Shown: positions 1 through 64,000 of the stretch, in pieces
How positions within the stretch are numbered: position 1 is the stretch's first letter
How the letters are laid out: each line of letters begins with the position of its first letter
Origin: Minisyncoccia bacterium
GTDB taxonomy: Bacteria > Patescibacteriota > Minisyncoccia > Phycocordibacterales > UBA9973
NCBI GenBank assembly: GCA_039809245.1
Contig: JBDHUP010000003.1
Coordinates: forward strand, 41,069-105,068
DNA: 64,000 nt
Direction of reading: 5' to 3'
Position numbers and translations under genes: made by a program
Notes under the pieces: generated by a model
The model's input: the letters and a program-made list of their open reading frames with translations, nothing else
What the model was told of the DNA's origin: nothing
The model's database searches: none

Positions 1-180
1 AGACTAGATAAATTAAAGAAAGATATTATACCAGAGAGTATAATGATCCTTGCTAAAAAACGAGAGGAAGCTCGAGCAAACAAAAACTGGGCTAAGAGTG
101 ACGAACTCCGAGATAAAATTAAAGATCTAGGCTATGAAGTCAAAGATTCTGACACTGGCCCTAAGATATCTAAAATATAA
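1..180 (+). CDS. cysS: cysteinyl-tRNA synthetase, C-terminal fragment (gene starts upstream of window)
   Basis: In-frame ORF running off the 5' edge, TAA at 178-180. The tail ...KKREEARANKNWAKSDELRDKIKDLGYEV resembles the CysRS C-terminal helical tail (ARKxKDFxxADxIRDxLxxLGI). Confidence 0.5.
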   Translation, partial: RLDKLKKDIIPESIMILAKKREEARANKNWAKSDELRDKIKDLGYEVKDSDTGPKISKI

Positions 181-182
181 TT

Positions 183-1802
183 TTATTTAATCGCGTCTAA
201 TTGGAATGAGAAAGTAGATCCCTTACCCATACCTTCTGAAGTCACATCTACTGTGCCTTTATGAGCTTCGATAATTTGTTTAGCGAGATATAATCCGAGC
301 CCAGAACCTCCTGTGTTCATACGAGCGCCATCACCACGTGCGAATTTTTGGAATAGAGTTGCCTTTATTTCCGGTGTCATACCCATACCAGTATCTTTGA
401 CAGCAAACATAACCTTGTTTCCAGATTTTTTAACAGATACATTTATACTCCCTCCTTCAGGTGTATATTTTATAGAATTATCAATAAAGTTTAGAACTAC
501 TTGGCGAATCTTTTCCCTATCACCATTTACAGTACACTCTTCATCTTTATCTGATTCAAAGTTAAGCTTTAATCCTTTTTGCGAAGCAGTGATAGAAAGA
601 TCTTTAGACATATCACGTGCTATTTCTGAAAGAGAAAATGGTGTCATTTCATACTTCATACCACCGCTTTCAATCTTTGAAACGTTAAGGAAGTCTTCAA
701 CAATCTTGGTTAGATTCATAGTTGACTGGAAAATACGCTCAACTGCTTCTTTGGCTTTTGGATTAACTTCTCCGAAATCCCCTTCGATAATCATAGATGA
801 ATACCCCTTCATTGCAGTAAGTGGACTCCTAAGCTGATGTGAAGCAAGCGACAAGAATTCTGTTTTTAATTTATCCAAATCTTTAAGTTTATCATTAGCA
901 TCTTCAAGCTTTAAATTTGATTCCTCTAGTTTCATCCTTAATATTTCTAACCTTTCTCTCTGCTCAACTTCTTTTAATACACTTTTTACCAGAAGAACAC
1001 TTAAGAAAAGAAATGTTACAAAAAGAATTATGTTAAATATAAATTGAAAAGTTGTTTGAGAAAGGAAAGTTTGCACTAATGTAGCTGAAAGTAAAATAAA
1101 AGCCATTATTTCTGTAGCAAATGCTTTTACATTTAGTAGTCTATATTTCATAATTGAATAAGCTATACCGACAATTGTTGGTATCATAAACGCAGGTCCA
1201 TATAAAATAAATGAAGAATTACCTGTTGTATTTATGAGAATAAAATTTGTAGCAATAAGAAGTACATAGCTTGTAATAAATCCTATAAGCATAACTTGCC
1301 AACTTCTCTTCTCTTTTTGACTAGCATTAAGATATTTTTTAACAATTTCAAATATACTAAGCAAAAGAAGTCCAATTACAAATACAGCAAAAATAGGAAT
1401 AAGTTTGCCAGGGACAGGAACTGAGACTGATCCAACTAATCTAAGACTACTGAAAACACTTGGAGAGAGAGTCAGCCCCATAACTATTAATCCCAGTGTT
1501 CCAACAATAATGATCATCTTTTTTGAAATGATAAGATTTTGATTTGGAAAATTTTTAACAAAAAAGTAAAAGAAAACTATATGTGGAACAGCGAAGAAAA
1601 GGACTAATCTTGCCCAGAAAATTTGATCGACAAATATTGGATTGAGGGAAAAGTAATTTGCAAACGACCATAAAACAGTAGAAAGGCTTATGGCTTCGAA
1701 AAATCTGTTTGATACGCTTTTTCTATCATGATATACAGTAATGATACCTATATATAAAATGGCAAAACTTGCTATTAATGTAAAAATAAAGCCTGTATTC
1801 AT
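183..1802 (-). CDS. sensor histidine kinase, polytopic membrane N-terminus, HisKA + HATPase_c
   Basis: About 7 predicted TM helices in the N-terminal half, then a coiled coil. H-box LASHQLRSPLTAMKGY; N-box NFIDNSIKYT; G-boxes DTGMGM and GGSGLGLYLAK. No response regulator is adjacent. Confidence 0.85.
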   Translation of the reverse strand: MNTGFIFTLIASFAILYIGIITVYHDRKSVSNRFFEAISLSTVLWSFANYFSLNPIFVDQIFWARLVLFFAVPHIVFFYFFVKNFPNQNLIISKKMIIIVGTLGLIVMGLTLSPSVFSSLRLVGSVSVPVPGKLIPIFAVFVIGLLLLSIFEIVKKYLNASQKEKRSWQVMLIGFITSYVLLIATNFILINTTGNSSFILYGPAFMIPTIVGIAYSIMKYRLLNVKAFATEIMAFILLSATLVQTFLSQTTFQFIFNIILFVTFLFLSVLLVKSVLKEVEQRERLEILRMKLEESNLKLEDANDKLKDLDKLKTEFLSLASHQLRSPLTAMKGYSSMIIEGDFGEVNPKAKEAVERIFQSTMNLTKIVEDFLNVSKIESGGMKYEMTPFSLSEIARDMSKDLSITASQKGLKLNFESDKDEECTVNGDREKIRQVVLNFIDNSIKYTPEGGSINVSVKKSGNKVMFAVKDTGMGMTPEIKATLFQKFARGDGARMNTGGSGLGLYLAKQIIEAHKGTVDVTSEGMGKGSTFSFQLDAIK

Positions 1803-1803
1803 A

Positions 1804-3249
1804 TTAATTCTTCTTTACCCAATTATGCTTTGATTTCCTTGTGATAAATTTTTCATGACCAAATGGTACTAACTTTATTACTGGCAGGGCTTTCTCGTGT
1901 ATAGAATTATAAAGTTTTCTGTATTCTGTATTTAGTTCAACTAGATGTTTTAATATTGATTCAGAAATAATTTTATTAGTTTTTTCTGATACGGATACAT
2001 GTTGTTTTAATTCAATCTCTATGTTAAATATTTGTTCTCTAAAGTCACTAGACTGTTCTACTTGAACTATATACTTACCAGTTACTAGCGGAATAACTTC
2101 ATCATCTTCAAGACCAGCCTTTATGTTTTCAGGATAAATATTTAATGCATAGAAAGTAACCAATACATCATTCCTACCTTTAAGTATTAGTATTGAACCT
2201 TTCCATTTGTTTATATACTTTTTTATCTCGCTGTTGTATCCATGTCTCTTAAGTATCGCTTTAACTTGAGTTTGCGATAAAAGAGTTCCATGGTCCTTTA
2301 TATTATATCTAATTAATGGAATACCTGCCATTGCTGTGAAAACTAATTCACCATTTATTATTTCAAAATACGTTTTATGAGGATAATACATAACGGTTGT
2401 TGGAATGAACGACATTGGTCCATACAGTTCTTTTTTTAAACTTGTATCTTTAAGTGATAATTTTCTTAGTGTTATTGTAAGTGGAGTTTCGTGACCTATT
2501 GCTCCTGCATCAGCAGTACCATATATAGATATAGTACGAAATTCATCTTTAGGAGTATGCGTGATTTTATGAACTAATTCACGCCATTTTTCTGAAAAAT
2601 TCTCACCTGCAAGTATAAAATACATGTCCAACTTCTTGAAATTTACACCAGTAGCTTCTGCGTCAACAATGATATCCATTAAAAAAGGTGGGTATCCGAA
2701 TAAAATTAATGAATCAAAACCTTCTGTAAAATTCTTAAGCACTGATATAGTATCATTTACATCTATCCCAGGAGTTATAACGGTAATTTGAAATCCCTTT
2801 TTCCTTGCAACTTCTCTTATTGACGCCAAGGTAAATGTGCCTGCTATCCAGTTCCCCATAGAAAAACATATAACTACAAGTACCTTTTTGCCTTTTAATT
2901 TAAAGATATCTTGCAATATAATATTATGAAAAACTCCACCCCAAACTTCATGTTCATCATCTCGCGGCCAATAGAATGGCTGTCCTGAAGATCCAGAACT
3001 AGCAGAAATCATCGCTGGTACCTTATTATTAGGTAGCAAATCAGTAAAATTATGAGCTCTTAGGTAATTATTTTTGTCGGTAATTGGTAATGTTTCAAAG
3101 GCTTCTCGTGTTTTTATTAAGTTTGGTTTGATACCATATTTTTTAAGAAAATCTCTATAAGCTTTTACTTTTTTTACTGCAAATGAAAATGTTTCTATTG
3201 GTAAAAATTGTGATTTATTTGTGTTTTGCTTTTTTCTTTTTTTGTTCAT
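1804..3249 (-). CDS. adenylate-forming enzyme, phenylacetate-CoA ligase (PaaK) / coenzyme F390 synthetase-like family
   Basis: P-loop-like SSGSSGQP (compare TSGTTGKP of PaaK-type ANL enzymes). The 481 aa length and motif spacing fit the PaaK/F390-synthetase/CapK clade. One-nt gap to the downstream HK; 35-nt overlap with the upstream dehydrogenase. Confidence 0.55.
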   Translation of the reverse strand: MNKKRKKQNTNKSQFLPIETFSFAVKKVKAYRDFLKKYGIKPNLIKTREAFETLPITDKNNYLRAHNFTDLLPNNKVPAMISASSGSSGQPFYWPRDDEHEVWGGVFHNIILQDIFKLKGKKVLVVICFSMGNWIAGTFTLASIREVARKKGFQITVITPGIDVNDTISVLKNFTEGFDSLILFGYPPFLMDIIVDAEATGVNFKKLDMYFILAGENFSEKWRELVHKITHTPKDEFRTISIYGTADAGAIGHETPLTITLRKLSLKDTSLKKELYGPMSFIPTTVMYYPHKTYFEIINGELVFTAMAGIPLIRYNIKDHGTLLSQTQVKAILKRHGYNSEIKKYINKWKGSILILKGRNDVLVTFYALNIYPENIKAGLEDDEVIPLVTGKYIVQVEQSSDFREQIFNIEIELKQHVSVSEKTNKIISESILKHLVELNTEYRKLYNSIHEKALPVIKLVPFGHEKFITRKSKHNWVKKN

Positions 3250-4288
3250 ATATTTTCTGTTCAGCTAATTTATTTGCAATTTCAAGAGGTGGAAGATCTA
3301 ATTTTCTAGATGAGACTATAAGACTCTTAACAGTTTTACCTATTGCGTCTACTCTTTTATCTACACGACTCTTATTGTAACCTTTCTTATCGAGTTCATC
3401 AACAATATGTATGAGGCCACCACTATTTACAACATAGTCTGGTATATAACAAACCCCCATCTTATGAAAGACTTCTGCAAGAGAATCATCCGCTAGTTGA
3501 TTATTTGCACCACCTATAATGACTTTAGATTTTATTTCACTTATATTCTTTTTTGTAAATTCATTACCAAGAGCGCACGGCATGTATACATCCACAGGAA
3601 ATTTATGAATATATTTAGGGTTTACCACTGTAACATTAGGAAATCTTTTTTGTATATACTGAACTTTCTTTTTATCTATATCTGATATATAGATTTTAAC
3701 TCTATCTTTATATAACAATTTTACTAAACCCTCTCCTATTTTTCCGAGACCTTTAATAGCAACTGATATATCTTTCTTCTTTTTATTTTTAAAAAATAAA
3801 GGTGCTGCAGCCCATAATGATACATAAATACCTAATGATGCTATTTCAGAGGTAGTTCTTTTATTTCCGTTACCTTTTAGTATATATGGTGTATGTTGTG
3901 ACATAAAAATAACATCAGAATCAGAAATACCAACATCTGTACCAGTTGTATATTTACCTTTAAATGAATCTATAACTTTTGCATATGATCGTAAGAGTTC
4001 AGTTTTTTTCATTTTCTGGTTCGCAATAATTACTGTTTTTCCTCCACCGAAAGGTATCCCAGATATAGCACATTTGTAACTCATTGCTTTTGATAACCTT
4101 AATACATCAGTTAATGCTTCATTTTCTGATTTATATGGATATAATCTTGTTCCACCAGTGGCAGATCCAGGTCTGATATTATGCCAAGCTGAAAAACCTT
4201 TAAGGCCTGATGCTTTATCTTCAAAACGAAATACTTGTTGATGCTTATCAAATGCTTTGTTTTTCGATACGTTAATTTTCTTAATCAT
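3215..4288 (-). CDS. Glu/Leu/Phe/Val dehydrogenase family, leucine/phenylalanine dehydrogenase-like
   Basis: N-terminus FEDKASGLKGFSAWHNIRPGSATGGTRLYPY plus the catalytic-lysine motif IPFGGGKTVI. NAD Rossmann GLGKIGEGLV. 357 aa, typical LeuDH size. Confidence 0.8.
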   Translation of the reverse strand: MIKKINVSKNKAFDKHQQVFRFEDKASGLKGFSAWHNIRPGSATGGTRLYPYKSENEALTDVLRLSKAMSYKCAISGIPFGGGKTVIIANQKMKKTELLRSYAKVIDSFKGKYTTGTDVGISDSDVIFMSQHTPYILKGNGNKRTTSEIASLGIYVSLWAAAPLFFKNKKKKDISVAIKGLGKIGEGLVKLLYKDRVKIYISDIDKKKVQYIQKRFPNVTVVNPKYIHKFPVDVYMPCALGNEFTKKNISEIKSKVIIGGANNQLADDSLAEVFHKMGVCYIPDYVVNSGGLIHIVDELDKKGYNKSRVDKRVDAIGKTVKSLIVSSRKLDLPPLEIANKLAEQKIYEQKKKKAKHK

Positions 4289-5366
4289 ATTTATTTACAG
4301 AAGTACCGTCCAACTTTATTTCGTATCTTCCAGATTTTAGGTCTTCATTTAATAAAATTTTCTTAGCGAAATGTGTAAGCGCTGCTCCACGTAGGAAAGA
4401 TGATTCAGCTACTTGTGGAATGCTAGCAATAGTCAAACCAACTTCATCAAAAGATGAGTTTAATTTACTATCTAAATACTCTTTACCCATAAAGTCTTGC
4501 AGAAGTTCTACTCTATCTCTAAAAGTCCCTTCTCCTGGTTTGATAGATTCAATTTTTGAAATTACTTCATCTTTTAAATATCCAGATAAAAGGGGTAAAT
4601 CACCATCTTTATCGTAACGCTCCACATCTATAATGACATGGTCACCACTACCAGTAACCATAAGTACTGGTATTTTTAATTCTCGAGCCATTTCACGAAT
4701 CTTTATTTTATACCTAAGATTATCCATTTCTTCAATAAGAAGATCAACTCTTTTATCACCTAAAAACATCTCGATATTTTCATCTGTTATACCTTTTTCA
4801 AACATATCTATTTGCACAAATGGATTTATTTCATACATTTGCCTTGCAGATATATATGCTTTATTTATATTAAGATCAGTAAGCCCAGCACGAAATCTAT
4901 TTAAATTTGAGACCGATAATGGGTCAAAATCGGCAAGCTTCATATGTTCACCAATTCCTTCAAGAGTAAGGCAGACGGCTCCAGGGTTTCCCACGTTAAG
5001 GCCAGCTATAGCTATTGTTTTATTCTTTAGAATTTCTTGTTCTCTTTCTGTAATAAGATTTTTATTACGTGACATGCGTAATTTTTCATACTTATCTCTA
5101 TCTAAAATACGCACAGCTGTATTCTTCCAAGCAAAATATATCCAAACTCCTTCTTTATCGCTAACTTCTGGTATATCTGGATTAGTTAGGGCTTTGTGTG
5201 AAATTAAACTGGGATCCTCCACTAGAGATAACTCGTGTTTCTGATCTGCTAACGTATCTATTTTTGTAATTGATTTATTAACACTGCAAAGATCATTAAA
5301 AAGATCCATTTCTTCTTTTATAGAGCAATTAAATATTTTAGGTTTAAATTTTATATCATTATTCAT
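4281..5366 (-). CDS. ThiF/MoeB/HesA-family E1-like adenylyltransferase with ~110 aa N-terminal extension
   Basis: KTIAIAGLNVGNPGAVCLTLEGIG, a Rossmann with degenerate G-loop. LADFDPLSVSNLNRF (compare DxDxVexSNLnRQ). ARQMYEINPFVQI and VDLLIEEMDNLRYKI (compare DlVvDatDN). No CxxC zinc motif. Confidence 0.8.
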   Translation of the reverse strand: MNNDIKFKPKIFNCSIKEEMDLFNDLCSVNKSITKIDTLADQKHELSLVEDPSLISHKALTNPDIPEVSDKEGVWIYFAWKNTAVRILDRDKYEKLRMSRNKNLITEREQEILKNKTIAIAGLNVGNPGAVCLTLEGIGEHMKLADFDPLSVSNLNRFRAGLTDLNINKAYISARQMYEINPFVQIDMFEKGITDENIEMFLGDKRVDLLIEEMDNLRYKIKIREMARELKIPVLMVTGSGDHVIIDVERYDKDGDLPLLSGYLKDEVISKIESIKPGEGTFRDRVELLQDFMGKEYLDSKLNSSFDEVGLTIASIPQVAESSFLRGAALTHFAKKILLNEDLKSGRYEIKLDGTSVNKYD

Positions 5367-5368
5367 AA

Positions 5369-6346
5369 TTATGTGATAATTTTTTTCTCTATTGGATGAC
5401 GTGGAGTGACTCTATGGTCACCCTTTATTTCACCAATAGCAAACATAAACTGAGGTCGATCTTTTGTATTTACTACTTGTTGAACTTCTCTATATAAGTC
5501 ACCCATTTCGATTGAACCCACATAAATAGAAGTCTGTAAGCCTTGAGATTGTGCGCGTAGCATCAGTCTCTCAGCAAGACGACCAACATTTATCCAAGTT
5601 TCTTTTGTATTGGGACCAGAAATAACTGAAATAAGTGGAGCTGATGAAAGACTTTCTAAATTCTTTTTACCCAATATTCGGCCTACATTAAAAAATCTAA
5701 TCAAAATAGGAATAATTAACGAAACAACTAGAGGCATCTTTAGAGAATATCCTGGAAGTCCTTGTTTTTTGCTTGAAAGATTACTATTCATCCAATGATA
5801 CATTTCTTTTCTAAATGCAATACTTTTATAAGCCAAGAGCATAGCACGCTGTGTTAGAAGTGCTACATTCTTAATCTTTTCTTTATCTTCAACCAGAGTT
5901 AGATCGATACTAAATTGTTTAAAATTTACAACTTCTCCAAGTAGAGCTGTTTGAATATCATTACTCACAAGATTTGATTCAAAAATTCCTCTCGCGTTAA
6001 CACGTGTCAGTATAGTATCAAATAACAGTTTATCTTTTAAAGATATTGGAACTGAAATATTATTCAATGCTATAACTGCAACTTTATGAAGACTATCATC
6101 GATAGAAATTACTATCTCAGCTTTAAAACCTAGATTCGAAGCAGCTAAAGATAAATTCTCTAACATGCAACCCATACTTATGAATAAATCGCGACCTTCA
6201 CTATCGGCTTGAGGCAAAAATAGGTCAGGGTTGTAATAAACTTCTATAACATTATCTGTAATTTTAAAAAGCCATGGCTGGCTGTTGTGAGTAGAAGGCG
6301 CCCTTGTGGCGAGCGTTAGGATTTCTAGGATTTTAGTCTTTTCCAC
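5369..6346 (-). CDS. nitroreductase-family FMN oxidoreductase with large central insertion (SagB/McbC-like size)
   Basis: LATRAPSTHNSQPWLF (compare APSxxNxQPW). C-terminal LSSAPLISVISG...GLQTSIYVGS core. 325 aa with a ~100 aa insert containing a hydrophobic stretch. Three-nt gap to the E1-like gene. Confidence 0.75.
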   Translation of the reverse strand: MEKTKILEILTLATRAPSTHNSQPWLFKITDNVIEVYYNPDLFLPQADSEGRDLFISMGCMLENLSLAASNLGFKAEIVISIDDSLHKVAVIALNNISVPISLKDKLLFDTILTRVNARGIFESNLVSNDIQTALLGEVVNFKQFSIDLTLVEDKEKIKNVALLTQRAMLLAYKSIAFRKEMYHWMNSNLSSKKQGLPGYSLKMPLVVSLIIPILIRFFNVGRILGKKNLESLSSAPLISVISGPNTKETWINVGRLAERLMLRAQSQGLQTSIYVGSIEMGDLYREVQQVVNTKDRPQFMFAIGEIKGDHRVTPRHPIEKKIIT

Positions 6347-6402
6347 ACATACATTATAACATTCAGTGTTTATTAAGTATAGTTCTAAACTTTAATAATA
6401 AA

Positions 6403-6431
6403 TTGCAAAATAAACCTATTTTTTGTACTAT
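6403..6431 (+). promoter_or_regulatory. sigma70-like promoter TTGCAA-N17-TACTAT ending 6 nt before the agmatinase ATG (leaderless-type)
   Basis: ttgcaa at 6403-6408, 17-nt spacer, tactat at 6426-6431, ATG at 6438. No room for an SD. Confidence 0.4.
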
Positions 6432-6437
6432 ACGTAA

Positions 6438-7328
6438 ATGACTAAATCCATTTTAAATGAAAAAAATACAGAAAATGCTGATGTAGTAATAGTAAGTGCA
6501 GCATATGAAAAAACAGCTTCTTCTAGAAAAGGTACTATTGATGGGCCGAAAGCTATACTGAAATGTTTGGATAATAAACTTGAATTTTTTGATCGTACTT
6601 ATAAATGCGAAGTTAATAACTTTCTGAAAGTTGCTGAGAAGGATCTAGGAAGAATAAGTAAACTTAGTCCTGAAAAAGCATTAGAGAAGATTACAGAAGA
6701 ATGTGAAAAACTAGTAAGCGCCGGAAAGTTCGTATTTTTGCTTGGCGGTGAACACTCAGTGTCACTTGGTCTTTTCCAAGCACTTGCAAAGCACATAGAC
6801 CCTAAAGACACTACAATAGTACATATAGATGCTCATTGCGATCTTCGTGATACAGATGACGACTATAGCGACCATCCATCTAAATACGCTCACTCTTGCG
6901 TTTTGCATCGAGGTAATGAGCTTGGGTATAAACTTGTCCAAGTTGGAATCCGCACATACTCTGTAGATGAGTATAACTACTTCAGTGACCCAAAGAATAA
7001 TATTACTGTATTCGAATGGGGCAATGGGAATAAAGTTCCAACAGTAGAGGAAGTATTAGCATCCATAACAACTAAAAATATATATCTGACCATCGACGTA
7101 GATGGCTTTGACCCTGCTTATATGCCAGGAACTGGTACACCAGTCCAAGGCGGGCTTGAATGGTGGTATGGAATGGAACTAATCCAAAAGCTTGTAACTA
7201 CTAAAAATCTTATCGGTGCAGATATAGTAGAAGTTTCCCCTATGCGCGATTCAGTTCTAACTGAATACGGCGCAGCTCAACTTTGCTATACAATCATCGC
7301 AAATAAATTTAGAGATAAACTTAAATAA
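6438..7328 (+). CDS. speB: agmatinase / ureohydrolase (arginase family)
   Basis: Mn-binding motifs GGEHSVS, HIDAHCDLRD and TIDVDGFDP, then SPMRD. 296 aa. Confidence 0.8.
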   Translation: MTKSILNEKNTENADVVIVSAAYEKTASSRKGTIDGPKAILKCLDNKLEFFDRTYKCEVNNFLKVAEKDLGRISKLSPEKALEKITEECEKLVSAGKFVFLLGGEHSVSLGLFQALAKHIDPKDTTIVHIDAHCDLRDTDDDYSDHPSKYAHSCVLHRGNELGYKLVQVGIRTYSVDEYNYFSDPKNNITVFEWGNGNKVPTVEEVLASITTKNIYLTIDVDGFDPAYMPGTGTPVQGGLEWWYGMELIQKLVTTKNLIGADIVEVSPMRDSVLTEYGAAQLCYTIIANKFRDKLK

Positions 7329-7376
7329 AAAAAGGATAGCATACATGCTATCCTAACTTTTAATCTTAATTCTTGA

Positions 7377-7877
7377 TTAAAGAATATCTAATACTTTTAC
7401 CTGCTGAATTGAACTTCCTACCTGTAGTGAAAATGATTCATTTTTTTTCTTTCCAAGAAGAGCCATACCTAAAGGAGAGCTGGGTGTGATACAGATTAAT
7501 TTCTGACCCTCATACTCAATTTTTATACCAGACCCGCCAGGAAGTAAAAAATAATTTTCGTTGGTTGTGCTTTTCTTTTGAATAACAATTATTGCACCTA
7601 ATCTTGATTCAGTCATTGGGCCAAGCTTAGTGGAATTATCTGAATCAAATCTTCTCAAAAGATTCAGTTCATCAACCTTGTTATTGAATGCCTTATGTGC
7701 AACATCTACTACTGCAGTAAGTTGTGATCTTGTAGTGTCACTATGGGACTGCATTGCACCAGGCGCATCGTTGATGGCGCTATTCGTACCAGTTAATGAT
7801 TCACCCAGAGATTTTACCCTCTGATTTAGAGATTCAATGGCTTTAGATAGTATTGCTCTTTTATCCAAGTTTTTCAT
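7377..7877 (-). CDS. GreA/GreB-family transcript cleavage factor-like (divergent N-terminal coiled coil)
   Basis: C-terminal FKBP-like domain ITPSSPLGMALLGKKKNESFSL (compare VSxxSPIGRALIGKxxGDxV). The N-terminal coiled coil lacks the canonical acidic-tip ENAEY signature. Confidence 0.55.
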   Translation of the reverse strand: MKNLDKRAILSKAIESLNQRVKSLGESLTGTNSAINDAPGAMQSHSDTTRSQLTAVVDVAHKAFNNKVDELNLLRRFDSDNSTKLGPMTESRLGAIIVIQKKSTTNENYFLLPGGSGIKIEYEGQKLICITPSSPLGMALLGKKKNESFSLQVGSSIQQVKVLDIL

Positions 7878-7985
7878 TTTCTTTAATTTTTTAGTTTGAT
7901 CTATTATAGCAGTAATATACTAAATGTCAATATCACTCCATAAAAATTTTCATATCTTTAGATTATTATGTTATAATATAGAAAT

Positions 7986-8558
7986 ATGCAGAAAGAAATT
8001 GAAGCAACTTTTCTATCAGTTAATAAAGAATTAATTAGAGAAAAACTTGAAAATAATGGATTTAAATTAAAATACCCTGAGTATTTAATGAGAAGAAAAA
8101 CTTTTGATTTCCCGAATAAAACCCCTGGTATCAATAAATGGGGACGTGTAAGACAGGAATTCAATAAAGTTACCATGACAATAAAAGAGATGAGGGGAAC
8201 TGGTATAAATGATGTTTTCGAAAGTGAAATTATCGTTAATGATTTCGATAAAGCTACTGAATTCTTTGAAGCATGTGGTGTTTTCATGAAAGCATTTCAG
8301 GAAAATATGCGTGAAGTATGGACTAATAGTACAGTAGAAGTAACCATAGATACATGGCCTGGATTGAAACCGTTTATAGAAATTGAAGGTCAGACGGAAG
8401 AAATAGTAAGAAATATATCAGAGAAATTAAATTTTGATTTTAAAGAAGCTGTTTTTGGAAGCATAGATTTAGTATATGAAAAAGAATTAGGAATTTCAGC
8501 AAAAGAAATCATTAGTATGCCAGAAATTACATTTAAAAATCCTCCTAAATCAAAATAA
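7986..8558 (+). CDS. CYTH-domain protein (class IV adenylate cyclase / triphosphate tunnel metalloenzyme-like)
   Basis: N-terminal EIEATF (compare EIExKF of CYTH). Alternating acidic/basic beta-strand pattern. 190 aa. Confidence 0.6.
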   Translation: MQKEIEATFLSVNKELIREKLENNGFKLKYPEYLMRRKTFDFPNKTPGINKWGRVRQEFNKVTMTIKEMRGTGINDVFESEIIVNDFDKATEFFEACGVFMKAFQENMREVWTNSTVEVTIDTWPGLKPFIEIEGQTEEIVRNISEKLNFDFKEAVFGSIDLVYEKELGISAKEIISMPEITFKNPPKSK

Positions 8559-8590
8559 AAACAAGGCGTCAAAATTGATGCCTTGTTATT

Positions 8591-9541
8591 TTAGATGATT
8601 ACATTACCTTTTTGAATTTCATTAACTGTTGGGCTGTTTATAAAATCCGTCCAAGGGATAAGTACATCTGTCGTCTGTTTATAAATACATATACGTACAT
8701 AATACTCGTTCATTATACGTTCTACTCTAACTCCATAGAATCCCTCATAGCACTTATCCTTTGCAGGACAATTGCTACAAATACTATTTAAGTAATATGG
8801 AAAAGCTATTTTAACAGATAGAATTTTGCCTTCAGAAGTAATATAGCGATTGGTGACATTAGAACTACCAGCTCTTTGATACCCGTTAATTTTAGAGGCA
8901 CCAAGATTTTTTAGTATATCTTCAATCACTTCCTGGCTTTCAAATGGTTCAACTAGATTATTTAATAACCTAATTTCCGGAACTCTGTCTTTTTGCAAAT
9001 TTAACAATGTTTTTACAGATTTTAACGTTTTATCAAAGTCACCATAAGCAACGATGTTAATTCTTGAATCTATACCACTTTCTACGATATTCTTAACATT
9101 ATTAAACTGGTTTTCCAAAGCATTTTCCGCCCATGATAAATTCTTCTTAACAGATTCCAGGCTTAGTAAGTCTTTGGCAGATGTATCGTGAATGCTGACA
9201 ACAACTTTTGTAAGACCAGCATTCTTGAATTTGCTCCACTCGTCGACTGAGATTTTTTTTATGCCATTTGTAGTTACAGAGATTTCATCGGACAATTTAC
9301 TTAATCCTGAAACAATAGACATAAACTCAGGGTGTATGGTAGGCTCTCCTCCGGTTAGCATTATTCGGCCTATGGCTGTCTTTTTCATTATCTGATCTAT
9401 ACAGTTGTAGAAATCATCATTAGGTATAACGTTCTTGATATTTTTCATATCTCCTTCTTCATGACAAAAAGAGCAAGTACGGTTACACGTGCCAGTCAAT
9501 TTTATTCTAATTGCTGGCATAGTTATGGTCATGTTTTCCAT
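8591..9541 (-). CDS. radical SAM enzyme, MoaA-like (GTP 3',8-cyclase family) / viperin-like
   Basis: CNRTCSFC (CxxxCxxC). MLTGGEPTIHPEF (compare MoaA RLTGGEPSL). VTTNGIKK (compare VTTNGyrL). AGLTKVVVSIHDTS (compare GLtginvSvDSLD). C-terminal CSNCPAKDKC auxiliary cysteines. Confidence 0.75.
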   Translation of the reverse strand: MENMTITMPAIRIKLTGTCNRTCSFCHEEGDMKNIKNVIPNDDFYNCIDQIMKKTAIGRIMLTGGEPTIHPEFMSIVSGLSKLSDEISVTTNGIKKISVDEWSKFKNAGLTKVVVSIHDTSAKDLLSLESVKKNLSWAENALENQFNNVKNIVESGIDSRINIVAYGDFDKTLKSVKTLLNLQKDRVPEIRLLNNLVEPFESQEVIEDILKNLGASKINGYQRAGSSNVTNRYITSEGKILSVKIAFPYYLNSICSNCPAKDKCYEGFYGVRVERIMNEYYVRICIYKQTTDVLIPWTDFINSPTVNEIQKGNVII

Positions 9542-9556
9542 TTTTTACTTTTTAAA

Positions 9557-10168
9557 TTAAAGATATTGTTTTACTCCATGAAATATACTTACTAAATCTA
9601 ATGATTCAGAATTATATTTATAAATTTGGAAAAGTGATTTATTTTGAACTTCTTCTATAAAAGGATATATCCTTTGGTTAAAAAGTTTCATCCTTTTATT
9701 AAATTCATTCTCATTAGTGTCGTCTCTCTTGAGCATTTCCTTATTATGAATTGGGCAAAGATCTCCTATCAATCCAGGGAAATTACAAATTGGGCAAACT
9801 ACTCTGCCAAAAAATCTTTTTCTTAAAATTTCTTCAGAAGCTTCAAGATATATACCAAAAATAATGTTGTATCCTTTTGAGAGTTCTGAATACTCTATTT
9901 CAGATATTGGATACCCTGAGATACTAGCTAATGGTTTACTACAATCATAATGGTTATTAATAAGCTTAAGATCGTCATCAGGATTTATTGGTAGATTTTT
10001 ATCAATGTTGTATTTTAGATTTTTCCCCAAAATTGATTCCTTTTGAATTTCTTCTCTTTTTATATCCCCAAATGATATATATGGTAATCCGAATTCTAAT
10101 TCTATTTTTTTGCCAAGAGAGCTTTTCCCAGAGGAGGTGTTTCCTAGGATTATAACTAGCTTTTTCAT
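9557..10168 (-). CDS. adenylate kinase-like NMP kinase with Zn-finger LID
   Basis: P-loop GNTSSGKSSLGKKI. LID RFFGRVVCPICNFPGL...CPIHNKEMLKRDDTNENEFNKRMKLF (compare AK GRRxHxxSGRxY...RxDDxxEtvxkRL). Sixteen nt upstream of the rSAM gene. Confidence 0.65.
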   Translation of the reverse strand: MKKLVIILGNTSSGKSSLGKKIELEFGLPYISFGDIKREEIQKESILGKNLKYNIDKNLPINPDDDLKLINNHYDCSKPLASISGYPISEIEYSELSKGYNIIFGIYLEASEEILRKRFFGRVVCPICNFPGLIGDLCPIHNKEMLKRDDTNENEFNKRMKLFNQRIYPFIEEVQNKSLFQIYKYNSESLDLVSIFHGVKQYL

Positions 10169-10225
10169 TGTATTTATTTTTTAAAGGGTTAGACTAATTT
10201 GATACTAATTTAACCACGAAAAATA

Positions 10226-10262
10226 AAATAAAGCAAGGGGTTGCTTGCCTTGCTTTATTTTA
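10226..10262 (-). terminator. hairpin terminator downstream of the DHS-like gene
   Basis: aaataaagcaagg / ccttgctttattt 13-bp stem with a 9-nt loop, flanked by A/T runs. Confidence 0.5.
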
Positions 10263-10274
10263 AACTTAATATGA

Positions 10275-11294
10275 CTATTTACTATACTTTTCTATTACTT
10301 TATTCGCCTCGTCAGGATTTGCTTTACATTCTAGGAGCGCAGTAAGCATCAAAGGTACTACGATAGTAGCATCAGATTCAATGACGAACATTGGAGTGTC
10401 TTTGGTAAGCTTATCCCAAGTAATCTTCTCGTTTGGAGTTGCTCCTGAGTATGAACCGTATGATGTGGTAGAGTCGGATATCTGACAGAAGTAAGCCCAA
10501 GGCTTCGCTTCTTGCTCCATATCGTACTTAAGAGATGGAACTACACATATAGGGAAATCCCCAGCGATACCTCCTCCGATTTGGAAGAATCCAATTCCCT
10601 CTCCACTTGAGAGTTCTTGATACTGATCGTAGAAAGCTCCCATGTATTCGATACCAGACTTTGCAATAGATGCACTTGCGTCACCCATCTTCACATGAGA
10701 AGCAAAAATATTTCCAAATGTTGAGTCTTCATATCCAGGTACAACTATTGGAAGGTTCATCTCGGCTGCTGCAAGTAACCAGCATTCATCAGCATTACCT
10801 TCGTGAGCTTCTTTATCTAAAGTCTGAATAAGATCATAGAAGTATTCATGCCAGAACTTGCGAGTACCTTCCTCTGTGGCTTTCTTCCAGACTGGAACTA
10901 TATGCTTCTCAACTGCTCGAAATGCTTCGTCTTCAGGAATACTAGTATCAGTCACTCGGCGCATACGATTCTCTAGAATCTTTGTATCATCTTCCTTTGT
11001 AAAGTATCTGTAATCAGGAAAATCTTTATAGCTATCATGAGCAACTAAACGGAAAAGTGACTCCTCAAGGTTCGCACCTGTCACAGACATACCGCTTATA
11101 AGTCCTGCACGGATTGCCGGAGCAAGGACAATGCCTAGCTGAGCAGAACTCATAGCTCCAGCTACAGCCCAGAACATCTTGCCTCCCTTCTCTGCATGAC
11201 GCCAGTACGCTATAAGTGCATCTCGAGTAGCACGAGCATTAAAGTTCTTGTAATTTTTTAATATAAATTCTAGTGTTGAAAGATTTTTTTGCAT
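10275..11294 (-). CDS. deoxyhypusine synthase-like protein (DHS / homospermidine synthase-like)
   Basis: 339 aa. DHS-family signatures FWAVAGAMSSAQLG, GANLEESLF and IGGGIAGDFPI, plus a NAD-binding glycine-rich C-terminal lobe. Confidence 0.7.
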   Translation of the reverse strand: MQKNLSTLEFILKNYKNFNARATRDALIAYWRHAEKGGKMFWAVAGAMSSAQLGIVLAPAIRAGLISGMSVTGANLEESLFRLVAHDSYKDFPDYRYFTKEDDTKILENRMRRVTDTSIPEDEAFRAVEKHIVPVWKKATEEGTRKFWHEYFYDLIQTLDKEAHEGNADECWLLAAAEMNLPIVVPGYEDSTFGNIFASHVKMGDASASIAKSGIEYMGAFYDQYQELSSGEGIGFFQIGGGIAGDFPICVVPSLKYDMEQEAKPWAYFCQISDSTTSYGSYSGATPNEKITWDKLTKDTPMFVIESDATIVVPLMLTALLECKANPDEANKVIEKYSK

Positions 11295-11336
11295 AAAGTT
11301 ATTTTAGCATTTTATCAATATGTAGCAAATTATAAA

Positions 11337-12716
11337 TTACCATCCAAAACCCTTACCGACATCATCAGGAGATTCGCGCTTACGAGCAACTACGATGTGC
11401 CCATTCTCAGCGATTAACTTAAGTGGAGATGAGAGCATGCAGTGGTGCATAGCAAGTGGATCTTGATAAGCCCCTGTATCGTAAACGACAACATACCTAG
11501 GCTCACCTGTTGCACTGTCATAGTCTGGTAAGGTTACAGTACCATCTATACCTGTATATATATCATCTGAATCACAGCTAGAACCAGCAAGCCATACATC
11601 TGTGAGGTCGCCATCGTGCTTATTATTTGCTGGTGAGACTGCCCATTTCTGACCTATAGCCCAAGTGTCGAGAAGATCATTCATAAAGCTTCCATCAATA
11701 ACGTACCACTTCTTCGCAGGACTCTTCTTGTTTGTGATTGCTTTCGTATCGATAATCTTGAAAACTGTTATCTGAGCTGGGGCTACGATGTAGCGACCCC
11801 ATTCACAGATTAGGTTTGGGTGTGATAGTCCTCTTTTCTCTGACTCTGTTTTTATAAGCTTTAAAATTTTCTCCATTAACTTATTCACTGGGTAGCTCTT
11901 GCTACGAGTGTAAGGTATCGGCATACCACCTCCGATATCTAGAGTATCGAGTGATGGATTCTTCTCCTTTAGTTTAAAGTAGACATCGAGCGCATATTTA
12001 ATCGGACCCATAACATCTGAAAGCTTCTCTATCTGTGAACCTATATGGTAATGCAAAATCTTAAGATTCTTAAATGAACCCATTTCAATGATTTCTTTTG
12101 CTGAGAATCCGAAGCGGTCAATCGGCTTGTTCCAGTATGAGCTTGCCTTGATCGGCATATCTAGACGAATACCAACGTCGTACTTGGAATATTGTAAAAA
12201 CTTAAGTTCATTTGGTCCTTCGATAAGTGGAAAGATTTTCACTCCTTTGTGCTGAAGGTCATCGATAAGGGAAATATATTTATCAGTCTTCGGTCCTGAG
12301 CATAGAATGCGAATGTTTGGATTGAAAGTCTCTTGCTCGAGCATCTTCTTCACAAGCCAAAGATCGTTATATGAAGAAGTCTCAAGATGTGCCCCTTCAC
12401 CGACTATAGCCATCACAACCTCCTTGTTCTGGTTTACTTTCATCGGATAGTGGTAGAAGAACTTGCCTTGATATTTGACCTTCTTTGATAAATCTTTAAC
12501 TAAGTCTAAGAAGTCCTCAAGACGCTCTTCAATAACAAAAGGCATCAGTATCTCAAGTGAGGTACCGAATTTCTCAGCCATATAGCGGACATTATAAATA
12601 TTGTGACCTTCCTTTATGATAAGGTCGCCATCTTTATTGAAATCAAAATATTGAGTATTAAATTCCTCTGCACCAATCTTCCAAAGCTTCTTTGAAGCGA
12701 CAGAACGTTTAGTCAT
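11337..12716 (-). CDS. speA: PLP-dependent decarboxylase, SpeA-type biosynthetic arginine decarboxylase-like (fold III)
   Basis: PLP-lysine motif FFYHYPMKVNQNKEVV (compare SpeA YFLVYPIKVNQ). LDIGGGMP glycine loop. N-terminal YNVRY (compare SpeA YNVAYW). 43 nt upstream of the DHS-like gene. Confidence 0.7.
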   Translation of the reverse strand: MTKRSVASKKLWKIGAEEFNTQYFDFNKDGDLIIKEGHNIYNVRYMAEKFGTSLEILMPFVIEERLEDFLDLVKDLSKKVKYQGKFFYHYPMKVNQNKEVVMAIVGEGAHLETSSYNDLWLVKKMLEQETFNPNIRILCSGPKTDKYISLIDDLQHKGVKIFPLIEGPNELKFLQYSKYDVGIRLDMPIKASSYWNKPIDRFGFSAKEIIEMGSFKNLKILHYHIGSQIEKLSDVMGPIKYALDVYFKLKEKNPSLDTLDIGGGMPIPYTRSKSYPVNKLMEKILKLIKTESEKRGLSHPNLICEWGRYIVAPAQITVFKIIDTKAITNKKSPAKKWYVIDGSFMNDLLDTWAIGQKWAVSPANNKHDGDLTDVWLAGSSCDSDDIYTGIDGTVTLPDYDSATGEPRYVVVYDTGAYQDPLAMHHCMLSSPLKLIAENGHIVVARKRESPDDVGKGFGW

Positions 12717-12815
12717 TTCATTACATCAAGCAAGACTTCCTGCCTGTGATAAATATTAATAAAGCCATAATAACAAACTGTGAGGATATGTAAAGGGTTT
12801 TAGTAAATAAACGAA

Positions 12816-12857
12816 AAGAACCTAATCCTCTACTATTGATAGAGAATTAGGTTCTTA
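12816..12857 (-). terminator. hairpin terminator
   Basis: aagaacctaat...attaggttctt 11-bp outer stem with an inner ctcta/tagag stem, T-rich 3' side on the minus strand. Confidence 0.45.
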
Positions 12858-12862
12858 TTTTG

Positions 12863-13075
12863 TTATTTAGTTAGATCCTTTGTTGTTAAGTAATACCATA
12901 GAAGTTTTGGCCAACCAAAAATTGTCTTAATTCTTTCTTTACGGCTTGGATGATCACCATCTGATAAACTTAGTAAAAATCCTATTCCTAAATAAATTGT
13001 TACTGCTATACATAGAAGTAATATTGCAAGAATTAGTAATATTTTAACTTCCATACTGGTTAGTAATATAATCAT
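12863..13075 (-). CDS. hypothetical small membrane protein
   Basis: 70 aa ORF with one long hydrophobic segment LLILAILLLCIAVTIYLGIGFLL. No recognised motif. Confidence 0.3.
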   Translation of the reverse strand: MIILLTSMEVKILLILAILLLCIAVTIYLGIGFLLSLSDGDHPSRKERIKTIFGWPKLLWYYLTTKDLTK

Positions 13076-13163
13076 TTTTTAGTTTTTTTATTGAGTTTAA
13101 ACAATATTTTAAAATCAATAGTAGCAAAACTACAGAATATGTAAATAGAAAAAGAGAGGATAA

Positions 13164-14237
13164 CTATATCCCCTCTTCTTTCAACTTATTTATGAGCTCT
13201 TTGGCGCTCTTTGAGATCTTCTTCGGCATCTCTATTCGAACTCGGATTATGATGTCGCCTCGGCCTCGGCCAGATGGTACACCTTTACCTTTGACTCTTA
13301 GAAGTTCGTTATGGTTGATACCTTCTGGAATCTTCACTTCCATAACATTACCTTCCAGTGTCTTTAATTTATAAGTCATTCCAAGTAATGCATCTGAGAG
13401 TTTGATTGGTAAGTCGAGAGTAAGGTTTAAACCATCGCGTCTGAATGTCGGATGAGATCTGACATTAATCTTGATATATAAATCTCCAGCTTGGCCGCCT
13501 TGGATAGCTTCACCCATGCCAGTCATGCGGACCATTTCACCGGCGTTAATACCGGCTGGAATATTCACAGTTATCTCCTCTTGCTTGTTGCGGACTCCTT
13601 TGCCATGACATTCACTACACTTCTCGGCTGGAACCTTTCCTTGGCCATGACAAGTGTCGCAAGTCTTCCTTGTCTCAAATGTCCCCAAGATTGAGCGCTT
13701 CATCTCGCGTATCTGACCATTACCGTTACATGTCTTACATGTGTCCATCTTCGTGCCTGGCTTGCCTCCTGTACCTTTACAGATATCACAAACTGACTGC
13801 TTCGAAAGAAGAATGGTACGAGTCACTCCAAAGACAGATTCCTCAAATGACAAATCTATCTCGGTTGAAATATCCCTACCTCTTTTAGCTTGGCTTCTGC
13901 GTCCACCTCCACCAAAAAAGTCTCCGAAGATATCTCCAAGGTCACCCATGTCAAACTCCACTCCACCTTGTCCAGAGAAATCGAAACCTCCAAAACCTCC
14001 TCCTCCTTGTCCAGGATTAAAGCCTTGTGGGCCATCGGCACCGAAGCGATCGTACTGAGCACGCTTCTGGTCGTCGGAAAGAGTCTGGTAAGCTTGGTTC
14101 ACTTCCTTGAACTTCGAATCATCTCCCTTGTTCTTATCAGGGTGGTACTTATGTGCGAGCTTATGATAGGCCTTCTTCAGTTCATCCTTCGATGCACCTT
14201 TCTGCACGCCTAATATTTCGTAGTAATCTTTTGCCAT
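13164..14237 (-). CDS. dnaJ: chaperone DnaJ
   Basis: J-domain YYEILGV...YHPDKN, G/F-rich linker, four CxxCxGxG zinc-finger repeats. Confidence 0.95.
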
Positions 14238-14257
14238 AAAATTATATTAACATAATT

Positions 14258-16156
14258 TTATTTATTATCTGGATTTTCGTTTACTTCAGCGTCTTTGATT
14301 TCTTCAGATTGAGTTTCGGCTGTAGTGTTCTCGCCTTCTTTTGGCGCTTCACCTTTCTTTGCCATTTCTTCACCAATCTTTGAGAGTTCAGCTGTTAGAG
14401 CTTCAAGTGAAGACTTGATAGCATCAATATCTGTTCCTTCCTTTGCAGTTTTCACCGCTGCTATTTTTTCTTCAACAGAAGCTTTCAATTCTGGTGCAAC
14501 TTTGTCGCCGTATTCTTTTAGAGATTTCTCAGCAGAGAAGATCATCATTTCAGCTGTATTCTTCTCATCAACAAGAGCTTTCTTCTTCGCATCTTCGTCG
14601 GCGTGAGTTTCGGCTTCTTCTTGCATACGCTTGATGTCGGTATCTGTAAGACCAGATGAAGCTTCGATACGGATAGATTGCTCTTTACCACTTGCTTTAT
14701 CTTTAGCTTTCACATTTAAGATTCCGTTAGCATCCACATCGAAAGTCACTTCCACCTGAGGCATACCTCGTGGTGCTGGTGGAATACCATCTAGGATAAA
14801 TCGCCCTAGAGATTTGTTATCAGAAGCCATTGGGCGCTCACCTTGAGTGATATGAATCTCTACAGAAGTCTGATTATCAGCAGCTGTTGAGAACACTTGG
14901 CTCTTAGAGCTTGGGATGGTTGTATTGCGCTCTACGAGCTTTGTAGCCACGCCTCCGAGGGTCTCTATACCGAGTGATAGTGGAATCACATCAAGTAGTA
15001 GGACATCCTTCACATCACCTTGTAGAACTCCCGCTTGAACAGCTGCACCAAGTGCCACCACTTCATCTGGGTTGATAGAACGGTTCGGTTCTTTACCTCC
15101 AAATAGCTTCTTCACAGCTTCTACGATAGCTGGCATGCGAGTCTGACCTCCAACCATTATGATTTCATTTATTTCACTCATTTTAAATGGTGAAGCTTCC
15201 ATTGCGCGCTTGGTGATCTCGATTGAGCGAGTCACATATTCTTCAGCAAGAGATTCAAGAGTCGCACGAGTCATCTTAAGTAGTAAGTGCTGAGGTCCTG
15301 CATCTGTAGAAGTTATGAATGGAATATTTATTTCTGTTTCAGCTGTTGTTGAGAGTTCAATCTTAGCTTTCTCAGCTGCTTCATCTAGACGCTGAAGAGC
15401 TAGAGGATCTTTTGTCACATCGACGCCTGATTCTTTTTTAAACTGTTCAGCGATCCAAGATATAATCTTCTGGTCGATATCGCGACCTCCCATGTGTGAG
15501 TCACCATCTGTAGATTTCACTTCGATCACATCGTTTGAGACTTCAAGAACAGATACATCAAATGTTCCACCACCGAAGTCATAGACTACGATCTTCTCAT
15601 CTTTCTTTGTATTAAATCCGTACGCAAGTGCGGCTGCTGTCGGCTCGTTGATGATACGCTTCACATCAAGACCTGCGATCTGGCCTGCGTCCTTTGTCGC
15701 TTTTCTTTGAGCATCGTTGAAGTATGCTGGAACTGTAATGATCGCTTCTGTAATTTTCTCTCCAAGCTTTGCTTCGACATCAGCTTTAATCTTGGCAAGG
15801 ATCATCGCTGAGATTTCCTCTGGGCGCTTCCACTCATTGTTTAAGCTAACTTCTACTCCGCCATCTTTACCTTTTTGTGTTTTGAATGGATTTGTCTTTT
15901 GACTCTTCTGGATTTCTGGATCGTCGAACATATGACCCATGAAGCGCTTGATACCGTAGATGGTATTGGCAGGGTTTGTCACTGCTTGGCGCTTCGCAAG
16001 GAGGCCGACAAGACGGTCGCCATTCTTACCTACTGCCACGATAGATGGAGTAGTCCTCTGACCTTCTATATTCTCTATAATTTTTGGTTGGCCACCTTCG
16101 ATGATAGCTACTGCACTGTTTGTTGTACCTAAATCTATTCCTATTATTTTTGACAT
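14258..16156 (-). CDS. dnaK: chaperone DnaK (Hsp70)
   Basis: [34 protein letters not shown]. 632 aa. Confidence 0.97.
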
Positions 16157-16268
16157 ATTTTTTACTTAGCGAAGCAAATTATTTTATTTCTGAGCGGTCT
16201 GGTGACTTCCCCCGAGGACCCGAAGAAAGAATATAATTTGCGTAGCGTTTATAATAAATTAATAATAA

Positions 16269-16535
16269 TTACTTTTTTAAATCTGACGACTGGAGTGGAC
16301 TCGGGATTGGTGGAACTGACATGTCGATAACTCCATTTTGCTTTTCATAATTCTTGATATGGTTATCCAAGAATATCGCAATATCTTTCATAACTCGTGG
16401 AGTTGTCGCGAATACATCCATATTATTTCCAGAAGTAATTCCGAAATAAAAGATGTCCTTGTTGAAAGCTCCAATCGCTCCATCACAGAACTTCTTTGGT
16501 AACTGATTAAAATCTATTTTTGTTGGGTCTATCAT
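16269..16535 (-). CDS. hypothetical protein (possibly DUF3467-like)
   Basis: 88 aa ORF upstream of dnaK on the same strand. Only a weak resemblance to small conserved hypothetical proteins. Confidence 0.35.
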   Translation of the reverse strand: MIDPTKIDFNQLPKKFCDGAIGAFNKDIFYFGITSGNNMDVFATTPRVMKDIAIFLDNHIKNYEKQNGVIDMSVPPIPSPLQSSDLKK

Positions 16536-16631
16536 ATATTTTTCTACTTAATTTAATAATTTTCGATTTCTGAAGTTATTATATACCTATCGTTTATTTT
16601 TGACAAGTATTTCGTGACCACAAAAAGTATG

Positions 16632-16659
16632 TTGATATTATATTTGTAGCTGATATAAT
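16632..16659 (+). promoter_or_regulatory. sigma70-like promoter TTGATA-N16-TATAAT ending 6 nt before the ATG (leaderless-type)
   Basis: ttgata at 16632-16637, tataat at 16654-16659, ATG at 16666. Confidence 0.45.
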
Positions 16660-16665
16660 GTCAAT

Positions 16666-17214
16666 ATGGCTAAAAAACCATCAATCCAAAAGGCAATACT
16701 CAAAAGCATCTCTCGAAAGAAAGCTATTACCCTAGAAACAGTTAAAAATGACCTAAAAGAGGCTATTTTAGCTGAAAATGAAGGGCAGAAAGGCACATAT
16801 GCCATTACTCGGTCTATCAAGAATCTCCTTTCTGATGGGCTTATAGAGGCCTTTAATTCAGAGCATAAACAGTATTTCCGCCTGACTAATGATGGTAAGC
16901 ATAAACTCAATAATATCGCCCTTGAAGCTGAAGGTGGACTAGTATCTACCAAGTGGGATGGCTATTGGAGAATGGTTCTCCTTGACCTTCCAGAAGAACG
17001 CAAGAGCGAACGAGAAGCTCTCCGCTACTTGCTCAAGAAAGCCGGATTCATATGTATTAAGAATTCTGTCTGGATATCGATGTACCCTTTCGAGCACCTA
17101 TTCACAAATATAAAAAAAGATCTCGGCCTGACGACAGAGATGATGATAATAGTGACAGATAAAATAGATAAAGAAACCGAAGATTCATTCTTTCAATTAG
17201 TAAACCAAAAATAA
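16666..17214 (+). CDS. PaaX-family-like transcriptional regulator (winged-helix N-term, PaaX C-terminal-like domain)
   Basis: WDGYWRMVLLDLPEERKSEREALRYLLKKAGFICIKNSVWIS matches the PaaX C-domain signature WDGxWxxVxxxxPExxRxxRxxLrxxLxxxGFxxLxxSVWI. Confidence 0.5.
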   Translation: MAKKPSIQKAILKSISRKKAITLETVKNDLKEAILAENEGQKGTYAITRSIKNLLSDGLIEAFNSEHKQYFRLTNDGKHKLNNIALEAEGGLVSTKWDGYWRMVLLDLPEERKSEREALRYLLKKAGFICIKNSVWISMYPFEHLFTNIKKDLGLTTEMMIIVTDKIDKETEDSFFQLVNQK

Positions 17215-17232
17215 AACTCCATTTCTGGAGTT

Positions 17233-17829
17233 TTATTTTTTATATTCATATATATTTACTCTGGCTGGGCGGACTACCCTCTCGCCTATTTTGTATCCGG
17301 CTTGGATTATTTTTTCTATGGTATGATCTTTTGATTCATCATCAGTTGGAATACTTTCGATAGACTGATGTAGATTCGGATCAAAAGGAACTCCAACTTT
17401 ATCAATCTTTTCAACTCCAGAATCAGAAAGACTTGAGATGAATTGCTGGTAGATGTACTCCACACCCGTGCGCCAATTCTTATCGACTTTCTCCCATGAT
17501 TCTTTGTTCGCAAATGCCATATCGAAGCTATCGAGAGCTGGAAGTAAATTCTCTACCATTTTCTCTTTTGTAAGTATTGCCGCACTCTTGCGAACTTGAT
17601 CCATTTCTTTCTGTAGGTTCACATAGTCAGCTTTTGCTCTCTGCCAACCAGTCAGGTACTCTTCTTTATCAGCGCGGGCTTGCTTCAGATCATCGCGAAG
17701 CTTCTTCGCTACATCTTTCGTAGGCAGCGCGTCTCCATCCTCTGTACTAGGAACAACCTCGACATCTTCAAATGCCTCCATCATTTCATCTTTTAAATTT
17801 TTCTTATTTTCTTCATTAGTATCACTCAT
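17233..17829 (-). CDS. grpE: nucleotide exchange factor GrpE
   Basis: Coiled-coil N-terminus, LLPALDSFDMA (compare LLPVLDNLERA), FDPNLHQSIESIP...YKIGERVVRPARVNI. Confidence 0.9.
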   Translation of the reverse strand: MSDTNEENKKNLKDEMMEAFEDVEVVPSTEDGDALPTKDVAKKLRDDLKQARADKEEYLTGWQRAKADYVNLQKEMDQVRKSAAILTKEKMVENLLPALDSFDMAFANKESWEKVDKNWRTGVEYIYQQFISSLSDSGVEKIDKVGVPFDPNLHQSIESIPTDDESKDHTIEKIIQAGYKIGERVVRPARVNIYEYKK

Positions 17830-17844
17830 ATGGCTGTATAATAA

Positions 17845-17873
17845 ACAAAAAACCAGATTCTCGCAAATCTGAT
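17845..17873 (-). terminator. rho-independent terminator after rpsI
   Basis: cagatt-ctcgca-aatctg hairpin followed on the minus strand by a T6 run. Confidence 0.55.
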
Positions 17874-17886
17874 TTTTTGAAATATA

Positions 17887-18297
17887 TTAACGCTTAGACC
17901 ATTGTGGAGATTTACGAGCTTTCTTAAGACCGAATTTCTTACGTTCAACTTGACGAGGATCACGCTTAAGCATTTTCGCTTTTTTAAGTGGTGTACGTAG
18001 TTCTGTATCAAATAGGACAAGAGCACGTGAGATACCGTGGCGAACAGCTTCAGCTTGAGCATGAGAACCACCTCCACGTGTAGTAACTATTACTTCGAAC
18101 TTCTCAGAAGGTGTTGCAGTTTCAAATGCACCTGTAACGATCTTCTTAAGTTCTGCTGTTGGGAAGTATACAGATAGTTCTTTACCATTTATATCATAAG
18201 TAGTCTTTGATGCCTTTATAAGCTTAACTACCGCAGTAGCAGTCTTACGGCGACCAATTGCTCTAAAATATTCTTTTGTTGATGTTTTCTTTTCCAT
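17887..18297 (-). CDS. rpsI: 30S ribosomal protein S9
   Basis: GRRKTATAVVKL...TRGGGSHAQAEAVRHGISRAL...LKRDPRQVERKKFGLKKARKSPQWSKR. Start placed at the internal MEKK (18297) rather than the extended ORF. Confidence 0.9.
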   Translation of the reverse strand: MEKKTSTKEYFRAIGRRKTATAVVKLIKASKTTYDINGKELSVYFPTAELKKIVTGAFETATPSEKFEVIVTTRGGGSHAQAEAVRHGISRALVLFDTELRTPLKKAKMLKRDPRQVERKKFGLKKARKSPQWSKR

Positions 18298-18311
18298 ATT
18301 ATTTCTATATT

Positions 18312-18662
18312 TTATTCGGTAATTGTTAAGCGCTTCATCATTAAAGGGCGTAGTTTGTTTGTCGGAAGCATACCGTAAACAGCAAGCTCGTATAGACCCT
18401 TCCAACCTTTCTTATCTACTATCTTCTGATTTGTCTTCTGTTTAAATCCACCTGGGTAGCCAGAATAAGTCTCATGAAGAGTCTCAGTCATGCGGCGCTC
18501 TGACATTTTTGTCTTTGCTGCATTTGTTATATAAACTCGAACATCAGCGACTTGGTTCGCTACATATTCCGGTGAATTCTTACCCATAAGAGCCTTGGCT
18601 GCAGCACTTGCTACTCTTCCAAAAGTCTTACCACTTGCGTCAATTGTATGTGTTGTTGCCAT
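18312..18662 (-). CDS. rplM: 50S ribosomal protein L13
   Basis: THTIDASGKTFGRVASAAAKALMGKN...PGGFKQ. Short 116 aa form. Confidence 0.85.
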   Translation of the reverse strand: MATTHTIDASGKTFGRVASAAAKALMGKNSPEYVANQVADVRVYITNAAKTKMSERRMTETLHETYSGYPGGFKQKTNQKIVDKKGWKGLYELAVYGMLPTNKLRPLMMKRLTITE

Positions 18663-18666
18663 AATA

Positions 18667-19020
18667 TTATATAAATTCGATTACTGCCATTTTACTTGCA
18701 TCACCTGCACGACGTGGGAGCTTAGTAATACGTGTATATCCACCTGCTTGACCTTTATATTTCGGAGCAATAGTGTCTATAAGTTTACTTGCTTCTGCTG
18801 TTAAATTATAAAGTCTTGAAATAACTAAGCGTCGTGATGCAAGTGTACCGACATTTGCCTTTGTTACAAGCTTCTCTATAGCAGGGCGAAGTTCTTTAGC
18901 TTTTGCTTCAGTAGTCTCGATACGACCATGCGCAATAAGAGAAAGCATTAAACCTTTAAGTAAAGCTTCTCTCTGATTCTTTGTTCTTCCAAATTTTCTT
19001 ACTACGCTGTGGTGTCTCAT
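18667..19020 (-). CDS. rplQ: 50S ribosomal protein L17
   Basis: MRHHSVVRKFGRTKNQREALLKGL...GGYTRITKLPRRAGDASKMAVIEF. Confidence 0.9.
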   Translation of the reverse strand: MRHHSVVRKFGRTKNQREALLKGLMLSLIAHGRIETTEAKAKELRPAIEKLVTKANVGTLASRRLVISRLYNLTAEASKLIDTIAPKYKGQAGGYTRITKLPRRAGDASKMAVIEFI

Positions 19021-19042
19021 AAAATATATACTGAATTATTAA

Positions 19043-20023
19043 TTATTTAAGTGTTATACCATACCCACCAAGAACTTTCTTGATTTCCTGGATGCCTTTA
19101 TCGCCGATACCTTCTATCTCAAGTAAGTCTTCCTTCTTCTTTCTTGCGATACCTCCGATTGTTCTAATGTTTGCACCTGTTAGAGCATTAAGAGTGCGGG
19201 TTGAAAGATCTAGAGTATCAATGCGAGTCTTTAGGATATCAGTAAATTCATTACCATCGCCTTTTGACTTAGTATCCTTCTCTTCGTCTGCAGACTCAGA
19301 TTCAACGGCTTCTTTTGCCATAGACTTTGAAAGTATTGTAAATCCAACAATGGCCTGTAATTGTTCTACCATAATTGTAATAGCTTGTTCAAGTGCCTCG
19401 CGTGGAGAAAGAGTTCCATCTGTTTCAATAGTCATACGTAAACGGTTGTGGTTAGTCTTGTCACCAACGCGCATATTCTCTACTTCATATGACACACGAC
19501 GAATCGGAGTGAATATTGCATCAACTGCGATCATTCCTACATCTGTCTTTGTTTTCTGGTGAACGTCTTTTGATACGAATCCAAGACCTTTCTCAACAGT
19601 CATCTCGATAGAAAGAGTATTCTTACCTGTAACTTCAGCAATATATAAATCTTTGTTTAAAACTTCAACCTGACCAGATACTTCGATATCTTTAGCAGTT
19701 ACTGTCTGTGGGCCTTTAATTGAAATTTTTACAGTTTGAGGTTCATCACTTAGTAGTCTGAAGCGAACCTGCTTTAAGTGAAGAAGTATTGTTATAACAT
19801 CTTCTTTAACTCCATCGAGTACTGAGAACTCATGATCAGCACCTTCAATCTTAAGTGAAGTTATAGCAGCACCAGTAAGAGAAGATAAAATGATACGACG
19901 AAGTGAATTACCTAGAGTATGTCCATACCCAGGGTAAAGGCCGTCGATCTCGTAGACACCTTTTGTGTCTACTTCAGAAACGATAGATAACTTTGATGGT
20001 AATATTATATTTAAATCAGTCAT
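19043..20023 (-). CDS. rpoA: DNA-directed RNA polymerase subunit alpha
   Basis: Sits between rpsD and rplQ. N-terminal dimerisation domain and a C-terminal helix-hairpin-helix domain (...LDLSTRTLNAL...IRTIGGIA). Confidence 0.9.
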   Translation of the reverse strand: MTDLNIILPSKLSIVSEVDTKGVYEIDGLYPGYGHTLGNSLRRIILSSLTGAAITSLKIEGADHEFSVLDGVKEDVITILLHLKQVRFRLLSDEPQTVKISIKGPQTVTAKDIEVSGQVEVLNKDLYIAEVTGKNTLSIEMTVEKGLGFVSKDVHQKTKTDVGMIAVDAIFTPIRRVSYEVENMRVGDKTNHNRLRMTIETDGTLSPREALEQAITIMVEQLQAIVGFTILSKSMAKEAVESESADEEKDTKSKGDGNEFTDILKTRIDTLDLSTRTLNALTGANIRTIGGIARKKKEDLLEIEGIGDKGIQEIKKVLGGYGITLK

Positions 20024-20082
20024 ATGATATGTAAAGCTCGCGAGCTAAAATTATTTTAATAAAAATTAACCGTTGCGCACTA

Positions 20083-20691
20083 TTAACGACTATAAAATTC
20101 AAGCACAGTGTTAAGGTCTAAAAATCCTTCAATATTTTTTGGTTTACCTTGTACTACTCCAGAAAGTTTCTCAGCATCGAATGTCAACCAGTTTGGTAGT
20201 GTATATTCTTTTAATTTCTTTGCCATATCTGCAAATAAAGGACTCTTCTGACTTCCAGGACGAACAGCGATTACATCGCCTACTTTCACTCGTAATGATG
20301 CTACTGTTGTCTTCTTTCCGTTGACTGTGATGTGCCCATGAGAGACCATCTGACGAGAAAGTCGGCGTGTGTGAGCAAGGCCCAAACGATAAGTAACATT
20401 ATCAAGACGAGTTTCTAATAATTCGAACAAATACTCAGTTGCAAGTGTACCTTTATGAGCAACAGCTTCGTTGATATAATTTGAAAATTGCTTTTCACTG
20501 ATTCCATACATAAAACGCACCTTCTGCTTCTCAACGAATTGAAGAGCGTAACCAGAAAGAGCTTTCGGACGCTTGTTCTTTGAATTCTTTGCGTGGCGAG
20601 CTTCAGACATTACGAACTTAGGTGTTTGACACTTTTCAAACACTCCTGATCCTAAACGTCGACACATTTTATATTTTTGAACTGTTTTCAT
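20083..20691 (-). CDS. rpsD: 30S ribosomal protein S4
   Basis: KMCRRLG...[51 protein letters not shown]. Confidence 0.92.
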   Translation of the reverse strand: [202 protein letters not shown]

Positions 20692-20710
20692 ATGAAATAA
20701 ATTATATTAA

Positions 20711-21160
20711 TTAAACTCGGCGAGGCTTCTTAGGTTTTGGACCATTGTGAGGGACTGGAGTAACATCGCGAACTCCTGAAATCTCTATATCATATGCCAT
20801 AAATGCACGGATAGTAGGCTCACGACCACTTCCTACTCCTGTAACTTTTACATCCACTTCCTTTATACCTAAAGCTTTAGCCTTCTCACCTATAACTGAA
20901 CCCGCTTTAGAAGCAGCAAAAGGTGTACCCTTTTTAGCTCCCTTAAAACCTAAAGATCCAGCAGAAGTCCAGAATAAAGTATTACCATCTTTATCAGAAA
21001 GAACCACCTTTGTATTATTAAATGTAGCTTCTACGTGAAGAGTACCAGAAACAACTTTCTTTTTAGGTACTTTTACAGATTTTGGTGCTTCAGAAACAGT
21101 CGTATCTACTGATACGTCTTTTCCCTCTTCTTCTTTAGTTATAATTTTTACTTTTCCCAT
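20711..21160 (-). CDS. rpsK: 30S ribosomal protein S11
   Basis: GTLHVEATFNNTKVVLSDKDGNTLFWTSAGSLGFKGAKKGTPFAA...VKVTGVGSGRE. N-terminal low-complexity extension. Confidence 0.9.
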   Translation of the reverse strand: MGKVKIITKEEEGKDVSVDTTVSEAPKSVKVPKKKVVSGTLHVEATFNNTKVVLSDKDGNTLFWTSAGSLGFKGAKKGTPFAASKAGSVIGEKAKALGIKEVDVKVTGVGSGREPTIRAFMAYDIEISGVRDVTPVPHNGPKPKKPRRV

Positions 21161-21204
21161 TTTATATAGTTAGATAATTTAAATACTCACCACTCTGATT
21201 AATC

Positions 21205-21585
21205 CTATGTCTTCTCAGCCTTTCTTCGTCCACTACCCATAGTCTTACGTACATTTCCACGGACAGTTCTAGAGTTCGTCTTTGTTCGTTGGCCACGAGC
21301 TGGGAGTCGGCGCATATGTCTGACTCCTCTATATGTCTTGATATCTTTTAATCTTTTGATGTTTGAAGCAATTTCACGCTTTAGATTTCCTTCTATAGAC
21401 ATTGCTTCGATGATCTTACGAATTTCGTTCTCTTGATCTACTGTTAGAGTATCTGCTTTAACTTTTGGATCAATATTAACTTCCTTAAGAATAGAACGAG
21501 CACGTGAAAGACCAATACCGTAAAGAGATGTAAGTCCTATGTCTAAATGTTTGTTGTTTGGGATTGTTATACCGAGTATTCTCAT
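21205..21585 (-). CDS. rpsM: 30S ribosomal protein S13
   Basis: MRILGITIPNNKHLDIGLTSLYGIGLSRAR...GVRHMRRLPARGQRTKTNSRT. Confidence 0.93.
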   Translation of the reverse strand: MRILGITIPNNKHLDIGLTSLYGIGLSRARSILKEVNIDPKVKADTLTVDQENEIRKIIEAMSIEGNLKREIASNIKRLKDIKTYRGVRHMRRLPARGQRTKTNSRTVRGNVRKTMGSGRRKAEKT

Positions 21586-21590
21586 AGAAA

Positions 21591-21701
21591 TTATTGCTTT
21601 TGTTTATGCTTAGGATTTGAACAAATAACACGGAGGTGACCTTCGCGTTTAACTAGCTTACATTTTGCACAAATTTTTTTAACGGCTGATTTTATCTTCA
21701 T
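21591..21701 (-). CDS. rpmJ: 50S ribosomal protein L36
   Basis: Unlisted 36-codon ORF that I translated as [36 protein letters not shown], a classic L36 zinc ribbon. Confidence 0.9.
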
Positions 21702-21813
21702 ATTCTCTTAATGCGAAAGAAAAACAGAGGGCTTTCACCCTGTATTTTCAACTCAAGCGTATGTCGGATCATATTACACTATTACAATAAAAAACGCAAG
21801 GGGTACTATATAA

Positions 21814-22029
21814 CTAGTTCCTCTTTATTATTCTACCCTTACCTCCATATGGATCAAGAAGGACTTCTACCTTATCCCCAACCAATACTTTGATTCTATG
21901 CATACGCATCTTCCCAGCCAGATATGAGATGATAAGTTTTCCATCACCAATATCTACTCGAAAAAGCGTGTTTGGGAGAGCCTCAGTAACTGTACCTATA
22001 ACAGTATTATTATCGTCTTTTTGATTCAT
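21814..22029 (-). CDS. infA: translation initiation factor IF-1
   Basis: GTVTEALPNTLFRVDIGDGKLIISYLAGKMRMHRIKVLVGDKVEVLLDPYGGKGRIIKR. Confidence 0.93.
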   Translation of the reverse strand: MNQKDDNNTVIGTVTEALPNTLFRVDIGDGKLIISYLAGKMRMHRIKVLVGDKVEVLLDPYGGKGRIIKRN

Positions 22030-22071
22030 TTGTATCTTTATATGATACTAAATATATAGTATAACGTCAAA

Positions 22072-23550
22072 TTATTTAACAGTTACATGTATCCTTGATA
22101 TATCTTTTGGTAGATACTTATTCCAAGGTGGGAATATTTTAGCATCTGCTCCTGCAATACCAGGGTCAGATTTGAAAAATTCTGTAAGATCTTTCTTTGG
22201 AATTCCAACTAGGGACAATTTTATCTTTTCTACATCTGGGTGCCATATAGCATTCACTGATCCATTAAGAGCAAAAGGTACAGATTCCATATCTTTTGTA
22301 ATAGTCTGATCACTGTTTGTAAATTTAAATGATAAAGCTGAAATGTCTGGTATCTCTATTTCATTACGTTCACTATTAGTAATATCAGGTAGTGTGCGAT
22401 TTATAATAGAATTAGTTATATCACTTTTCTTAAAGATAATAGCTGATAAAGTTCCATCTATATTGACTTTTGTTTCCGGAGTTTGCGATTGAGCCCCTCC
22501 AATAGTATACGCAAACCTTGTTGCATCAGGATAAAGAATATAACCTTCTGGAACTTCCGCATTAACTTTCTTTATCATTCTACTCTTAAAAGCAGACCCC
22601 GCTGTGGCATTAAGTGAACCCCTATCAGCAGCCCCTAGTATATATGTAAGACCTTGAGCACCACCAGATAAAGGAGTTGTAGACTTTGCATAAATCTTCT
22701 TAAACTTATCAGTATCTTTAAATCCATTTATTGTAAAATCAGTTGGATCACCATTATATTGATCACCTGAAATAAAAGCTGTAATACCGACACTAACTTC
22801 TCCAGGCACAATCTTACCATCAACTATCTTATATCCTGGTATTGTTACCGCTTTGTCTGTTTGATAACTCTTGCCATCAGCATCAGAAATAAATGTCTTA
22901 GTTAGTAGATTCTGTGGTTTGGTACTGTACTCATTATAAAAAGTTACTGTACCTTGAGCTTTCTGTGATAGGTTTTGAGATTCAGTTAGTACAATATCTT
23001 TAGATTCAGTGTCAGAGACTATCATTATCTCAAAATGTACCGGGGCTTTTGAATCCTTTAGAGCTGTGAATTGAAGATTGCTTAAGGCTAAGTCTTGATG
23101 TTTCTCTCTTATTATTACTGATGTCTTCTCAAGAGCAACACCACCCCAATAAACTAAACCTAAAAATACTACACATACAAGCAAGGCTATTAAAGATCTC
23201 CTAACTAAACCTGATTTCTTCCTAAGCCTTGGTGTTTGTGATAATCTTTTTACTGTTTCACTACTTATTACAGTATTGCTCTCGACAGGCATGTTATCTT
23301 TCTTTTCATCACTTGATTTCTTAATAGCTTTCCACCCTGTAACAAAAACAGAGCTCTTCTTTAAGGATTCATCTTCCAAAAATTTCTTATGCTCGAGGGT
23401 GTCTTCAACTTTTGCTATTTCTGGTTTTTCAGGAATTTCAAGTTTTTTAACTAGTTCTTCTTTTGGTAGTTGAACCTCCTTTTCTTTTTCAGGAATTTTC
23501 TTAACCCTAGTGCTATTTAGTTTCATGTCCATCATTATCTTTTTGGTCAT
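22072..23550 (-). CDS. hypothetical bitopic membrane protein (K/E-rich cytoplasmic N-term, one TM, ~350 aa extracytoplasmic domain)
   Basis: TM LIALLVCVVFLGLVYWGGVAL near residue 125. No recognised catalytic motif. One-nt gap to the upstream actin-like gene. Confidence 0.4.
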   Translation of the reverse strand: MTKKIMMDMKLNSTRVKKIPEKEKEVQLPKEELVKKLEIPEKPEIAKVEDTLEHKKFLEDESLKKSSVFVTGWKAIKKSSDEKKDNMPVESNTVISSETVKRLSQTPRLRKKSGLVRRSLIALLVCVVFLGLVYWGGVALEKTSVIIREKHQDLALSNLQFTALKDSKAPVHFEIMIVSDTESKDIVLTESQNLSQKAQGTVTFYNEYSTKPQNLLTKTFISDADGKSYQTDKAVTIPGYKIVDGKIVPGEVSVGITAFISGDQYNGDPTDFTINGFKDTDKFKKIYAKSTTPLSGGAQGLTYILGAADRGSLNATAGSAFKSRMIKKVNAEVPEGYILYPDATRFAYTIGGAQSQTPETKVNIDGTLSAIIFKKSDITNSIINRTLPDITNSERNEIEIPDISALSFKFTNSDQTITKDMESVPFALNGSVNAIWHPDVEKIKLSLVGIPKKDLTEFFKSDPGIAGADAKIFPPWNKYLPKDISRIHVTVK

Positions 23551-23551
23551 A

Positions 23552-24733
23552 TTATTTCTCTCTTTTTCTCATTACTGATATTGCTTCTATCATAAGGAAT
23601 GGATCACACTGTCCTTCCTTAACATTACACATAGGTAAGAATTCTGGTCCTTCTAAAGTCACGACTGTACACTTCCTCTCGGCTACCATTGATTGGATAT
23701 ACTCTTCATTGCGAACAACATCAACAAACCAACTTCTGATATCTGCATCAGCTGTTAAGAAAATGGTACCGGGTAGTGTCAGGGTATGAGGCAGTGTATT
23801 TATACAAGCTCTAAAAGCTTCACTCCATGAGTTCTCGATTGATTTGAAAAGTGGATCAAGTTTATCTTTCAGCTTTTTAGAAATTGTACCAGAGCTATGA
23901 AGCGAAAATAATTCTTGTGCGTCACGAAGTTCTACTTCTAGTTTACTACACATATATTTAAAGAATGTTTTCTTTCCAAATGGGAATGAGAGCGTGGCTT
24001 TCAGAACACCTTTTGAAACAATTCCCACATCTGTAAGTTCCCCGCTTATATCAAGTAGTAAATATGAATCAGGGCTTACATACCTATCACGTACAGCTAT
24101 AAATGAAGCTACTGAAAAAGAAGAAAAAGAAACTTTTGTACTGTGGTAAGTCTTAGATATTGTTTTCCTTATTTTTTCTAAGCAAACTTTAGGTGAAAGA
24201 GAAATGATCATGTTCATCTCTACCGCCCTACTCCTTTTACCAATTGGTTCAGGGACTGAATATCCATTAAGTAACACATTCATTATATGGTGCTCTATTA
24301 CATCAGGAGCACTTTCTACCCCACCATACTTAGACTGATATTTATCATTTAGAGCAGTTATTTCTTTATTGAAAAGTTCATCTGCAATTTTTTTTGTGAA
24401 TACAAAGGAATGCTCTTTGGACATCTTTACTATACGAGTCTCAGATATATACCAGGGAGAAGCCAGAACACACTCTATCTCCTCAGGAGCACCGAGCTTA
24501 CTTTTATATAGTTCTGTAGCAGTCTTGTTAAGAGCATCGAGCATGTCTTCCAAGAAAGTATTGAAATCTAGTTCATTCCTAAAAGCAATTTCTGTGCGTG
24601 CAGATTTGATAATAGTCGGTATGCTTTTCTTATCTGTCGGAATTTTTACAATTGCTCCGCCAACACTACCTGAACCGATATCAAAAATCGCAACAATCTT
24701 TTCTGTGTTATTTGATTTAGAAAATAATCCCAT
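23552..24733 (-). CDS. FtsA/PilM-family actin-like ATPase (second copy besides ftsA)
   Basis: Phosphate-1 IVAIFDIGSGSVGGAIV and phosphate-2 LLLDISGELTDVGIV. FtsA-like FPFGKKTFFKYMCSKLEV segment. Confidence 0.55.
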   Translation of the reverse strand: MGLFSKSNNTEKIVAIFDIGSGSVGGAIVKIPTDKKSIPTIIKSARTEIAFRNELDFNTFLEDMLDALNKTATELYKSKLGAPEEIECVLASPWYISETRIVKMSKEHSFVFTKKIADELFNKEITALNDKYQSKYGGVESAPDVIEHHIMNVLLNGYSVPEPIGKRSRAVEMNMIISLSPKVCLEKIRKTISKTYHSTKVSFSSFSVASFIAVRDRYVSPDSYLLLDISGELTDVGIVSKGVLKATLSFPFGKKTFFKYMCSKLEVELRDAQELFSLHSSGTISKKLKDKLDPLFKSIENSWSEAFRACINTLPHTLTLPGTIFLTADADIRSWFVDVVRNEEYIQSMVAERKCTVVTLEGPEFLPMCNVKEGQCDPFLMIEAISVMRKREK

Positions 24734-24781
24734 AGGATTATTATACTATATTTCATAAAAAAATATACAAAATAGCCTGAT

Positions 24782-26428
24782 TTAAGAGAGTACTCCTTTT
24801 ATACGACGAATACCTTGTGCAACTGCTTCTTCTTTCCCTATTTTAAAGTGTCCTAATTCAGAAGTATTTGATACATGTGGTCCACCACAAAATTCTTTCG
24901 ATATGGCATTACCATTTTTATCTTCTATAAAGTAGACAGATACTATCTCTGGATACTTTGCACCGAATTCCATTTCAGCGCCAAGCTTTTCTGCTTCATT
25001 AAGTGGCATTTCTTTGCGAACGACATTTAATCCTTGCGAGATTTTATCATTAACCCAATCCTCCACACCCTTCTTCTCTTCATCTGTTAACTTATGATCA
25101 CAAAGGAAATCAATACGAAGGCGCTCTTCGGTGATATTACTTCCTCGCTGTTTTATCTCAGGAGATACTACTGCTTGAAGTGCAGCAAGTAGCAAGTGGT
25201 GTGCAGTGTGTAGCTTAATAGTCTTCTCATTATGATTCGCCAAACCACCCTTAAACATCCCCGCTGAAGCGGTTTGAGAAAGCTTCTGGTGCTCTGCCAT
25301 TTTTTTATCGAAATCTTCTCGATCAATAACAATGCCTTTTTCTTTGGCTAACTCTTCAGTAAGCTCAATCGGAAAACCGTATGTAGTAGCGAGAATAAAA
25401 GGATCTACACCTTTCTCAAATTCCTTTAACCCTTTATCTAATGTCTGTCTAAATTTTTCTTCCTCTTTTTCTATTTCTCCTTTATCATCGAGATTATATA
25501 TTCCACTATAAATTTTCTTAATTTTTTCTATTTCATCTTTAAGTGGTTTATCGGAAAACCTTACTGCACGGCGAATTAAGCGGCGAAGTACATATCCCCG
25601 TCCATTATTTGATGGAGTTAAACCATCTGAAATCATAAATAGCGCAGTCTTTACATGATCAGCCACTATACGATCTTCTCTACCTTTTTCATTATTAAAA
25701 AGATCAGTTTCGTATACATTTTTCTTTTGTTGAACTGTCGCAAGTAGTCGCTCAAGTCCCATACCTGTGTCTATTCCTAGAATATTTGCTTTTTTAAGAT
25801 TTGCTTCACCGCGATCAAGCTTTTCTCTTGAACCATCACAGAAATACTCATTGAAAACTATATTCCATATCTCCACATCTTCACCATTAGCATTCTTGCA
25901 ATATATTTCAGTTGTCGGACCACAGGGACCAGAGTCACCTGTCGGACCCCAGAACACATCTTTACCATCCTCTCGAATTTCAAGATTAGAATCTGTATCT
26001 TCCCAAATTTTCTTTGATTCTTCATCTTTTGGAACAACACCTTCACCTTTATATATAGTCACATAAGAAATACTTAGGCCTAGCTCTTTAGTTATGAATT
26101 CATGAGCATACTCTATAGCTTCTTTTCTACCATATCCTCCAAAAGAGAAATTGCCGAGCATTTCAAAAAATGATAGGTGTGTATCGTCTCCGACTTCATC
26201 TATATCACCAGTTCGAACACATTTCTGAACTGTAACAATATTCTTAGTTCCAAAATCACGAATAGCATTATCGGGTGCCCCATAATAAGGTTTGAATTGT
26301 TGCATACCGGCAGTAGTAAACAGTACAGAAATATCACCCTCTGGTATTAAGGATGATGATGGCATAATCTTATGACCTTTTGATTCAAAGAATTTAAGGA
26401 ATTTATCACGGACTTCATTTGATTGCAT
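24782..26428 (-). CDS. alaS: alanyl-tRNA synthetase, compact form lacking C-Ala domain
   Basis: FLKFFESKGHKIMPSSSLIP, FTTAGMQQFKP, EMLGNFSFGGY. Editing-site HTAHHLLLAAL and CGGPHV. 548 aa. Confidence 0.9.
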   Translation of the reverse strand: MQSNEVRDKFLKFFESKGHKIMPSSSLIPEGDISVLFTTAGMQQFKPYYGAPDNAIRDFGTKNIVTVQKCVRTGDIDEVGDDTHLSFFEMLGNFSFGGYGRKEAIEYAHEFITKELGLSISYVTIYKGEGVVPKDEESKKIWEDTDSNLEIREDGKDVFWGPTGDSGPCGPTTEIYCKNANGEDVEIWNIVFNEYFCDGSREKLDRGEANLKKANILGIDTGMGLERLLATVQQKKNVYETDLFNNEKGREDRIVADHVKTALFMISDGLTPSNNGRGYVLRRLIRRAVRFSDKPLKDEIEKIKKIYSGIYNLDDKGEIEKEEEKFRQTLDKGLKEFEKGVDPFILATTYGFPIELTEELAKEKGIVIDREDFDKKMAEHQKLSQTASAGMFKGGLANHNEKTIKLHTAHHLLLAALQAVVSPEIKQRGSNITEERLRIDFLCDHKLTDEEKKGVEDWVNDKISQGLNVVRKEMPLNEAEKLGAEMEFGAKYPEIVSVYFIEDKNGNAISKEFCGGPHVSNTSELGHFKIGKEEAVAQGIRRIKGVLS

Positions 26429-26459
26429 ACACCTATACTATACCAAAATAGCCAAACAT

Positions 26460-26484
26460 AAAAGCCTCCATACATGAGGCTTTT
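26460..26484 (-). terminator. bidirectional-looking hairpin terminator after mgtC-like gene
   Basis: aaaagcctc-catacat-gaggctttt flanked by A/T runs. Confidence 0.55.
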
Positions 26485-26495
26485 ATGTTTATATT

Positions 26496-26975
26496 TTAAT
26501 GATCATCTGGATGACTTTCGATATAGAACTTGGTCTTCTTTAGTTGTTGTTCCAAGAACCATAGAACTGTAAATATAAATAATGTTAGTAGTGTGGCAAT
26601 TATCGCAAGAGTGTATATTCCGAAACCACAAGCCATACCTATTCCTGCACAAACCCAAAGGCCTGTAGCAGTCGTGAGTCCCATAAGTTTACTTTCTTTT
26701 GTAAAAATTAAACCGGTACCAATGAATCCAACACCTACAATAATCTGAGCAGCTATGTATAAAGGACTAATACCAGTGAAAGTATTATAAAGTTTGACTG
26801 CCTCAATTGAAACCAAAACAAATAAGCATGAACCCATCGCAACAAGCGCATAAGTACGCATACCTGCTGTTTTGTGAGCCCAGACTCTCTCAGTACCAAT
26901 AACCAAACCTAAAACCAATGCAATAAAAAGGGGTAATATAAAACTAAAAGCAGCTTGATCAAATATATTTTCCAT
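26496..26975 (-). CDS. MgtC/SapB-family membrane protein
   Basis: LVIGTERVWAHKTAGMRTYALVAMGSCLF (compare GxxIGxERxxxxKxAGxRT). Four or five TM helices. 159 aa. Confidence 0.75.
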   Translation of the reverse strand: MENIFDQAAFSFILPLFIALVLGLVIGTERVWAHKTAGMRTYALVAMGSCLFVLVSIEAVKLYNTFTGISPLYIAAQIIVGVGFIGTGLIFTKESKLMGLTTATGLWVCAGIGMACGFGIYTLAIIATLLTLFIFTVLWFLEQQLKKTKFYIESHPDDH

Positions 26976-26996
26976 ATGATTTATTATATCAAATAT

Positions 26997-28037
26997 CTAT
27001 ACCACTACGCCACCACCCATACACACTTTGCCATCATATACCACAATAGACTGACCAGGAGAAACAAGTATATTCTTAGTGAAAACAATTGTCTCACCAT
27101 TTATTCGACAATCTAGTAGTTCTCCATGATATCTAATCTGTGATGTATATTTCTTATTAGGTTTAGGTTGCTCCTTGACCCAAGAAATATTTTTCAATTT
27201 TACTTCTTTCGTAGTTGTATCTAACTTAGTTTGTTTATTATTGGATACGGTTATTGTATTTTCATTTATATTCTTACCAACCAAATAAAATGGTTTATCT
27301 TTCTCTGAATGCTTGGTAATTGTAAATCCATGTCTCTCCCCTAACGTGAAAAATACCGATCCATTATGATGACCTATAACCTCTCCTTTCTCATTTAAAA
27401 CATTACCTTTCTTGGGAGTTATGTAGTGAGCTAAAAAATCCTTCATATCAAGTGGCCCTAAGAAGCAGACTCCTTGGCTGTCTTTCTTTGTAGCTGTTGG
27501 TAAACCATATTTCTCTGCAAGTTTTCTTACTTCAGTTTTCTTTAAGTGTCCAATTGGAAATAAAGTATGGGCAAGATCATCTTGTGTTAGTGTCCAGAGA
27601 AAATATGATTGATCTTTACTTTCATCTTTTGATTTTTGAAGAGTGTTATTATCATTTATCGCATAGTGGCCAGTTGCTATATAATCTGCACCATGCTTTT
27701 TTGCAAATTCCCAAAAAACTCCAAACTTTACTTCACGATTGCACATTACATCAGGATTAGGAGTATTACCTTTTTTATATTCTTCAATCATATAATCTGC
27801 TACGCCTTTTTTATAAGCTTCTTCAGCATCACATTCAAGGAATGGAATATCTAAGTGGGCGCAGACTCGCATAGCATCTCGCCTTTCATCACGCCAAGTA
27901 CACTCTATAAAATCTGGCTGCCAAGTACGAATAAAAACACCGACGACATTATAGCCTTGATCTTTTAGTAGTAGAGCTGATACAGATGAATCCACTCCAC
28001 CAGATACTCCTACGAATACAGTTTTATTTAATTTCAC
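26997..28037 (-). CDS. mnmA: tRNA-specific 2-thiouridylase MnmA
   Basis: PP-loop VGVSGGVDSSV, then C...GHY, ...CFLG. GTG start chosen at 28037, giving MKLNKTVFVG and a TAGTG stop/start overlap with the upstream gene. The listed ORF extends to a TTG at 28070. Confidence 0.85.
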   Translation of the reverse strand: MKLNKTVFVGVSGGVDSSVSALLLKDQGYNVVGVFIRTWQPDFIECTWRDERRDAMRVCAHLDIPFLECDAEEAYKKGVADYMIEEYKKGNTPNPDVMCNREVKFGVFWEFAKKHGADYIATGHYAINDNNTLQKSKDESKDQSYFLWTLTQDDLAHTLFPIGHLKKTEVRKLAEKYGLPTATKKDSQGVCFLGPLDMKDFLAHYITPKKGNVLNEKGEVIGHHNGSVFFTLGERHGFTITKHSEKDKPFYLVGKNINENTITVSNNKQTKLDTTTKEVKLKNISWVKEQPKPNKKYTSQIRYHGELLDCRINGETIVFTKNILVSPGQSIVVYDGKVCMGGGVVV

Positions 28038-28912
28038 TAATTTCTTTCCCACCTCGCAAATATACCACAAGGAAGTAGTTTATTCGAGTTTGATTGCTCT
28101 ATCACCAATTCTCCGATTTCAGTTTTACCATTTCTTCCTTCCATTATATCTTTCAGATTATTCTCATATGCTATAGGTGAGTAACCTGCCGTATAGCCAT
28201 TTATAAGAACGAATAAAGGTTCATCAGAGAGTATTTCTTTACAAAGATTCATAAGCCCTAGAAAATGCTCTTCTATCTTCCAAAGTTCATCTTTCGGACC
28301 GTGGCCAAAAGATGGTGGATCCATAACAATCGCGTCATATTTACGACCTCGTTTTATCTCCCTTTTTAGAAACATTAACACATCATCAACTATCCATCTT
28401 ATAGGAGCATCCTTAAGACCAGAAAGCTCAGCATTGCTACGAGCCCAAGCCACAGCCGTCTTTGATCCATCTACATGACAAACATCTGCACCAGCACGAG
28501 CACAAGCAAGTGTCGCTCCTCCTGTGTAGGCGAATAAATTCAATACACTTATATTATCCTTATATAAATCTTTCTTCTTCTCTATAAGATCCTGCATCCA
28601 AACCCAGTTTGAAAGTTGTTCAGGGAAAAGACCAGTGTGCTTAAATGACGATGGTGCAATTGAAAATTTTAGCCCTCCAAAATCGATGAGCCAATTTTTA
28701 GGAACTCCATCTTTTATCACCCATTTTGTCTTGTTACCTTTTCTTATGAATTCTAGATCAGCTTTATCCCAATCTTCTTTATTTAGAGATTTGCTCCATA
28801 GTGCTTCAGGGTCTGGCCTGGTCATAGTGTACTCTCCATAGCGCTCGAGTTTCTGACCAGCTCCTGCATCTAGTAGTTCGTATTCTTTTTGTTTGGTTGT
28901 TTTTAGAATCAT
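28037..28912 (-). CDS. class I SAM-dependent RNA methyltransferase, RlmI/YwbD-like
   Basis: LFAYTGGATL and MDPPSF motifs. N-terminal PUA-like region. Confidence 0.65.
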   Translation of the reverse strand: MILKTTKQKEYELLDAGAGQKLERYGEYTMTRPDPEALWSKSLNKEDWDKADLEFIRKGNKTKWVIKDGVPKNWLIDFGGLKFSIAPSSFKHTGLFPEQLSNWVWMQDLIEKKKDLYKDNISVLNLFAYTGGATLACARAGADVCHVDGSKTAVAWARSNAELSGLKDAPIRWIVDDVLMFLKREIKRGRKYDAIVMDPPSFGHGPKDELWKIEEHFLGLMNLCKEILSDEPLFVLINGYTAGYSPIAYENNLKDIMEGRNGKTEIGELVIEQSNSNKLLPCGIFARWERN

Positions 28913-29842
28913 TTATTTAAGATACTTATTTATATTACTTTTATGCTCAGAGAAAGTCTTGGCATAGTGAACATTACCATTTTTATCATGAAGATAAAAT
29001 AGATAAGGAGAATCAGTTGGGTTTATGGCTGCATTTATAGCAACTATACCAGGATTTGAAATTGGATTTTTCGGTAAACCTTTATTGGTATAAGTCTCTT
29101 TTGCAGCATCAACTTGAAGAGGCATTCCTTGCTTTAATCTTTTCCATAAAATACCAGATATTATTGAGATATCTTCTTTACCACTTGTTTCTTTCTCTAA
29201 GACTGACGCCATTATTATAATATCCTCTTCTGTGTGACCTGATTTTGCAATATCATCATCGAGTGTAGCTAAATGTTTAGCAAAATTATGCGACATATCA
29301 CTTATTATCTCTGGTGATGTGACCATTGGAAAGAAGAAATAAGTATCAGGGAATAAATAACCTTGCTTATACTTAGGGTCAGAAACAAAAAGATCTCTTC
29401 TGAAAGCTGAGAATTTTGATTCCAAAATACTGACTATTTCTTCATTTGTAATTCCTTCCTTAAAAGTAATCTTGATAGGGTCAACATTATGATGACCTCT
29501 TGCCAACATCCAAGCAACTTTCCATACTGGTATATCTTTATCGAAAAGGTAATCCCCTCTGGCGACTTGTTTATCTAATTTAAAAACAGTCAAAAATACT
29601 TTGAGTAAAGTATGGCTTTTTATAACATTCTTATCTTCTAGAGTATTCGCAATAGTATTAAGAGATTCTCCTTGAGTGACATGTATTGATATAGGCTGTC
29701 TATTCGCCCTACTTATATTATTAGTCGGAGCAGACATTACCTGATACAGAACTATAGCAATAAAGAATATACAGAATATTAGATATACAAACTTATGAGT
29801 ACGGAAAAATGAACGTTTTGTATATTCGGGGTTGATATCCAT
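28913..29842 (-). CDS. mltG: endolytic murein transglycosylase MltG (YceG-like)
   Basis: N-terminal TM, then YLFPDTYFF, then ...YLFYLHDKNGNVHYAKTFSEH. Confidence 0.8.
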   Translation of the reverse strand: MDINPEYTKRSFFRTHKFVYLIFCIFFIAIVLYQVMSAPTNNISRANRQPISIHVTQGESLNTIANTLEDKNVIKSHTLLKVFLTVFKLDKQVARGDYLFDKDIPVWKVAWMLARGHHNVDPIKITFKEGITNEEIVSILESKFSAFRRDLFVSDPKYKQGYLFPDTYFFFPMVTSPEIISDMSHNFAKHLATLDDDIAKSGHTEEDIIIMASVLEKETSGKEDISIISGILWKRLKQGMPLQVDAAKETYTNKGLPKNPISNPGIVAINAAINPTDSPYLFYLHDKNGNVHYAKTFSEHKSNINKYLK

Positions 29843-29845
29843 AAA

Positions 29846-31141
29846 TTATAGAGGTAGGTTTGCAGGTGGTTTTGCAATTTTTGATTCTATACGCTTAAAG
29901 CTTGGAGTCTCAGAAACCATACCTGGGAAGTGAAAGATAGTTGCAAGTTCACGAGTCGACATTACAAATATTTCCGGAGAACCAGAAGGGAAAAAAGCTT
30001 TAATTACAGCTGGATATTTGAAAGAATACTGAAGTGGCGGGTGAAAGAATGTCCTCATTCGGAAAAAGTTCAAAGATCTCTTTTTATATTTAGTAAGGGC
30101 AAGACCTGTTGGATCAGACCAAGGAGCATCAAACTGAGTAGAGTTTATACGATTTAATTCGTTTATATCTGGTTGAGCATATTGACGAAATACTAAACGA
30201 GAAGCACGTCTAAGATTCTGGAATTGTTCATCTGTACATAAACGGTTATCTGAAAGTGTCATAATTCTTATACCACAATCAAAGTGTATCAGACTTGCAT
30301 TTTCAACCATCACTTTCACTTTATTTTTTAGTGGTTCTGGGGTACGCATATCTGCACCAATAGTATCTCCATTATCATTCTTCTGAAAACGAGTGTATGG
30401 TAAGAGCATATGTTCAATATATTCAAAAGTTGCATCGTAGAAATCTACATGCTTTCCAGTTTTGTGACTATGGTATTTCTTTATGCTTTGTCTTATTACA
30501 ATTTGTATCCACATTTGTTGACCTCTTGGTAATGAACCCAGAAATTCTATAACCGGAGTTATGGGGTCAATCTTGTACTCTTCTTTAGTTCCACTGTCCA
30601 TTTCTTCCATGTCTCTGTAGGTTCTTATTGGAAGAAAATCAGGTTTTAATTTAGTAAATTCACAACCCCAGATACTCCAGTCCCCATCTTTCTTATATTG
30701 TGGAACATGGAGAGTATAATCTTCGGCTTCAACAACTTTTGCTTGAGGATACTGAGCATATATTTGTGTTTCAACTAAATCTCTTATACGAGTTGGTGTT
30801 CTAATAAAAAAGTGAACCTTACCATCTATCGAAGCCATCTCAAGCGAGAACCAGAACCATGGGGCACCTTGAACATATTGCTCCCAAAATCCTTTACCAC
30901 TCTTGTGATAGAAAGCATTCGAAAGTATTAACTCCATTGCTGCTGGAGATTTAATAACTTCGCGAGGAACGTGCACTTCAAGAAGGACCCATTTTATACC
31001 CATAATAAATCGCTCTTGGCGATAATGATGCCAGAGGTGAAGAGCGATATATGTTAGAGGAATAGGCATTAGGTACCCTATTGTAACTAATAGTATTTGG
31101 ATTAAGTTAAAATTATGTGTAGAGAAAAAATCTGTAATCAT
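29846..31141 (-). CDS. hypothetical membrane-anchored protein
   Basis: 431 aa with an N-terminal TM helix. No recognised motif. ATG at 31139-31141 lies one nt after the stop of a 46-aa TM ORF. Confidence 0.4.
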   Translation of the reverse strand: MITDFFSTHNFNLIQILLVTIGYLMPIPLTYIALHLWHHYRQERFIMGIKWVLLEVHVPREVIKSPAAMELILSNAFYHKSGKGFWEQYVQGAPWFWFSLEMASIDGKVHFFIRTPTRIRDLVETQIYAQYPQAKVVEAEDYTLHVPQYKKDGDWSIWGCEFTKLKPDFLPIRTYRDMEEMDSGTKEEYKIDPITPVIEFLGSLPRGQQMWIQIVIRQSIKKYHSHKTGKHVDFYDATFEYIEHMLLPYTRFQKNDNGDTIGADMRTPEPLKNKVKVMVENASLIHFDCGIRIMTLSDNRLCTDEQFQNLRRASRLVFRQYAQPDINELNRINSTQFDAPWSDPTGLALTKYKKRSLNFFRMRTFFHPPLQYSFKYPAVIKAFFPSGSPEIFVMSTRELATIFHFPGMVSETPSFKRIESKIAKPPANLPL

Positions 31142-31142
31142 A

Positions 31143-31283
31143 TTAGTTTGGATAATACTCTATAGTCTGTGTCTCGACAGTTCTAGTTCTAGACGAAGGA
31201 TTAGAAAACATACCTATCAGGACAGCAATTAATATGAGGCCTATGATTATCATTATGATATGTATAATTCCACGCTGATACAT
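31143..31283 (-). CDS. hypothetical 46-aa single-TM protein, translationally coupled to downstream gene
   Basis: Unlisted ORF translated as MYQRGIIHIIMIIIGLILIAVLIGMFSNPSSRTRTVETQTIEYYPN. TAA at 31143-31145 abuts the ATG at 31141. Confidence 0.35.
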   Translation of the reverse strand: MYQRGIIHIIMIIIGLILIAVLIGMFSNPSSRTRTVETQTIEYYPN

Positions 31284-31308
31284 GGGTACATTATATCATA
31301 ATGATAAT

Positions 31309-31336
31309 AAAAATCCCTCCATATGGAGGGATTTTT
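31309..31336 (-). terminator. perfect 12-bp palindromic hairpin terminator
   Basis: aaaaatccctcc-atat-ggagggattttt. T-runs are present on both strands. Confidence 0.65.
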
Positions 31337-31337
31337 A

Positions 31338-32369
31338 TTATACTGCACTATAGAGTCCTGCTTTATTTTTCTTGAAATATTTTCCGTTTTGTAGGTTTAC
31401 TAAAATAGTGTTTTTCTTTAGGTATCTTTCCTTCATTACTTGTTCAACGATATCTTCTTTTGACATAGGGCCATTCTTCTTTAGGAGCTCTTTGATAACA
31501 TCGCGAACTACTCCTGATTTATAACCCCATTCAGATAGAGCGTATATACCTCTTCCTACAAGCACGAAACGAGGGTCTTTAATAAGTTCATTATGACAAG
31601 TCGCAGTGTGACACTTCTTATCGAAAGTAGCAGCTACAGCTTTAGCAACTTCACGGAAATGCATAGGTGAACCGTGCTTTCTCATCATAAGGAAGGCATA
31701 ATCTTTAACTCCGCGAGTTTTGATACTTGAAGATGTTGATTTACCCCATTCACCAAGTGGATTTCTACTAATCTTCTTTGACATAGAGAGCCAACGCTTA
31801 GCAATTTCTTCATTCTTGTATTGTTCAGATAATTCTTTAACTTCATCCAAGAAACGAGAAACTAATTCAGCTTCAGGTACAAGCTCATCATCTGAAAGAT
31901 TTTCAAATAGATTCTTTAGAGATTTATGAACTTCTTCTGATACATCATCATCAACACTCCATCTTATTTTAAAGTAATCATCTTCTTTGTGTTTAGTAAA
32001 TTCATCGCCAAGTGTTAAATAAAGGTGTATGTGGTTTTGAGTTAGTTTATCTTTTGATAAATGATTTAGAAGATCCTGTTCTGAAACAATAGCTCCGAGA
32101 GTATGAATTAGTTTTTTTAATTCTTCGAAAACAGCCTTCTCGTCTTTAAAAGCTTGTGATTTGCGTATTAGTGCAAGTGCAGCATTTTCGATTTGGCGAA
32201 CACGCTCACGAGTAATCCCATACTTCTGACCAATGGCCTCGAGAGTTTTCCTTTGTGCATCATCTGTAAGACCAAAACGATTAGTTATGACTTCATAAGC
32301 ACGATCAGGAAGATGTGAGAGCATGCGCTTGGTAACTTGTTTTGGTTTAAATGTAACAGTATTGGCCAT
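31338..32369 (-). CDS. sigma-70 region-4-like HTH protein with C-terminal HARE-HTH-like domain
   Basis: LTDDAQRKTLEAIGQKYGITRERVRQIENAALALIRK matches sigma70_r4. No region 2 is recognisable. C-terminal RFVLVGRGIYALSEWGY is a winged-helix-like motif. Confidence 0.5.
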   Translation of the reverse strand: MANTVTFKPKQVTKRMLSHLPDRAYEVITNRFGLTDDAQRKTLEAIGQKYGITRERVRQIENAALALIRKSQAFKDEKAVFEELKKLIHTLGAIVSEQDLLNHLSKDKLTQNHIHLYLTLGDEFTKHKEDDYFKIRWSVDDDVSEEVHKSLKNLFENLSDDELVPEAELVSRFLDEVKELSEQYKNEEIAKRWLSMSKKISRNPLGEWGKSTSSSIKTRGVKDYAFLMMRKHGSPMHFREVAKAVAATFDKKCHTATCHNELIKDPRFVLVGRGIYALSEWGYKSGVVRDVIKELLKKNGPMSKEDIVEQVMKERYLKKNTILVNLQNGKYFKKNKAGLYSAV

Positions 32370-32469
32370 TTGAATTAAAAAATTAAAGTTATAATATAAT
32401 CTACATTCTTACAATATCATTACTATCAAATAAAGTCAACTGCTGGGCCTGTGGCTATATAATATAGTC

Positions 32470-34284
32470 CTAATTCTGCTTTTTACTTGACGATTTGTTC
32501 TTTGATCGCTCTTGTTCAGTAAGGAATTTCTTGCGTAAACGGACATTTTTAGGTGTAATTTCAAGGTATTCATCGTCAGCCATAACCTCAAGAGCACGCT
32601 CAATAGATAGCTTGTATGGTGGTTTAACATTTACAGCTTCATCTGTACCTGAAGAGCGCATATTTGAAAGCTGTTTACCTTTTGTAGGGTTAACAGACAT
32701 CTCATCGCCTTTTGTCACGTTACCAACAACCATTCCTTCATAAACTTCATCTCCGTGTTCAACATATAGTATTCCTCTTTCTTGAAGAGTCCACAAAGAG
32801 AAAGCAACTACTTTACCCGTCACCATAGAAGTCATCGAACCTACATCACGCTTCTTTATCTCACCTGCATAATCTTTAAATCCAACAAATCGGGAAGCAA
32901 GTATTCCTTCTCCTTTTGTATCAACAACGAATTGACCACGGTAACCAAGTAACCCTCTTGTAGGTAGCTCAATAAGCAAACGTGTAATACCTTCTTTCTC
33001 GTGCATTGAATTTATTAGTCCCCTGCGTGCTGTTAACTTTTCAATAACTGCTCCAGCGAATTCACTAGGTACATCGATAGTAGCTTCTTCATACGGTTCT
33101 AACTTTTTACCATTTTCTTCTTTTATAATTACATGTGGTTGAGACACTTGGAGTTCGTATCCTTCGCGACGCATATTCTCAAGTAAAACTGCAATATGTA
33201 ATTCTCCACGGCCGTAAACTAAATACCCCTCTTGCATTTCTTCTTCATCTGTTCCATCAAAATTAATCTTGAGTCCCACATTGATTTCAAGTTCTTTCTC
33301 TAGGCGTTCACGAATCTGACGAGAAGTCACATACTTACCTTCACGCCCAGCAAAAGGTGAATCATTGACTAGGAAGTTTAAAGATATAGTTGGCTCGTCG
33401 ATCGCAATAGATGGTAGGGCTTCAGTATCAGCTTTATCAACGACAGTCTCTCCAATAAAGACATCTGGGATACCAGCAATAATAGCAATATCACCAGTTG
33501 TTAGTTCATTCACTTCTTTACGAGCTATCCCTTCGAATGTGAACATTTTAGTTATCTTACTGTTACGAGTGTTGCCTTTATCATCTTTAACAATGATAGT
33601 TGCTCCTGACTTTATTGAACCACCATAAGCACGAACGATGGCTAAACGCCCCAAGAAGTTATCATAACCTAGGTTAAATACTTGAGCCTGGAAAGGTCCT
33701 TCTTGATTCTTCGAAGCTTCTGGAACCTCTGCAAGTATAAGATCAAGTAATGGAGTTAGATCTTTCGATTCATCTTCTAAGTTAAGCTTAGCAATACCTT
33801 GGCGACCAATAGCATACATAGTTTTGAAATCTATCTGTTCGTTTGTCGCACCAAGTTCTATAAAAAGCTCGAGTATCTCATCGTGGACACGAGCAGGATT
33901 AGCAGCTGGTTTATCTATCTTATTTATTATCACGATTGGCTTAAGACCAAGTTCAAGTGACTTCTTCAGTACGAAGCGAGTCTGAGGCATAGGACCTTCT
34001 TGAGCATCTACAAGAAGAAGCACAGAATCAATGGCACGAAGAACACGCTCAACTTCAGATCCGAAGTCGGAGTGTCCAGGTGTGTCTACAATATTTATCT
34101 TTGTACCCTTGTAGTTAACAGAAGTATTCTTTGAGTAGATAGTAATTCCACGCTCTTGTTCAAGCGCATTTGAATCCATAGTCGCCCCTGTATCATTCAT
34201 ACCGCATTGCTTCATTAGCTCATCTGTCAGAGTAGTCTTGCCGTGGTCAACGTGGGCGATAATTGCTATATTCCTAATTTCCAT
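32470..34284 (-). CDS. typA: translational GTPase TypA/BipA
   Basis: IRNIAIIAHVDHGKTTL, DTPGHSDF, NKIDK. 604 aa. Confidence 0.92.
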   Translation of the reverse strand: MEIRNIAIIAHVDHGKTTLTDELMKQCGMNDTGATMDSNALEQERGITIYSKNTSVNYKGTKINIVDTPGHSDFGSEVERVLRAIDSVLLLVDAQEGPMPQTRFVLKKSLELGLKPIVIINKIDKPAANPARVHDEILELFIELGATNEQIDFKTMYAIGRQGIAKLNLEDESKDLTPLLDLILAEVPEASKNQEGPFQAQVFNLGYDNFLGRLAIVRAYGGSIKSGATIIVKDDKGNTRNSKITKMFTFEGIARKEVNELTTGDIAIIAGIPDVFIGETVVDKADTEALPSIAIDEPTISLNFLVNDSPFAGREGKYVTSRQIRERLEKELEINVGLKINFDGTDEEEMQEGYLVYGRGELHIAVLLENMRREGYELQVSQPHVIIKEENGKKLEPYEEATIDVPSEFAGAVIEKLTARRGLINSMHEKEGITRLLIELPTRGLLGYRGQFVVDTKGEGILASRFVGFKDYAGEIKKRDVGSMTSMVTGKVVAFSLWTLQERGILYVEHGDEVYEGMVVGNVTKGDEMSVNPTKGKQLSNMRSSGTDEAVNVKPPYKLSIERALEVMADDEYLEITPKNVRLRKKFLTEQERSKNKSSSKKQN

Positions 34285-34374
34285 AAAATAATGTTACTTC
34301 TTTTTAGTTAAAAATAAAATCGCCCTCAGGCGTTTTGAACACCTAATATATCATAGATTTTTATAAATGTAAAT

Positions 34375-34410
34375 AAAAAACCTCTTTGTATACTCCAAAG
34401 AGGTTTTTTG
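34375..34410 (-). terminator. hairpin terminator downstream of 34425..34847 gene
   Basis: cctctttg-tatactc-caaagagg flanked by A6/T6. A second small cgcc-ctca-ggcg hairpin lies at 34320-34332. Confidence 0.55.
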
Positions 34411-34424
34411 TCTTTTATTTGAAA

Positions 34425-34847
34425 TTATTTTTTATCCACCAGGGTATAGACCCTGCAACCAAGATTAGTACTTCTATGAATATTACTTACATAATCAGTA
34501 TAATTTATATACCATTCTTTATTTGGTCTATATATTATACTTATTATTCCTGTAGTTACATAGATAAAATTTGGCTTATCTCTACGAAGCTCAAATATTG
34601 TAGGATTACGCATCAACCAAAAGGTATATGCTAGACCTTTCTCAAGAGAAAGTTTTTCTGGTGACTGAAACGCTGTATTAGGATTATAATCAGTAACAGC
34701 CATCAATTTTCCTACAATACTTTCTTCGCTTACTTTGTCAAATCTGGCCATAAATGAAGGAGACATGCGACCTCCTTCAAATCCTTGTGCATTTGAGTAT
34801 TGTATAAAGGTTAGTAACCCAAATACAATAATTAAAAAATTTTTCAT
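34425..34847 (-). CDS. hypothetical secreted protein (Sec signal peptide)
   Basis: Signal peptide MKNFLIIVFGLLTFIQYSNAQG. 140 aa. Confidence 0.45.
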   Translation of the reverse strand: MKNFLIIVFGLLTFIQYSNAQGFEGGRMSPSFMARFDKVSEESIVGKLMAVTDYNPNTAFQSPEKLSLEKGLAYTFWLMRNPTIFELRRDKPNFIYVTTGIISIIYRPNKEWYINYTDYVSNIHRSTNLGCRVYTLVDKK

Positions 34848-34919
34848 TCGTATAAAAATTTTGGTGAAGAATAAGAAGAACTATTCTTCTCATTATAGCA
34901 TATTTATATAAAAAGTCAA

Positions 34920-36014
34920 TTAAAGCAATTTCACTATATCGTGATAAGTTATCACAACCATAAGAATCATTAGGAGTCCGAAGCCGATCATGTTTGCAGT
35001 GTTTGCAATTTTTGGCTTAATTCGTGAACCTTTTATTTTCTCTATTAGGAGGAATAATAGTCGCCCACCGTCTAGAGCTGGGAATGGTATTAAGTTTATA
35101 ACTGCCAAGTTTATAGATATAAGCGCAGTGAAGGATAGTAAGTATATAAATCCGAAACTAGCTGCATCTCCGACAACTCCGACTATACCAATAGGTCCAG
35201 TCACAGCTGATAAGTTACCATGCCCCGCTAAACTATCGTGAATAAGAGTATAGAATCCGTGAACAGTTGCAACAACTAAGTTCCAAGATAGTTTCAATCC
35301 TTCCCATAGCGCTTTATGAACAGGTAACTTTAAAGTCCCAATGATGTCCATACTAATACCAATCATAGGAGTGTTCGTATCTTTATTAATTTCTGGAACA
35401 ATAGTGACTTCTTTAGCATCTTTCGCGCGAATAAATGAAACATTTATTTCTTCCCCTCCGTGTCTTTTTACAAAATATTGAACACTTTCAGCTGAAGGAG
35501 TATCTGTATCATCAGAGCCAGATTTAAGATGCAAAATTTTATCACCAGTCTTTAGTCCTGCTTTCTCAGCAGGTGAACCTGCCAATACACTTGTCAGTGT
35601 AAGAGCTTGATCTGTTATAACAGTATCTTTCGGCGCAGTTCCAACAGAAGTTGGAAGCCCTGACATAAAGCCAACAGACAAAAGAAGCCACGCAACTAGA
35701 AAGTTCATAACTACACCCGCGAGTAATACTGCGGCTTGTATATAGCGAGGTTTGTTTATGAAGCTTCTCTTACTATCTGGACCACTTATAGATTCTTCAT
35801 CTGGATTTTCTCCGAATATCTTTACATATCCACCGAAAGGCAGAGCATTGAAGTTATAAGTCGTCTCCCCTACTTTCTTCCCGAAAAGTTTAGGAGGAAA
35901 ACCAAAAGAAAACTCATCCACACGAATACCGGACTTCTTCGCAACGATAAAATGCCCAAATTCATGGGAAACAACAAGTACTAATAAAATTATCAAAAAT
36001 ATAATTATGTTCAT
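34920..36014 (-). CDS. rseP: RIP site-2 metalloprotease RseP/YaeL family
   Basis: HEFGHF zinc motif, PDZ domain, LDGGRLLF motif, polytopic membrane protein. Confidence 0.88.
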   Translation of the reverse strand: MNIIIFLIILLVLVVSHEFGHFIVAKKSGIRVDEFSFGFPPKLFGKKVGETTYNFNALPFGGYVKIFGENPDEESISGPDSKRSFINKPRYIQAAVLLAGVVMNFLVAWLLLSVGFMSGLPTSVGTAPKDTVITDQALTLTSVLAGSPAEKAGLKTGDKILHLKSGSDDTDTPSAESVQYFVKRHGGEEINVSFIRAKDAKEVTIVPEINKDTNTPMIGISMDIIGTLKLPVHKALWEGLKLSWNLVVATVHGFYTLIHDSLAGHGNLSAVTGPIGIVGVVGDAASFGFIYLLSFTALISINLAVINLIPFPALDGGRLLFLLIEKIKGSRIKPKIANTANMIGFGLLMILMVVITYHDIVKLL

Positions 36015-36548
36015 TTAGTTCATTACATCAGTTTCTTTCTTGGCAAATATCGCTTCGAGATTACTATTCGCTTCATCTACACACTTTTGGATATCTTCCT
36101 TTGCGCGCTTTTTATCATCTTCTGGTAGATCTTCTACTTTATCCATTTCATCTCCTCGCTCTTTACGAACACTAATGCGTGCATCTTCTAGCCTTTCTTT
36201 TAAAATCTTTGCAAGCTTTGTTCTATTCTCAGTCGTAAGCATTGGGAAGATTACTCTCACACCATCACTATCAGAGACAACAGAAAGACCTAAGTCTGCC
36301 TCTGTTATAGCATTCTCAATATCTTTTATCTGGTTTTTATCCCAAGGAGCCACACGAAGTGTCTTAGAATCTTCAATGGTAATTCCAGCTATATTCTTAA
36401 TAGACATACGGCTACCATAGCTCTCCACACTGATACTATCTAGAATCATGGGAGTCGCTTTCCCAGTATGAACAGAAGCGTACTCATTCTTGAGCCATTC
36501 TTCTATTTTCTTTAGATTTGTCTTAAAAGTTGTAGTATTGTAATTCAT
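36015..36548 (-). CDS. frr: ribosome recycling factor
   Basis: VHTGKATPMILDSISVESYGSRMSIKNIAGITIEDSKTLRVAPWDK...LTTENRTKLAK. Confidence 0.9.
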   Translation of the reverse strand: MNYNTTTFKTNLKKIEEWLKNEYASVHTGKATPMILDSISVESYGSRMSIKNIAGITIEDSKTLRVAPWDKNQIKDIENAITEADLGLSVVSDSDGVRVIFPMLTTENRTKLAKILKERLEDARISVRKERGDEMDKVEDLPEDDKKRAKEDIQKCVDEANSNLEAIFAKKETDVMN

Positions 36549-36557
36549 ACGCTTACA

Positions 36558-37256
36558 TTATATCACAAGTGCAATATGTTCTAAAATCATTTTCACTGAT
36601 GCTCCTGGAGTACTAAGGTACATCCTAGCTTTCTTTAATTCTTCTAAAATAAACTGAGTATCCTTATCAAGTTTATTGGTTTTAAACTTCTCATACGAGA
36701 GCCTTTCAAGCTCGTTTACAATCTCTGTAGCTTGAAATCTTAGGTTACCACTATTCTCACTGTTTTTATTCTTATCCATAAGATCAGCTATTATTTCAAG
36801 ACGTCCATTTACAGGGACTTTTAAAAAGTTATTAGAGATTTTTTTAAAAGATGAAGCTTCATTGTTTAATATTCTAACTAAATGGGTTCTGGATTTAATA
36901 GTATCGAGTAAGACAGATGCATTTGGTATCACTAAGAATAAGTGTGAGTTTATTTTTGGTTCTTCTATTACTTTTAGTAGAGATTGTTCGGCTTCACGAT
37001 TTATGAACTTTGCTCCGATTATGCAGATCTTTTTCTTCTCGGATATTCCTCTCTTACTATTCCAGTCCTTTATGAGCGGAGTGTCTGCAATTGTAAACGA
37101 ATCAAAATTCTGACAAAGAATATCAGAATTGTTTTTCCCCACATCATCACGCTGTTCTAAAAATTCAAGTAGTAGTGGAACCGTCGAAATAGGATCACCT
37201 TCGATAAGGTAACTATGGTAAAGATTTTCAGGAAATAGATTTTTCATACTATCCAT
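36558..37256 (-). CDS. holB: DNA polymerase III delta-prime-like subunit (HolB), P-loop-less
   Basis: SLLKVIEEPKINSHLFLV (compare ALLKTLEEPP). Sensor-2 TIKSRTHLV. No Walker A, as expected for delta-prime. Confidence 0.6.
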   Translation of the reverse strand: MDSMKNLFPENLYHSYLIEGDPISTVPLLLEFLEQRDDVGKNNSDILCQNFDSFTIADTPLIKDWNSKRGISEKKKICIIGAKFINREAEQSLLKVIEEPKINSHLFLVIPNASVLLDTIKSRTHLVRILNNEASSFKKISNNFLKVPVNGRLEIIADLMDKNKNSENSGNLRFQATEIVNELERLSYEKFKTNKLDKDTQFILEELKKARMYLSTPGASVKMILEHIALVI

Positions 37257-37261
37257 GGTAT

Positions 37262-38311
37262 CTATTGTACCTCAAGTGGAAATATATTTGAAAGTTCCCC
37301 TGAATAATAGAATTCATAAGCAATGTCACCGAAAACGTAATCTATTCCATTTATATTTATTAGAGTTCCTCCAGCTTGAGGGTCTTCCTTAGGTATAGAG
37401 TAATAGAAACCGAGGTTATACAAAGTTGCTAAAACTTCAGGTCTATCACTTATATCATAGCCAGCTTTTTTCCATTGAGCTTCAATCTCGCGCATATATA
37501 AACCAACATATAGATATGAGTAATATGGATTTTTGGCGTCAGTAATTCTGTCTAATCTCTGTGCTTCAATATCATTTTGATCTGGATAATCAACTATATG
37601 CTCCATATCAGCACCAAGATAATACGGTGAAGACGGATCCTTTAGGTATGTTTCAATAAGTCCAACTGTTTTAGGTTTTAATCCAGCAATGCCGAAAGAT
37701 GTGTTTGATAAGGATGCTAATATTTTAAGTGGCTCAAAATAACTTTTAAATGATTCTCTCCTGTTATTAAAGAATCTAAACTGCTCACCTATAACACCAC
37801 TAAGAATAAGTCTAGGTGATATCTGTGCATCTTCCGCAGCTTTTTTAATTATGTCCTGATCACGAGAGAAAACTTCCTTCATTAAATTCCATTGATCTGT
37901 ATCAGCCCAATTGAAAGCTGTCATTGGCAGATCGAGTGTCTGTGGAGAATTATTATTACAATTATTTAATTCTTTTCTATATTCAAGATTATTCTCAAAT
38001 CTTTTTGAGGCTACTTTTATCATTTGGTTAACTAAGTCTTCACTTGTTCCTCTTGAAAGAGTCCTATATATATTTATAGCGGTTAAGGGTGCATAATTAT
38101 TTAGGACATTTATTTTACAAACTATTGCTAAATCATTAGTCTTGAAACTTTTAGTATTTGATGCGTCTTTTAAGTTAAAGTAAGAGTTGCGTTCCGAAAC
38201 TGAACCTTTAACATTCAACCATCCGAACTTCATCGCAAAATAAACTCCGACAAATATTAGTCCAATAACAGCAAACCCATATAATAAAACGCGAAAAATC
38301 TTTCGTATCAT
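37262..38311 (-). CDS. hypothetical membrane-anchored protein
   Basis: N-terminal TM VLLYGFAVIGLIFVGVYFAM. 349 aa. No recognised motif. Confidence 0.4.
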   Translation of the reverse strand: MIRKIFRVLLYGFAVIGLIFVGVYFAMKFGWLNVKGSVSERNSYFNLKDASNTKSFKTNDLAIVCKINVLNNYAPLTAINIYRTLSRGTSEDLVNQMIKVASKRFENNLEYRKELNNCNNNSPQTLDLPMTAFNWADTDQWNLMKEVFSRDQDIIKKAAEDAQISPRLILSGVIGEQFRFFNNRRESFKSYFEPLKILASLSNTSFGIAGLKPKTVGLIETYLKDPSSPYYLGADMEHIVDYPDQNDIEAQRLDRITDAKNPYYSYLYVGLYMREIEAQWKKAGYDISDRPEVLATLYNLGFYYSIPKEDPQAGGTLININGIDYVFGDIAYEFYYSGELSNIFPLEVQ

Positions 38312-38331
38312 AATCTAAAATATTTAAATAA

Positions 38332-39345
38332 TTATCTCTTACTGAGAATAGTCTTCTTATAAGTTTCTAAATGGTTTAGTGCTTCACCCGTACCTTTTAC
38401 AACACAAAGTAATGGTTCATCAGCTACACGAGCTTTCACTCCAGTTCGACGATAGATTAAATCCGCTAAATTTCTTAACTGAGATGATCCACCTGTCATG
38501 ATTATACCATCATCTATTATATCTGACGCGAGTTCTGGAGGTGTAAGAGATAGCACATCCTTCACAGCATTTATCATAGCTCTTAATTCTTTGTCTATCG
38601 CTCTAACTATTTCATTTGTAGATATCTGTGCTGTTCGTGGAAGACCTTGTATGAAATCACGACCCTTAACTGTAATAGTTAACTCTTCTTCCAGAGGAAC
38701 CGCGGCACCGATTTTCATTTTGATAGCTTCGGCTGTTTTATCTCCTATGGCTAAATTAAAAGTTTTCTTTATGTAGTCAGCGACAGCTTGGTCAATCTTA
38801 TCACCCGCACACTTAACAGAAGTCGAAGCAACAATTCCACCAAGTGAGATAACTGCAACATCAGTAGTCCCGCCGCCGATATCCATAATCATATGACCTT
38901 TTGATTCATGAATTGGAATACCTGCACCGATAGCTGCTAGGATTGGCTCCTTCACAACATACGCATTCTTTGCTCCAGCTCGGACCGCCGCTTCAACAAC
39001 AGCACGACGCTCAGTAGAAGTAATTCCTGCTGGCACTGAGACCATTACATCTGGCTTGAATAAATTATACTTACCTAAAGCTTTATTTATGAAGTAGCGT
39101 AACATCGCTTCGGTCACTCTATAGTCTGCAATCACACCGTCTTTCATGGGACGATAGACGATGATACTCTCTGGTGTCTTACCTATCATTTCTTTTGCCT
39201 CAAGACCAATGGCTAGTATAGTGTTGTCTTGCTCAGAAACAGCGACAACAGAAGGTTCATTTAGGATGATCCCTTTGCCAGGTAGATATACCAAAGTATT
39301 TGCCGTACCAAGGTCGATTCCCAATTTTTTAGAAAAAATAGCCAT
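38332..39345 (-). CDS. mreB: rod-shape determining protein MreB
   Basis: LGIDLGTANTLVY, DIGGGTTDVAV. 337 aa. Confidence 0.92.
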   Translation of the reverse strand: MAIFSKKLGIDLGTANTLVYLPGKGIILNEPSVVAVSEQDNTILAIGLEAKEMIGKTPESIIVYRPMKDGVIADYRVTEAMLRYFINKALGKYNLFKPDVMVSVPAGITSTERRAVVEAAVRAGAKNAYVVKEPILAAIGAGIPIHESKGHMIMDIGGGTTDVAVISLGGIVASTSVKCAGDKIDQAVADYIKKTFNLAIGDKTAEAIKMKIGAAVPLEEELTITVKGRDFIQGLPRTAQISTNEIVRAIDKELRAMINAVKDVLSLTPPELASDIIDDGIIMTGGSSQLRNLADLIYRRTGVKARVADEPLLCVVKGTGEALNHLETYKKTILSKR

Positions 39346-39427
39346 ATATAGGGTTACTATAGCATAAAAAGTAATAAATTAAATATATGCTTATGTCTCA
39401 AATATCATTGTGTGCTAGGATAAAGAT

Positions 39428-41380
39428 ATGTATATCGCTACTGTCATACCCTTAAAAAAAGGTCTCCAGAAAGAATACCTTTCCTATTTTTCACTCAACG
39501 AAATACCTTTAGGGTCTATTGTCACGATTCCTGTAAGATCAAAAAGTATAGATGCAATTGTGATTGGTATGGAAGATGCTCGCACAATGAAATCAGATAT
39601 AAGGAACGCTGAATATCAATTAAAAAAAATCACGAGTGTAAAAGGCTCTTCTCCTTTTACGAAAGAATTTTTCATTGCATGCGAGAGAATGAAAGATTAT
39701 GTTATCAGTAATACTGGGATAGTTATTAAATCTCTACTTTCTCAAGCTTTACTTGAGAGTGTTCCACTTTTAAAGAAACAAAATTCTGTTGAAATAATAA
39801 ATAAAACAGAAAATATTAAACAGGAGAAATTAATTTTTCAGGCTTTCACAGCTGACCGTATTAGCTGGTATCGAACTCTTATAAGAGAAGCTTTCGCTAA
39901 GAAAGAATCTATATTCCTCTGTGTACCAACACGTTATGATATTGAACAATACAAGAATGAACTAATAAAAGGTATTGAACAATACGTGTTTGCTTTTCAT
40001 GGTGATATGACAATGAAATCATTGAGGGAGTCATATAATGAAGCTGTCACTATTCCCCACCCAGTGCTTATTATTGGTACAGGCATGTTCATGTCTATTC
40101 CTAGAGACGATATTAAGACTCTAATCGTCGAACACGAAAGCTCGGATGCCTACAAGCAAATAAGTAAACCATACATAGATATCCGTAGTTTCGCAGAAGT
40201 ATTATCTGGAGTTAAAAACTTAAAGTTAATTTTAGCCGATACCTTGCTTCGCCCCGACACATTATATAGACATGAAATTGGAGAACTTGGAGAAGTGCAC
40301 CCTCCGCTATTTAGACTCCCTCAGATAGAGAGGCAATCAGTCGTAGATATGAGAGACGAAGTAGATGAGAAGAAAATTAAGAAATTTACAGTTCTTTCTA
40401 ATGAAACGAAAGCTATGATTGAGCAAGCTTTATCCGAAGGCGAATCAGTATTCTTATTCTCTGTTCGCAAGGGACTCGCTGGAATAACTGTATGTCATGA
40501 TTGCGGAGATACATTATTATGTCCATCTTGTTCCACTCCTGTAGTCTTATACGGAGCTAAAAAAAGAGATCCGACAGGAACTAAGACCGAGCGAATATTT
40601 ATGTGTAATAAATGTGGCCGAAAAGAAACAACTGAAATACGTTGTTCAAATTGTTCTAGCTGGAACCTTGTCCCACTTGGTATTGGAACAGACAGAGTCT
40701 ATGAAGAAGTTGAAAAGCTCTTCCCTAAGGCAACAATCTTGCAAATAGATAGAGAAGCAACTCCAACAGACAAAGAGGCTCGAAATGTTATAACTCAGTT
40801 TAATAAAACAAAAGGTGCTATATTAATCGGGACAGAAATGGCATTCTCTTATCTACATACTCAAGTCACACACAGTGCTCTCATATCTTTAGACGGATTA
40901 CTATCAATCCCGAGCTTCAATATTAGTCAGAAGGTTCTGCATATAATAGAGAAGCTTCATTATCTGACAGAAAAAAATCTAATTATCCAGACTCGCATTC
41001 CAGATAACCAAATATTACAACATATACTAAGTGGAAATGTTCTACCACTTTATCGTGAAGACTTAAGAGAAAGGAAGCAGTTTAACTATCCGCCATTCAA
41101 AAGATTAATTAAGATTACATTTACAGGTACCGCGAGTGAAACGGAGAAAGCAAGAAACTATCTAGATAAAACTCTGGGCAATTATGATCCGCAAATATTC
41201 TCTGCATTCATAGGTAAAGTCAGGGGTCAATATATTACAAACACAGTTATCCGAATAGATCCGAGATTTTGGCCACTCCCAACAAGCGAGAAACTATCAG
41301 ATTCATCAACATTATCTCAGACTCTTTCTCACCTTCCACCTTCATTTTCTATAAATGTAGATCCAGAGGATTTGTTGTAA
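39428..41380 (+). CDS. priA: primosomal protein N' (PriA)-like with degenerate helicase motifs
   Basis: N-terminal 3'BD-like domain. Cys-rich zinc-binding region CHDCGDTLLCPSCS...MCNKCGRKETTEIRCSNCSSWNLVPLGIGTDRV...ILIGTEMA typical of PriA. Walker A position reads AFTADRISWYRTL; motif II reads IVEHESSDAYKQ instead of DEEHDSSYKQ. Confidence 0.65.
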   Translation: MYIATVIPLKKGLQKEYLSYFSLNEIPLGSIVTIPVRSKSIDAIVIGMEDARTMKSDIRNAEYQLKKITSVKGSSPFTKEFFIACERMKDYVISNTGIVIKSLLSQALLESVPLLKKQNSVEIINKTENIKQEKLIFQAFTADRISWYRTLIREAFAKKESIFLCVPTRYDIEQYKNELIKGIEQYVFAFHGDMTMKSLRESYNEAVTIPHPVLIIGTGMFMSIPRDDIKTLIVEHESSDAYKQISKPYIDIRSFAEVLSGVKNLKLILADTLLRPDTLYRHEIGELGEVHPPLFRLPQIERQSVVDMRDEVDEKKIKKFTVLSNETKAMIEQALSEGESVFLFSVRKGLAGITVCHDCGDTLLCPSCSTPVVLYGAKKRDPTGTKTERIFMCNKCGRKETTEIRCSNCSSWNLVPLGIGTDRVYEEVEKLFPKATILQIDREATPTDKEARNVITQFNKTKGAILIGTEMAFSYLHTQVTHSALISLDGLLSIPSFNISQKVLHIIEKLHYLTEKNLIIQTRIPDNQILQHILSGNVLPLYREDLRERKQFNYPPFKRLIKITFTGTASETEKARNYLDKTLGNYDPQIFSAFIGKVRGQYITNTVIRIDPRFWPLPTSEKLSDSSTLSQTLSHLPPSFSINVDPEDLL

Positions 41381-41427
41381 CAACTTCTTGCTTAGAGGAA
41401 AAGGATATGTTACTATGGGCCCTATAT

Positions 41428-41676
41428 ATGATAACTGTAATCGAGGTTAAGAAAAATACAAACGAGAGCAATATGAACTTGGTTCGTCGTTTTTCACGTA
41501 AAGTTCAGGAATCTGGTATTATTCAGAAAGTTAAGAGTAAGCGTTACAATGAGCGCTCACTATCAAAGCTCAAGACTAAACAGGCAACTCTAAAGAAACT
41601 TGCTCGTCGAAAGGCTCACGCTAAACTTGTAAAGATGGGTAAGGCACAAGTTTTCCTTAAAAGAGGACGTCGTTAA
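41428..41676 (+). CDS. rpsU: 30S ribosomal protein S21
   Basis: MITVIEVKKNTNESNMNLVRRFSRKVQESGIIQKVKSKRYNERSLSKLKTKQATLKKLARRKAHAKL. An alternative ATG at 41407 has an upstream GAGGA. The listed ORF start at 41269 overlaps priA and is rejected. Confidence 0.8.
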   Translation: MITVIEVKKNTNESNMNLVRRFSRKVQESGIIQKVKSKRYNERSLSKLKTKQATLKKLARRKAHAKLVKMGKAQVFLKRGRR

Positions 41677-41684
41677 TCAACTTT

Positions 41685-42068
41685 ATGGCAGACAAAAACT
41701 TCTGCACAATCATAAACAAAACAAAAGGCAAGCTTCCACGCTTGCCTTTTGTTTCTATTAAGGAAAAAATTTTAGGTCCTAAATATGATTTGTCAGTAAG
41801 CTTCCTTAGTAAGACTGAGCAGAGGAAAATAAATAGAACCTACCGCAAGAAAGATAAGACGACTAATGTACTTTCATTTTCGCTTTCAAAGAATTCAGGT
41901 GAGATAACTTTCGACTTAGCTCAAGTTAAAAAAGATGCTCCTCTCTTTGAGATGACTTACTCAAAATTCTTAAAATACCTATTTATCCACGGGTGTTTAC
42001 ATTTGAAAGGTTTCGAACATAGTAGTACAATGGAGAAAGAAGAAAAGAAATTTCTTGCAATGTTCTAG
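41685..42068 (+). CDS. ybeY: endoribonuclease YbeY (rRNA maturation factor)
   Basis: NVLSF and HGCLHLKGFEHS (compare HGxLHLxGYDH). Confidence 0.85.
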   Translation: MADKNFCTIINKTKGKLPRLPFVSIKEKILGPKYDLSVSFLSKTEQRKINRTYRKKDKTTNVLSFSLSKNSGEITFDLAQVKKDAPLFEMTYSKFLKYLFIHGCLHLKGFEHSSTMEKEEKKFLAMF

Positions 42069-42094
42069 CGAGATTACAACCTTCTTTCACCACT

Positions 42095-43270
42095 ATGGCA
42101 AAAAGCAATTACACATGCGGAATCGATATCGGCACACACAATACACGAGTTGTAGTGATGGGCTCAAACAAAGAGAGCAAAGCTCTCGAAGTTCTTGCTG
42201 TCGGTTCTTCTGCAACTTCCGGAATGAGACTTGGTTATATCACAAATACTGATCAAGTTGCTAAATCCATAAAAGAAGCTGTAGGCCAAGCTGAGAAATC
42301 TTTCGGTAGTAAGATAAAGAAAGCTTATGTATCTATTGGTGGTATAAATTTAGGATCAGTAGTCTCTACAGGATCCGTAGTTGTATCTCGTGCTGATCAA
42401 GAGATCACTCACTTGGATATCTCAAAAGCTTTAGCTGATAGTGAGGAGAACTTAGATATATTAAATAAAAAGATAATACATATAATACCTATCTCATATA
42501 AGCTAGATGGCAAGGAACTCCACGCCAGACCAGAAGGTATGAAAGGTATCAAGCTTGAAGTAAAGACATTATTCGTAACTTGCTTAAAGCAAAACATTGA
42601 AGACCTTATTACCGCTTGTGCTCTTGCTGGTATTGAAGTTGAAGATATTATAGCTTCCCCTCTTGCAAGTTCTTCAATACTATTAAATCCGAAACAAAGG
42701 GCGGCAGGCTGCGCCCTTGTCGATATCGGAGCTGAGACTGTATCTATAGCCTGCTTTGAAAATCACCTACTTTTATCACTACAAGTATTCTCAATAGGAA
42801 GTATGGATATAACCAAAGACGTCGCTCTTGGATTTAAGATTGGTCTAGAAGAAGCAGAGAGTATAAAGCTCGGTAGTGTCATAGGTGGAGACTACCCTAA
42901 AAAGAAAATAGATGAAATCATCGAGGCACGCTTAAGTGATATTTTTGAATTAATAGAAAATCATCTAAAGCGTCTTCGTCGTAATGAATTATTACCAGCA
43001 GGTATAATTTTCACCGGTGGTGGATCTTACATAAATAAAATTGAAGACTTAGCTCGCACTTCACTTAAACTTCCTGCACATGTTGGACCTATGGATGGAT
43101 CGATAAGTAGTAAATTTAAAATAAAAGATTCATCATGGTACACAGCTTTCGGACTTGCTATGTCTTTTAGTGATGGATCACAAAATAGTGCTATAGCAAA
43201 CTCACTTGGAGATAATGTGAAAGAGGTAAAAGGATTTTTCAAATCAATTTTGTCTCAACTTTTGCCATAA
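42095..43270 (+). CDS. ftsA: cell division protein FtsA
   Basis: CGIDIGTHNTRVVV, IVDIGAETVSIA. Directly upstream of ftsZ. Confidence 0.88.
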   Translation: MAKSNYTCGIDIGTHNTRVVVMGSNKESKALEVLAVGSSATSGMRLGYITNTDQVAKSIKEAVGQAEKSFGSKIKKAYVSIGGINLGSVVSTGSVVVSRADQEITHLDISKALADSEENLDILNKKIIHIIPISYKLDGKELHARPEGMKGIKLEVKTLFVTCLKQNIEDLITACALAGIEVEDIIASPLASSSILLNPKQRAAGCALVDIGAETVSIACFENHLLLSLQVFSIGSMDITKDVALGFKIGLEEAESIKLGSVIGGDYPKKKIDEIIEARLSDIFELIENHLKRLRRNELLPAGIIFTGGGSYINKIEDLARTSLKLPAHVGPMDGSISSKFKIKDSSWYTAFGLAMSFSDGSQNSAIANSLGDNVKEVKGFFKSILSQLLP

Positions 43271-43377
43271 TTTGCAAATTTGTCAAACATTTGCTTTTTG
43301 TTAATTTCTGCTATGATGTACGTACATAGTTCTTAAACTTTTATCATTAACGAAAGACTTCTGTCTATAATATTTAT

Positions 43378-44550
43378 ATGCCAAAAATCAATCCAGACAT
43401 TGAATCATTTGCCCGAATTAAGGTTATCGGAATAGGTGGTTCAGGAAAAAACGCTTTAAATCACATGATCAGCTCCAAGGTTCGTGGGGTTGAGTTTATA
43501 GTTATGAACACTGATACTCAAGATCTTCATAACTCTTTTGCTGAGAAGAAGGTTCACTTGGGTAAGAACCTTACAAAGGGACTAGGTGCAGGAATGAATC
43601 CAGAAATCGGTAAACGTGCCGCTGAAGAAACAAAAGCCGAAATCCAAGATGTTATCAAAGGTGCCGATATGGTTTTCATTGCTTGCGGAATGGGAGGAGG
43701 AACAGGTACAGGTGCTGCACCTATTGTTGCTCAAGCTGCTAAAGAACAAGGTATCCTTACAGTTGCTGTTGTTACAAAGCCATTCTCATTTGAAGGAAAT
43801 CAAAGAATGAAACTTGCTGAAGATGGACTTGCTCTACTTGAACGTGAAGTTGACGCTATTCTTGTTATTCCAAATGACAGACTTATCGTTATCTCTGGTA
43901 AGGAAGTTGGCTTCCGACAAGCTTTCGCAATGTGTGATGAAGTTCTCAAACAAGCCGTTGAAGGTATTTCAGAGCTTATTACTACTCCAGGTATGATCAA
44001 CGTAGACTTCGCTGATATTCGTGCAGTTATGCATGATGCAGGAAGTGCGCTTATGGGTGTAGGAATTGCAGCTGGTGATGGACGCGCAGAAAAAGCAGCA
44101 CTAGGAGCTATAAACTCCCCTCTCTTGGACCTTTCTATATCTGGTGCAAGAGGAGTTCTATTTGCTATATCTGGAGGTGATGACCTTACTATCCATGAAA
44201 TCCAAGAAGCTGCTAAAATCATTACTGAGTCTATAGATAAAGATGCCAAGGTAATATTTGGTACAATTCGTGATGATAAGCTTAAGAAAGGCGAAATGAA
44301 AGTTACAGTTATTGCTACTGGATTCCCTACTGATATGCCAAAGAGATCTTTATTCCAGAGCCAAGCAAAAATTGGTGAACAAACAATTGCTACAGAAAGT
44401 AAAGAAGAAGTAATTCAAGCTGTTAAAGAATCAACTAAAGATACTGCAGGAGATTACGTGAAGAAGTCTGAGAAAGTTGATGATGATCTATTTATAGACG
44501 ATACAGATGATTGGAGCACTGTTCCAGCATTCCTAAGAAGAAAGAAGTAA
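43378..44550 (+). CDS. ftsZ: cell division protein FtsZ
   Basis: [34 protein letters not shown]. Confidence 0.95.
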
Positions 44551-44553
44551 AAT

Positions 44554-44580
44554 AAAATTCCCCAATATTTGGGGAATTTT
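44554..44580 (+). terminator. rho-independent terminator after ftsZ
   Basis: aaaattcccc-aatattt-ggggaatttt followed by attttat. Confidence 0.6.
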
Positions 44581-44603
44581 ATTTTATGGTATAGAATAGC
44601 ACT

Positions 44604-45530
44604 ATGTACGATTTGATTATCTTAGGTGGAGGACCAGCAGGAACTGCTGCTGCTGTCTATGCTGCCCGCAAACAACTTAAAACCGCAATTATAACCTCCG
44701 AATTCGGTGGTCAATCTACCGTATCTACTCTTATCTATAACTGGATCGGAACTCCTGAAATCCCAGGAATAGAACTTGGAGAGAATCTGAAGAAACACAC
44801 TCTTTACTATAAAGGACCATATCTTGATGTTATAGAAGGTGAGAAAATAGTAGCTGTAAATAAAGATAATGGAACTATTACAGTGAAAACTGAATCAGGT
44901 AAATCACATACTTCTAGAGCCCTCTTAGTTGCAACCGGTTCAGGTCGCCGTAAATTAGATGCTGTAAATGCAGATAAATTCGAACACAAAGGTATAACCT
45001 ACTGTGCTTCTTGTGATGGGCCACTTTTTGCTGATCAAGATGTACTCGTTATAGGTGGTGGTAACGCTGGTTTTGAGACAGCTGCTCAACTACTAGCCTA
45101 TTGTAAGAGCGTAACAATGGTACACAGAAGTGCTGAATTCCGCGCTGATGAAATAACAGTCAAGAAGATCCAAGAAAACCCTAAGTTCAAAGTTATTACA
45201 AATGCAGATATAACAAGAGTAGATGGTGAGCAGTTTGTAACTTCACTTACTTATAAAGATAAGATAACTGGCGAAGAGCATACTATTCCAACAACTGGTA
45301 TCTTTGTGGAAGTTGGCCAGATTCCGAATACTGACTTTATGAAAGGTGTTGTTGAAATAGATCAATTCAACAAGATAGTAGTAGACCCTATGACTCAAAT
45401 GGCTTCAGTACCTGGTATTTGGGCTGCTGGTGACTGTACAAACGGACGCTACCATCAAAACAACATCGCTGCTGGCGATGCTGTCAAAGCTCTAGAAGAT
45501 ATCTATATTTGGCTTCATAAAAACAAGTAG
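44604..45530 (+). CDS. trxB: thioredoxin-disulfide reductase
   Basis: DLIILGGGPAGTAAAVYAAR, redox CASC, LVIGGGNAGFE, AAGDC. Confidence 0.85.
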   Translation: MYDLIILGGGPAGTAAAVYAARKQLKTAIITSEFGGQSTVSTLIYNWIGTPEIPGIELGENLKKHTLYYKGPYLDVIEGEKIVAVNKDNGTITVKTESGKSHTSRALLVATGSGRRKLDAVNADKFEHKGITYCASCDGPLFADQDVLVIGGGNAGFETAAQLLAYCKSVTMVHRSAEFRADEITVKKIQENPKFKVITNADITRVDGEQFVTSLTYKDKITGEEHTIPTTGIFVEVGQIPNTDFMKGVVEIDQFNKIVVDPMTQMASVPGIWAAGDCTNGRYHQNNIAAGDAVKALEDIYIWLHKNK

Positions 45531-45559
45531 TTGACATTAGTTTATTAGTTATGTAGAAT
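45531..45559 (+). promoter_or_regulatory. sigma70-like promoter TTGACA-N17-TAGAAT
   Basis: ttgaca at 45531-45536, tagaat at 45554-45559, 40 nt upstream of the ATG at 45599. Confidence 0.4.
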
Positions 45560-45598
45560 ATAATCTCATTCTTTTACATAACCAATAAAACTAAACTC

Positions 45599-46099
45599 AT
45601 GAAAAAAGGAAAATCATTTGTCCCCTACCATTATGTAGGAGGAACACCTGCCTTAGGCTTAAACAAATTAATTGCTACTACAGACGGATCTGACCAACGC
45701 ATATGTGAAACTTGTGTAAATCGTTGTTTGATCGGTATCCCGAACATGACTGACTGTTGCAATCAAAACGCAAAAAAGGCTTTTGGTGCCGGTGAAAAAG
45801 TTGTGATGCCTAAGAAACTACACGGCCAACATGTTGGTAATTTCTGCCCTTTCTTTGAAAAAAGCCAATCAGCAAGTTCTATTACAATGAACAGCTATGC
45901 TTCAACGATGACTAACAGTTTGGATGTTCCTGAGGCAGTGATTCAGGAAAAACCAAAAGCTATGTTTATTGCCACAAAAAACGGCCGGTATTATTATCCT
46001 TCTGATTACAAATTACCAGGAAACGTAAACCAGGAGAAAATACGGCGCTTTGATTCCGTAGAAGAAGCTATCAACGCAGGGTATGTGCCAAGATTTTAA
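45599..46099 (+). CDS. hypothetical Cys-rich protein with C-terminal Ada-Zn-binding-like fold lacking the Cys ligands
   Basis: N-terminal CETCVNRC...DCCNQN...FCPFF. The C-terminus FIATKNGRYYYPSDYKLPGNVNQEKIRRFDSVEEAINAGYVPRF parallels the Ada N-terminal FxxxxxtgIyCRPsCxxxxxxxxnvxfFxSxeeAxxaGyRPC with Cys replaced. Confidence 0.35.
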   Translation: MKKGKSFVPYHYVGGTPALGLNKLIATTDGSDQRICETCVNRCLIGIPNMTDCCNQNAKKAFGAGEKVVMPKKLHGQHVGNFCPFFEKSQSASSITMNSYASTMTNSLDVPEAVIQEKPKAMFIATKNGRYYYPSDYKLPGNVNQEKIRRFDSVEEAINAGYVPRF

Positions 46100-46125
46100 A
46101 CCCCCCTTTCATGAAAAAATTAAAG

Positions 46126-46156
46126 CCTGAGAATTTTTATTCTCAGGTTCTTTTTT
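46126..46156 (+). terminator. bidirectional rho-independent terminator between convergent genes
   Basis: cctgagaat-tttt-attctcagg followed by ttctttttt. Confidence 0.6.
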
Positions 46157-46163
46157 ATTTAAT

Positions 46164-46898
46164 TTATAAATTTTCTATAATTTCTAATTGTTCTTTTGTA
46201 TTTACCCCAAGCGCTTCTTTGGGATCTATAGAAATTGAAGCAATTTTTGCTTGTTCAGTAAATGCCATACCCACAAGATCGGTAAGATAGTATTCTTTTT
46301 GCGCATTTTCATTTTTAAGCATATGCAAGTGCTTCCACATCCATTTTGCATCGAAACACATATAAGCTGGGTTAACTTCTTTTATTTCAAGCTCTTCTGG
46401 TGTCGCGTCTTTTACTTCAACGATTTTTGATATTTCCCCATTTTCATCGCGCACAAACTTACCAAAGGCAAGAAACGCAGATCTCCACTCATTAAAATCA
46501 GTAACTGTTGCAGTTGCCATAGTAAGTGTAGCTTTCTCATCAATATGAGTCTTTATAATATTTTTAATAGTATCTGAACTAACTAAAGGATGATCGGCAT
46601 ATAAGACTACCACAAGGTCAGCGTCTTTCGATAAATTCTCTGCACTCATAACAGCATGCCCTGTACCCAGCTGTTCTTCTTGAACTGCGTATGAATATTC
46701 TCCACCTAAAGTTGAACGTACTTGATCACCTTTCTGACCTATAACAATAATAGGATCACTACAAACACTAGATAAGGCTACAGCATTTAGAACATGCGCA
46801 ATAAAAGGTTTACCGTGCAAAGGAGTCAGAGCTTTAGGTAATTCAGATTCCATTCGCTTACCATGACCTGCGGCTAAAATTATTATTTGGGTGTTCAT
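46164..46898 (-). CDS. sugar-1-phosphate nucleotidyltransferase, GlmU N-terminal (uridyltransferase) domain-like, no acetyltransferase domain
   Basis: IILAAGHGKRMESELPKALTPLHGKPFIAHV (compare GlmU AViLAAGkGTRMxSxLPKvLh). 244 aa, no left-handed beta-helix hexapeptide repeats. Confidence 0.65.
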   Translation of the reverse strand: MNTQIIILAAGHGKRMESELPKALTPLHGKPFIAHVLNAVALSSVCSDPIIVIGQKGDQVRSTLGGEYSYAVQEEQLGTGHAVMSAENLSKDADLVVVLYADHPLVSSDTIKNIIKTHIDEKATLTMATATVTDFNEWRSAFLAFGKFVRDENGEISKIVEVKDATPEELEIKEVNPAYMCFDAKWMWKHLHMLKNENAQKEYYLTDLVGMAFTEQAKIASISIDPKEALGVNTKEQLEIIENL

Positions 46899-47020
46899 AA
46901 TGTGTATGCGATAGAGAACTCGGTCACAAGTATTTTTCTGCTGAAAAATCTCGCGACCCCGACTCGGCTCGTCAGCCTCCGTCTTTCAAATCCTCACCCT
47001 GACAAAATTGTCAGGCGCTG

Positions 47021-47093
47021 TGCGCGGTGAGGGATTTGAACCCCCGGCCTTCCCCACGTCAAGGGGACGCTCTACCAACTGAGCTAACCGCGC
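47021..47093 (-). tRNA. tRNA-Val (anticodon GAC)
   Basis: The reverse complement folds as a cloverleaf: acceptor gcgcggt/accgcgc, D-arm gctc-agttggta-gagc, anticodon arm tcccc-ttGACgt-gggga, T-arm ggggg-ttcaaat-ccctc, discriminator A. No encoded CCA. Confidence 0.9.
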
Positions 47094-47227
47094 TTTAATT
47101 TCATACAGAACAGGAAGATTATAGTATATTTTCAATAAAAAGTATAGAATTTGACACATTTAGACATATGCGTTAGTATAGCTACGAAACTCATTAAATA
47201 AATCGTAAACAAAAAAACTTTAAGCAG

Positions 47228-47584
47228 ATGACAAAATTAACCCCCGAGGAACACTCTAAAATTATAAAAAAGATGGAAGAGCAAAGAGAGGAGTTTTTTA
47301 AAAAATGGCAAGAGAAAAAGAAAAAGTCCTTATTGCAATTGATGAAAGAAGATATCAGTAATATATCCTTCAAGAGTATATTATTAGATTTTTTATCCCC
47401 ATTTAAAAATTTTCTTAAACTGGCAAGCGAGGTCAGCGCTGAGCAAAAGAAAGTTGCTGAGAAAGATAAAGAATATCAAGCTCAACAATTGCAAAGAGAA
47501 ACAAGAGTTATCGAAATAAAACCAGCGAATGAAGAGCAGGTTGACTCAGAAATATCTCTCGAAGGTCAGCTATCTTATGCTTAA
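47228..47584 (+). CDS. hypothetical coiled-coil/low-complexity protein between two tRNA genes
   Basis: 118 aa, K/E-rich. A TTGACA-N17-TAGTAT promoter-like sequence at about 47150-47180 and a terminator downstream. No motif. Confidence 0.3.
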   Translation: MTKLTPEEHSKIIKKMEEQREEFFKKWQEKKKKSLLQLMKEDISNISFKSILLDFLSPFKNFLKLASEVSAEQKKVAEKDKEYQAQQLQRETRVIEIKPANEEQVDSEISLEGQLSYA

Positions 47585-47608
47585 ATGTAACTTAAAGACA
47601 TTTACATA

Positions 47609-47640
47609 CACCAAGACTAGATCTTGGTGTTTTTTATTTT
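47609..47640 (+). terminator. rho-independent terminator
   Basis: caccaaga-ctaga-tcttggtg followed by ttttttatttt, ending 2 nt before the tRNA-Glu 3' end. Confidence 0.55.
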
Positions 47641-47642
47641 TG

Positions 47643-47714
47643 TGACCCTACCGGGAATCGAACCCGGATTACCGGCTTGAAAAGCCGATGTCCTAACCGT
47701 TAGACGATAGGGCC
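47643..47714 (-). tRNA. tRNA-Glu (anticodon UUC)
   Basis: Reverse complement ggccctatcgtctaacggttaggacatcggcttTTCaagccggtaatccgggttcgattcccggtagggtca. Anticodon arm tcggc-ttTTCaa-gccgg, T-loop ttcgatt, Glu-type D-arm gtcta..ggac. Confidence 0.88.
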
Positions 47715-47968
47715 AACAATGTGAATGAGTATAACATTTATACCCAAAAAATCAACTTTTTGCGTAATTTTAGCCTTATCTTATAAGTATATAATCGAGA
47801 TTTATAACTTGACTTTTCTGTATATTTATGCTATTATACTTCTAGGTTTAGATCTTTGACAAAGTTTTAGGTTAAATAAGGTTTCATTGAGCAATTCTCC
47901 CCTTCTATTAGGAGGTTAGAATTGTTCAATGAAACCACAAAATTTATTTAACCAAAAAAACAATTATC

Positions 47969-48484
47969 ATGTCACACGAAGCAACAAATGAAAAAGACCA
48001 TAAAGAGACGTCTATTCATACACCAAGAGTCCAGAGGGCTAAGGGTGTAAAAATTGGAATTTATCTTTTTTTAGGATTGATAGCGTTAATTGCGTTAACA
48101 ATCATAAATAATAGAAAGAAAGAAGAAAGGAAATCAGGAACACAAAGTTCATCATCCGCAAAAAGTTCTAATGTAATTGCATGTGATTTCACATACAATG
48201 CATTAGATATTCCTTACGGCGATAGCTTAGTATTTCAATTAGATCCAGGTAAATCAGCTTTGGTAAATCTGACAAACGACTGGTGTCCTTACTGGTCATC
48301 AAGTCAAACTGATACCTATGATGAAAATCATGTTAAGAGGGTATTAGAAAAAGCGAGGTTTATACAAGGTCCACCTTTAAGCAAGAATAGCCAGTATCTG
48401 GTATTCCAAAACACTAAACAAAATTCAGTAACCCTTAAAATTGGTAGGTCAGAAAAACTTGACTACAATGCCTACCATTTTTAA
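47969..48484 (+). CDS. hypothetical single-TM membrane protein
   Basis: TM IGIYLFLGLIALIALTII. 171 aa. A 20-codon SD-preceded uORF (47929-47991) overlaps its start. Confidence 0.4.
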   Translation: MSHEATNEKDHKETSIHTPRVQRAKGVKIGIYLFLGLIALIALTIINNRKKEERKSGTQSSSSAKSSNVIACDFTYNALDIPYGDSLVFQLDPGKSALVNLTNDWCPYWSSSQTDTYDENHVKRVLEKARFIQGPPLSKNSQYLVFQNTKQNSVTLKIGRSEKLDYNAYHF

Positions 48485-48498
48485 AAAAAAATCATTTT

Positions 48499-49572
48499 AT
48501 GGACAACATAATTAATGACAGCTGGTTACTTTTTGGACTAGCCGTTGCATGGTTTATCTCTAGCCTTTTAAAGGTAAAACCATTTAAAATTAAAAATGGT
48601 GAAACGAAAGATGGTCATCCAAAATATCAGATCGTTTCATTTTCTACAGTTATTGCATTAACAGGAGCGGTTTTATTTACTGCTTTATTCTTATCTTCAC
48701 TTGTAAATTTCCAAACTGATACTGATGGTGTAGCTTTGATTTGTTTACTTGCGTGTCTTAAATTTGTTTGGAATGGAAGTAAGCAAGTTGCATACAAAAC
48801 CCAAACCGGTTTATTTGATCTTATAAGTGGAAAACCAATAGAGACATTAAGTACTGGTATACATCTTACCGATCCGTTGTTAGAAATGGCAACAATAAGC
48901 ACTAACGGTGAACCAGATATAAGCGCTGATTTACAGGAATTGGAAATCGAAATTCCACAATTAGACTGGATTCAGTCAGCCGACAGTGGATTCCAAGTCC
49001 TTGTTAAGGAGATCAGCTTCATGATTGAGTTAGAACTCGAAGATGTTAAACAATTGTTTGATATTGAAGGTGGAGCTGAAAAGGTCAGAGACAGGATTGT
49101 TAAATTCACAAGAGATTTTTTCCGCGATGAAATCCCAGAGTTTATGGCTGAAGAGATTGACCAGGATAAAAGAGCTGTTATTGCTTTATTGGCTGACAAG
49201 TTAAAATCGGATTTGAATAAATTTTGCGAGGAAAGTCATTATCCTTACAGGATACCTGATGATTCAAAAATTATCATCGGAGATACCCAACTGGAAGATG
49301 ATTACTACGCCGCAATGAAAAAGAAAAAACTTGCCAAGCTCGAACAAAAAGCACTTGATGTTGCCGCAAAACGTACAACCAAGAGACTTCTTAAGAGAGG
49401 TAGAGAACTTCTACCTAATGGCTCAGAAGATGCACAGCTTAAAGCAGCTCAGGTTTCACTTGGAATTACTCCAAAAACAGTAGAAGAAAAAAGCTTCGCT
49501 GTTAGTGGAGACCTCTTAGGTGCTATTAAAACAGGATTAGGAAATATGAAAATACATATTTCAAAAAACTAA
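48499..49572 (+). CDS. hypothetical polytopic membrane protein (possible SPFH/band-7-like C-terminal region)
   Basis: Three N-terminal TM segments, then a coiled-coil-rich soluble region. Similarity to SPFH is weak and unverified. Confidence 0.3.
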   Translation: MDNIINDSWLLFGLAVAWFISSLLKVKPFKIKNGETKDGHPKYQIVSFSTVIALTGAVLFTALFLSSLVNFQTDTDGVALICLLACLKFVWNGSKQVAYKTQTGLFDLISGKPIETLSTGIHLTDPLLEMATISTNGEPDISADLQELEIEIPQLDWIQSADSGFQVLVKEISFMIELELEDVKQLFDIEGGAEKVRDRIVKFTRDFFRDEIPEFMAEEIDQDKRAVIALLADKLKSDLNKFCEESHYPYRIPDDSKIIIGDTQLEDDYYAAMKKKKLAKLEQKALDVAAKRTTKRLLKRGRELLPNGSEDAQLKAAQVSLGITPKTVEEKSFAVSGDLLGAIKTGLGNMKIHISKN

Positions 49573-49592
49573 TTAAATAAAATGATTAGTAA

Positions 49593-49625
49593 ATGGCCGT
49601 CTGCAATGCAGATGGCCATTTTTTA
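49593..49625 (+). terminator. bidirectional terminator between convergent genes
   Basis: atggccgtctgca-at-tgcagatggccat (one G-U pair) flanked by aaa / tttttatttt. Confidence 0.65.
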
Positions 49626-51104
49626 TTTTGGAGCTTGAATAGCCACCCAGTAATCAAAGTTCCCAGTTAATGCATCTTTTCTATAATATCGCTCTTCTAA
49701 AATTGTTTTGTCTATTACTTGCGATATCCTGCTATAACCTTTCAGTTTAGCTATTTGTATAAGTGCGTTATTAATCGCGATACTCCTTGCTGTTGAATAA
49801 TCAGAGTCTGTACCAGAGTCAATAACTCTATAGAAACTAGCATCTGATGTATAAGTATTCTTTAGAGGATTAGTCTTAGCACTTCTATGTGAAGGATTAG
49901 GAAGGGTTTGAGGTGGAGTTATATTGAGTAGATTACAGTCTGAAGAACTACCTCCATTTATCGGACCTCTTGCGTCCCACCATATATAATAATTCTTCGT
50001 TACTTTATCATACGCACTAAGTACCCCATATGGTGTAGGTAAGTTTGCTGGTGTATCTTTATCATCTAAATTGTTTTCTGATAGATAGTCTTCTCTGACT
50101 TTAACTTTTATGTCTTGAAGAGCTTGGTATTCACTTTTGGCACTAACATATATCTCTTTACGCCAACAGTAAGGACTTTCTTGGAATTTACTTGTGAATG
50201 GACTTTTTGTATAGTCTCCAATATAGTTTTCTACATTAGGCTCTCCTATATTATCTCCACCTAGTTGATTTATCTCATATACAGTGGCTGTATTTTGAGA
50301 GAATACAATAGAATCTGGAAGAATAGGTGTTGAATTTTGCACTTGCTCTAAAGTACAACTAGACACAATCGTGCCATCATCTTTTGGAGCTCTTATATCT
50401 ATCCAAGCATAGTATAATTTTGCTTTTTCATCATATAAAACTTTTGTTGCAAATATAACAGGATAGCTCTTCTTACTAGGATCTGTTTTAAGAATATTAT
50501 TCTCTACTAGATATTGACTACGAGCATTTTCTTTAACCAAACTAAGAACATCCTCACTATCACTTCCCTTACTAAACATTACTCTATTCCAGCAAGAAGA
50601 ACTTGGTTTATACTTAGGAAAAGGTGAGTTGGTAAACATTTCAGGAGTTATTTTTATGGTTGTAACGCTATCTTTTATGGTGTAATTTTGTGGTAATAAA
50701 TCACCTGTTTTAGGATCTATTCCATTCCTATCTTGAAGTTGAGCACTATTGTCAGAATTTATAAGGGTTCCATTATTTGGATCTACTTTCATTCGATCAA
50801 CAACGAAGTCACCATTATTATTTATCTTTATAGAATTCTCACCGAAAGTACTTAAGATTAACTTCATTATTCCAAAGACTGCAACCATGATAAATAATCC
50901 TATTATACCCCAGAGCATTATTGACTTACTTTTCTTATGGACTTCCTCATTGCCCGGAGAGAGCAAGTATTGAACAAGTCCATAAAGAAAATACGCCATA
51001 GCACAGGCAAACATGAAAAGTATGATAGGGTTAATTACAACCTTATCAATACTTTTCACTAGCGAAAGCACGCTAGCCTCTGCAACTGGAACAATATGAA
51101 ACAT
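49623..51104 (-). CDS. pilin-like two-helix module (VirB2/TrbC-like topology) fused to ~400 aa extracellular repeat domain
   Basis: N-terminus helix1 IILFMFACAMAYFLYGLVQYLL, loop SPGNEEVHKKSKS, helix2 IMLWGIIGLFIMVAVFGIMKLILSTFG. The C-terminal domain carries three YYxWxDxRxPxxGG-like repeats (KLYYAWIDIRAPKDDG, KNYYIWWDARGPINGG, FDYWVAIQAPK) and paired Cys. Confidence 0.5.
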   Translation of the reverse strand: MFHIVPVAEASVLSLVKSIDKVVINPIILFMFACAMAYFLYGLVQYLLSPGNEEVHKKSKSIMLWGIIGLFIMVAVFGIMKLILSTFGENSIKINNNGDFVVDRMKVDPNNGTLINSDNSAQLQDRNGIDPKTGDLLPQNYTIKDSVTTIKITPEMFTNSPFPKYKPSSSCWNRVMFSKGSDSEDVLSLVKENARSQYLVENNILKTDPSKKSYPVIFATKVLYDEKAKLYYAWIDIRAPKDDGTIVSSCTLEQVQNSTPILPDSIVFSQNTATVYEINQLGGDNIGEPNVENYIGDYTKSPFTSKFQESPYCWRKEIYVSAKSEYQALQDIKVKVREDYLSENNLDDKDTPANLPTPYGVLSAYDKVTKNYYIWWDARGPINGGSSSDCNLLNITPPQTLPNPSHRSAKTNPLKNTYTSDASFYRVIDSGTDSDYSTARSIAINNALIQIAKLKGYSRISQVIDKTILEERYYRKDALTGNFDYWVAIQAPK

Positions 51105-51115
51105 ATTAAATTATA

Positions 51116-51475
51116 TTAACAAAGTGTTTGTCCAGGACCAGGAATACAAGGGATTTCGTTACGCTGTAATTGTACAGAACCTACACCAAAGGTATTTGAT
51201 ATAACTCTTATAATACCCCAGAAAGCAATGATTACGAATAATCCGATCAAACCTTGGATGATAGCACCTCTTGCCTTCTTCTTCTTCTCTTCATCAGTAG
51301 ATACTGTATATTGGATAACACCCCAGATAAAGTACACAACTGCAAGTGTAATTAATATAGGTATAATAGTAGCCAATATTTGATTTATTTTGGTAAGGAT
51401 ACTATCTGCATCCGCTGCCAAAACAACAAAAGGAGCAAAACCAAGCGCTGCACTAAATGCAATAAATTTCTTCAT
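51116..51475 (-). CDS. secreted pilin-like protein, signal peptide + helix-loop-helix (VirB2/TrbC-like)
   Basis: Signal peptide MKKFIAFSAALGFAPFVVLA|AD. helix1 ...IIPILITLAVVYFIWGVIQYTV, loop STDEEKKKKARG, helix2 AIIQGLIGLFVIIAFWGIIRVISNTFG. C-terminal Cys pair. Confidence 0.5.
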   Translation of the reverse strand: MKKFIAFSAALGFAPFVVLAADADSILTKINQILATIIPILITLAVVYFIWGVIQYTVSTDEEKKKKARGAIIQGLIGLFVIIAFWGIIRVISNTFGVGSVQLQRNEIPCIPGPGQTLC

Positions 51476-51606
51476 ACTTTTTATCTAATTAATAATAAAT
51501 AACTTAATAATACTTTTCCCTACTCCTGCCGACCGCAGACAGTAAGATTTACACTAAATGTTACACTTATATTATATCACAAAGCTATCTTATATAGGCA
51601 ATACCT

Positions 51607-51978
51607 CTATTGTGATAACTGTGGAATAAGTGTTTTGATGCCAAATGTGTTTGTAAGGACACCAACTAGCCCCCACATACTTATCATTACAAAGAGTGTT
51701 ACCAGACCCCATATCATATAATTCTTTCCCTTTTTACGCTTTTCTTCATTATCAGCATTGAGTACATATTGAATTATCCCCCAAATAAATCCAGCTGTAG
51801 CCAGAGTAAAGAGCAGTGGAACTATAGACTTTATTATTGTACAACTAGCCCAATTAAATAAATCACCTATACTTTTCTTTGGTTCTATACTCGTACATGC
51901 AGTTGCATAATCATCCGCAAAAGCGAAAAGTGGAAATAGTCCCGAAACAATAAAAAATGAAATGATTCTCTTCTTCAT
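51607..51978 (-). CDS. secreted pilin-like protein, signal peptide + helix-loop-helix (paralogue)
   Basis: Signal peptide ...LFPLFAFA|DD. helix1 IVPLLFTLATAGFIWGIIQYVL, loop NADNEEKRKKGKN, helix2 YMIWGLVTLFVMISMWGLVGVLTNTFG. Confidence 0.5.
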   Translation of the reverse strand: MKKRIISFFIVSGLFPLFAFADDYATACTSIEPKKSIGDLFNWASCTIIKSIVPLLFTLATAGFIWGIIQYVLNADNEEKRKKGKNYMIWGLVTLFVMISMWGLVGVLTNTFGIKTLIPQLSQ

Positions 51979-51981
51979 ATA

Positions 51982-52761
51982 TTACTTCTTTTGATTAGCT
52001 TGATCTTGTGTTTTAATCTCATCGACCGTTCCTTTAATGGCATTGGCTATTACATATGAACCTAGCAACAATGCTGACCCAATCAGTGTGTAGAGTAGTG
52101 CTTTCTTTGCTTTCCCGAGCTTTTCAGAATTACCTTGAGCGGTAACAAACAGGAAGCCACAATATATAATAGCTAGCGTTATAATCGGTATACCTACAAT
52201 AAGAACAAAGTTCAAGATAGCCTCTATTAGAGATGGTATATCATTTATGCCATCGATAGGATTCTTTATGCCTGTAGTAACTTTTACACCACCAGTATTA
52301 TCAGTTCCAGCTGGAGTATTATTTGTATTATCAGTTCCAGCTGGAGTTGAATTAGTGTTATTAGTTCCAGCTGGTATTATTGGAGGTGTAGATGTCGCCT
52401 CTTTTAGAGTTCTAAAGTGCTGATTGTTTGAGTATTGTTGATTATTTGAATTTGCAGAATCAGTACTATATATAACTACCGCATAATCAGTATCAGGGGT
52501 TAAATTAGAATATGATTTCTGAACAGGTTTATTAGGTAAGATAGTAAAACTTTCATCTTTATAATATCCATCTTCCCCAGAAACAGATAGAGTTACAGGA
52601 GTAGATTCTGGTCCAGAATAAGAAACCGAAAAGTTAACTGATCTAGTGCTAGGATTTATCGAGAACGAGAAAAAGTTAGCATCAGCAAAAGAATGGTTCG
52701 CCTGAACAAAAAACAGCATTATAACAAATATGGATGTGATTATTTTCTTGATATTTTTCAT
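51982..52761 (-). CDS. secreted protein with N-terminal beta-rich domain, PAGT/N-rich repeat linker and C-terminal pilin-like helix-loop-helix module
   Basis: Signal peptide ...VQANHSFA|DA. Repeat TPAGTNNTNSTPAGTDNTNNTPAGTDNT. C-terminus helix1 LIEAILNFVLIVGIPIITLAIIYCGFLFVTA, loop QGNSEKLGKAKKA, helix2 LLYTLIGSALLLGSYVIANAI. Confidence 0.5.
   Translation of the reverse strand: MKNIKKIITSIFVIMLFFVQANHSFADANFFSFSINPSTRSVNFSVSYSGPESTPVTLSVSGEDGYYKDESFTILPNKPVQKSYSNLTPDTDYAVVIYSTDSANSNNQQYSNNQHFRTLKEATSTPPIIPAGTNNTNSTPAGTDNTNNTPAGTDNTGGVKVTTGIKNPIDGINDIPSLIEAILNFVLIVGIPIITLAIIYCGFLFVTAQGNSEKLGKAKKALLYTLIGSALLLGSYVIANAIKGTVDEIKTQDQANQKK
52287..52380. repeat. three imperfect ~30-nt tandem repeats (ttatcagttccagctggag core) inside the 51982..52761 CDS
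   Basis: The agttccagctgg core recurs at a ~30-nt period, encoding PAGT(D/N)NTN(N/S)T. Confidence 0.7.
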
Positions 52762-52783
52762 ATAATTTTAGTATTAATAATAA

Positions 52784-53200
52784 CTACTTTAAGAATGTTT
52801 CCCCTTTAAATCCAAGAGCAGAGAAAATTGTTTTAACTATGAGCCATGCTGCCAGAGCAAGAACATAACCTATGACAATATTTTTAATAATTTTCTTTGC
52901 TTTCGTAATCTTTTCTGAGCTACCACCTGAGAAAAGTAGCAGAGCTCCAGCATAACAAAGGGCTATAGCTGCTATAGGAGTCGCTAAGTAGAACAAGAGG
53001 AAGGTAATAACATTATTAATCAACTGCATAAAGTATTCAAAGTTACAAGGATGAGCAATAGAATAAGAATTGTGGCCTTGTGAATCAGTCGTGCTAACAA
53101 CCTTGCCACAATCAGGAACTATTCCAGCCGCATAAGAAACCATAAGTGGAGAGAAGAGTATCGTGAATGCTATTATAAATGTAATTATTTTCTTATACAT
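52784..53200 (-). CDS. secreted pilin-like protein, signal peptide + helix-loop-helix (paralogue)
   Basis: Signal peptide ...SPLMVSYA|AG. helix1 VITFLLFYLATPIAAIALCYAGALLLF, loop SGGSSEKITKAKKI, helix2 IKNIVIGYVLALAAWLIVKTIFSALGF. Confidence 0.5.
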   Translation of the reverse strand: MYKKIITFIIAFTILFSPLMVSYAAGIVPDCGKVVSTTDSQGHNSYSIAHPCNFEYFMQLINNVITFLLFYLATPIAAIALCYAGALLLFSGGSSEKITKAKKIIKNIVIGYVLALAAWLIVKTIFSALGFKGETFLK

Positions 53201-53203
53201 AAA

Positions 53204-54511
53204 TTATTTCTTTGTTAAAAATTCAAGTTGGGTTTGAGCCTTACTAATGGCATTATCTAGGGATAATTTATTTGATATTATGTTTTGTATTAATTCAGAG
53301 AATACTGAATCACTACCTACGCTATCTGGATCAAGCCATGTTCTAGTAATAATTGCTGAATTAAAAAATGTAAATAGGTAAGGATCAGTTGGTTTATCTG
53401 CGAGTAAGGCTTTTGAAGCTGGTGGTAGTGATACAGCTATAGCGAGATTCTTTGCTGAATCCCCTGTAGTCAATATACCTGCAACACTAAAAGCTGTTGT
53501 AAGATTTGAAGATTTTTTATTTACAGCAAGTGCATATATCTTACCGTATGTTCTTTTAGTATTTGTACCTCTGGTCTGCAGAGCTTGAGTAACATCGAAG
53601 CTTAAGTTTGGATTAACTGATTGAATTTTAAATAACTCACTAGCACTACCGATATAGAAAGCGCTTTTACCACCAGTAAATGCATCTATAGAATTTGGCA
53701 ATGCTCTGTTCCAAGAATATGCGGGTAGTGTCGGATTTGAGAACTCTGTAAAGAAATTAAGTACAGCTTCTATAGAAGATGTAGGTTTTGAAGAAGAATT
53801 GTCACTAAGAACAGAAGTGTAGCCTCCTTTGCCATTTGATGCAATTATAGGATTACCATTTTGAAGGAGCAGTGTCGCTAGTATATCTTTTGCGTGAGTA
53901 ATATTATCAAATCTACCTAAAGCTATCATACTCTGCAATATTGTACCGTCATCTTTCTTCTTCGTAAGCTGGGAGACAAGGTTAAATAATTCATCCCAAT
54001 ACTGTGGTGGCTGAACTATGCCTTCATTAGAAAGAATATCTTTATTGTAATACAAGACAATAGGATCAACGACTACTGGAAAACCTATGACTCCATCATT
54101 ATCAAGATACACTGATGACCCATCGATGAATGAATCTCTAAATGTTTTCTCTGGGTAACTTGCATAAGGGATTTTATATATAAAGTCAGAATCTTTCTGA
54201 ACCATATCAGGAGTTATAAAAAATAAATCAGGTCCCTTACCAGTAGCAAATGCTTCTATTAGATCTTGCTGGTAGTCTGATTCCTTTTTTATAACATAAC
54301 TTATAGTTAGTTCTTTGTTTGCATCTCTTGTATCATCAAAGACTTTAAATATGTTTGGGTCGTTAAAAGTACCCCAAATAACAATCTTGCCTTGTGGAGT
54401 ATTTGCTTTGTTTGAAGTCCCGCCTATTTTTAATATTCCTGAGAAAATCAAAACAGCAAATACAAAGAATGCTAAAAAGATTGCGACTAAGATTGTTTGA
54501 AAATTATTCAT
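53204..54511 (-). CDS. membrane-anchored extracellular solute-binding protein (SBP family 1-like), no adjacent permease/ATPase
   Basis: N-terminal TM anchor, about 400 aa periplasmic-binding-protein-like two-lobe region (KIVIWGTF...; YYNKDIL). Family assignment is by overall architecture only. Confidence 0.45.
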   Translation of the reverse strand: MNNFQTILVAIFLAFFVFAVLIFSGILKIGGTSNKANTPQGKIVIWGTFNDPNIFKVFDDTRDANKELTISYVIKKESDYQQDLIEAFATGKGPDLFFITPDMVQKDSDFIYKIPYASYPEKTFRDSFIDGSSVYLDNDGVIGFPVVVDPIVLYYNKDILSNEGIVQPPQYWDELFNLVSQLTKKKDDGTILQSMIALGRFDNITHAKDILATLLLQNGNPIIASNGKGGYTSVLSDNSSSKPTSSIEAVLNFFTEFSNPTLPAYSWNRALPNSIDAFTGGKSAFYIGSASELFKIQSVNPNLSFDVTQALQTRGTNTKRTYGKIYALAVNKKSSNLTTAFSVAGILTTGDSAKNLAIAVSLPPASKALLADKPTDPYLFTFFNSAIITRTWLDPDSVGSDSVFSELIQNIISNKLSLDNAISKAQTQLEFLTKK

Positions 54512-55035
54512 TACAATGTAAAAATTATACCATAATGATGGTCTGGAAATGAAATTCTGCTTGATTCCTTTAAACCTCTTTTACTAAAAAGCTCACTTGC
54601 CCTATCCTCTGTGACAACATGATTACGAGCAGGACCCATACCAGAAAAAGAATCTGTCCAGTCTATTAACATAATCTTACCATTTGATTTTAAAATACGT
54701 TTAGCTTCATCAATAAGACCTATCTTATCATCAACCTGAAATAAAATATTAGACATTATGACTACATCTATGCTTTTGTCTGCAATTTTTGTCCCACCTA
54801 GTTTTTCAACATCACCCCAAATACAACTCACATTAGAAATGCCTAGATCTTTTAGATCACTTTCAAGCTTCTTAACCATATCTTTCTGAACTTCTACAGC
54901 GTAAACTTTACCCGTAGATCCAACTTTCTTACTACAAGCTTTAGAATAAAACCCAGTTCCAGCTCCTAAATCAGCAACATACATGCCTTCATGCAATGAA
55001 AGTGAAGAAACAATTTGTTCTGGGTTTGCAAACAT
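54511..55035 (-). CDS. class I SAM-dependent methyltransferase (small, 174 aa)
   Basis: Motif I VADLGAGTGFYS, acidic motif II VYAVEV, motif III DVVIMSNIL. Confidence 0.7.
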   Translation of the reverse strand: MFANPEQIVSSLSLHEGMYVADLGAGTGFYSKACSKKVGSTGKVYAVEVQKDMVKKLESDLKDLGISNVSCIWGDVEKLGGTKIADKSIDVVIMSNILFQVDDKIGLIDEAKRILKSNGKIMLIDWTDSFSGMGPARNHVVTEDRASELFSKRGLKESSRISFPDHHYGIIFTL

Positions 55036-55055
55036 ATATCTTATTATATCATTTT

Positions 55056-57503
55056 TTACAAACAGGTAATAGAAGCAATACTGTCCCCTGCTCGCATTTT
55101 CATAATTGTCACACCTTGAGTCTGGCGGCCAGATGTAGGGATAGATTTAAGGTCAACACGTATAACTTGGCCTTTCTGTGAGACGGCAATTATTTCATTT
55201 TCATCACCAACAATTTTTGCAACGATAAGCTTACCAGTCTTTGGAGTTACTTTTGCAGTCTTAATACCTGATCCGCCACGCTTTTGAGTTTTATATTCTT
55301 TTATATTAGTTTTCTTTCCGAGACCATTTGAAGAAAGAGTAAGTAAGGCAAGAGTATTCTCTCCTTTTGGTACTCTATCTACTCCTATAATGAAGTCACC
55401 CTTACCTAGCTTCATAGCGCGCACTCCTCCAGCTTGGCGACCCATTTCACGTACATCTTGCTCTTTGAATCGTATAGATTGACCTAGAGTAGTTGCAAGC
55501 ATCACATCATCACCTTTAACTATCGCTACCACTGCTTGCAATTCATCGTCTTTAGATAAAGATATAGCTATCAAACCACTCCTTCTTACGTCTTTGAAGC
55601 TCTCTGCTGAGACTTTCTTAACAACTCCCATCTTTGTAACCATCATCAAATGTTCAACGGTTTTCTTCACCTCTTTATCTATAGGAAGTATAGAGGTAAC
55701 TTTCTCATCACCTTCGAGTGAAATGAAGTTCATTATTGATTTACCTTTTGTGGCTCTCTTACCTTCTGGAATATCATACATTTTAATCTGATAAGCTTTA
55801 CCAAGATTAGTGAAGAATAGTAAGTCGCTGTGAGTGTTTGCAGAGATAAGCATAGTGACGAAGTCTTCCTCCTTTGGCTCAATATCTATGACACCGACAC
55901 CTCCACGCTTCTGAGCGCGATATTCACTAGGATCTGTACGCTTTACATAGCCACCTTTTGTAAATACTAAGACTGATTCTTTCTCTGGGATTAGATCTTC
56001 TTCGTTTATAGCTTTAACCCCACCTTTTACTATTCGTGTTCTACGATCATCTGCATGCTTTTCTTTAATATCTTTCAATTCATCACTTATGACTTTAAGC
56101 ATCTTCTTTGGACTTGCAAGAAGAGCTTCTAGTTCTTTTATTAATTCTTGCTTTTCTTTTAATTCAAGTTCAACATTTTTGCGCTCCAAACCTGCTAGTT
56201 TCTGAAGCTTCATTTCCAAGATAGCTGTCGCTTGTAAATCAGAGAATTTAAACTCTTTCATTAAGTTAAGCTTTGCAGTTGCAGTATCTTTTGATGAACG
56301 GATGACTGTGATAACACGATCTATATGATCTAGAGCTTTCTTTAGTCCGAGTAATATATGTTCACGTTCTTTTGCTCGACGAAGATCATACTCAGTACGA
56401 CGACGGACAACTACAACACGGTGACCAATGAATTCATTGAGTAAACTCTTAAGTGATAATGTCTGTGGTACTCCGTCAACAAGAGCCACTATATTGAAGT
56501 TAAATGACTGCTCAAGCTGAGTATGTTTATATATATAGTTTAAAACTTTTTGAGGAAAGACTCCTGATTTCAAATCGATAACAATACGGATATCTTTAGT
56601 AGATTCATCTCGAAGACCTTTTACTCCTTCCAATTTCTTTTCTTGAACAAGTGCGGCGATGGCTTCAATAAGGGCAGATTTATTAACTCTATATGGAATA
56701 GAAGTAATTACAATTTGGAAAGTACCACTTTTTTGTTCAACTATTTCTGCTTCACCGCGAGTAACAACACCGCCACGACCAGTAGAGTATGCGTGCAATA
56801 AATCTGCTTGGCCATACACGATTCCCCCAATTGGAAAATCAGGACCTTTAACAAACTCCATCAGATCTTCTGTTGTTGCATCTTTGTTATCAATAAGGTG
56901 AATTGTGGCATCAATAACTTCAGATAAATTATGTGGCGGAATATTTGTCGCCATTCCAACTGCAATACCTAAAGTTCCATTTAGAAGTAAACTCGGAACA
57001 GCAGTAGGGAGAACGCTTGGTTCTTTACGTGTTTGATCATAGTTCGGACGGAAATCTACTGTCTCTTTTTCAAGATCGAGCAACAACTGAGAAGATATCT
57101 TAGCCATCTTTGCTTCCGTATAACGCATAGCTGCGGCATTGTCACCATCTATTGATCCAAAGTTACCTTGTCCGAAAATAAGTGGATAGCGATATGAGAA
57201 ATCTTGAGCCATACCTACCATAGAGTCATATACGGCGACATCTCCGTGAGGGTGGTACTTACCGAGCACATCTCCGACTACTGTTGCACTTTTACGGAAG
57301 CGACCCTGATAAGTCAAGCCCATTTCATGCATAGCATATAAAATACGTCTATGTACCGGCTTTAGTCCATCACGCACGTCAGGCAAAGCACGATCAGTAA
57401 TAACAGACATCGCGTAGTCGATGAACGATTCTTTCATTTCAGAACTTATATTTACTGAAACAACGTTTACATGTTCTTTTTTAATTTCTTCTTCTTTAGC
57501 CAT
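55056..57503 (-). CDS. gyrA: DNA gyrase subunit A
   Basis: [20 protein letters not shown], active-site region AAMRYTE, beta-pinwheel C-terminal repeats. 815 aa. Confidence 0.93.
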
Positions 57504-57504
57504 A

Positions 57505-57834
57505 TTATTGAGCGTTCGGGTATTCGACTGGAATTAAATCTATTTGTTTTTCTTCTGGTTGATCGTTGGCTTTCGGTTTTGAAATATTTCCAACACTAGC
57601 TGTTATATTATGGTAAGCACTTGAGATAGAGTTGGCAAAAAGTTTAAAAGGTTTGATAGTTGAATCAGCTTCAGCCAAGCTTTTAGCCTCTTTATTCTTT
57701 GAACTAAATCGATCGCTTAGACTATACATCCAAACAGAGCCAACGATTGTCATTGAAACTACTAATGATACAACTAATATTTGCTTTCGCTTTCCTTCAT
57801 CTTTTGATTGTAATTTTTTTATATATGAATTCAT
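57505..57834 (-). CDS. hypothetical small membrane protein
   Basis: 109 aa, one [21 protein letters not shown]. Directly upstream of gyrA. Confidence 0.35.
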
Positions 57835-57844
57835 AAAGATAAAA

Positions 57845-58471
57845 TTATGATGATAATACTATAACATCTCCTTCACGACCCATTAAGTCTTTTGCTTTAA
57901 CTGTTAGCTTATCTATAGGCGCGATCTTCTCTTGTCCGGCTTCCTTATTGAAAACTTTTAATGACTTCTCGTCGTACTCCATAGGGATAATAACCTTCGG
58001 TTCAAGTGACACGGCAATCTTGTAAGCTTCTCCTGGAGTCAGTAATTCTTCATTACCAACAGGAACAAATAATATATCTGGTGAACCTATTTGTTCACGA
58101 ACACTTGCACTAAGCTTATTCTCAGAAAGACACCCTAAGAAACAAAGCGATATATTATCAATAGTCATGGAGTATATGGTATTTATATATTTCTTACCAC
58201 CTATTGTGGCTTCGGTCATTATACCTTTTATAAAAATATCTTTTATCTCATAATCCCCTGGTCCATTAACTTCAAATGGAACAGTCTCTCCATGAGCAAC
58301 CATATCAAAGCCATTGTAATCTGGATGGTTAGTAGTAGAAAGAGCAATAGCAGAACCGAAACGAGAAGCTTTAGCGGCAGATTTTGAGTCTTTACTAATA
58401 GGATTAAAAGCAATAACAAGATCTCCTTGCTGAATTTTAAAGAATTGCTTACCGAAATACGTTATGATCAT
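57845..58471 (-). CDS. metallo-beta-lactamase-fold hydrolase (UPF0173-like)
   Basis: MIITYFGKQFFKIQQGDLVIAFNPIS matches the MxITyLGHsaflie...ilIDP pattern of the family. Start placed at the internal ATG at 58471. Confidence 0.55.
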   Translation of the reverse strand: MIITYFGKQFFKIQQGDLVIAFNPISKDSKSAAKASRFGSAIALSTTNHPDYNGFDMVAHGETVPFEVNGPGDYEIKDIFIKGIMTEATIGGKKYINTIYSMTIDNISLCFLGCLSENKLSASVREQIGSPDILFVPVGNEELLTPGEAYKIAVSLEPKVIIPMEYDEKSLKVFNKEAGQEKIAPIDKLTVKAKDLMGREGDVIVLSS

Positions 58472-58659
58472 AGGATAATTATAGCAAATATAAGCAAACA
58501 AATAAAGGCTCTAGTCCTTGCAATATACTCATATATATAGTATATTTATTAAATTATAAGCCCAGATTGAGATTAACCCTTTTTTATAACTTGGATGCAA
58601 GAATAAATAAGACCCTCGAACTGCGCCGCAATTAGAGCGGTTTTTTTAGTACAAAATTT

Positions 58660-59796
58660 ATGAAAAAAGCAGATAAAGAAGTCGTAGATAGTATTGCCGA
58701 GAATGCCAAACTTGAACTTTCAAGTATTGGTAAAATGCTCGATAAGGCAGAGACTCCTCCACAAGCAGAAATGCTAGTTGAAGGGCCTGTTATATCAATA
58801 CAGAAGTCATCAGTCTACATAGACCTTGCACCATTTGGTACCGGTATTATATATGGCCGTGAATTCATCAACGCAAAAGACATTATAAAGAAGGTTAATA
58901 TCGGCGACGTCGTTAAAGCAAAAGTCGTCTCTACTGATAACGATGAAGGCTATATTGAACTTTCACTCAAAGAAGCTAAGCAAGCTCTTATTTGGAGTGA
59001 AGCTGATAAAGCAATCAAGTCTAAAATTCCACTTGAGCTTACAGTTAAGGAAGCAAACAAAGGTGGTCTTATATTAGAATGGCAAGGTATCCAAGGATTC
59101 CTTCCAGCTTCACAACTTAAAAGTGAGCACTACCCTCGCGTAGAAGATTCTGATAAAGATAAGATTCTTAAAGCTCTTAAAACTCTTGTTGGTAAGCGTA
59201 TCTCTGTTGTTATGATCTCTGCTCTTCCAAAAGAAGGCAAACTTATATTCTCAGAAAAAGATAACAATCCAGAAGAGCGTCAGGAAATTATCGGTAAGTA
59301 TGCAGTTGGTGATGAACTAGAGTGCACAGTTGCTGGAATCGTTGACTTCGGAGTGTTCTTAAAGATTGAAGAAGGTCTAGAAGGTCTTGTTCACATATCT
59401 GAGATTGATTGGGGTCTAGTTGAAGATCCACGTTCAATGTTCAAAGTTGGCGATACAGTGAAAGCAAAGATAATTGAAATCAAAGATGGTAAAATTTCTC
59501 TATCAATCAAAGCATTGAAGGAGAACCCATGGAATGAATTCGAAAATACACTTAAGAAAGGAGATATTATCTCTGGTGTAGTCATCAAGTTCAACAAGCA
59601 TGGGGCTCTTGTATCTATCAAGCAAGGTGTTGCAGGACTCGTCCACAACTCAAGCTTTGGATCTGAGGAGAAGTTAAAGAAAGCACTTGAAATGGGTAAA
59701 ACTTACGATTTCCAAGTTACTCTCTTTGAACCAAAAGATCAGCGTATGACTCTTGTCTACCTAGAAGATGGTAAGAAAGCCGAAGAATCTAAATAA
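58660..59796 (+). CDS. rpsA: 30S ribosomal protein S1 (short, four S1 domains)
   Basis: Repeated S1/OB motifs, for example IGDVVKAKVVSTDNDEGYIELSLKEA, VGDELECTVAGIVDFGVFLKIEEGLEGLVHISEI, VGDTVKAKIIEIKDGKISLSIK. Confidence 0.85.
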   Translation: MKKADKEVVDSIAENAKLELSSIGKMLDKAETPPQAEMLVEGPVISIQKSSVYIDLAPFGTGIIYGREFINAKDIIKKVNIGDVVKAKVVSTDNDEGYIELSLKEAKQALIWSEADKAIKSKIPLELTVKEANKGGLILEWQGIQGFLPASQLKSEHYPRVEDSDKDKILKALKTLVGKRISVVMISALPKEGKLIFSEKDNNPEERQEIIGKYAVGDELECTVAGIVDFGVFLKIEEGLEGLVHISEIDWGLVEDPRSMFKVGDTVKAKIIEIKDGKISLSIKALKENPWNEFENTLKKGDIISGVVIKFNKHGALVSIKQGVAGLVHNSSFGSEEKLKKALEMGKTYDFQVTLFEPKDQRMTLVYLEDGKKAEESK

Positions 59797-59804
59797 TTCT
59801 CCAC

Positions 59805-59831
59805 TAAAAAATCCCTCACTCGAGGGATTTT
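59805..59831 (+). terminator. bidirectional rho-independent terminator between rpsA and pth
   Basis: aaaaatccctc-actc-gagggatttttt. Confidence 0.65.
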
Positions 59832-60416
59832 TTAATTATAAATACTCATTGCTTTGTCTTTGCCACCATCTGCAATGGTGGTAAGGATTTCAGTTATTTG
59901 TTTTGCTTGTTTCTTGAGAGTTTTCAATTCATCTTCTTTAAATGATCCTAATAGGAATTTCAGCACGGCGGCTTCCCCGCTTGGCTTCTTAAGCTTACCA
60001 GTTGGCGTATGCGGTGATACACCGATACGTATACGAACAAATTCTTTTGATTTCACTTTTTTAATTATTGATTCGAGTCCATTATGTCCACCACTTGAGC
60101 GGTTGAAAGAAATTTTCAAACTTCCAACTGGTATATCGAGGTCATCATATATAACTACAAGATTTTTTAATTTCTTTTTATCATCGATCACTTTCATTAC
60201 TGCTTGTCCTGAATTATTCATAAAAGTTTCAGGTAGCATAAAGTCAAATTTCTCTCCATCAACTTCGCCTTTAGTTCGAAGTGATTTTGTTTTCATATCA
60301 TTCTTCCAATCTGCGAAATCATTTGCCTTTGCAATGTACTCTAAAATAATTCGCCCAGCATTGTGGCGAGTTTTTTCATATTCTTTTCCAGGATTTCCAA
60401 GTCCGACGATTAACAT
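59832..60416 (-). CDS. pth: peptidyl-tRNA hydrolase
   Basis: MLIVGLGNPGKEYEKTRHNAGR, then ...HNGLESI. Confidence 0.9.
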   Translation of the reverse strand: MLIVGLGNPGKEYEKTRHNAGRIILEYIAKANDFADWKNDMKTKSLRTKGEVDGEKFDFMLPETFMNNSGQAVMKVIDDKKKLKNLVVIYDDLDIPVGSLKISFNRSSGGHNGLESIIKKVKSKEFVRIRIGVSPHTPTGKLKKPSGEAAVLKFLLGSFKEDELKTLKKQAKQITEILTTIADGGKDKAMSIYN

Positions 60417-60528
60417 ACTGCCAATTATATCATAGTTTTGAGTAAAATTTTTTAATAAAAAATTTTACTAGCAGGACACACAAAATTCTATTCTGTCAAT
60501 GGTATTTGTATGTTAAAATAATGCCTAT

Positions 60529-61149
60529 ATGGAAAACAACACTGAAAAAAATGACAATCAACCTAAAGTCGAGAACGTTCCTGTTTTAAAATCAAAAGCC
60601 CGAAGATACACAGAGAGTGCTTGGGATCTAGTTAAATTCGCAGCAATTGCACTTGCGATAGTTATTCCTGTCAGAATGTTTATAGCTCAACCATTCGTAG
60701 TCAGTGGTGATTCTATGTTCCCTACTTTCCACAACGGTCAGTATCTAATAGTAGATGAAATATCCTACATACTTAAAGGCCCACACCGAGGTGATGTTGT
60801 TATCTTCCGTTATCCGAACGATACAACTCGATTCTTCATCAAGCGTATCATTGGCTTACCAAATGAAAAGATAGATATTAAAAATGGTGTTGTTACTATC
60901 ACTAATGCGGAGAATCCAAAAGGTTTCACTCTTGATGAGCCATACATAGACGAAAAGTTCTCATCTACAGATAGTTATACAACTGGCCCGGATGAATTCT
61001 TTGTTATGGGTGATAATCGTAATCGTAGTTCTGATTCTCGAGTTTGGGGACTACTCCCTCGTAAACTTATGGTTGGAAGAGCTTATTTAAGACTATTACC
61101 ATTTAGCGACATAGGATACCTCCCAGGTGCATATGTCGAAGCAAAATAA
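60529..61149 (+). CDS. lepB: signal peptidase I
   Basis: SGDSMFPTF (catalytic Ser), ...KRIIGLPNEKI (catalytic Lys), GDNRNRSSDSR. Confidence 0.9.
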   Translation: MENNTEKNDNQPKVENVPVLKSKARRYTESAWDLVKFAAIALAIVIPVRMFIAQPFVVSGDSMFPTFHNGQYLIVDEISYILKGPHRGDVVIFRYPNDTTRFFIKRIIGLPNEKIDIKNGVVTITNAENPKGFTLDEPYIDEKFSSTDSYTTGPDEFFVMGDNRNRSSDSRVWGLLPRKLMVGRAYLRLLPFSDIGYLPGAYVEAK

Positions 61150-61186
61150 CATGAGTACAGAAAAGAAAAAGAATAATAAGGAACCC

Positions 61187-62452
61187 ATGGCATCAGTAAA
61201 AGGAATGAGGGATATTCTAGACGAGCAATACTACCAATTTCAAGGATTTTTCGAGAAGGCTCAAGAAATCGCAGTTTACTACGGCTTCCGACCAATTGAA
61301 ACTCCAATCCTAGAACATGAAAGTACTTTTACGACAGCAATAGGTGTAGGTACTGATGCAATAGATAAAGAGATGTACACCCTAAAGACAAAGGGCGGCG
61401 ATCATCTAGCGATGCGTCCAGAGAACACTGCTGGTGTTATGCGCTCATATATAGAGAATGGTATGCAATCTCTACCTCAACCTGTAATGATGTACTACTA
61501 CGGTCCTTTCTTCCGCCACGATAAACCACAACGCGGAAGATACCGACAGTTCTACCAGTTCGGACTTGAATCTATCGGAAGCGAGAAGAGTATAATAGAC
61601 GCACTTATTATAAAGACAACTCTTGCAATCCTTGAAGAAGCTGGGGCGACAAACTTATATGTAAATATAAATTCAATCGGTGATAAGGAATGTAGAAATT
61701 CTTATATTAAAGAACTTACTAATTATTATAAGAAGCATCTTTCGAGTCTTCCACCTGTTGATCGTGAACGCCTAAAAACAAATCCGCTTAGAATCCTTGA
61801 TTCAAAAGAAGAGAAAACAATAGAGATCAATGCAGGGGCTCCTGATTCTATATCTTTCCTATGTACTGCATGCAAGAAACACTTCAAGGAAGTCCTAGAA
61901 TACCTAGAGCAAATGGAAGTACCTTATACAATTAACAAGAATCTAGTTCGGGGTCTTTCATATTACACAAGGACCGTATTTGAGATTATAGAAGAAGCAG
62001 GGGGTGAAGAAGGTGCTCCCCTTACAATTGCTGGTGGTGGCCGTTATGACTACCTAGGTAAGCAACTAGGGGCAAAGAAGGAAATCCCAGCTATGGGAGT
62101 CAGTATCGGAGTTGATAGAGTTGTGGAATCGACTTGGTATAAAAAGCTCTGCCCTCGAATACTAAAGAAGCCGAAAATTTACTTCATACAGCTTGGCTTT
62201 GATGCAAAGTTAAAATCTCTTGGAGTTATAGAGATATTAAGAAAAGGTAAAGTTCCTATAGCTCAATCAATCTCTAAAGATAACCTAGGAGTGCAACTTG
62301 CAGTCGCTGAAAAGTTAGGCATGAAGTACGCGATAATATTCGGACAAAAAGAAGCTATGGATAATACTGTAATATTCCGTGATATGAGTAATCGTTCTCA
62401 AGAGACAATAAAGTTACCAAAGCTTCTTGATTATATAAAAGAACTTAAATAG
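61187..62452 (+). CDS. hisS: histidyl-tRNA synthetase
   Basis: MASVKGMRDIL, class II motifs FRHDKPQRGRYRQFYQFG and GGGRYD. Start placed at the ATG at 61187 (AAGGA 5 nt upstream), not the upstream ATGs that overlap lepB. Confidence 0.88.
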   Translation: MASVKGMRDILDEQYYQFQGFFEKAQEIAVYYGFRPIETPILEHESTFTTAIGVGTDAIDKEMYTLKTKGGDHLAMRPENTAGVMRSYIENGMQSLPQPVMMYYYGPFFRHDKPQRGRYRQFYQFGLESIGSEKSIIDALIIKTTLAILEEAGATNLYVNINSIGDKECRNSYIKELTNYYKKHLSSLPPVDRERLKTNPLRILDSKEEKTIEINAGAPDSISFLCTACKKHFKEVLEYLEQMEVPYTINKNLVRGLSYYTRTVFEIIEEAGGEEGAPLTIAGGGRYDYLGKQLGAKKEIPAMGVSIGVDRVVESTWYKKLCPRILKKPKIYFIQLGFDAKLKSLGVIEILRKGKVPIAQSISKDNLGVQLAVAEKLGMKYAIIFGQKEAMDNTVIFRDMSNRSQETIKLPKLLDYIKELK

Positions 62453-62454
62453 TT

Positions 62455-62994
62455 ATGATTAAAATTGTTCAAAATGGCAATCCTGTACTACGCAAAGTAG
62501 CCAAAGAGGTACCACTTTCACATATCACAAAACCAAAAATCCAGAAAGTTATTAATGATATGAAGGCTGCCTTACACTCTCAAGACGATGGTGTGGCTAT
62601 AGCTGCACCACAGATCGGAGAATCCTATAGGATCTTCGTAGTATCAGGTAGAATATTTGAAGACGATTTCATAAGAGGTAAAGCTCCTACTGAAAAAACA
62701 AAGAAAAATCATAAAGATTTAGTGTTTATTAATCCAGTATTCAAAAAAATATCGAAAGATAGAAAGTTGATGGCCGAAGGTTGCCTTTCAGTAAGACCAC
62801 TCTACGGGAAAGTTCGTCGTGCGACTAAGGCGACAATGGAAGCATACAATGAAGAAGGAGAAAAATTTGAAAAACAAGCTTCAGGTTTACTCGCTCATAT
62901 ATTTCAACACGAGACTGATCATCTATACGGTATACTATTCATAGACAAAGCTCGCGATGTACATGAATCTACTTCAGAAGTAGAATACAATTAG
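62455..62994 (+). CDS. def: peptide deformylase
   Basis: GVAIAAPQIG, EGCLSV, HETDHL. Confidence 0.92.
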   Translation: MIKIVQNGNPVLRKVAKEVPLSHITKPKIQKVINDMKAALHSQDDGVAIAAPQIGESYRIFVVSGRIFEDDFIRGKAPTEKTKKNHKDLVFINPVFKKISKDRKLMAEGCLSVRPLYGKVRRATKATMEAYNEEGEKFEKQASGLLAHIFQHETDHLYGILFIDKARDVHESTSEVEYN

Positions 62995-62995
62995 T

Positions 62996-63847
62996 ATGGA
63001 TAAAAAAGAATTAAAATTCGCATTCTTTGGGACCCCAGAAGTTGCCTCAAAAACTTTGGATTTTTTATTTGGGTCTGGATATACACCAAAAGTTATTATT
63101 ACATCACCTGACAGAAGAGCAGGTCGTGGAATGCACTTATTATCAACTCCTGTTAGTTTATGGGCAGATGAACACAAAATTCTATGTCTAAAACCAGAGA
63201 AAATAGATAATGATTTTATTGAGAAATTAAAAGACTTAGGAATTGAGCTTTCGATAGTTGTAGCTTATGGAAAAATTCTACCAGAAGAATTAATAAAATC
63301 ACCAGAACTAGGAACTATTAACATTCATTATTCTCTATTACCAAAATACAGAGGAGCATCCCCACTTGAACAAGCTCTCCTAAACGGCGATTTAATAACT
63401 GGTATAACAATCCAGCAAATGGAATTCAAACTCGATAGTGGAGCAATTATAGCTCAGGAAGAGATTAATATAAATATCGATGATACCAAAGAAGAACTCC
63501 GAGAAAAACTTATCAACCTAGGTGCTGAAAAGTTAGTAGAAGTAATTCCAGATATCCAAAATGGAATAACAAAACCAAAATATCAAGATGAAAATCTTGC
63601 TTCACATTGCTCAAAAATAAAGAAGGAGGATGGAGAAATTGATCCAAGTGGTAATGCAATTACTAACTATAATAAGTACCGAGCATTCTTCGGATGGCCA
63701 GGTGTATTCTTCTTTAAAAACAATAAGAGAGTGAAAATTATAAAAGCTCGATATGAAAACAACTCATTCATAATAGAAAGAGTTGTTCCAGAAGGTAAGA
63801 AAGAGACGTCCTACAAAGAATTTCTAAATTCTAATACTTCGATGTAA
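62996..63847 (+). CDS. fmt: methionyl-tRNA formyltransferase
   Basis: FFGTPEVA, NIHYSLLPKYRGASPL. One nt after def. Confidence 0.88.
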   Translation: MDKKELKFAFFGTPEVASKTLDFLFGSGYTPKVIITSPDRRAGRGMHLLSTPVSLWADEHKILCLKPEKIDNDFIEKLKDLGIELSIVVAYGKILPEELIKSPELGTINIHYSLLPKYRGASPLEQALLNGDLITGITIQQMEFKLDSGAIIAQEEININIDDTKEELREKLINLGAEKLVEVIPDIQNGITKPKYQDENLASHCSKIKKEDGEIDPSGNAITNYNKYRAFFGWPGVFFFKNNKRVKIIKARYENNSFIIERVVPEGKKETSYKEFLNSNTSM

Positions 63848-64000
63848 AAGGATTCCTTTTTGAAATACCCTTCATCATTTTCTTAACACTTTTTGCTCCC
63901 CTTTTATATAATGTTTGTTTCTTATCTTTATTTTCAGTTATTCTTCTAACTAGTTCATCTTTAGCAGTATCTATAGCGGCATATAAATCAGAAGCAGATG
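63831..64000 (-). CDS. hpf: ribosome hibernation promoting factor (HPF/RaiA), C-terminal fragment (gene starts beyond window)
   Basis: Minus-strand translation ...SASDLYAAIDTAKDELVRRITENKDKKQTLYKRGAKSVKKMMKGISKRNPFTSKY*. DLYAAID.A.DkL.Rq..k.Kdk is the HPF C-terminal helix. Its TAG at 63831-63833 overlaps the fmt 3' end by 17 nt. Confidence 0.6.
   Translation of the reverse strand, partial: SASDLYAAIDTAKDELVRRITENKDKKQTLYKRGAKSVKKMMKGISKRNPFTSKY

Follow-up and report, generated by a model that had tools for sequence, protein, structure and literature searches.

Five genes on the minus strand, between positions 183 and 6346 of the window (the whole 64-kb stretch of DNA that was analyzed), most plausibly encode a Patescibacteria-type oxazolone (azlactone) or N-acyl-dehydroamino-acid pathway with a dedicated 7TM sensor kinase, a reading that we hold with moderate confidence. 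The pathway product is possibly a signal, as the almost constant presence of the sensor kinase hints. The oxazolone chemistry of homologues of these enzymes has been established by experiment (PMC10404671; PMC12856293; bioRxiv 10.1101/2020.06.11.147165). Compared with the published oxazolone pathways, the novelty here would be an ATP-using ligase instead of an acyltransferase, together with a sensor kinase that is nearly always linked. The five-gene combination had not been recognized in the initial annotation, and we found no description of it in the literature searched. The proposal made there of a module acting on amino-acid-derived small molecules through acyl-adenylates is most likely right.

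In the direction of transcription, the genes encode a flavoenzyme of the FDO type in the nitroreductase superfamily (positions 5369 to 6346, 325 amino acids, GTG start), a ThiF/E1-like cyclase (4281 to 5366, 361 amino acids), an ELFV dehydrogenase (3215 to 4288, 357 amino acids), a PaaK-like ligase (1804 to 3249, 481 amino acids), and a sensor histidine kinase (183 to 1802, 539 amino acids). From the first gene to the last, neighbors are separated by 2 nt, overlap by 8 nt and then by 35 nt, and are separated by 1 nt; open reading frames, coordinates, and junctions all agreed with the initial annotation of one co-directional operon. The operon is separated from an agmatinase gene by a divergent intergenic region of 91 bp (6347 to 6437), which is a probable promoter region and falls below the length needed for a precursor ORF. 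A promoter-like site lies on the minus strand (6456 to 6427), but it is weak evidence because the total of such sites in positions 1 to 7500 was not above the shuffled expectation. Within the operon, no terminator-like sites were found on the minus strand.

Four of the five genes form a strongly conserved module, to which the dehydrogenase is accessory. We compared 38 fully flanked loci (36 non-redundant), in which identity of the E1-like cyclase (E1) had a median of ~40% and ranged from about 27 to 100%. The ligase, the 7TM kinase, and the flavoenzyme were each present in 37 of the 38, and the dehydrogenase was present in 12. The order of the core genes is shuffled between loci, with a median gap between them of 3 nt, and the genes flanking the module are otherwise diverse. 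The flavoenzyme gene adjoins the E1 gene in 77 of 89 loci, and a true 737-aa E1-NTR fusion was found in the same clade. The neighborhood comparison that had been suggested as a check thus placed the same genes together in dozens of divergent genomes, far from what chance would give.

The E1 is homologous over its full length to the ThiF-like cyclase half of TrzS (Rv1355c), and it corresponds to TyzB and to the OxzB N-terminal half. It matched the NCBIfam Rv1355c family model at 4e-88 (296 bits; residues 5 to 353 on model positions 9 to 336 of 722), whereas every other ThiF/MoeB/TcdA-type model gave at most 75 bits. Residues 1 to 352 share 34% identity with residues 1 to 330 of an Rv1355c-family fusion from Rhodococcus, N-terminal extension included, and the G-loop reads GLNVG in the operon E1 and GLSVG in that fusion. 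Two features first taken for oddities, a degenerate G-loop and an unexplained N-terminal extension, are both conserved hallmarks in common with active TrzS-type enzymes. The E1/nitroreductase pairing is likewise no new one and corresponds to the split form of the characterized oxazolone synthetases OxzB, TyzB/TyzC, and TrzS (PMC10404671, PMC12856293). Across 92 CPR homologues, 32 positions are near-invariant (conserved in 95% or more), and 29 of the 32 are identical in three actinobacterial fusions. Among these 29 is D215, whose counterpart in the alignment is the Asp in the EECD motif of the fusions. From its near-identical position we equate D215 with TrzS D217, and mutating that Asp in TrzS abolishes cyclase activity (PMC12856293). 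The AF2 model of the E1 (pLDDT, 92.9) had its best fold matches in AclA (9egb), ThiF, PaaA, TcdA, and MoeB.

The flavoenzyme is predicted to be a Calpha-Cbeta desaturase of the Acg/FDO type that corresponds to TyzC and to the TrzS/OxzB C-terminal half. Its match to the NCBIfam Acg family model NF047509 (189.5 bits, residues 9 to 321) was just below the cutoff of 199. It scored higher on the Acg/Rv3131 model than on the Rv1355c model, the C-terminal half of which it matched at 6e-17, and PDB 2ymv (Acg) was matched at 2e-9. The protein had been described as a nitroreductase bearing an insert, but the Acg model matches it over its full length rather than as a plain nitroreductase plus insert. Identity to the FDO half of the Rhodococcus fusion was only 24%. 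The flavoenzyme has the FMN-site motif in common with the FDO domains of the fusions, and A16, P17, S18, N21, Q23, P24, W25, R52, R115, R119, and W185 in common with three of them; for the TrzS desaturase residue R540, no mapping onto the flavoenzyme was obtained. The earlier view of the E1 and the flavoprotein as functional partners, for cyclodehydration plus dehydrogenation, is supported. Counting against our main reading, known FDO desaturations require O2, and many Patescibacteria inhabit anoxic groundwater.

On the evidence of its structural model, the ligase is a PaaK-fold adenylate-forming enzyme of an uncatalogued family. It had no Pfam family match and matched the NCBIfam PaaK model weakly (49 bits against a cutoff of 646). 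Foldseek searches with the AF2 model (pLDDT, 88) returned PaaK1/PaaK2 at ~1e-20 (PaaK2, 3e-20), BT_0428, NatL2 (3e-17), AjiA1, ClxA, and GH3, and the protein conserves an SSGSSG P-loop-like motif, a YGTAD motif, and a C-terminal Lys. Across 102 module loci, no GNAT/NAS acyltransferase family was conserved; actinomycete members of the same E1 clade are paired with GNATs instead. Because these partners are mutually exclusive and the PaaK-family ligases NatL2 and ClxA provide a precedent, the ligase probably makes the N-acyl amino acid in place of the N-acyltransferase OxzA/TyzA/TrzA. Against an amide-forming role, most PaaK-fold enzymes form CoA thioesters, and the relatives at ~35% identity that occur in cyanobacteria, actinomycetes, and Sorangium lack neighboring ThiF or FDO genes. 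The benzoxazole ligases NatL2, AjiA1, and ClxA show that an acyl-adenylate can be joined straight to another small molecule, through an ester or amide bond and with no need for CoA (PMC7204872, PMC12519233, PMC9400959). They have the same compact PaaK-type ANL fold as our ligase (Foldseek, ~1e-15 to 1e-17), but identity is only 13 to 16%, they use hydroxy- and aminobenzoates as substrates, and ThiF or FDO partners are absent.

The dehydrogenase carries the Pfam domains ELFV_dehydrog_N and ELFV_dehydrog and matched LeuDH (3vpx, 1e-70) and TrpDH (5b37, 1e-69). It had been assigned to a Leu/Phe/Val type; its pocket is instead Trp/PheDH-like, with G116 and L292 agreeing with TrpDH and not with LeuDH (Ala/Val). 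Among 23 module-linked dehydrogenases, G116 is kept in all and L292 in 21, the catalytic residues K72, K84, and D118 do not vary, and the gene lies directly upstream of the ligase gene in 22. Such a pocket fits the aromatic precursors of the known oxazolones. In six loci without the dehydrogenase, aminotransferases adjoin the module, and one or the other is found in 18 of 38. Its probable accessory role is to convert, on behalf of the ligase, between an amino acid that is likely bulky or aromatic and the corresponding 2-oxo acid.

The kinase, a candidate receptor for the product or regulator of the module, comprises an N-terminal 7TM domain (HisKA_7TM) followed by HisKA and HATPase_c. In 74 of 75 loci its gene comes after every core gene, while the gene just before it varies by locus (E1, ligase, or NTR). 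Relatives of the sensor domain (26 to 35% identity) adjoin FDO/ThiF genes in all three informative contexts, including one in a non-CPR-looking genome. The kinase was rightly called an orphan: no response regulator lies next to it, a phmmer search of the 64-kb window with two receiver-domain queries gave none, and only 5 of 59 related loci have one directly after the kinase. Quorum-sensing operons of the agr/com type likewise co-transcribe signal-maturation genes with a histidine kinase receptor that has a polytopic membrane domain, so that biosynthetic genes and a multi-TM kinase without an extracytoplasmic domain share one transcription unit. The signals in those systems are, however, ribosomal peptides, their response regulator sits in the same operon, which is usually not so in the module, and there is no sequence relationship.

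In the pathway that we propose, the ELFV dehydrogenase, or an adjacent aminotransferase elsewhere, would supply the acyl donor or the amine acceptor. The ligase would adenylate a free carboxylic acid and couple it to an amino acid at the amino group, giving an N-acyl amino acid with no need for an acyl-CoA/ACP-dependent N-acyltransferase. The E1 is predicted to adenylate the carboxylate of the N-acyl amino acid, with attack by the amide oxygen closing the 5(4H)-oxazolone ring, because its homologues TrzS and TyzB have been shown to carry out this reaction. As its homology to TyzC and to the FDO domain of TrzS suggests, the Acg-type flavoenzyme would then desaturate Calpha-Cbeta to give an unsaturated oxazolone, which can hydrolyze to an N-acyl dehydroamino acid. 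In the least certain step, the kinase may sense the hydrophobic product or a related cue and signal through an unlinked response regulator.

Among the closest known systems is TrzAS (Rv1356c-Rv1355c of M. tuberculosis and M. smegmatis; N-acyl tryptazolone; PMC12856293), in which the ThiF half of TrzS resembles the E1 and the FDO half resembles the flavoenzyme. The N-terminal extension, atypical G-loop, and adenylation Asp are shared, as is the predicted order of ATP-dependent cyclization and then desaturation. TrzS, however, is fused where the operon E1 and FDO are split, and the operon lacks the N-acyltransferase TrzA, has the PaaK-fold ligase instead, and adds the 7TM kinase and dehydrogenase; it also belongs to Patescibacteria rather than an actinomycete, at the low identities given above. 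TyzACB of M. tuberculosis (N-acyl tyrazolone; PMC10404671) has a stand-alone ThiF-like TyzB beside a stand-alone lid-bearing FDO, TyzC, in one operon, as here, but without kinase, ligase, or dehydrogenase. Further systems pair ThiF and nitroreductase-superfamily proteins in the same way, turning aromatic amino acids into oxazolones or N-acyl dehydro-amino acids. All of these depend on an N-acyl amino acid synthase, "the hallmark protein" according to the authors, and they all lack both a PaaK-type ligase and a linked sensor kinase.

A quite different chemistry had been considered in the initial annotation, in which the E1 would activate a ribosomal peptide or ubiquitin-like protein at its C terminus, with oxidation of an azoline by the flavoprotein, as in McbBCD/SagBCD RiPP systems or E1-dependent tagging. 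Azole RiPP systems do indeed pair an E1-like protein with an FMN dehydrogenase, structural matches of the E1 include PaaA and MccB, both RiPP E1-like enzymes, and its N-terminal domain is folded in the AF2 model. That domain, though, is common to TrzS, whose substrate is a small molecule, and the E1 scores point to Rv1355c. No conserved precursor or Ubl ORF emerged, as small-ORF families recurred in at most 8 of ~103 loci and were ribosomal proteins or shadow ORFs, and YcaO was absent both from the nine proteins scanned between 183 and 9541 and from conserved neighbors; we regard this scheme as very improbable. Somewhat less remote, yet still distinctly unlikely, is an ordinary aryl- or acyl-CoA ligase that feeds an unlinked acyltransferase, or a module that degrades or salvages aromatic acids and amino acids while the kinase senses the substrate. 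The best structural matches, phenylacetate-CoA ligases PaaK1/PaaK2 and the putative acyl-CoA ligase BT_0428, and the weak PaaK profile match suit such a role, and the adjoining dehydrogenase or aminotransferase could be catabolic. Nonetheless, the ligase is far under the PaaK equivalog cutoff, CoA-independent PaaK-family ligases exist, and the conserved neighbors include neither paa genes nor a thioesterase or acyltransferase. The ligase is linked in 37 of 38 loci to the ThiF/FDO pair, the known chemistry of which is biosynthetic.

The chemistry of our main reading could also serve another end, with the kinase sensing an external or host-derived cue and controlling the module, and the product being a membrane-associated lipid, stress protectant, or antimicrobial rather than a signal. 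We consider this unlikely but a serious contender. Co-transcription fits a kinase that regulates the pathway as well as one that senses its product and alone cannot separate the two, and a TrmB-type regulator adjoins the module in 5 of 38 loci. Related N-acyl tyrosines are antimicrobial, and stress-related roles for oxazolones in Proteobacteria and Mycobacterium have been suggested (PMC12856293). A product-sensing kinase is favored by its retention across the whole range of E1 identity and its nearly constant last position, a tightness more typical of synthase-receptor pairs, and the purely membrane-embedded 7TM sensor suits a hydrophobic ligand.

The operon lies on the minus strand of the window and contains five co-directional genes: a nitroreductase-family protein (6346..5369, 325 aa), a ThiF/E1-like protein (5366..4281, 361 aa; here E1), an ELFV dehydrogenase (4288..3215, 357 aa), a PaaK-like ligase (3249..1804, 481 aa), and a histidine kinase (1802..183, 539 aa). 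In this order, the junctions are +2, -8, -35, and +1 nt. Checking the coordinates confirmed these open reading frames as the initial annotation had them, and its family assignments were backed by Pfam and NCBIfam scans. The window has a G+C content of ~31%, and the names of homologues put its source organism in Patescibacteria/Parcubacteria. Promoter and terminator scans of the operon region yielded nothing above chance. An agmatinase gene (6438-7328) is divergent from the operon and starts 91 bp upstream of it. The three genes upstream of the agmatinase (7377-9541) encode a 166-aa protein consisting of a GreA/GreB C-terminal domain alone, a 190-aa protein with a weak match to the class IV adenylate cyclase model (cyaB, TIGR00318), and a 316-aa MoaA-like radical SAM protein that scores far under the MoaA cutoffs. 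The only RNA genes detected in the 64 kb were those for tRNA-Val (47020-47093) and tRNA-Glu (47642-47714). Two genomes have polyamine genes just upstream of the module, the present one (the agmatinase) and that of the related locus L002 (3690-6837), which has an Orn/DAP/Arg-type decarboxylase, a CN-hydrolase, and an agmatine-deiminase-type (PAD_porph) gene. This neighborhood may reflect coincidence or synteny.

In the NCBIfam scan, E1 matched the "Rv1355c family protein" model at 4e-88 and 296 bits, with residues 5-353 on model positions 9-336 of 722, and other ThiF-type models (ThiF, MoeB, TcdA, and others) gave at most 75 bits. The score stays under the equivalog cutoff of 476 bits, as is expected because E1 covers one half of a fusion model; the actinobacterial proteins of this family join an E1 half to a flavoenzyme (FDO) half. 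Residues 1-352 of E1 were 34% identical to such a fusion from a Rhodococcus plasmid. Because this alignment begins at residue 1, the N-terminal extension, which had been described as unexplained, is shared with the fusion, and the supposedly degenerate G-loop AGLNVG has a counterpart there, VGLSVG. D215 of E1 (motif EEMDN) aligned with the Asp of the fusion EECDS motif and was kept in at least 95% of 92 Patescibacteria (CPR) homologues and in all three actinobacterial fusions. In TrzS (Rv1355c, an oxazolone synthetase), D217 is essential for cyclase activity, and its mutation abolishes cyclization (PMC12856293). We take D215 and TrzS D217 to be the same residue because their positions are almost the same. 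In all, 32 positions were at least 95% conserved in the 92 homologues, and 29 of these were identical in the three fusions. Judged by sequence, E1 belongs in the OxzB/TyzB/TrzS clade and not in the ThiF/MoeB/TcdA/Uba clades. The AlphaFold model of E1 had high confidence along its whole length (pLDDT 92.9), the N-terminal alpha/beta domain included, and its closest folds were AclA, ThiF, PaaA, TcdA, MoeB, and MccB. The top structural match was PDB 9egb (TM-score of 0.82 on the target), an entry released in 2025 as "AclA from Tenacibaculum discolor in complex with substrate."

The nitroreductase-family protein matched, from end to end, the "Acg family FMN-binding oxidoreductase" model at 189.5 bits, just short of the cutoff of 199, and it also matched the C-terminal half of the Rv1355c model (both NCBIfam) and the Acg structure 2ymv. 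The APSxxNxQPW FMN-site motif and several arginines are common to this protein and the FDO halves of the fusions; R52, R115, and R119 are conserved between the Patescibacteria proteins and the fusions. In TrzS, R540 and Q651 of the FDO half have been shown to matter for desaturation. The gene for this Acg-type FDO is immediately upstream of that for E1, with a 2-nt gap, and in 77 of 89 loci the two are neighbors. The otherwise split Patescibacteria-type clade also includes a genuine 737-aa fusion of the two proteins, in the metagenomic locus L146 (473-2686). The E1 and the nitroreductase thus appear to be the split form of a characterized small-molecule system. The pair had been compared with McbB/McbC; the NCBIfam scan and the homologues point instead to a split oxazolone synthetase. 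One related locus, L127 (1412-8243), has two such pairs around one ligase, in the order NTR-E1-LIG-E1-NTR-HK (nitroreductase, NTR; ligase, LIG; histidine kinase, HK), one pair being of the window type and the other of a divergent type.

We then relied on context look-ups and two collection scans, which together gave ~100 Patescibacteria loci. The grouping of the genes is not particular to this genome, as the block is kept across these divergent loci. In the full-flank set of 38 loci with at least 5 kb on either side of E1 (36 nonredundant at 90% identity), E1 pairwise identity had a median of 40% and a minimum of 27%. The ligase, the 7TM kinase, and the FDO (once on the opposite strand) were each present in 37 of the 38, and the dehydrogenase (DH) was present in 12. 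Gene orders vary (NTR-E1-LIG-HK, LIG-NTR-E1-HK, E1-LIG-NTR-HK, DH-LIG-E1-NTR-HK, and others), with a median gap of 3 nt between core genes. In 74 of 75 loci, every core gene lay 5' of the kinase; the gene before it was E1 in 31 loci, the ligase in 27, and the nitroreductase in 16. The flanks are diverse: no other family occurred in more than 20 of 102 loci, the commonest being a response regulator. Carriers of the module include Nomura-, Yanofsky-, Lloyd-, and Nealsonbacteria, along with other Paceibacteria and many Saccharibacteria. Two families with no Pfam match, of ~306 aa (L104:1677-2597) and ~435 aa (L141:903-2210), occur in or next to the module in 5 to 7 loci each.

Oxazolone biosynthesis by ThiF-plus-FDO enzymes was discovered between 2020 and 2025, with OxzAB as the founding example; the authors speculated about signaling and left the physiological role open. 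TrzS and the acyltransferase TrzA make N-acyl tryptazolones (PMC12856293), and tyrazolones are the products of TyzA together with the split pair TyzB/TyzC (PMC10404671). All published oxazolone and N-acyl-dehydrotyrosine clusters rely on an N-acyl amino acid synthase. The ThiF and FDO pair, fused or adjacent, is common to these systems and the Patescibacteria module, and the core of the module is predicted to be a pair of this already known kind. However, the known synthetases have an N-acyl amino acid synthase adjacent, whereas the module has the conserved PaaK-fold ligase instead. We found no adjacent N-acyl amino acid synthase or N-acyltransferase (OxzA, TyzA, TrzA, or NasY type) among the scanned window neighbors, and no family of either kind was conserved in the 102 related loci. 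Actinomycete members of the E1 clade adjoin GNAT genes and are without the ligase. Because ligase and acyltransferase are mutually exclusive, we propose that the ligase would make the N-acyl amino acid in the Patescibacteria module, replacing the acyltransferase.

The AlphaFold model of the ligase (pLDDT 88) matched PaaK1/PaaK2 and BT_0428, as well as NatL2, AjiA1, ClxA, and, more distantly, GH3 amido synthetases. In two members of the PaaK family, NatL2 and ClxA, the acyl-adenylate is joined straight to a second small molecule, and an ester or amide results (PMC7204872, PMC12519233). With no Pfam model found for it and at least 1,280 clusters, mostly from Patescibacteria, the ligase family would represent a new entry route into the pathway, with possible biocatalytic value. 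Homologues of ~35% identity exist in Nostocales, Streptosporangiales, and Sorangium; no ThiF, FDO, or 7TM kinase was found beside these, shadow open reading frames having muddied the high-GC genomes. The homologues in heterocystous cyanobacteria are flanked by genes, transcribed divergently, for two Ser/Thr protein kinases of ~565 and 720 aa (L036:3797-7710 and 31 other Nostocales loci among L034-L083), so the ligase family adjoins signaling kinases in a second, unrelated context.

The dehydrogenase has catalytically intact ELFV domains (Pfam), and the catalytic residues K72, K84, and D118 are invariant in the module-linked dehydrogenases. Its matches included LeuDH (3vpx, 1e-70) and TrpDH (5b37, 1e-69). 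At the two classical specificity positions it has Gly116 and Leu292, as does TrpDH 5b37, whereas LeuDH has Ala113 and Val291; in PheDH the parallel pair is G124/L307. All 23 module-linked dehydrogenases have Gly116, and 21 of them have Leu292. The score against the ScyB equivalog was 293 bits against a cutoff of 600, and the dehydrogenase was therefore placed in the family without a substrate assignment. In 22 of 23 loci, its gene immediately precedes that for the ligase. Class I/II or class IV aminotransferases stand beside the module in six full-flank loci that lack the dehydrogenase, so that 18 of the 38 have an enzyme acting on an amino acid or 2-oxo acid. This proximity, together with the TrpDH-like pocket, points to a bulky or aromatic amino acid, or the corresponding 2-oxo acid, as a ligase substrate, in keeping with the derivation of known oxazolones from Tyr, Phe, and Trp. 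At L170 (371-6145), a related locus, genes for an OmpR-type response regulator, a Trp-repressor-family protein, and anthranilate synthase component I come after the module kinase, a possible link to aromatic amino acid metabolism.

By Pfam, the kinase comprises a HisKA_7TM sensor domain, HisKA, and HATPase_c, in that order and all intact. A phmmer search with two receiver queries found no response-regulator receiver domain in the 64-kb window. Among 59 related loci, a response regulator directly follows the kinase in 5, and a stand-alone one occurs somewhere in the locus in 23. An exhaustive HMMER search recovered 715 representatives of the sensor-domain family at an E value of ≤1e-10; a word-index search of a 90%-cluster protein database with the 7TM region alone returned no match, the hydrophobic query probably defeating the index. 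Four look-ups of sensor relatives gave three informative contexts, one contig being too short, and in all three, module genes stood beside kinases of 26 to 35% sensor identity. L173 has the full NTR-E1-DH-LIG-HK block, and L170 has the nitroreductase directly 5' of the kinase. At L171 (8001-13209; GCA_026004875.1, non-CPR-looking), a HisKA_7TM kinase gene overlaps an Acg-type FDO gene, and the kinase gene faces that for a 793-aa protein with an Rv1355c-type ThiF as its C-terminal part. The N-terminal ~460 aa of this protein had no similarity to the ligase, Pfam, or PDB; a ligase-ThiF fusion was thus rejected, and this region may be a third kind of first enzyme. Separately, the module kinase at L173 (5186-7432) carries an inserted GAF domain, located after the 7TM region and before HisKA.

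Three of the first four contexts shared the same kinase-TrpRS/AspRS-ScpAB order, as inherited synteny would produce. This explanation was rejected, since the flanks are diverse over 102 loci and the distant sensor relatives again adjoin module genes, which argues that the linkage of kinase and module is functional. Receptor kinases in agr- and com-type operons are co-transcribed with the pathway and sense its product. The module kinase may do the same, or it may regulate the pathway; sequence is compatible with either role.

We also weighed RiPP maturation or protein tagging by the E1 and the flavoprotein, the possibility raised in the initial annotation from the pairing of these two enzymes. 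This reading is disfavored. No YcaO was present among the nine scanned proteins or the conserved neighbors, and the nearest relatives of E1 act on small molecules. Open reading frames of 20 to 130 aa lying up to 2.5 kb from the module were searched for precursors or Ubls in ~103 loci; the only recurrent ones were ribosomal proteins of the flanks, response regulators, and shadow open reading frames, and no family occurred in more than 8 loci. With both YcaO and a precursor peptide missing from the scanned neighbors, membership in the azoline-forming RiPP systems (TOMM/LAP: McbBCD, SagBCD) was rejected. The observation in the initial annotation stands, and its interpretation holds in part; the core pair is of the known oxazolone type, and the RiPP reading is unlikely. 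It is also possible that the ligase is a plain CoA-ligase or that the module has a catabolic role. The ligase does share the ANL/PaaK fold and adenylation motifs with PaaK, but its match to the PaaK model TIGR02155 is weak (49 bits against a cutoff of 646), it is only 16 to 17% identical to PaaK structures, and no paa genes were found among the scanned window neighbors or the conserved neighbors of related loci. Score and context thus ruled out a PaaK equivalog. Known FDOs depend on O2, which calls for caution about the oxazolone-type pathway, as the host organisms are often anaerobic.

As far as we could search the literature, the new elements are the ligase in place of the acyltransferase, the obligate 7TM kinase, the optional dehydrogenase or aminotransferase, and the Patescibacteria-wide spread. 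The module puts the same catalytic core into reduced-genome Patescibacteria, where a 7TM sensor kinase accompanies it almost without exception and a different, ATP-driven enzyme acts first, and the kinase linkage offers a testable genetic argument that oxazolone-type molecules are sensed. It is one of few conserved specialized-metabolite-like cassettes in these bacteria, whose host interactions are poorly understood. We regard as possible, although doubtful, that the widely conserved cassette allows Patescibacteria (Paceibacteria and Saccharimonadia) both to produce a signal and to detect it, with the co-transcribed 7TM kinase as the receptor. If so, it would be the first candidate small-molecule system for cell-cell or symbiont-host signaling in ultra-small episymbionts and the first concrete clue to the physiological role of oxazolones. 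Some Saccharibacteria can be cultivated with their hosts, and because Saccharibacteria carry the module, experiments are conceivable. A single related locus, L003, has an M19 peptidase gene (10669-11610) between the ligase and the kinase. The M19 family contains dehydropeptidases, and this member could have as substrates the N-acyl dehydroamino acids that form when unsaturated oxazolones are hydrolyzed.

Follow-up and report, generated by a model that had tools for sequence, protein, structure and literature searches.

The locus analysed here raises the question of what a radical SAM (rSAM) enzyme with MoaA-type motifs does in a stretch of DNA that carries no other molybdopterin genes, and which of its neighbours act with it. 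A preliminary description of the window (the whole 64-kb stretch under analysis) had grouped three genes, encoding a CYTH protein, the rSAM enzyme and a nucleotide kinase, as functionally linked and nucleotide-centred, with prokaryotic viperin (pVip) loci as a parallel. All three open reading frames (3/3) are present in the window as described (Table 1), although the spacer between the kinase and rSAM genes is 15 nt (9542-9556) rather than 16 nt. The rSAM and CYTH genes are convergent, and the 32-nt spacer between them contains a 12-bp hairpin that looks like a bidirectional terminator. A further terminator-like hairpin marks the upstream limit of the kinase-rSAM unit. No riboswitch or other RNA family was identified by an Rfam scan of positions 6000-13000.

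Table 1. Features of the module and its surroundings, given as positions in the window.
Feature	Coordinates	Strand	Evidence
Gre/Rnk-like RNA-polymerase secondary-channel factor, 166 aa	7377..7877	-	Pfam, AF2, Foldseek, neighbourhoods, fusions
Sigma-70 promoter match, TTGACA-16-TATAAT with TG, upstream of the Gre-like gene	7903..7930	-	12/12 consensus positions; consensus match only
Promoter-like site, TTCATA-17-TATAAT with TG, upstream of the CYTH gene	7949..7977	+	Sequence
CYTH / triphosphate tunnel metalloenzyme (TTM), predicted triphosphohydrolase, 190 aa	7986..8558	+	Catalytic residues, profile matches
12-bp G+C-rich hairpin between the CYTH and rSAM genes	8560..8587	.	T-runs, both strands; bidirectional terminator-like
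Two-cluster ('twitch'-type) rSAM enzyme, 316 aa	8591..9541	-	PF04055, AF2 model
Adk-like P-loop nucleotide kinase, 203 aa, Zn-knuckle LID, altered NMP-acceptor site	9557..10168	-	PF00406, residues
Terminator-like hairpin between the upstream DHS-like gene and the kinase	10230..10251	-	Sequence

Other neighbouring genes were considered as members and rejected. The polyamine genes (agmatinase, 6438-7328; DHS-like, 10275-11294; ADC, 11337-12716) are absent near the rSAM gene at other loci, and the DHS-like gene is additionally divided from the kinase by the terminator-like hairpin. Synteny of the ThiF and nitroreductase genes (4281-6346) is limited to the close relatives L061 and L062.

The translation of the rSAM gene includes all of the motifs originally described, namely CNRTCSFC (as TCNRTCSFC; C19/C23/C26), LTGGEP, VTTNG and extra C-terminal Cys residues (C255, C258, C264 and C285), and matches PF04055 (E=1.2e-16), but the protein falls under every NCBIfam cut-off. 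Its nearest relative is MoaA, which ranks first among NCBIfam models, PDB sequences and folds (AF2 model pLDDT 90.8; TM 0.6), and JGI auto-annotations label the homologues as MoaA. To this extent the MoaA-type assignment stood, whereas membership in the family did not, as the MoaA models TIGR02668 and TIGR02666 scored 92.7 bits (cut-off 325) and 76.3 bits (cut-off 284), respectively. The GTP site of MoaA includes three arginines, Arg17, Arg266 and Arg268 (PMC12625886). The counterpart of Arg17 is the invariant R12, but at position 260, aligned with Arg266, the window protein has A and the consensus I, and at position 262, aligned with Arg268, the window protein has D. The GG tail that triggers SAM cleavage in MoaA is also missing, since the C-termini are variable, with none ending in GG (...KGNVII in the window protein). 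In place of the three auxiliary-cluster Cys of MoaA (CX2CX13C), which leave an open Fe site, the rSAM family has four that are conserved (CX2CX5C...C). The first two align with those of MoaA, whereas Cys278, just after FYG in MoaA, is V/I, and the invariant C264 and C285 are present instead. These four residues could fully ligate the predicted auxiliary cluster, and the substrate would then not bind to it as GTP does in MoaA.

Shared with MoaA are the N-terminal CX3CX2C cluster, TGGEP and TTNG, the Arg17 equivalent, the auxiliary-cluster region (CxxC...GFYG) near the C-terminus and a barrel that probably binds an NTP, in which the lining residues TxNG, S116, N162 and R191 are invariant in the family. 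However, the partner is a CYTH triphosphatase and not MoaC; as the preliminary description had stated for the window, moaC, moaD and moaE are absent from the 64 kb, and neither these genes nor moeA were found there or next to any rSAM homologue. That the protein is a genuine MoaA (GTP 3',8-cyclase), catalysing the first step of molybdenum cofactor synthesis, is therefore barely credible. The viperin model NF038283 scored 41.6 bits (cut-off 180), the PADLOC pVip models match nothing beyond the generic rSAM core (residues 11-165), and the match to the QueE model (31.9 bits, cut-off 260) is likewise to the generic core. As judged by these scores and alignments, the comparison showed a new and distinct family within the MoaA/twitch clade, which is a distant relative of MoaA and is itself neither MoaA nor viperin.

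This family includes 142 clusters among 1.84 billion proteins, with ~76 close homologues in Patescibacteria and a sharp fall beyond. Its invariant residues are C19/C23/C26, E29-G30, TGGEP, TxNG, K244, C255xxC258x5C264xEGFYGxR272 and C285, giving the signature CxxCx5CxEGFYGxR…C. A homologue of type C is present in Saccharimonadales, and identity between some Saccharimonadales and actinomycete proteins is 46-50%, which suggests horizontal transfer or gene exchange with actinomycetes; Saccharibacteria are epibionts of actinomycetes. The actinomycete distribution is patchy, and contexts vary within a genus.

In 59 of the 63 loci, drawn from several phyla, the rSAM gene lies next to the CYTH gene; the loci come from Patescibacteria, many actinomycetes, a Melainabacterium and megaplasmids of Bacillus cereus. 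The two genes are mostly on the same strand and less than 100 nt apart. This adjacency is far beyond chance, and the functional link proposed for the locus was thus borne out, although the pair that carries it is different. A kinase-rSAM pair had been taken as the core; it holds for Patescibacteria loci, where the genes are coupled, but the universal core is the rSAM-CYTH pair, and the kinase is an accessory confined to Patescibacteria that changes in type. In the census, naive ORF calling produced spurious antisense ORFs in high-G+C actinomycete loci (e.g. cluster 2). The HMMs for accessory genes were built partly from census loci, so that the independent checks are loci L059-L074 and precomputed Pfam labels only. 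NUDIX genes are present in 19 loci of the census, and fusions to the rSAM domain include TIR-NUDIX-rSAM, with a NUDIX-like domain, and a SorC sugar-phosphate-domain-rSAM protein. In IMG/VR, the pair was found on a single contig (65% G+C, actinomycete-like).

The CYTH protein of the window had no match in Pfam when searched alone, and the match to TIGR00318 (cyaB) was weak (22.2 bits, cut-off 57.95). The assignment was nonetheless upheld by a profile that matched the solved archaeal TTMs 1yem, 2dc4 and 7ns8 (E=1e-14 to 1e-17, best 1.7e-17) and by an alignment in which E4, E6, R54, R56, E79, R109, D122, E132 and E134 are invariant. The tunnel residues (ExExK, RxR, K, ExE, R, D, ExE) are thus all there, except the Lys of ExExK, for which the Parcubacteria form has Thr (T8); ExExT distinguishes this form from other TTMs. 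Class IV adenylate cyclases (CyaB) are recognised by HFxxxxExExK, a small residue for the first Arg of RxR, and replacement of the second Glu of the C-terminal ExE (PMC8233210). Here only three residues precede E4, the HF motif is absent, and RxR and ExE are intact. Hence, by the features listed in that paper, the protein is of the TTM type with the residues of a triphosphohydrolase rather than a cyclase, and, like SaTTM and other archaeal and bacterial TTMs, it is predicted to hydrolyse the terminal phosphate from PPPi or an NTP. Unlike these enzymes, it has an rSAM gene as its genomic partner, a partnership that was not found in any description of a TTM. The CYTH of the Patescibacteria module is ~70% identical over hundreds of lineages, and closely related forms (~70% identical) also occur without an adjacent rSAM gene (L059 and L067), so an independent housekeeping role may exist. 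A 348-aa gene beside the lone CYTH in L059 was considered as a hidden rSAM and rejected on reading of its sequence.

The kinase, too, was correctly described as a P-loop NMP kinase with a Zn-finger LID. It has a P-loop (G9-NTSS-GKS), a Zn knuckle (C125-P-I-C128 ... C138-P-I-H141) and the catalytic LID residues R122, R148-D149-D150 and R159. The broad Pfam domain PF00406 (E=3.3e-11, 44 bits, cut-off 26.8) is the only ADK threshold that it passed, and the adk model TIGR01351 scored 63.7 bits (cut-off 168). In the AMP site of adenylate kinase, Thr31 is replaced by F33 and Arg88 by I88 (GFPRT to GYPIS), and these changes are common to 4/4 rSAM-linked orthologues (window, L001, L003 and L064). Since AMP-binding residues have been replaced, the acceptor is probably not AMP. 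The kinase was found at Patescibacteria loci only, often translationally coupled to the rSAM gene, with orthologues overlapping or abutting its start (start/stop overlaps in L061, L063, L064 and L073). Three kinase families, Adk-like, Tmk-like and AAA_17/18, occupy this position and co-vary with the rSAM subfamily. The altered NMP site and the replacement by other families elsewhere argue against a housekeeping adk.

The gene divergent from the CYTH gene was absent from the preliminary description and is the most unexpected member of the module. Its product matches the Pfam GreA_GreB C-terminal domain (30.8 bits, cut-off 26.9), and scores 27.2 bits against the greA model (cut-off 139). In the AF2 model (pLDDT 84), a helix (6-37), a loop and a second helix (46-79) precede a beta domain, and Foldseek returned full-length matches to GreA, Gfh1 and GreB (TM ~0.53), including RNA polymerase-bound structures of Gfh1 and GreA. 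Both the coiled-coil N-domain and the C-terminal globular domain of Gre factors are thus predicted to be present. The tip of the coiled coil, N36-DAPGAMQSHSD-T48, is invariant over 13 residues in a protein that is otherwise ~50% identical, and here NDAPGAMQSHSDT stands in for the D41/E44 catalytic acidic pair of GreA. In a second subtype, gre13, the tip QSSETWHDN takes the place of this pair, and the model that this subtype matches best is Rnk ('nucleoside diphosphate kinase regulator'). The Gre-like gene adjoins the rSAM gene in 17/18 Patescibacteria loci, and also departs from the Gre family in being fused to it (P0279 and P0318); the two fusions are independent, one joining gre5 to a type B rSAM and the other gre13 to a type C rSAM. 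No Gre-like or kinase gene was found near the actinomycete and Bacillus loci, and the Melainabacteria locus has the rSAM-CYTH pair without any Gre-like gene. The link to RNA polymerase may therefore be lineage-specific. No second adk or greA was found in the 64-kb window, and the Gre-like gene could encode the sole Gre factor of the cell.

Taken together, the Gre-like, CYTH, rSAM and kinase genes form a conserved, undescribed nucleotide-centred module. Its most probable role is to make or process a modified nucleotide, and there is about an even chance that this explanation is right. No published account of such a module was found, and literature searches linking CYTH/TTM proteins, class IV cyclases or GreA to radical SAM enzymes returned nothing relevant. 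We infer from homology and from the partners that an NTP is the substrate of the rSAM, which would hold the nucleoside 5'-triphosphate in its MoaA-like barrel and perform SAM-dependent radical chemistry on the ribose or base, with the fully Cys-ligated auxiliary cluster possibly serving electron transfer. The CYTH would later hydrolyse a triphosphate, either of the product or released as inorganic triphosphate, and the kinase may make or re-phosphorylate the nucleotide. Through the Gre/Rnk-like factor, the product would be linked to the secondary channel of RNA polymerase, with the factor as a co-regulator, a means of delivery or a safeguard for the cell itself. A modified nucleotide or nucleoside is the probable product, and it would serve in signalling or inhibition or, in Bacillus, as the scaffold of a natural product. 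By analogy, rSAM chemistry on a phosphorylated nucleoside may resemble that of OxsB/OxsA (oxetanocin) and of AbmM and BlsE, twitch rSAM enzymes of nucleoside antibiotics, the last two of which are also among the structural neighbours of the rSAM. OxsB is paired with a phosphohydrolase; however, the rSAM has no B12 domain, and its phosphohydrolase is a CYTH and not an HD enzyme. The Bacillus cereus megaplasmid operon (ATP-grasp / rSAM / CYTH / hypothetical / ATP-grasp / MFS) resembles a biosynthetic cluster in its ATP-grasp ligases and MFS exporter, whereas genes for export or tailoring are absent from the Patescibacteria loci. A more specific form of the proposal, possible but tentative, is a hitherto unrecognised nucleotide system coupled to RNA polymerase: that the two-cluster rSAM, in physical association with the Gre/Rnk-like factor and at times fused to it, makes a modified NTP just where the NTP-entry channel opens, that the dedicated kinase and TTM set its level, and that the product is a transcription-directed signal or inhibitor for which the Gre-like protein is a receptor, delivery device or immunity factor.

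The nucleotide reading has to be weighed against the structural neighbours of the rSAM, as the peptide modifiers SkfB, SuiB, anSME and PqqE, which are twitch/SPASM enzymes, are among the top ones in the comparison of its AF2 model and speak against it. They would fit an enzyme whose substrate is the Gre-like factor, modified post-translationally at, for instance, the tip, so that the module matures a specialised RNA-polymerase secondary-channel factor, and the two independent fusions and the invariant tip would fit as well. Such a role is nevertheless quite unlikely, since the universal partner is the CYTH, three groups of loci lack a Gre-like gene, the tips of the two subtypes are unlike, and no role would be left for the triphosphatase, the varying kinases or NUDIX. 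The parallel with pVip drawn in the preliminary description survives in its logic, an rSAM, presumed to act on NTPs, beside a variable, coupled nucleotide kinase, and not in family membership. A viperin-like defence, in which the rSAM makes a chain-terminating or toxic NTP analogue from substrate supplied by the kinase, with CYTH, NUDIX and the Gre-like factor limiting self-damage, would be consistent with the weak pVip core matches, the TIR fusion, the patchy actinomycete distribution with its variable contexts and the putative horizontal transfer. Gre factors could remove such terminators by cleaving the transcript, but the D41/E44 cleavage pair is missing from the tip. The rSAM also differs from viperin in its sequence, auxiliary Fe-S cluster domain, obligate TTM partner and Gre-like link. 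No module component is in any PADLOC system, and the Patescibacteria module is surrounded by housekeeping genes. There are no close phage homologues (PHROGs gave no phage-family match for the module, and BFVD only generic rSAM folds), and the conservation of the CYTH is unlike that of fast-evolving defence genes. Defence on the viperin model is therefore unlikely.

Two further explanations carry little weight. That the pair provides another route from GTP to a precursor of the 7-deazaguanine or pterin kind, with the CYTH removing triphosphate like QueD/PTPS and a QueE-like rSAM, would account for queH and queA flanking the pair in L065 and for the weak QueE-like matches, but queuosine genes flank it in only one of ~70 loci, folE or queC is linked nowhere, and the QueE scores reflect the generic core, which makes this route very improbable. 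Incidental adjacency, whereby a housekeeping adk, an ordinary greA and a general triphosphatase lie near an orphan rSAM, would be in keeping with the lack of a second adk or greA in the window and with the CYTH genes that stand alone in some relatives. It is highly improbable given the rSAM-CYTH adjacency across phyla, the translational coupling, the gene fusions, the other kinase families in the same position and the loss of R88 and T31 from every rSAM-linked Adk-like orthologue compared.

The nucleotide-rewriting rSAM enzymes MoaA, viperin, OxsB and AbmM each opened new biology, in cofactors, antiviral chain terminators and antibiotics. The family described here is small, sharply bounded and tied to a triphosphatase across phyla, including tractable actinomycetes and Bacillus cereus plasmids, and its product should therefore be discoverable by experiment. 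Regulation in Patescibacteria, whose genomes are reduced, is poorly understood, and the Gre/Rnk-like link, which twice independently takes the form of a fusion, suggests a way for a small molecule to reach RNA polymerase there. A function for Rnk-type factors could also follow from this link.

All three open reading frames of the preliminary description, which had read them as a MoaA/viperin-like radical SAM (rSAM) enzyme with an adenylate-kinase-like kinase and a CYTH protein, lie where it had placed them, and the motifs it cited were found in the translations; the kinase-rSAM spacer, put at 16 nt, measures 15 nt. CYTH and rSAM are convergent, and the 32-nt spacer between their genes contains a 12-bp hairpin. 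Facing the CYTH gene is a promoter-like site, and upstream of the Gre-like gene lies a predicted promoter with a perfect sigma-70 consensus match. Between the kinase gene and the deoxyhypusine-synthase (DHS)-like gene upstream of it there is a hairpin that resembles a terminator.

Coordinates of genes and gene clusters in the window and in homologous loci (L numbers)
Feature	Location	Strand	Size	Remarks
CYTH-like protein	7986-8558	+	190 aa	
rSAM protein	8591-9541	-	316 aa	Pfam Radical_SAM domain
P-loop kinase	9557-10168	-	203 aa	Pfam ADK domain
Gre-like gene	7377-7877			Gre-family protein
Five-gene cluster	183-6346	-		Acg-type nitroreductase, ThiF/E1-like, Glu/Leu/Phe/Val dehydrogenase, PaaK-like adenylating ligase, 7TM histidine kinase
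Polyamine gene	6438-7328			Agmatinase
Polyamine genes	10275-12716			DHS-like protein, short arginine/DAP-decarboxylase-like protein
Ribosomal-protein/rpoA/infA cluster	18312-22029			492-aa ORF and PilM/FtsA-like ORF in place of the usual secY-adk-map upstream of infA
Type D rSAM	L061:8608-9618			
Type D rSAM	L068:4607-5614			
Type D rSAM	L069:4611-5615			
PduO-type cobalamin adenosyltransferase-family gene	L069:5770-6327			At the kinase position of other loci
TIR-NUDIX-rSAM fusion (P0246)	L070:740-2839			
Nucleotide-related gene run	L073:3124-7480			Response regulator, Crp-type cNMP-binding regulator, NUDIX, three further AAA_18/AAA_33 kinases, ASCH-domain protein
Protein after CYTH	L007:6442-8160		572 aa	Same operon
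Bacillus cereus operon (L066)	NZ_CP063160.1:149179-155743			Plasmid

The polyamine genes flanking the module and the ThiF/nitroreductase genes were left out of it because their conservation with the rSAM does not extend beyond close relatives. The DHS-like protein scored under every cut-off, with a homospermidine biosynthesis protein as top match. The nitroreductase and ThiF/E1-like proteins jointly resemble a split Rv1355c, and the five-gene set recurs in changed order in L061/L062.

MoaA is the top match of the rSAM protein by curated model, PDB sequence profile and fold (AF2 model pLDDT 90.8; Foldseek TM 0.6 against MoaA structures 1TV7/2FB2), and to that extent the earlier label stands. 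However, the protein reaches 92.7 of the 325 bits required by the MoaA model and 41.6 of the 180 required by the viperin model, and the PADLOC pVip models align to its generic core only. Among the features that define MoaA (Arg17, Arg266, Arg268, a C-terminal GG motif and auxiliary-cluster Cys; PMC12625886), it keeps only Arg17, as the invariant R12. Arg266 and Arg268 align with A260 and D262, sequence comparison revealed no C-terminal GG motif, and the third auxiliary-cluster Cys is missing; two different Cys, C264 and C285, are invariant. As judged by these scores and missing features, the rSAM belongs to neither the MoaA nor the viperin family.

No curated model covers the family to which it does belong. 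A word-indexed search returned ~76 Patescibacteria homologues of 33-97% identity before a drop to E=1e-7, and a profile run exhaustively against 1.84 billion representatives gave only 142 clusters at E<=1e-30. The family signature comprises CX3CXFC-H-x-E-G, TGGEPTxHP, TxNG, K244, CxxCx(4-7)CxEGFYGxR and a final Cys. At least four subfamilies are found: type A in Parcubacteria, including the window protein; type B in Saccharibacteria and Woesebacteria; type C in actinomycetes and some Saccharimonadales, with a conserved ~30-residue insert following the first cluster motif; and the circularly permuted type D. The Saccharimonadales type C proteins (L004, L052, L073) are 46-50% identical to those of actinomycetes (loci L006-L058), with which they have the insert in common, and only ~30% identical to other Patescibacteria proteins, which suggests that the gene has moved between the two groups. 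Saccharibacteria are known to live as epibionts on actinomycetes. Type D proteins begin immediately upstream of the GGEP-like motif, their Pfam/NCBIfam matches start at model positions 28 and 40, and the cluster-binding segment, PLRLTVTPxCNFNCRAPGxxxGWCxEEPGE (a CX3CX9C), is C-terminal; they occur on three independent contigs, each adjoining the same 70%-identical CYTH. Six proteins of 920-1320 aa (P0297, P0313, P0344, P0350, P0361, P0364) carry three or four family-related rSAM domains in tandem.

The locus set consisted of 58 loci from a scan with one genome per species, and further loci fetched afterwards. In 59 of 63 loci a CYTH gene is found no more than 5 kb from the rSAM gene, mostly on the same strand and <100 nt away, including loci of Nocardiopsis, Nocardia, Streptomyces, Saccharothrix, Actinoplanes, Shimazuella and one Melainabacterium; L059 and L067 have a CYTH without a neighbouring rSAM. 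Within the originally described trio, rSAM and CYTH form the near-constant pair, whereas the kinase is confined to Patescibacteria loci, adjoining the rSAM in 14 of 18 distinct ones and in none from actinomycetes. The neighbourhood of the pair includes NUDIX genes in 19 loci; in 31, mainly actinomycete, it includes a divergent XRE-family regulator. A Pfam search of the window CYTH gave no matches; all CYTH catalytic residues are present, and its profile hits archaeal triphosphate tunnel metalloenzymes (TTMs) of known structure with E=1e-14 to 1e-17. Published criteria (PMC8233210) make the protein a predicted triphosphohydrolase rather than a class IV cyclase: it lacks the HF motif, and neither the two Arg of RxR nor the two Glu of the C-terminal ExE vary. 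It is the best-conserved member of the module (68% identity between L001 and the window, against 46% for rSAM, 39% for kinase and 25% for Gre-like). A search with it found 476 proteins at E<=0.001, the best 120 of which are 66-73% identical, bar one 97% match. The 572-aa protein following CYTH in the Saccharibacteria loci L007, L012 and L014 is conserved and unassigned to a family, with a faint N-terminal GHMP/galactokinase-signature match.

Which kinase family is present follows the rSAM subfamily: type A goes with Adk-like kinases, types B and D with Tmk-like ones and type C with AAA_17/18. The kinase stop codon frequently overlaps the rSAM start. The window kinase retains the P-loop, the LID Arg/Asp residues and the Zn knuckle. 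Thr31 and Arg88 of adenylate kinase are replaced by Phe and Ile, likewise in all four rSAM-linked orthologues, and the score is 63.7 bits against an adk cut-off of 168. These replacements, the low score and the switching of families with the rSAM argue against a housekeeping adk adjacent by chance; the 64-kb window contains no second adk. PduO-type adenosyltransferase family members, one of which occupies the kinase position in L069, release inorganic triphosphate, a TTM substrate, from ATP.

The product of 7377-7877 is a Gre-family protein, given its Pfam Gre C-terminal domain, its AF2 architecture of a long antiparallel coiled coil and a beta domain, and its Foldseek matches to GreA, RNA polymerase-bound Gfh1 and GreB. 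Its tip carries the invariant motif NDAPGAMQSHSDT where GreA has the D41/E44 pair. In 17 of 18 Patescibacteria loci a Gre-like gene adjoins the rSAM, its order and orientation differing from locus to locus. Such genes fall into two subtypes, gre5 and gre13 (tip QSSETWHDN), and the C-terminal half of each is fused to an rSAM: type B with gre5 in P0279, with a Tmk-like gene following, and type C with gre13 in P0318, flanked by an AAA_17 kinase and CYTH. The gre13 half matches best the Rnk model ('nucleoside diphosphate kinase regulator'). The L073 gene run lies beside the rSAM-Gre fusion and CYTH. Other rSAM fusions are to an N-terminal TIR and NUDIX-like region (P0246, with a histidine-phosphatase-like gene upstream) and to a SorC-type sugar-phosphate-binding domain (P0243).

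On two Bacillus cereus megaplasmids the rSAM-CYTH pair lies in an operon in the order ATP-grasp, rSAM, CYTH, hypothetical, ATP-grasp, MFS transporter. In L066 this operon has the appearance of a cluster of biosynthetic genes whose product would be a secreted, peptidyl-nucleoside-like compound. The L066 hypothetical (405 aa) has a faint alanyl-tRNA-synthetase-like match, and a cyclodipeptide synthase/P450 pair lies ~5 kb upstream. An actinomycete-type pair also occurs on a 122-kb contig classed as viral (L074, IMGVR_UViG_3300048999_000166), which has 65% G+C across the 13-kb stretch read and could represent either a prophage or a piece of chromosome that was wrongly classed.

The pairing of a nucleotide-modifying rSAM enzyme with a kinase is, as a general kind, already known. 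The module could work like viperin, as an antiviral chain-terminator system; this is unlikely, as family membership fails on the viperin score, and the rSAM family is absent from all PADLOC systems. Slightly less probable again is modification by the rSAM of the Gre-like protein itself, its neighbour and occasional fusion partner. An alternative deazaguanine or pterin route, or chance adjacency of genes found together in so many loci, is hardly credible, and that the rSAM is a true MoaA, its nearest relative, is the least probable reading. The literature search found no paper in which a radical SAM enzyme is connected with CYTH or with Gre factors.

As far as sequence comparison goes, it establishes a distinct rSAM family with a near-constant TTM-type partner, coupled interchangeable kinases and Gre/Rnk-like adjacency or fusion; new are its TTM and Gre-like partners and its permuted subfamily. 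A nucleoside 5'-triphosphate is the probable rSAM substrate, in view of the MoaA-like barrel, the residue equivalent to Arg17 and a set of partners each of which handles nucleotide phosphates. CYTH would then hydrolyse either the product's triphosphate or PPPi that has been released, the kinase would make or recycle the nucleotide, and the Gre-like protein would link the product to the secondary channel of RNA polymerase, a model that, taken as a whole, has about an even chance of being correct.

Follow-up and report, generated by a model that had tools for sequence, protein, structure and literature searches.

A conserved array of five VirB2-like, pilin-type genes near gyrA in a Paceibacteria-type patescibacterium

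The array and its neighbours

Five consecutive open reading frames lie on the minus strand between positions 49623 and 53200 of the window, by which we mean the whole 64-kb stretch of DNA analysed here. The original prediction proposed a tandem array of five paralogues at these coordinates, and both the reading frames and their common module are there. The module is a helix, a basic loop and a second helix. Its length had been given as about 65 residues, but it aligns over about 85 in the five proteins. The loop motifs are as quoted in that prediction. Helix 2 was said to end in TFG or GF, which holds for four proteins (TFG in three, LGF in one) but not for the 259-aa protein, which ends differently. 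Conservation of the module peaks at the end of helix 1 and in the loop, which is predicted to be cytoplasmic.

Pairwise identity across the module is 16-47% among the five paralogues, with a mean of 26%. Within the window phmmer joins the 493-, 119- and 123-aa proteins into one subgroup (E 1e-15 to 1e-22 among members) and the 259- and 138-aa proteins into another (E 1e-8), and the 119-259 pair bridges both (E 5e-5). Ortholog profiles align in all ten pairs with HHalign probabilities of 82.5-99.8%. Judged by these comparisons the similarity is far beyond chance. No sixth copy of the module was found by phmmer in the 64-kb window. By inspection, four of the five proteins have the Sec signal peptides that had been predicted for them, with an n-region, a hydrophobic core and a small-x-small site; the putative cleavage sites (marked by a slash) are VLA/AD, AFA/DD, SFA/DA and SYA/AG. 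The 493-aa protein has a leader of just 10 residues, again by inspection, with a conserved AEA/S. The prepilin motif G/FTLxE is absent from all five, as had been stated.

We number the genes from upstream to downstream. Pilin 1 (52784-53200, minus strand, 138 aa) has a signal peptide and a segment of about 40 residues with a Cys pair before the module. Pilin 3 (51607-51978, minus strand, 123 aa) and pilin 4 (51116-51475, minus strand, 119 aa) are 47% identical across the module, and pilin 4 has a Cys pair at its C-terminus.

The other two members are modular, and their models bear out the large extracytoplasmic domains claimed for them. Residues 31-117 of pilin 2 (51982-52761, minus strand, 259 aa), encoded at about 52411-52671, had been called Ig-like and are predicted to be an FN3-like beta sandwich (AF2 model m99c4c4d95636, pLDDT ~90; Foldseek matches to FN3 domains, E 6e-5, probability 1.0). 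Next comes a linker of low complexity, about 50 residues long and rich in Pro, Thr and Asn, and the hairpin module is last (about 51985-52251). The PAGT/N-rich linker that was noticed earlier is a tandem repeat of 30 bp x 3.0 (52294-52381, TRF). Pilin 5 (49623-51104, minus strand, 493 aa) starts with the hairpin (about 50820-51104), and phmmer matches it to pilins 3 and 4 at E 5e-18 and 4e-16. Its model (AF2, m1b911bb301c2, pLDDT >90) has three beta-alpha-beta-beta modules at residues 171-240, 313-381 and 424-492 (about 50385-50594, 49962-50168 and 49629-49835). Three YYxWxDxRxP repeats had been reported here; there are indeed three modules, but the third motif is degenerate (FDYWVAIQAP). These modules are lineage-restricted: the C-terminal domain occurs in only 42 of 1.84 billion representative clusters and is confined to the PF18895-type pilin family. 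Homologues have chitin-binding (CBM_14) or Kazal modules instead.

The array continues a tight minus-strand run, as the original prediction described. It begins with gyrA (55056-57503, recognised from its reading frame and synteny and given only as context), followed by a class I SAM-dependent methyltransferase (54511-55035, 174 aa, Methyltransf_31 and Methyltransf_11) and a solute-binding protein, or SBP (53204-54511, 435 aa, SBP_bac_8 E 5e-19). The SBP is MalE-like, with distant MalE matches in the PDB and a transmembrane anchor at its N-terminus. The gaps along the run are 20, -1, 3, 22, 3, 131 and 11 nt; the methyltransferase stop and the SBP start share 1 nt. A bidirectional terminator-like hairpin with a 14 bp stem (49591-49621), a consensus match from a pattern scan, may terminate the pilin operon on one side and the convergent gene on the other.

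The 131-nt gap between pilins 3 and 4 (51476-51606) is itself conserved. On the minus strand, a TTG element at 51601-51599 is followed by TGATATAAT at 51579-51571, an extended -10 of the TGnTATAAT type. Further along come a hairpin whose loop reads GGTCG (51543-51522) and, at 51510-51505, a TTATTA that is invariant. The TGnTATAAT-type element lies about 25 nt past the pilin 3 stop in about 24 of 29 loci, and across loci the hairpin has a variable stem and a constant loop. Rfam has no match for this region. From the conserved extended -10 and leader we infer a candidate promoter of pilin 4. Pilin 4 is the likely major subunit.

Family assignment

The original prediction compared the module to VirB2/TrbC, and the profile searches agree. 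Four of the five proteins exceed the 26.6-bit cut-off of PF18895 (T4SS_pilin): pilin 4 with 47.9 bits, pilin 1 with 41.9, pilin 3 with 39.0 and pilin 2 with 29.8. Pilin 5 falls below it with 19.6 bits, and we join it to the family because of the paralogue and profile comparisons. TrbC (PF04956) is the next specific match, at E 2-5e-5. No protein of the window reaches the TrbC/VirB2 gathering score, pilin 1 having 24.9 bits against a cut-off of 27.9, but a relative's locus (L034) does with 31.8. Pilin 4 also exceeds the cut-off of NF045849, the Mbov_0395 family of Mycoplasma ICEs named "pilin-like conjugal transfer protein" (41.5 bits against 40), while the other four fall under it.

PF18895 is a curated Pfam family whose pilin name is an annotation, and homologues are named "pilin" or "Type IV secretion system pilin" at NCBI and JGI. 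In sequence searches the family profile does not match any VirB2 or TraA pilin of solved structure, and many unrelated helical hairpins fit the predicted model just as closely as an archaeal pilin. Like the pilins of the T-pilus and F-pilus, the window proteins have a signal peptide predicted to be cleaved (in four of the five), a mature length of about 100 aa, and two hydrophobic helices with a short basic loop between them. They differ in being five paralogues rather than one, in their large grafted domains, in the monoderm envelope and in not lying beside virB3-virB11. On sequence grounds it is right to call the module a T4SS pilin-like hairpin of the VirB2/TrbC type rather than a type IV pilin.

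It could be objected that short two-TM proteins yield many weak matches to unrelated membrane families, so that these might be unrelated proteins such as holins or bacteriocin and immunity proteins whose pilin likeness is compositional. The original prediction named a holin or bacteriocin-immunity family as what would refute it, and no such match was found in Pfam, NCBIfam or PHROGs. The PF18895 matches are specific and above threshold, the synteny is chromosomal, linked to housekeeping genes and conserved in 29 genomes, and signal peptides with extracytoplasmic Cys pairs are unlike holins. We find this explanation scarcely credible.

A fixed set of five

We compared the array with 29 related Paceibacteria loci. 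The block of methyltransferase, SBP and pilins is found again in them, in most cases right behind gyrA. In all related loci that cover the region the methyltransferase immediately precedes the SBP, even in two (L018 and L025) where gyrA is 1-1.7 kb off, and the SBP is directly upstream of the first pilin wherever the upstream region is present. The SBP, 62% identical to its orthologues (median), had been described as an orphan. It is not an unrelated neighbour: no other partner of the array is as constant. The methyltransferase and the SBP form one conserved unit with the pilins, and they probably act together. Synteny is what suggests a part for the methyltransferase in the pilin system.

Arrays of this kind are known. 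Patescibacteria have 441 arrays of 2-11 VirB2-like pilins with an average identity of 25% (PMC12102498; tandem arrays also in PMC12857230). Antigenic variation or host range has been proposed for them, after Bartonella and Anaplasma (PMC12102498). The window array could likewise be a cassette of recently duplicated, interchangeable pilins; its members' identity is as low as in the reported arrays, and the C-terminal domain of pilin 5 is fast-evolving, with a median identity of only 40% and a variable repeat number (270-892 aa). However, top cross-species matches fall on the same array position in 520 of 525 cases, in genomes whose GyrA is about 60-92% identical to the window's. Orthologous pilin cores have a median identity of 60-72% between species against the 16-47% of paralogues, which argues against antigenic variation. 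The original prediction suggested looking for copy-number variation. The number of genes, like their order, hardly changes: 21 of the 30 arrays compared, counting the window's, have five, and pilin 1 has a positional orthologue in 21 five-gene arrays. Variation is limited to the grafted domains. This reading is already disfavoured, and we regard it as improbable. By sequence comparison the five are positional orthologues, and we take them to be structural subunits that are not redundant with one another, rather than variants.

The claim of an undescribed, lineage-specific system does not survive the Pfam family, the named homologues and the published arrays. The closest parallel is Southlakia epibionticum, where six PF18895 pilins beside T4SS genes are essential (PMC10633639); in strain ML1 these genes (SEML1_0014-0019) likewise match PF18895, with weaker matches to PF04956 and PF19607. 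Essentiality is known from this Saccharimonadia array only. The window shares with the published arrays divergent tandem paralogues of about 25% identity, the signal peptide with helical hairpin, and a chromosomal position in a monoderm ultra-small bacterium. It differs in lying outside a T4SS cluster, after gyrA, the methyltransferase and the SBP, in its fixed set of five positional orthologues, and in its two modular members. Our literature search did not find the gyrA-linked position, the fixed five-set or the modular members in the papers it covered. The system is not new; the unreported details are the five conserved members, two with extra surface domains.

Modular type IV pilins such as Streptococcus sanguinis PilB (PMC8179133) also have an adhesive module on a pilin core, with plain pilins at the same locus, but their fold and machinery are unrelated: one N-terminal helix stands behind a prepilin leader. 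The likeness is an analogy only. PrgF of pCF10, from the monoderm MPF-FATA conjugation systems, is a 75-aa two-helix hairpin that the original prediction singled out for comparison; it has no detectable similarity to the five positional profiles (HHalign probability <4%). A published catalogue labels one gene in the region of the RAAC4_OD1_1 array PrgF-like.

Is the array part of a T4SS?

Neither the 64-kb window nor the 10 kb beyond it has any T4SS genes, VirB4, VirB6 and VirD4 included, and the surroundings are housekeeping genes, in line with the earlier statement that none lay within 10 kb. The machinery was thought to be elsewhere or unknown. It is not nearby, but it is not unknown either: RAAC4_OD1_1, a relative that shares this locus (L025), encodes VirB6, VirB3, TrsD and VirB4 as genes 531-535, about 240 genes from its pilin locus. 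Gene 537 gives that cluster a PF18895 pilin of its own, so the proteins linked to gyrA are not necessarily the T4SS pilus.

The five proteins might instead be membrane-resident hairpin anchors, independent of any T4SS and perhaps in a hetero-oligomer with the anchored SBP, that present binding modules across the cell wall or help to capture or take up a substrate. In the 29 loci the array always has the SBP and methyltransferase beside it and never adjoins T4SS genes; no ABC permease or ATPase adjoins the SBP; the pilin 2 linker is typical of wall-spanning spacers; and it is difficult to see how each subunit of a VirB2-type pilus could accommodate grafted domains of up to 892 aa. Yet the core's family has members in T4SS clusters that are essential together with them, and the conservation of the helix 1 end and loop is expected if a cytoplasmic machine recognises this part. 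We found no precedent for an SBP working with two-TM hairpins. This alternative deserves to be taken seriously, but on balance we think it unlikely.

We favour, with a probability of roughly 0.6, a chromosomal five-gene array of VirB2-like pilins (PF18895) of Paceibacteria-type Patescibacteria (CPR) serving a T4SS encoded elsewhere. Each protein would be exported via Sec, with signal peptidase I cleaving four of the five, and would sit in the membrane as an N-out/C-out hairpin with its Lys-rich loop in the cytoplasm. The fusions fit this topology: pilin 2 carries its extra domain at the N-terminus, behind the signal peptide, and pilin 5 carries its own at the C-terminus, past helix 2. A Patescibacteria-type, monoderm-like T4SS (VirB4/TrsD/VirB3/VirB6) would take up the pilins, with pilin 4 as the likely major subunit, and assemble a pilus or short surface conduit for epibiotic association with a host cell. 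On the cell's exterior, pilin 2 would expose its FN3-like domain and pilin 5 its three fast-evolving beta-alpha-beta-beta modules, all of them probably for binding the host surface.

The gyrA-linked gene run

The five genes, numbered here in transcription order, lie one after another on the minus strand: pilin 1 (52784-53200, a 138-aa ORF), pilin 2 (51982-52761, 259 aa), pilin 3 (51607-51978, 123 aa), pilin 4 (51116-51475, 119 aa) and pilin 5 (49623-51104, 493 aa). Upstream of pilin 1 is a membrane-anchored, MalE-like solute-binding protein (SBP; 53204-54511, 435 aa), upstream of that a small SAM-dependent methyltransferase (54511-55035, 174 aa), and upstream of the methyltransferase gyrA (55056-57503). 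The gaps from gyrA through the methyltransferase, the SBP and the pilins are 20, -1, 3, 22, 3, 131 and 11 nt, and a 14-bp terminator-like hairpin (49591-49621) ends the run against a convergent gene. The window has a G+C content of about 35%, and its remaining content is housekeeping: DnaK, BipA, AlaRS, HisRS, FtsA, FtsZ and PriA.

A few other genes deserve mention in their own right. Just past the array, 47969-49572 holds two convergent plus-strand genes. The product of one has 171 aa and a single TM segment; that of the other is a membrane protein of 357 aa that matches SPFH/Band 7 weakly (E 0.0016). Among related loci from other Patescibacteria genomes, the 357-aa gene also adjoins the array in L007, L008, L009, L016 and L024; L009, L016 and L024 have the 171-aa gene there too. 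Three minus-strand ORFs at 1804-3249 (481 aa), 22072-23550 (492 aa) and 29846-31141 (431 aa) matched nothing in Pfam at E <= 0.01, and a Cys-rich 166-aa protein at 45599-46099 on the plus strand has no Pfam match either.

One module in five paralogues

The original prediction that all five genes encode one module is borne out, as all of them align over about 85 residues. The layout is a short amphipathic lead-in, helix 1, a loop and helix 2, and the loop core common to pilins 1-5 is (S/N)-E-(E)-K-x-x-K-(A/K/S)-K. Module identity between pairs is 16-47% with a mean of 26%. By phmmer there are two subgroups, pilins 3/4/5 (E 1e-15 to 1e-22) and pilins 1/2 (1e-8), linked through the match of pilin 4 to pilin 2 (E 5e-5). 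HHalign comparison of the orthologue profiles for each position finds all 10 pairings homologous, with probabilities of 82.5-99.8% and E from 1e-5 to 9e-29. Pilin 5 matches pilins 3 and 4 with phmmer E-values of 5e-18 and 4e-16 and HHalign probabilities of 99.5-99.8%. No sixth pilin copy was found in the window; the one weak candidate, at 12866-13078, is a single-TM peptide and so not a pilin.

By inspection, four of the five have what look like classical signal peptides with small-x-small sites, in line with what had been claimed. The leader of pilin 5 is just 10 residues long, with a nearly invariant A-E-A (AEA|S) preceding the mature lead-in, again by inspection. The NCBI copy of pilin 2 (P0095) starts 14 residues later and is 245 aa long. 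The start of the longer ORF seems preferable because the shorter one loses the basic n-region of the signal peptide, MKNIKK.

Family assignment

Four of the five score above the whole-protein gathering threshold of PF18895 (T4SS_pilin, 26.6 bits): pilin 4 at 47.9, pilin 1 at 41.9, pilin 3 at 39.0 and pilin 2 at 29.8. Pilin 5 falls below it at 19.6 bits and belongs by its match to pilins 3 and 4. After PF18895, the specific family that pilins 1 and 2 match best is PF04956 (TrbC/VirB2, threshold 27.9 bits), at 24.9 and 23.8 bits (E 2-5e-5), both just below threshold; pilins 3-5 do not match it, and a protein of the related locus L034 passes it with 31.8 bits. NF045849, an NCBIfam family of MPF-FATA pilin-like conjugal-transfer proteins of Mycoplasma ICEs, has a cut-off of 40 bits, which pilin 4 exceeds (41.5), with pilin 3 at 32.9 and pilins 1, 2 and 5 at 18.7-20.1. 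The homologues are nearly all tagged PF18895, often PF04956 or PF19607 as well, and some are named 'pilin' or 'Type IV secretion system pilin' by NCBI and JGI. Every close homologue and every syntenic locus belongs to a MAG from Patescibacteria, Paceibacterota or Parcubacteria.

The type IV prepilin leader (G followed by F/M-T-L-x-E, cleaved by PilD) is absent by inspection from all five sequences, and no type IV pilin family in Pfam matches any of them. The reading of the original prediction, VirB2/TrbC-like as opposed to type IV pilin, is supported by the PF18895, PF04956 and NF045849 matches, together with the lack of any type IV pilin family. The idea that these are holins or bacteriocin-immunity proteins can be dropped; no such family was matched in Pfam, NCBIfam or PHROGs. 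PrgF of pCF10 aligned to the five positional profiles with HHalign probabilities below 4% and PrgG of pCF10 showed no similarity to them, the family profile searched against PDB sequences gave chance GPCR matches only, and tblastn of the 138-aa pilin 1 against 72,556 plasmids gave no match.

Hairpins and grafted domains

AlphaFold monomer models of pilins 2 and 5 predict two long hydrophobic helices with a short charged loop between them, as in PF18895 pilins, and the alignment of the five modules agrees with this layout. The AF2 model of pilin 2 (mean pLDDT 78) consists of a signal-peptide helix, a beta sandwich, a disordered linker and the hairpin (H175-207/H212-258). The sandwich is the predicted Ig-like domain, with seven strands over residues 31-117 at a pLDDT of about 90, and Foldseek assigns it to fibronectin type III (FN3; E 6e-5, probability 1.0, TM to target 0.6-0.7). 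Only a few relatives have this FN3 domain in pilin 2. The expected repeat linker is also present as TPAGT(N/D)NTN, encoded by a 30-bp tandem repeat at 52294-52381 (3.0 copies, 80% matches). The copy number of this repeat might differ among strains, altering linker length.

The AF2 model of pilin 5 (mean pLDDT 79) has the hairpin (H12-48/H53-86) followed by three confident beta-alpha-beta-beta modules at residues 171-240, 313-381 and 424-492, which match the three repeats described from sequence in this 493-aa paralogue. Foldseek against the PDB returned nothing at E <= 0.001 for this C-terminal domain, with a weak resemblance to GyrI-like and dodecin-type beta-alpha-beta-beta folds. When 1.84 billion representative proteins were scanned exhaustively with HMMER, the domain turned up in only 42 clusters. 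It begins about 120-150 residues in for most of these clusters, which is where a pilin module would end, and the proteins that carry it reach 892 aa.

Pilin 5 lacks the C-terminal domain in the more distant loci. Other homologues bear a chitin-binding CBM_14 or a Kazal domain, or N-terminal extensions without a known domain. Variant ORFs are also seen in relatives at L034 8972-9859, L027 6609-7790 and 8227-9102, and L023 2825-3691. One of these has two tandem pilin modules and passes the TrbC/VirB2 threshold; the others are pilins whose N-terminal extensions, 200-300 residues long, have no domain match in Pfam.

A fixed set of pilins

Scanning species-representative genomes with the pilin-5 family gave 29 loci, all from Patescibacteria/Paceibacteria/Parcubacteria MAGs. 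Where the flanks are present the order is constant: a metallo-beta-lactamase-fold protein, a 109-aa protein, GyrA, the methyltransferase, the SBP and 4-7 pilins. A few loci, among the most distant, lack the small 109-aa protein. The methyltransferase-SBP-pilin block stays unbroken in L018 and L025 despite 1-1.7 kb between it and gyrA, and it is retained in loci whose GyrA is just 60-69% identical to that of the window (L027, L029-L034).

Among the 21 five-gene arrays, the window's included, 520 of 525 best cross-locus matches fall at the same array position. Compared with the window, GyrA has a median identity of 89%, the SBP of 62% and the methyltransferase of 59%, and for the five pilin cores the medians are 60-72%. 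These same-position matches and core identities mark pilins 1-5 as old orthologues that are not interchangeable and are under purifying selection. For the C-terminal domain grafted onto pilin 5 the median identity is only 40%, and fast evolution is confined to such grafted domains. One could borrow from Bartonella and Anaplasma the idea that the array serves antigenic variation, but this is contradicted by the positional orthology and the purifying selection. Five positionally conserved pilins argue instead for a multi-subunit structure.

A putative promoter within the run

The 131 nt before pilin 4 (51476-51606, minus strand) are the sole sizeable gap in the operon, and they hold a conserved non-coding leader. 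An extended -10 element, TGATATAAT, lies at 51579-51571 on the minus strand, about 25 nt past the pilin 3 stop; about 24 of 29 loci have TGnTATAAT or a close variant of it at this position, with a TTG element ahead of it. Downstream on the same strand are a hairpin (51543-51522) with a varying stem and a constant (G/A)GTCG loop, and an invariant TTATTA (51510-51505), often followed by AGGTCG in relatives. An Rfam scan of the leader gave no match. RNAalifold found only a weak 5-bp consensus stem, since a bulge shifts the alignment out of register. We infer a second promoter here that would boost pilins 4 and 5. The leader itself could be an RNA leader or a DNA operator. Pilin 4 is our candidate for the major subunit because of this putative promoter, and of the five it fits the family model best.

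Proposed assembly, and the location of T4SS genes

We propose that Sec would export the pilins and that signal peptidase would cleave their signal peptides. The signal peptidase I (LepB, Peptidase_S26) encoded on the plus strand at 60529-61149, about 7 kb from the array, likely processes the four pilins that have signal peptides. The hairpin would enter the membrane N-out/C-out with its Lys-rich loop in the cytoplasm, a topology that fits because both fusion architectures agree with it. A type IV secretion system (T4SS) encoded elsewhere would then assemble a pilus or a short conduit from the subunits, with the grafted modules on display for host contact.

No T4SS gene lies within the 64-kb window or 10 kb past its end, which upholds the earlier observation that VirB4, VirB6 and VirD4 are missing nearby. 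The flanks of the related loci hold housekeeping genes and no VirB4. RAAC4_OD1_1 has the same locus (L025). For this genome the published catalogue lists VirB6, VirB3, TrsD and VirB4 together with another PF18895 pilin at genes 531-537, and the gyrA-linked array is near gene 290. In that region the catalogue has a single gene, 287, as 'PrgF', at a position that fits a candidate array gene, so the array was largely missed, at least in RAAC4_OD1_1.

The main rival to assembly by a distant T4SS is that the pilins are membrane-resident anchors that act with the orphan SBP, independently of any T4SS. The T4SS cluster of RAAC4_OD1_1 has its own separate pilin gene, the SBP is constantly linked to the array, the linker of pilin 2 is of a wall-spanning type and the grafted domains are very large; all of this counts in favour of such anchors. 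Assembly by a distant T4SS draws on the family matches. Of the 441 arrays of such pilins described by Quinonero-Coronel et al., many are remote from virB4 (PMC12102498). One array in a Paceibacteria genome has pilin genes 60, 61 and 63 and virB4 at gene 160 (PMC12102498).

A bolder idea takes the methyltransferase, the MalE-like SBP and the five non-redundant VirB2-like pilins as a distinct surface organelle of Paceibacteria. It would be a heteropolymeric pilus or conduit with host-binding grafts that works with the SBP, which lacks an ABC transporter, for example in capturing or importing host-derived carbohydrate where epibiont and host touch, and the Lys-rich loops of the pilins would be substrates of the methyltransferase. 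We consider this quite unlikely. If true it would couple T4SS-type pilins with an ABC-type receptor, which is unprecedented.

Relation to published arrays

The original prediction put the array forward as a candidate undescribed system. That part fails: both the family and its tandem arrays are already published (PMC12102498, PMC10633639). Quinonero-Coronel et al. (2025) surveyed 3,035 Patescibacteria genomes and found VirB2-like pilins in 1,948 assemblies, with 441 arrays of 2-11 (PMC12102498). They define an array as 2-11 pilin genes in tandem or one gene apart, recognized by PF18895, PF04956 or CONJScan profiles, and five adjacent genes fall within that definition. Identity within our array (mean 26%, maximum 47%) compares with 25% and 54% in the published ones (PMC12102498). 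Wang et al. (2023) found by Tn-seq that six PF18895 pilins adjoining T4SS genes of Southlakia epibionticum are essential (PMC10633639). Among freshwater-specific protein clusters, PF18895 has also been reported to be the dominant Pfam domain, and a 2025 review of T4SS weighs the building of conjugative-type pili by these monoderms (PMC12857230).

The array is a member of this published kind. It differs from TrbC/VirB2 pilins set in a T4SS cluster with VirB3, VirB4 and VirB6, since such genes are found neither in the window, nor 10 kb beyond, nor in relatives' flanks. The details added here are modestly new: a fixed five-member set, modular VirB2-like pilins, the methyltransferase and SBP as partners, and the putative internal promoter and leader.

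Patescibacteria are the sole monoderms thought capable of conjugative-type pili, and their T4SS is essential in the one species tested (PMC12857230, PMC11665869). The locus offers concrete handles on this T4SS and its odd pilins. The constant methyltransferase and SBP are new candidate accessory factors. The modular VirB2-like pilins, with their FN3, beta-alpha-beta-beta repeat, chitin-binding and Kazal domains, are candidate host-binding parts that can be expressed.
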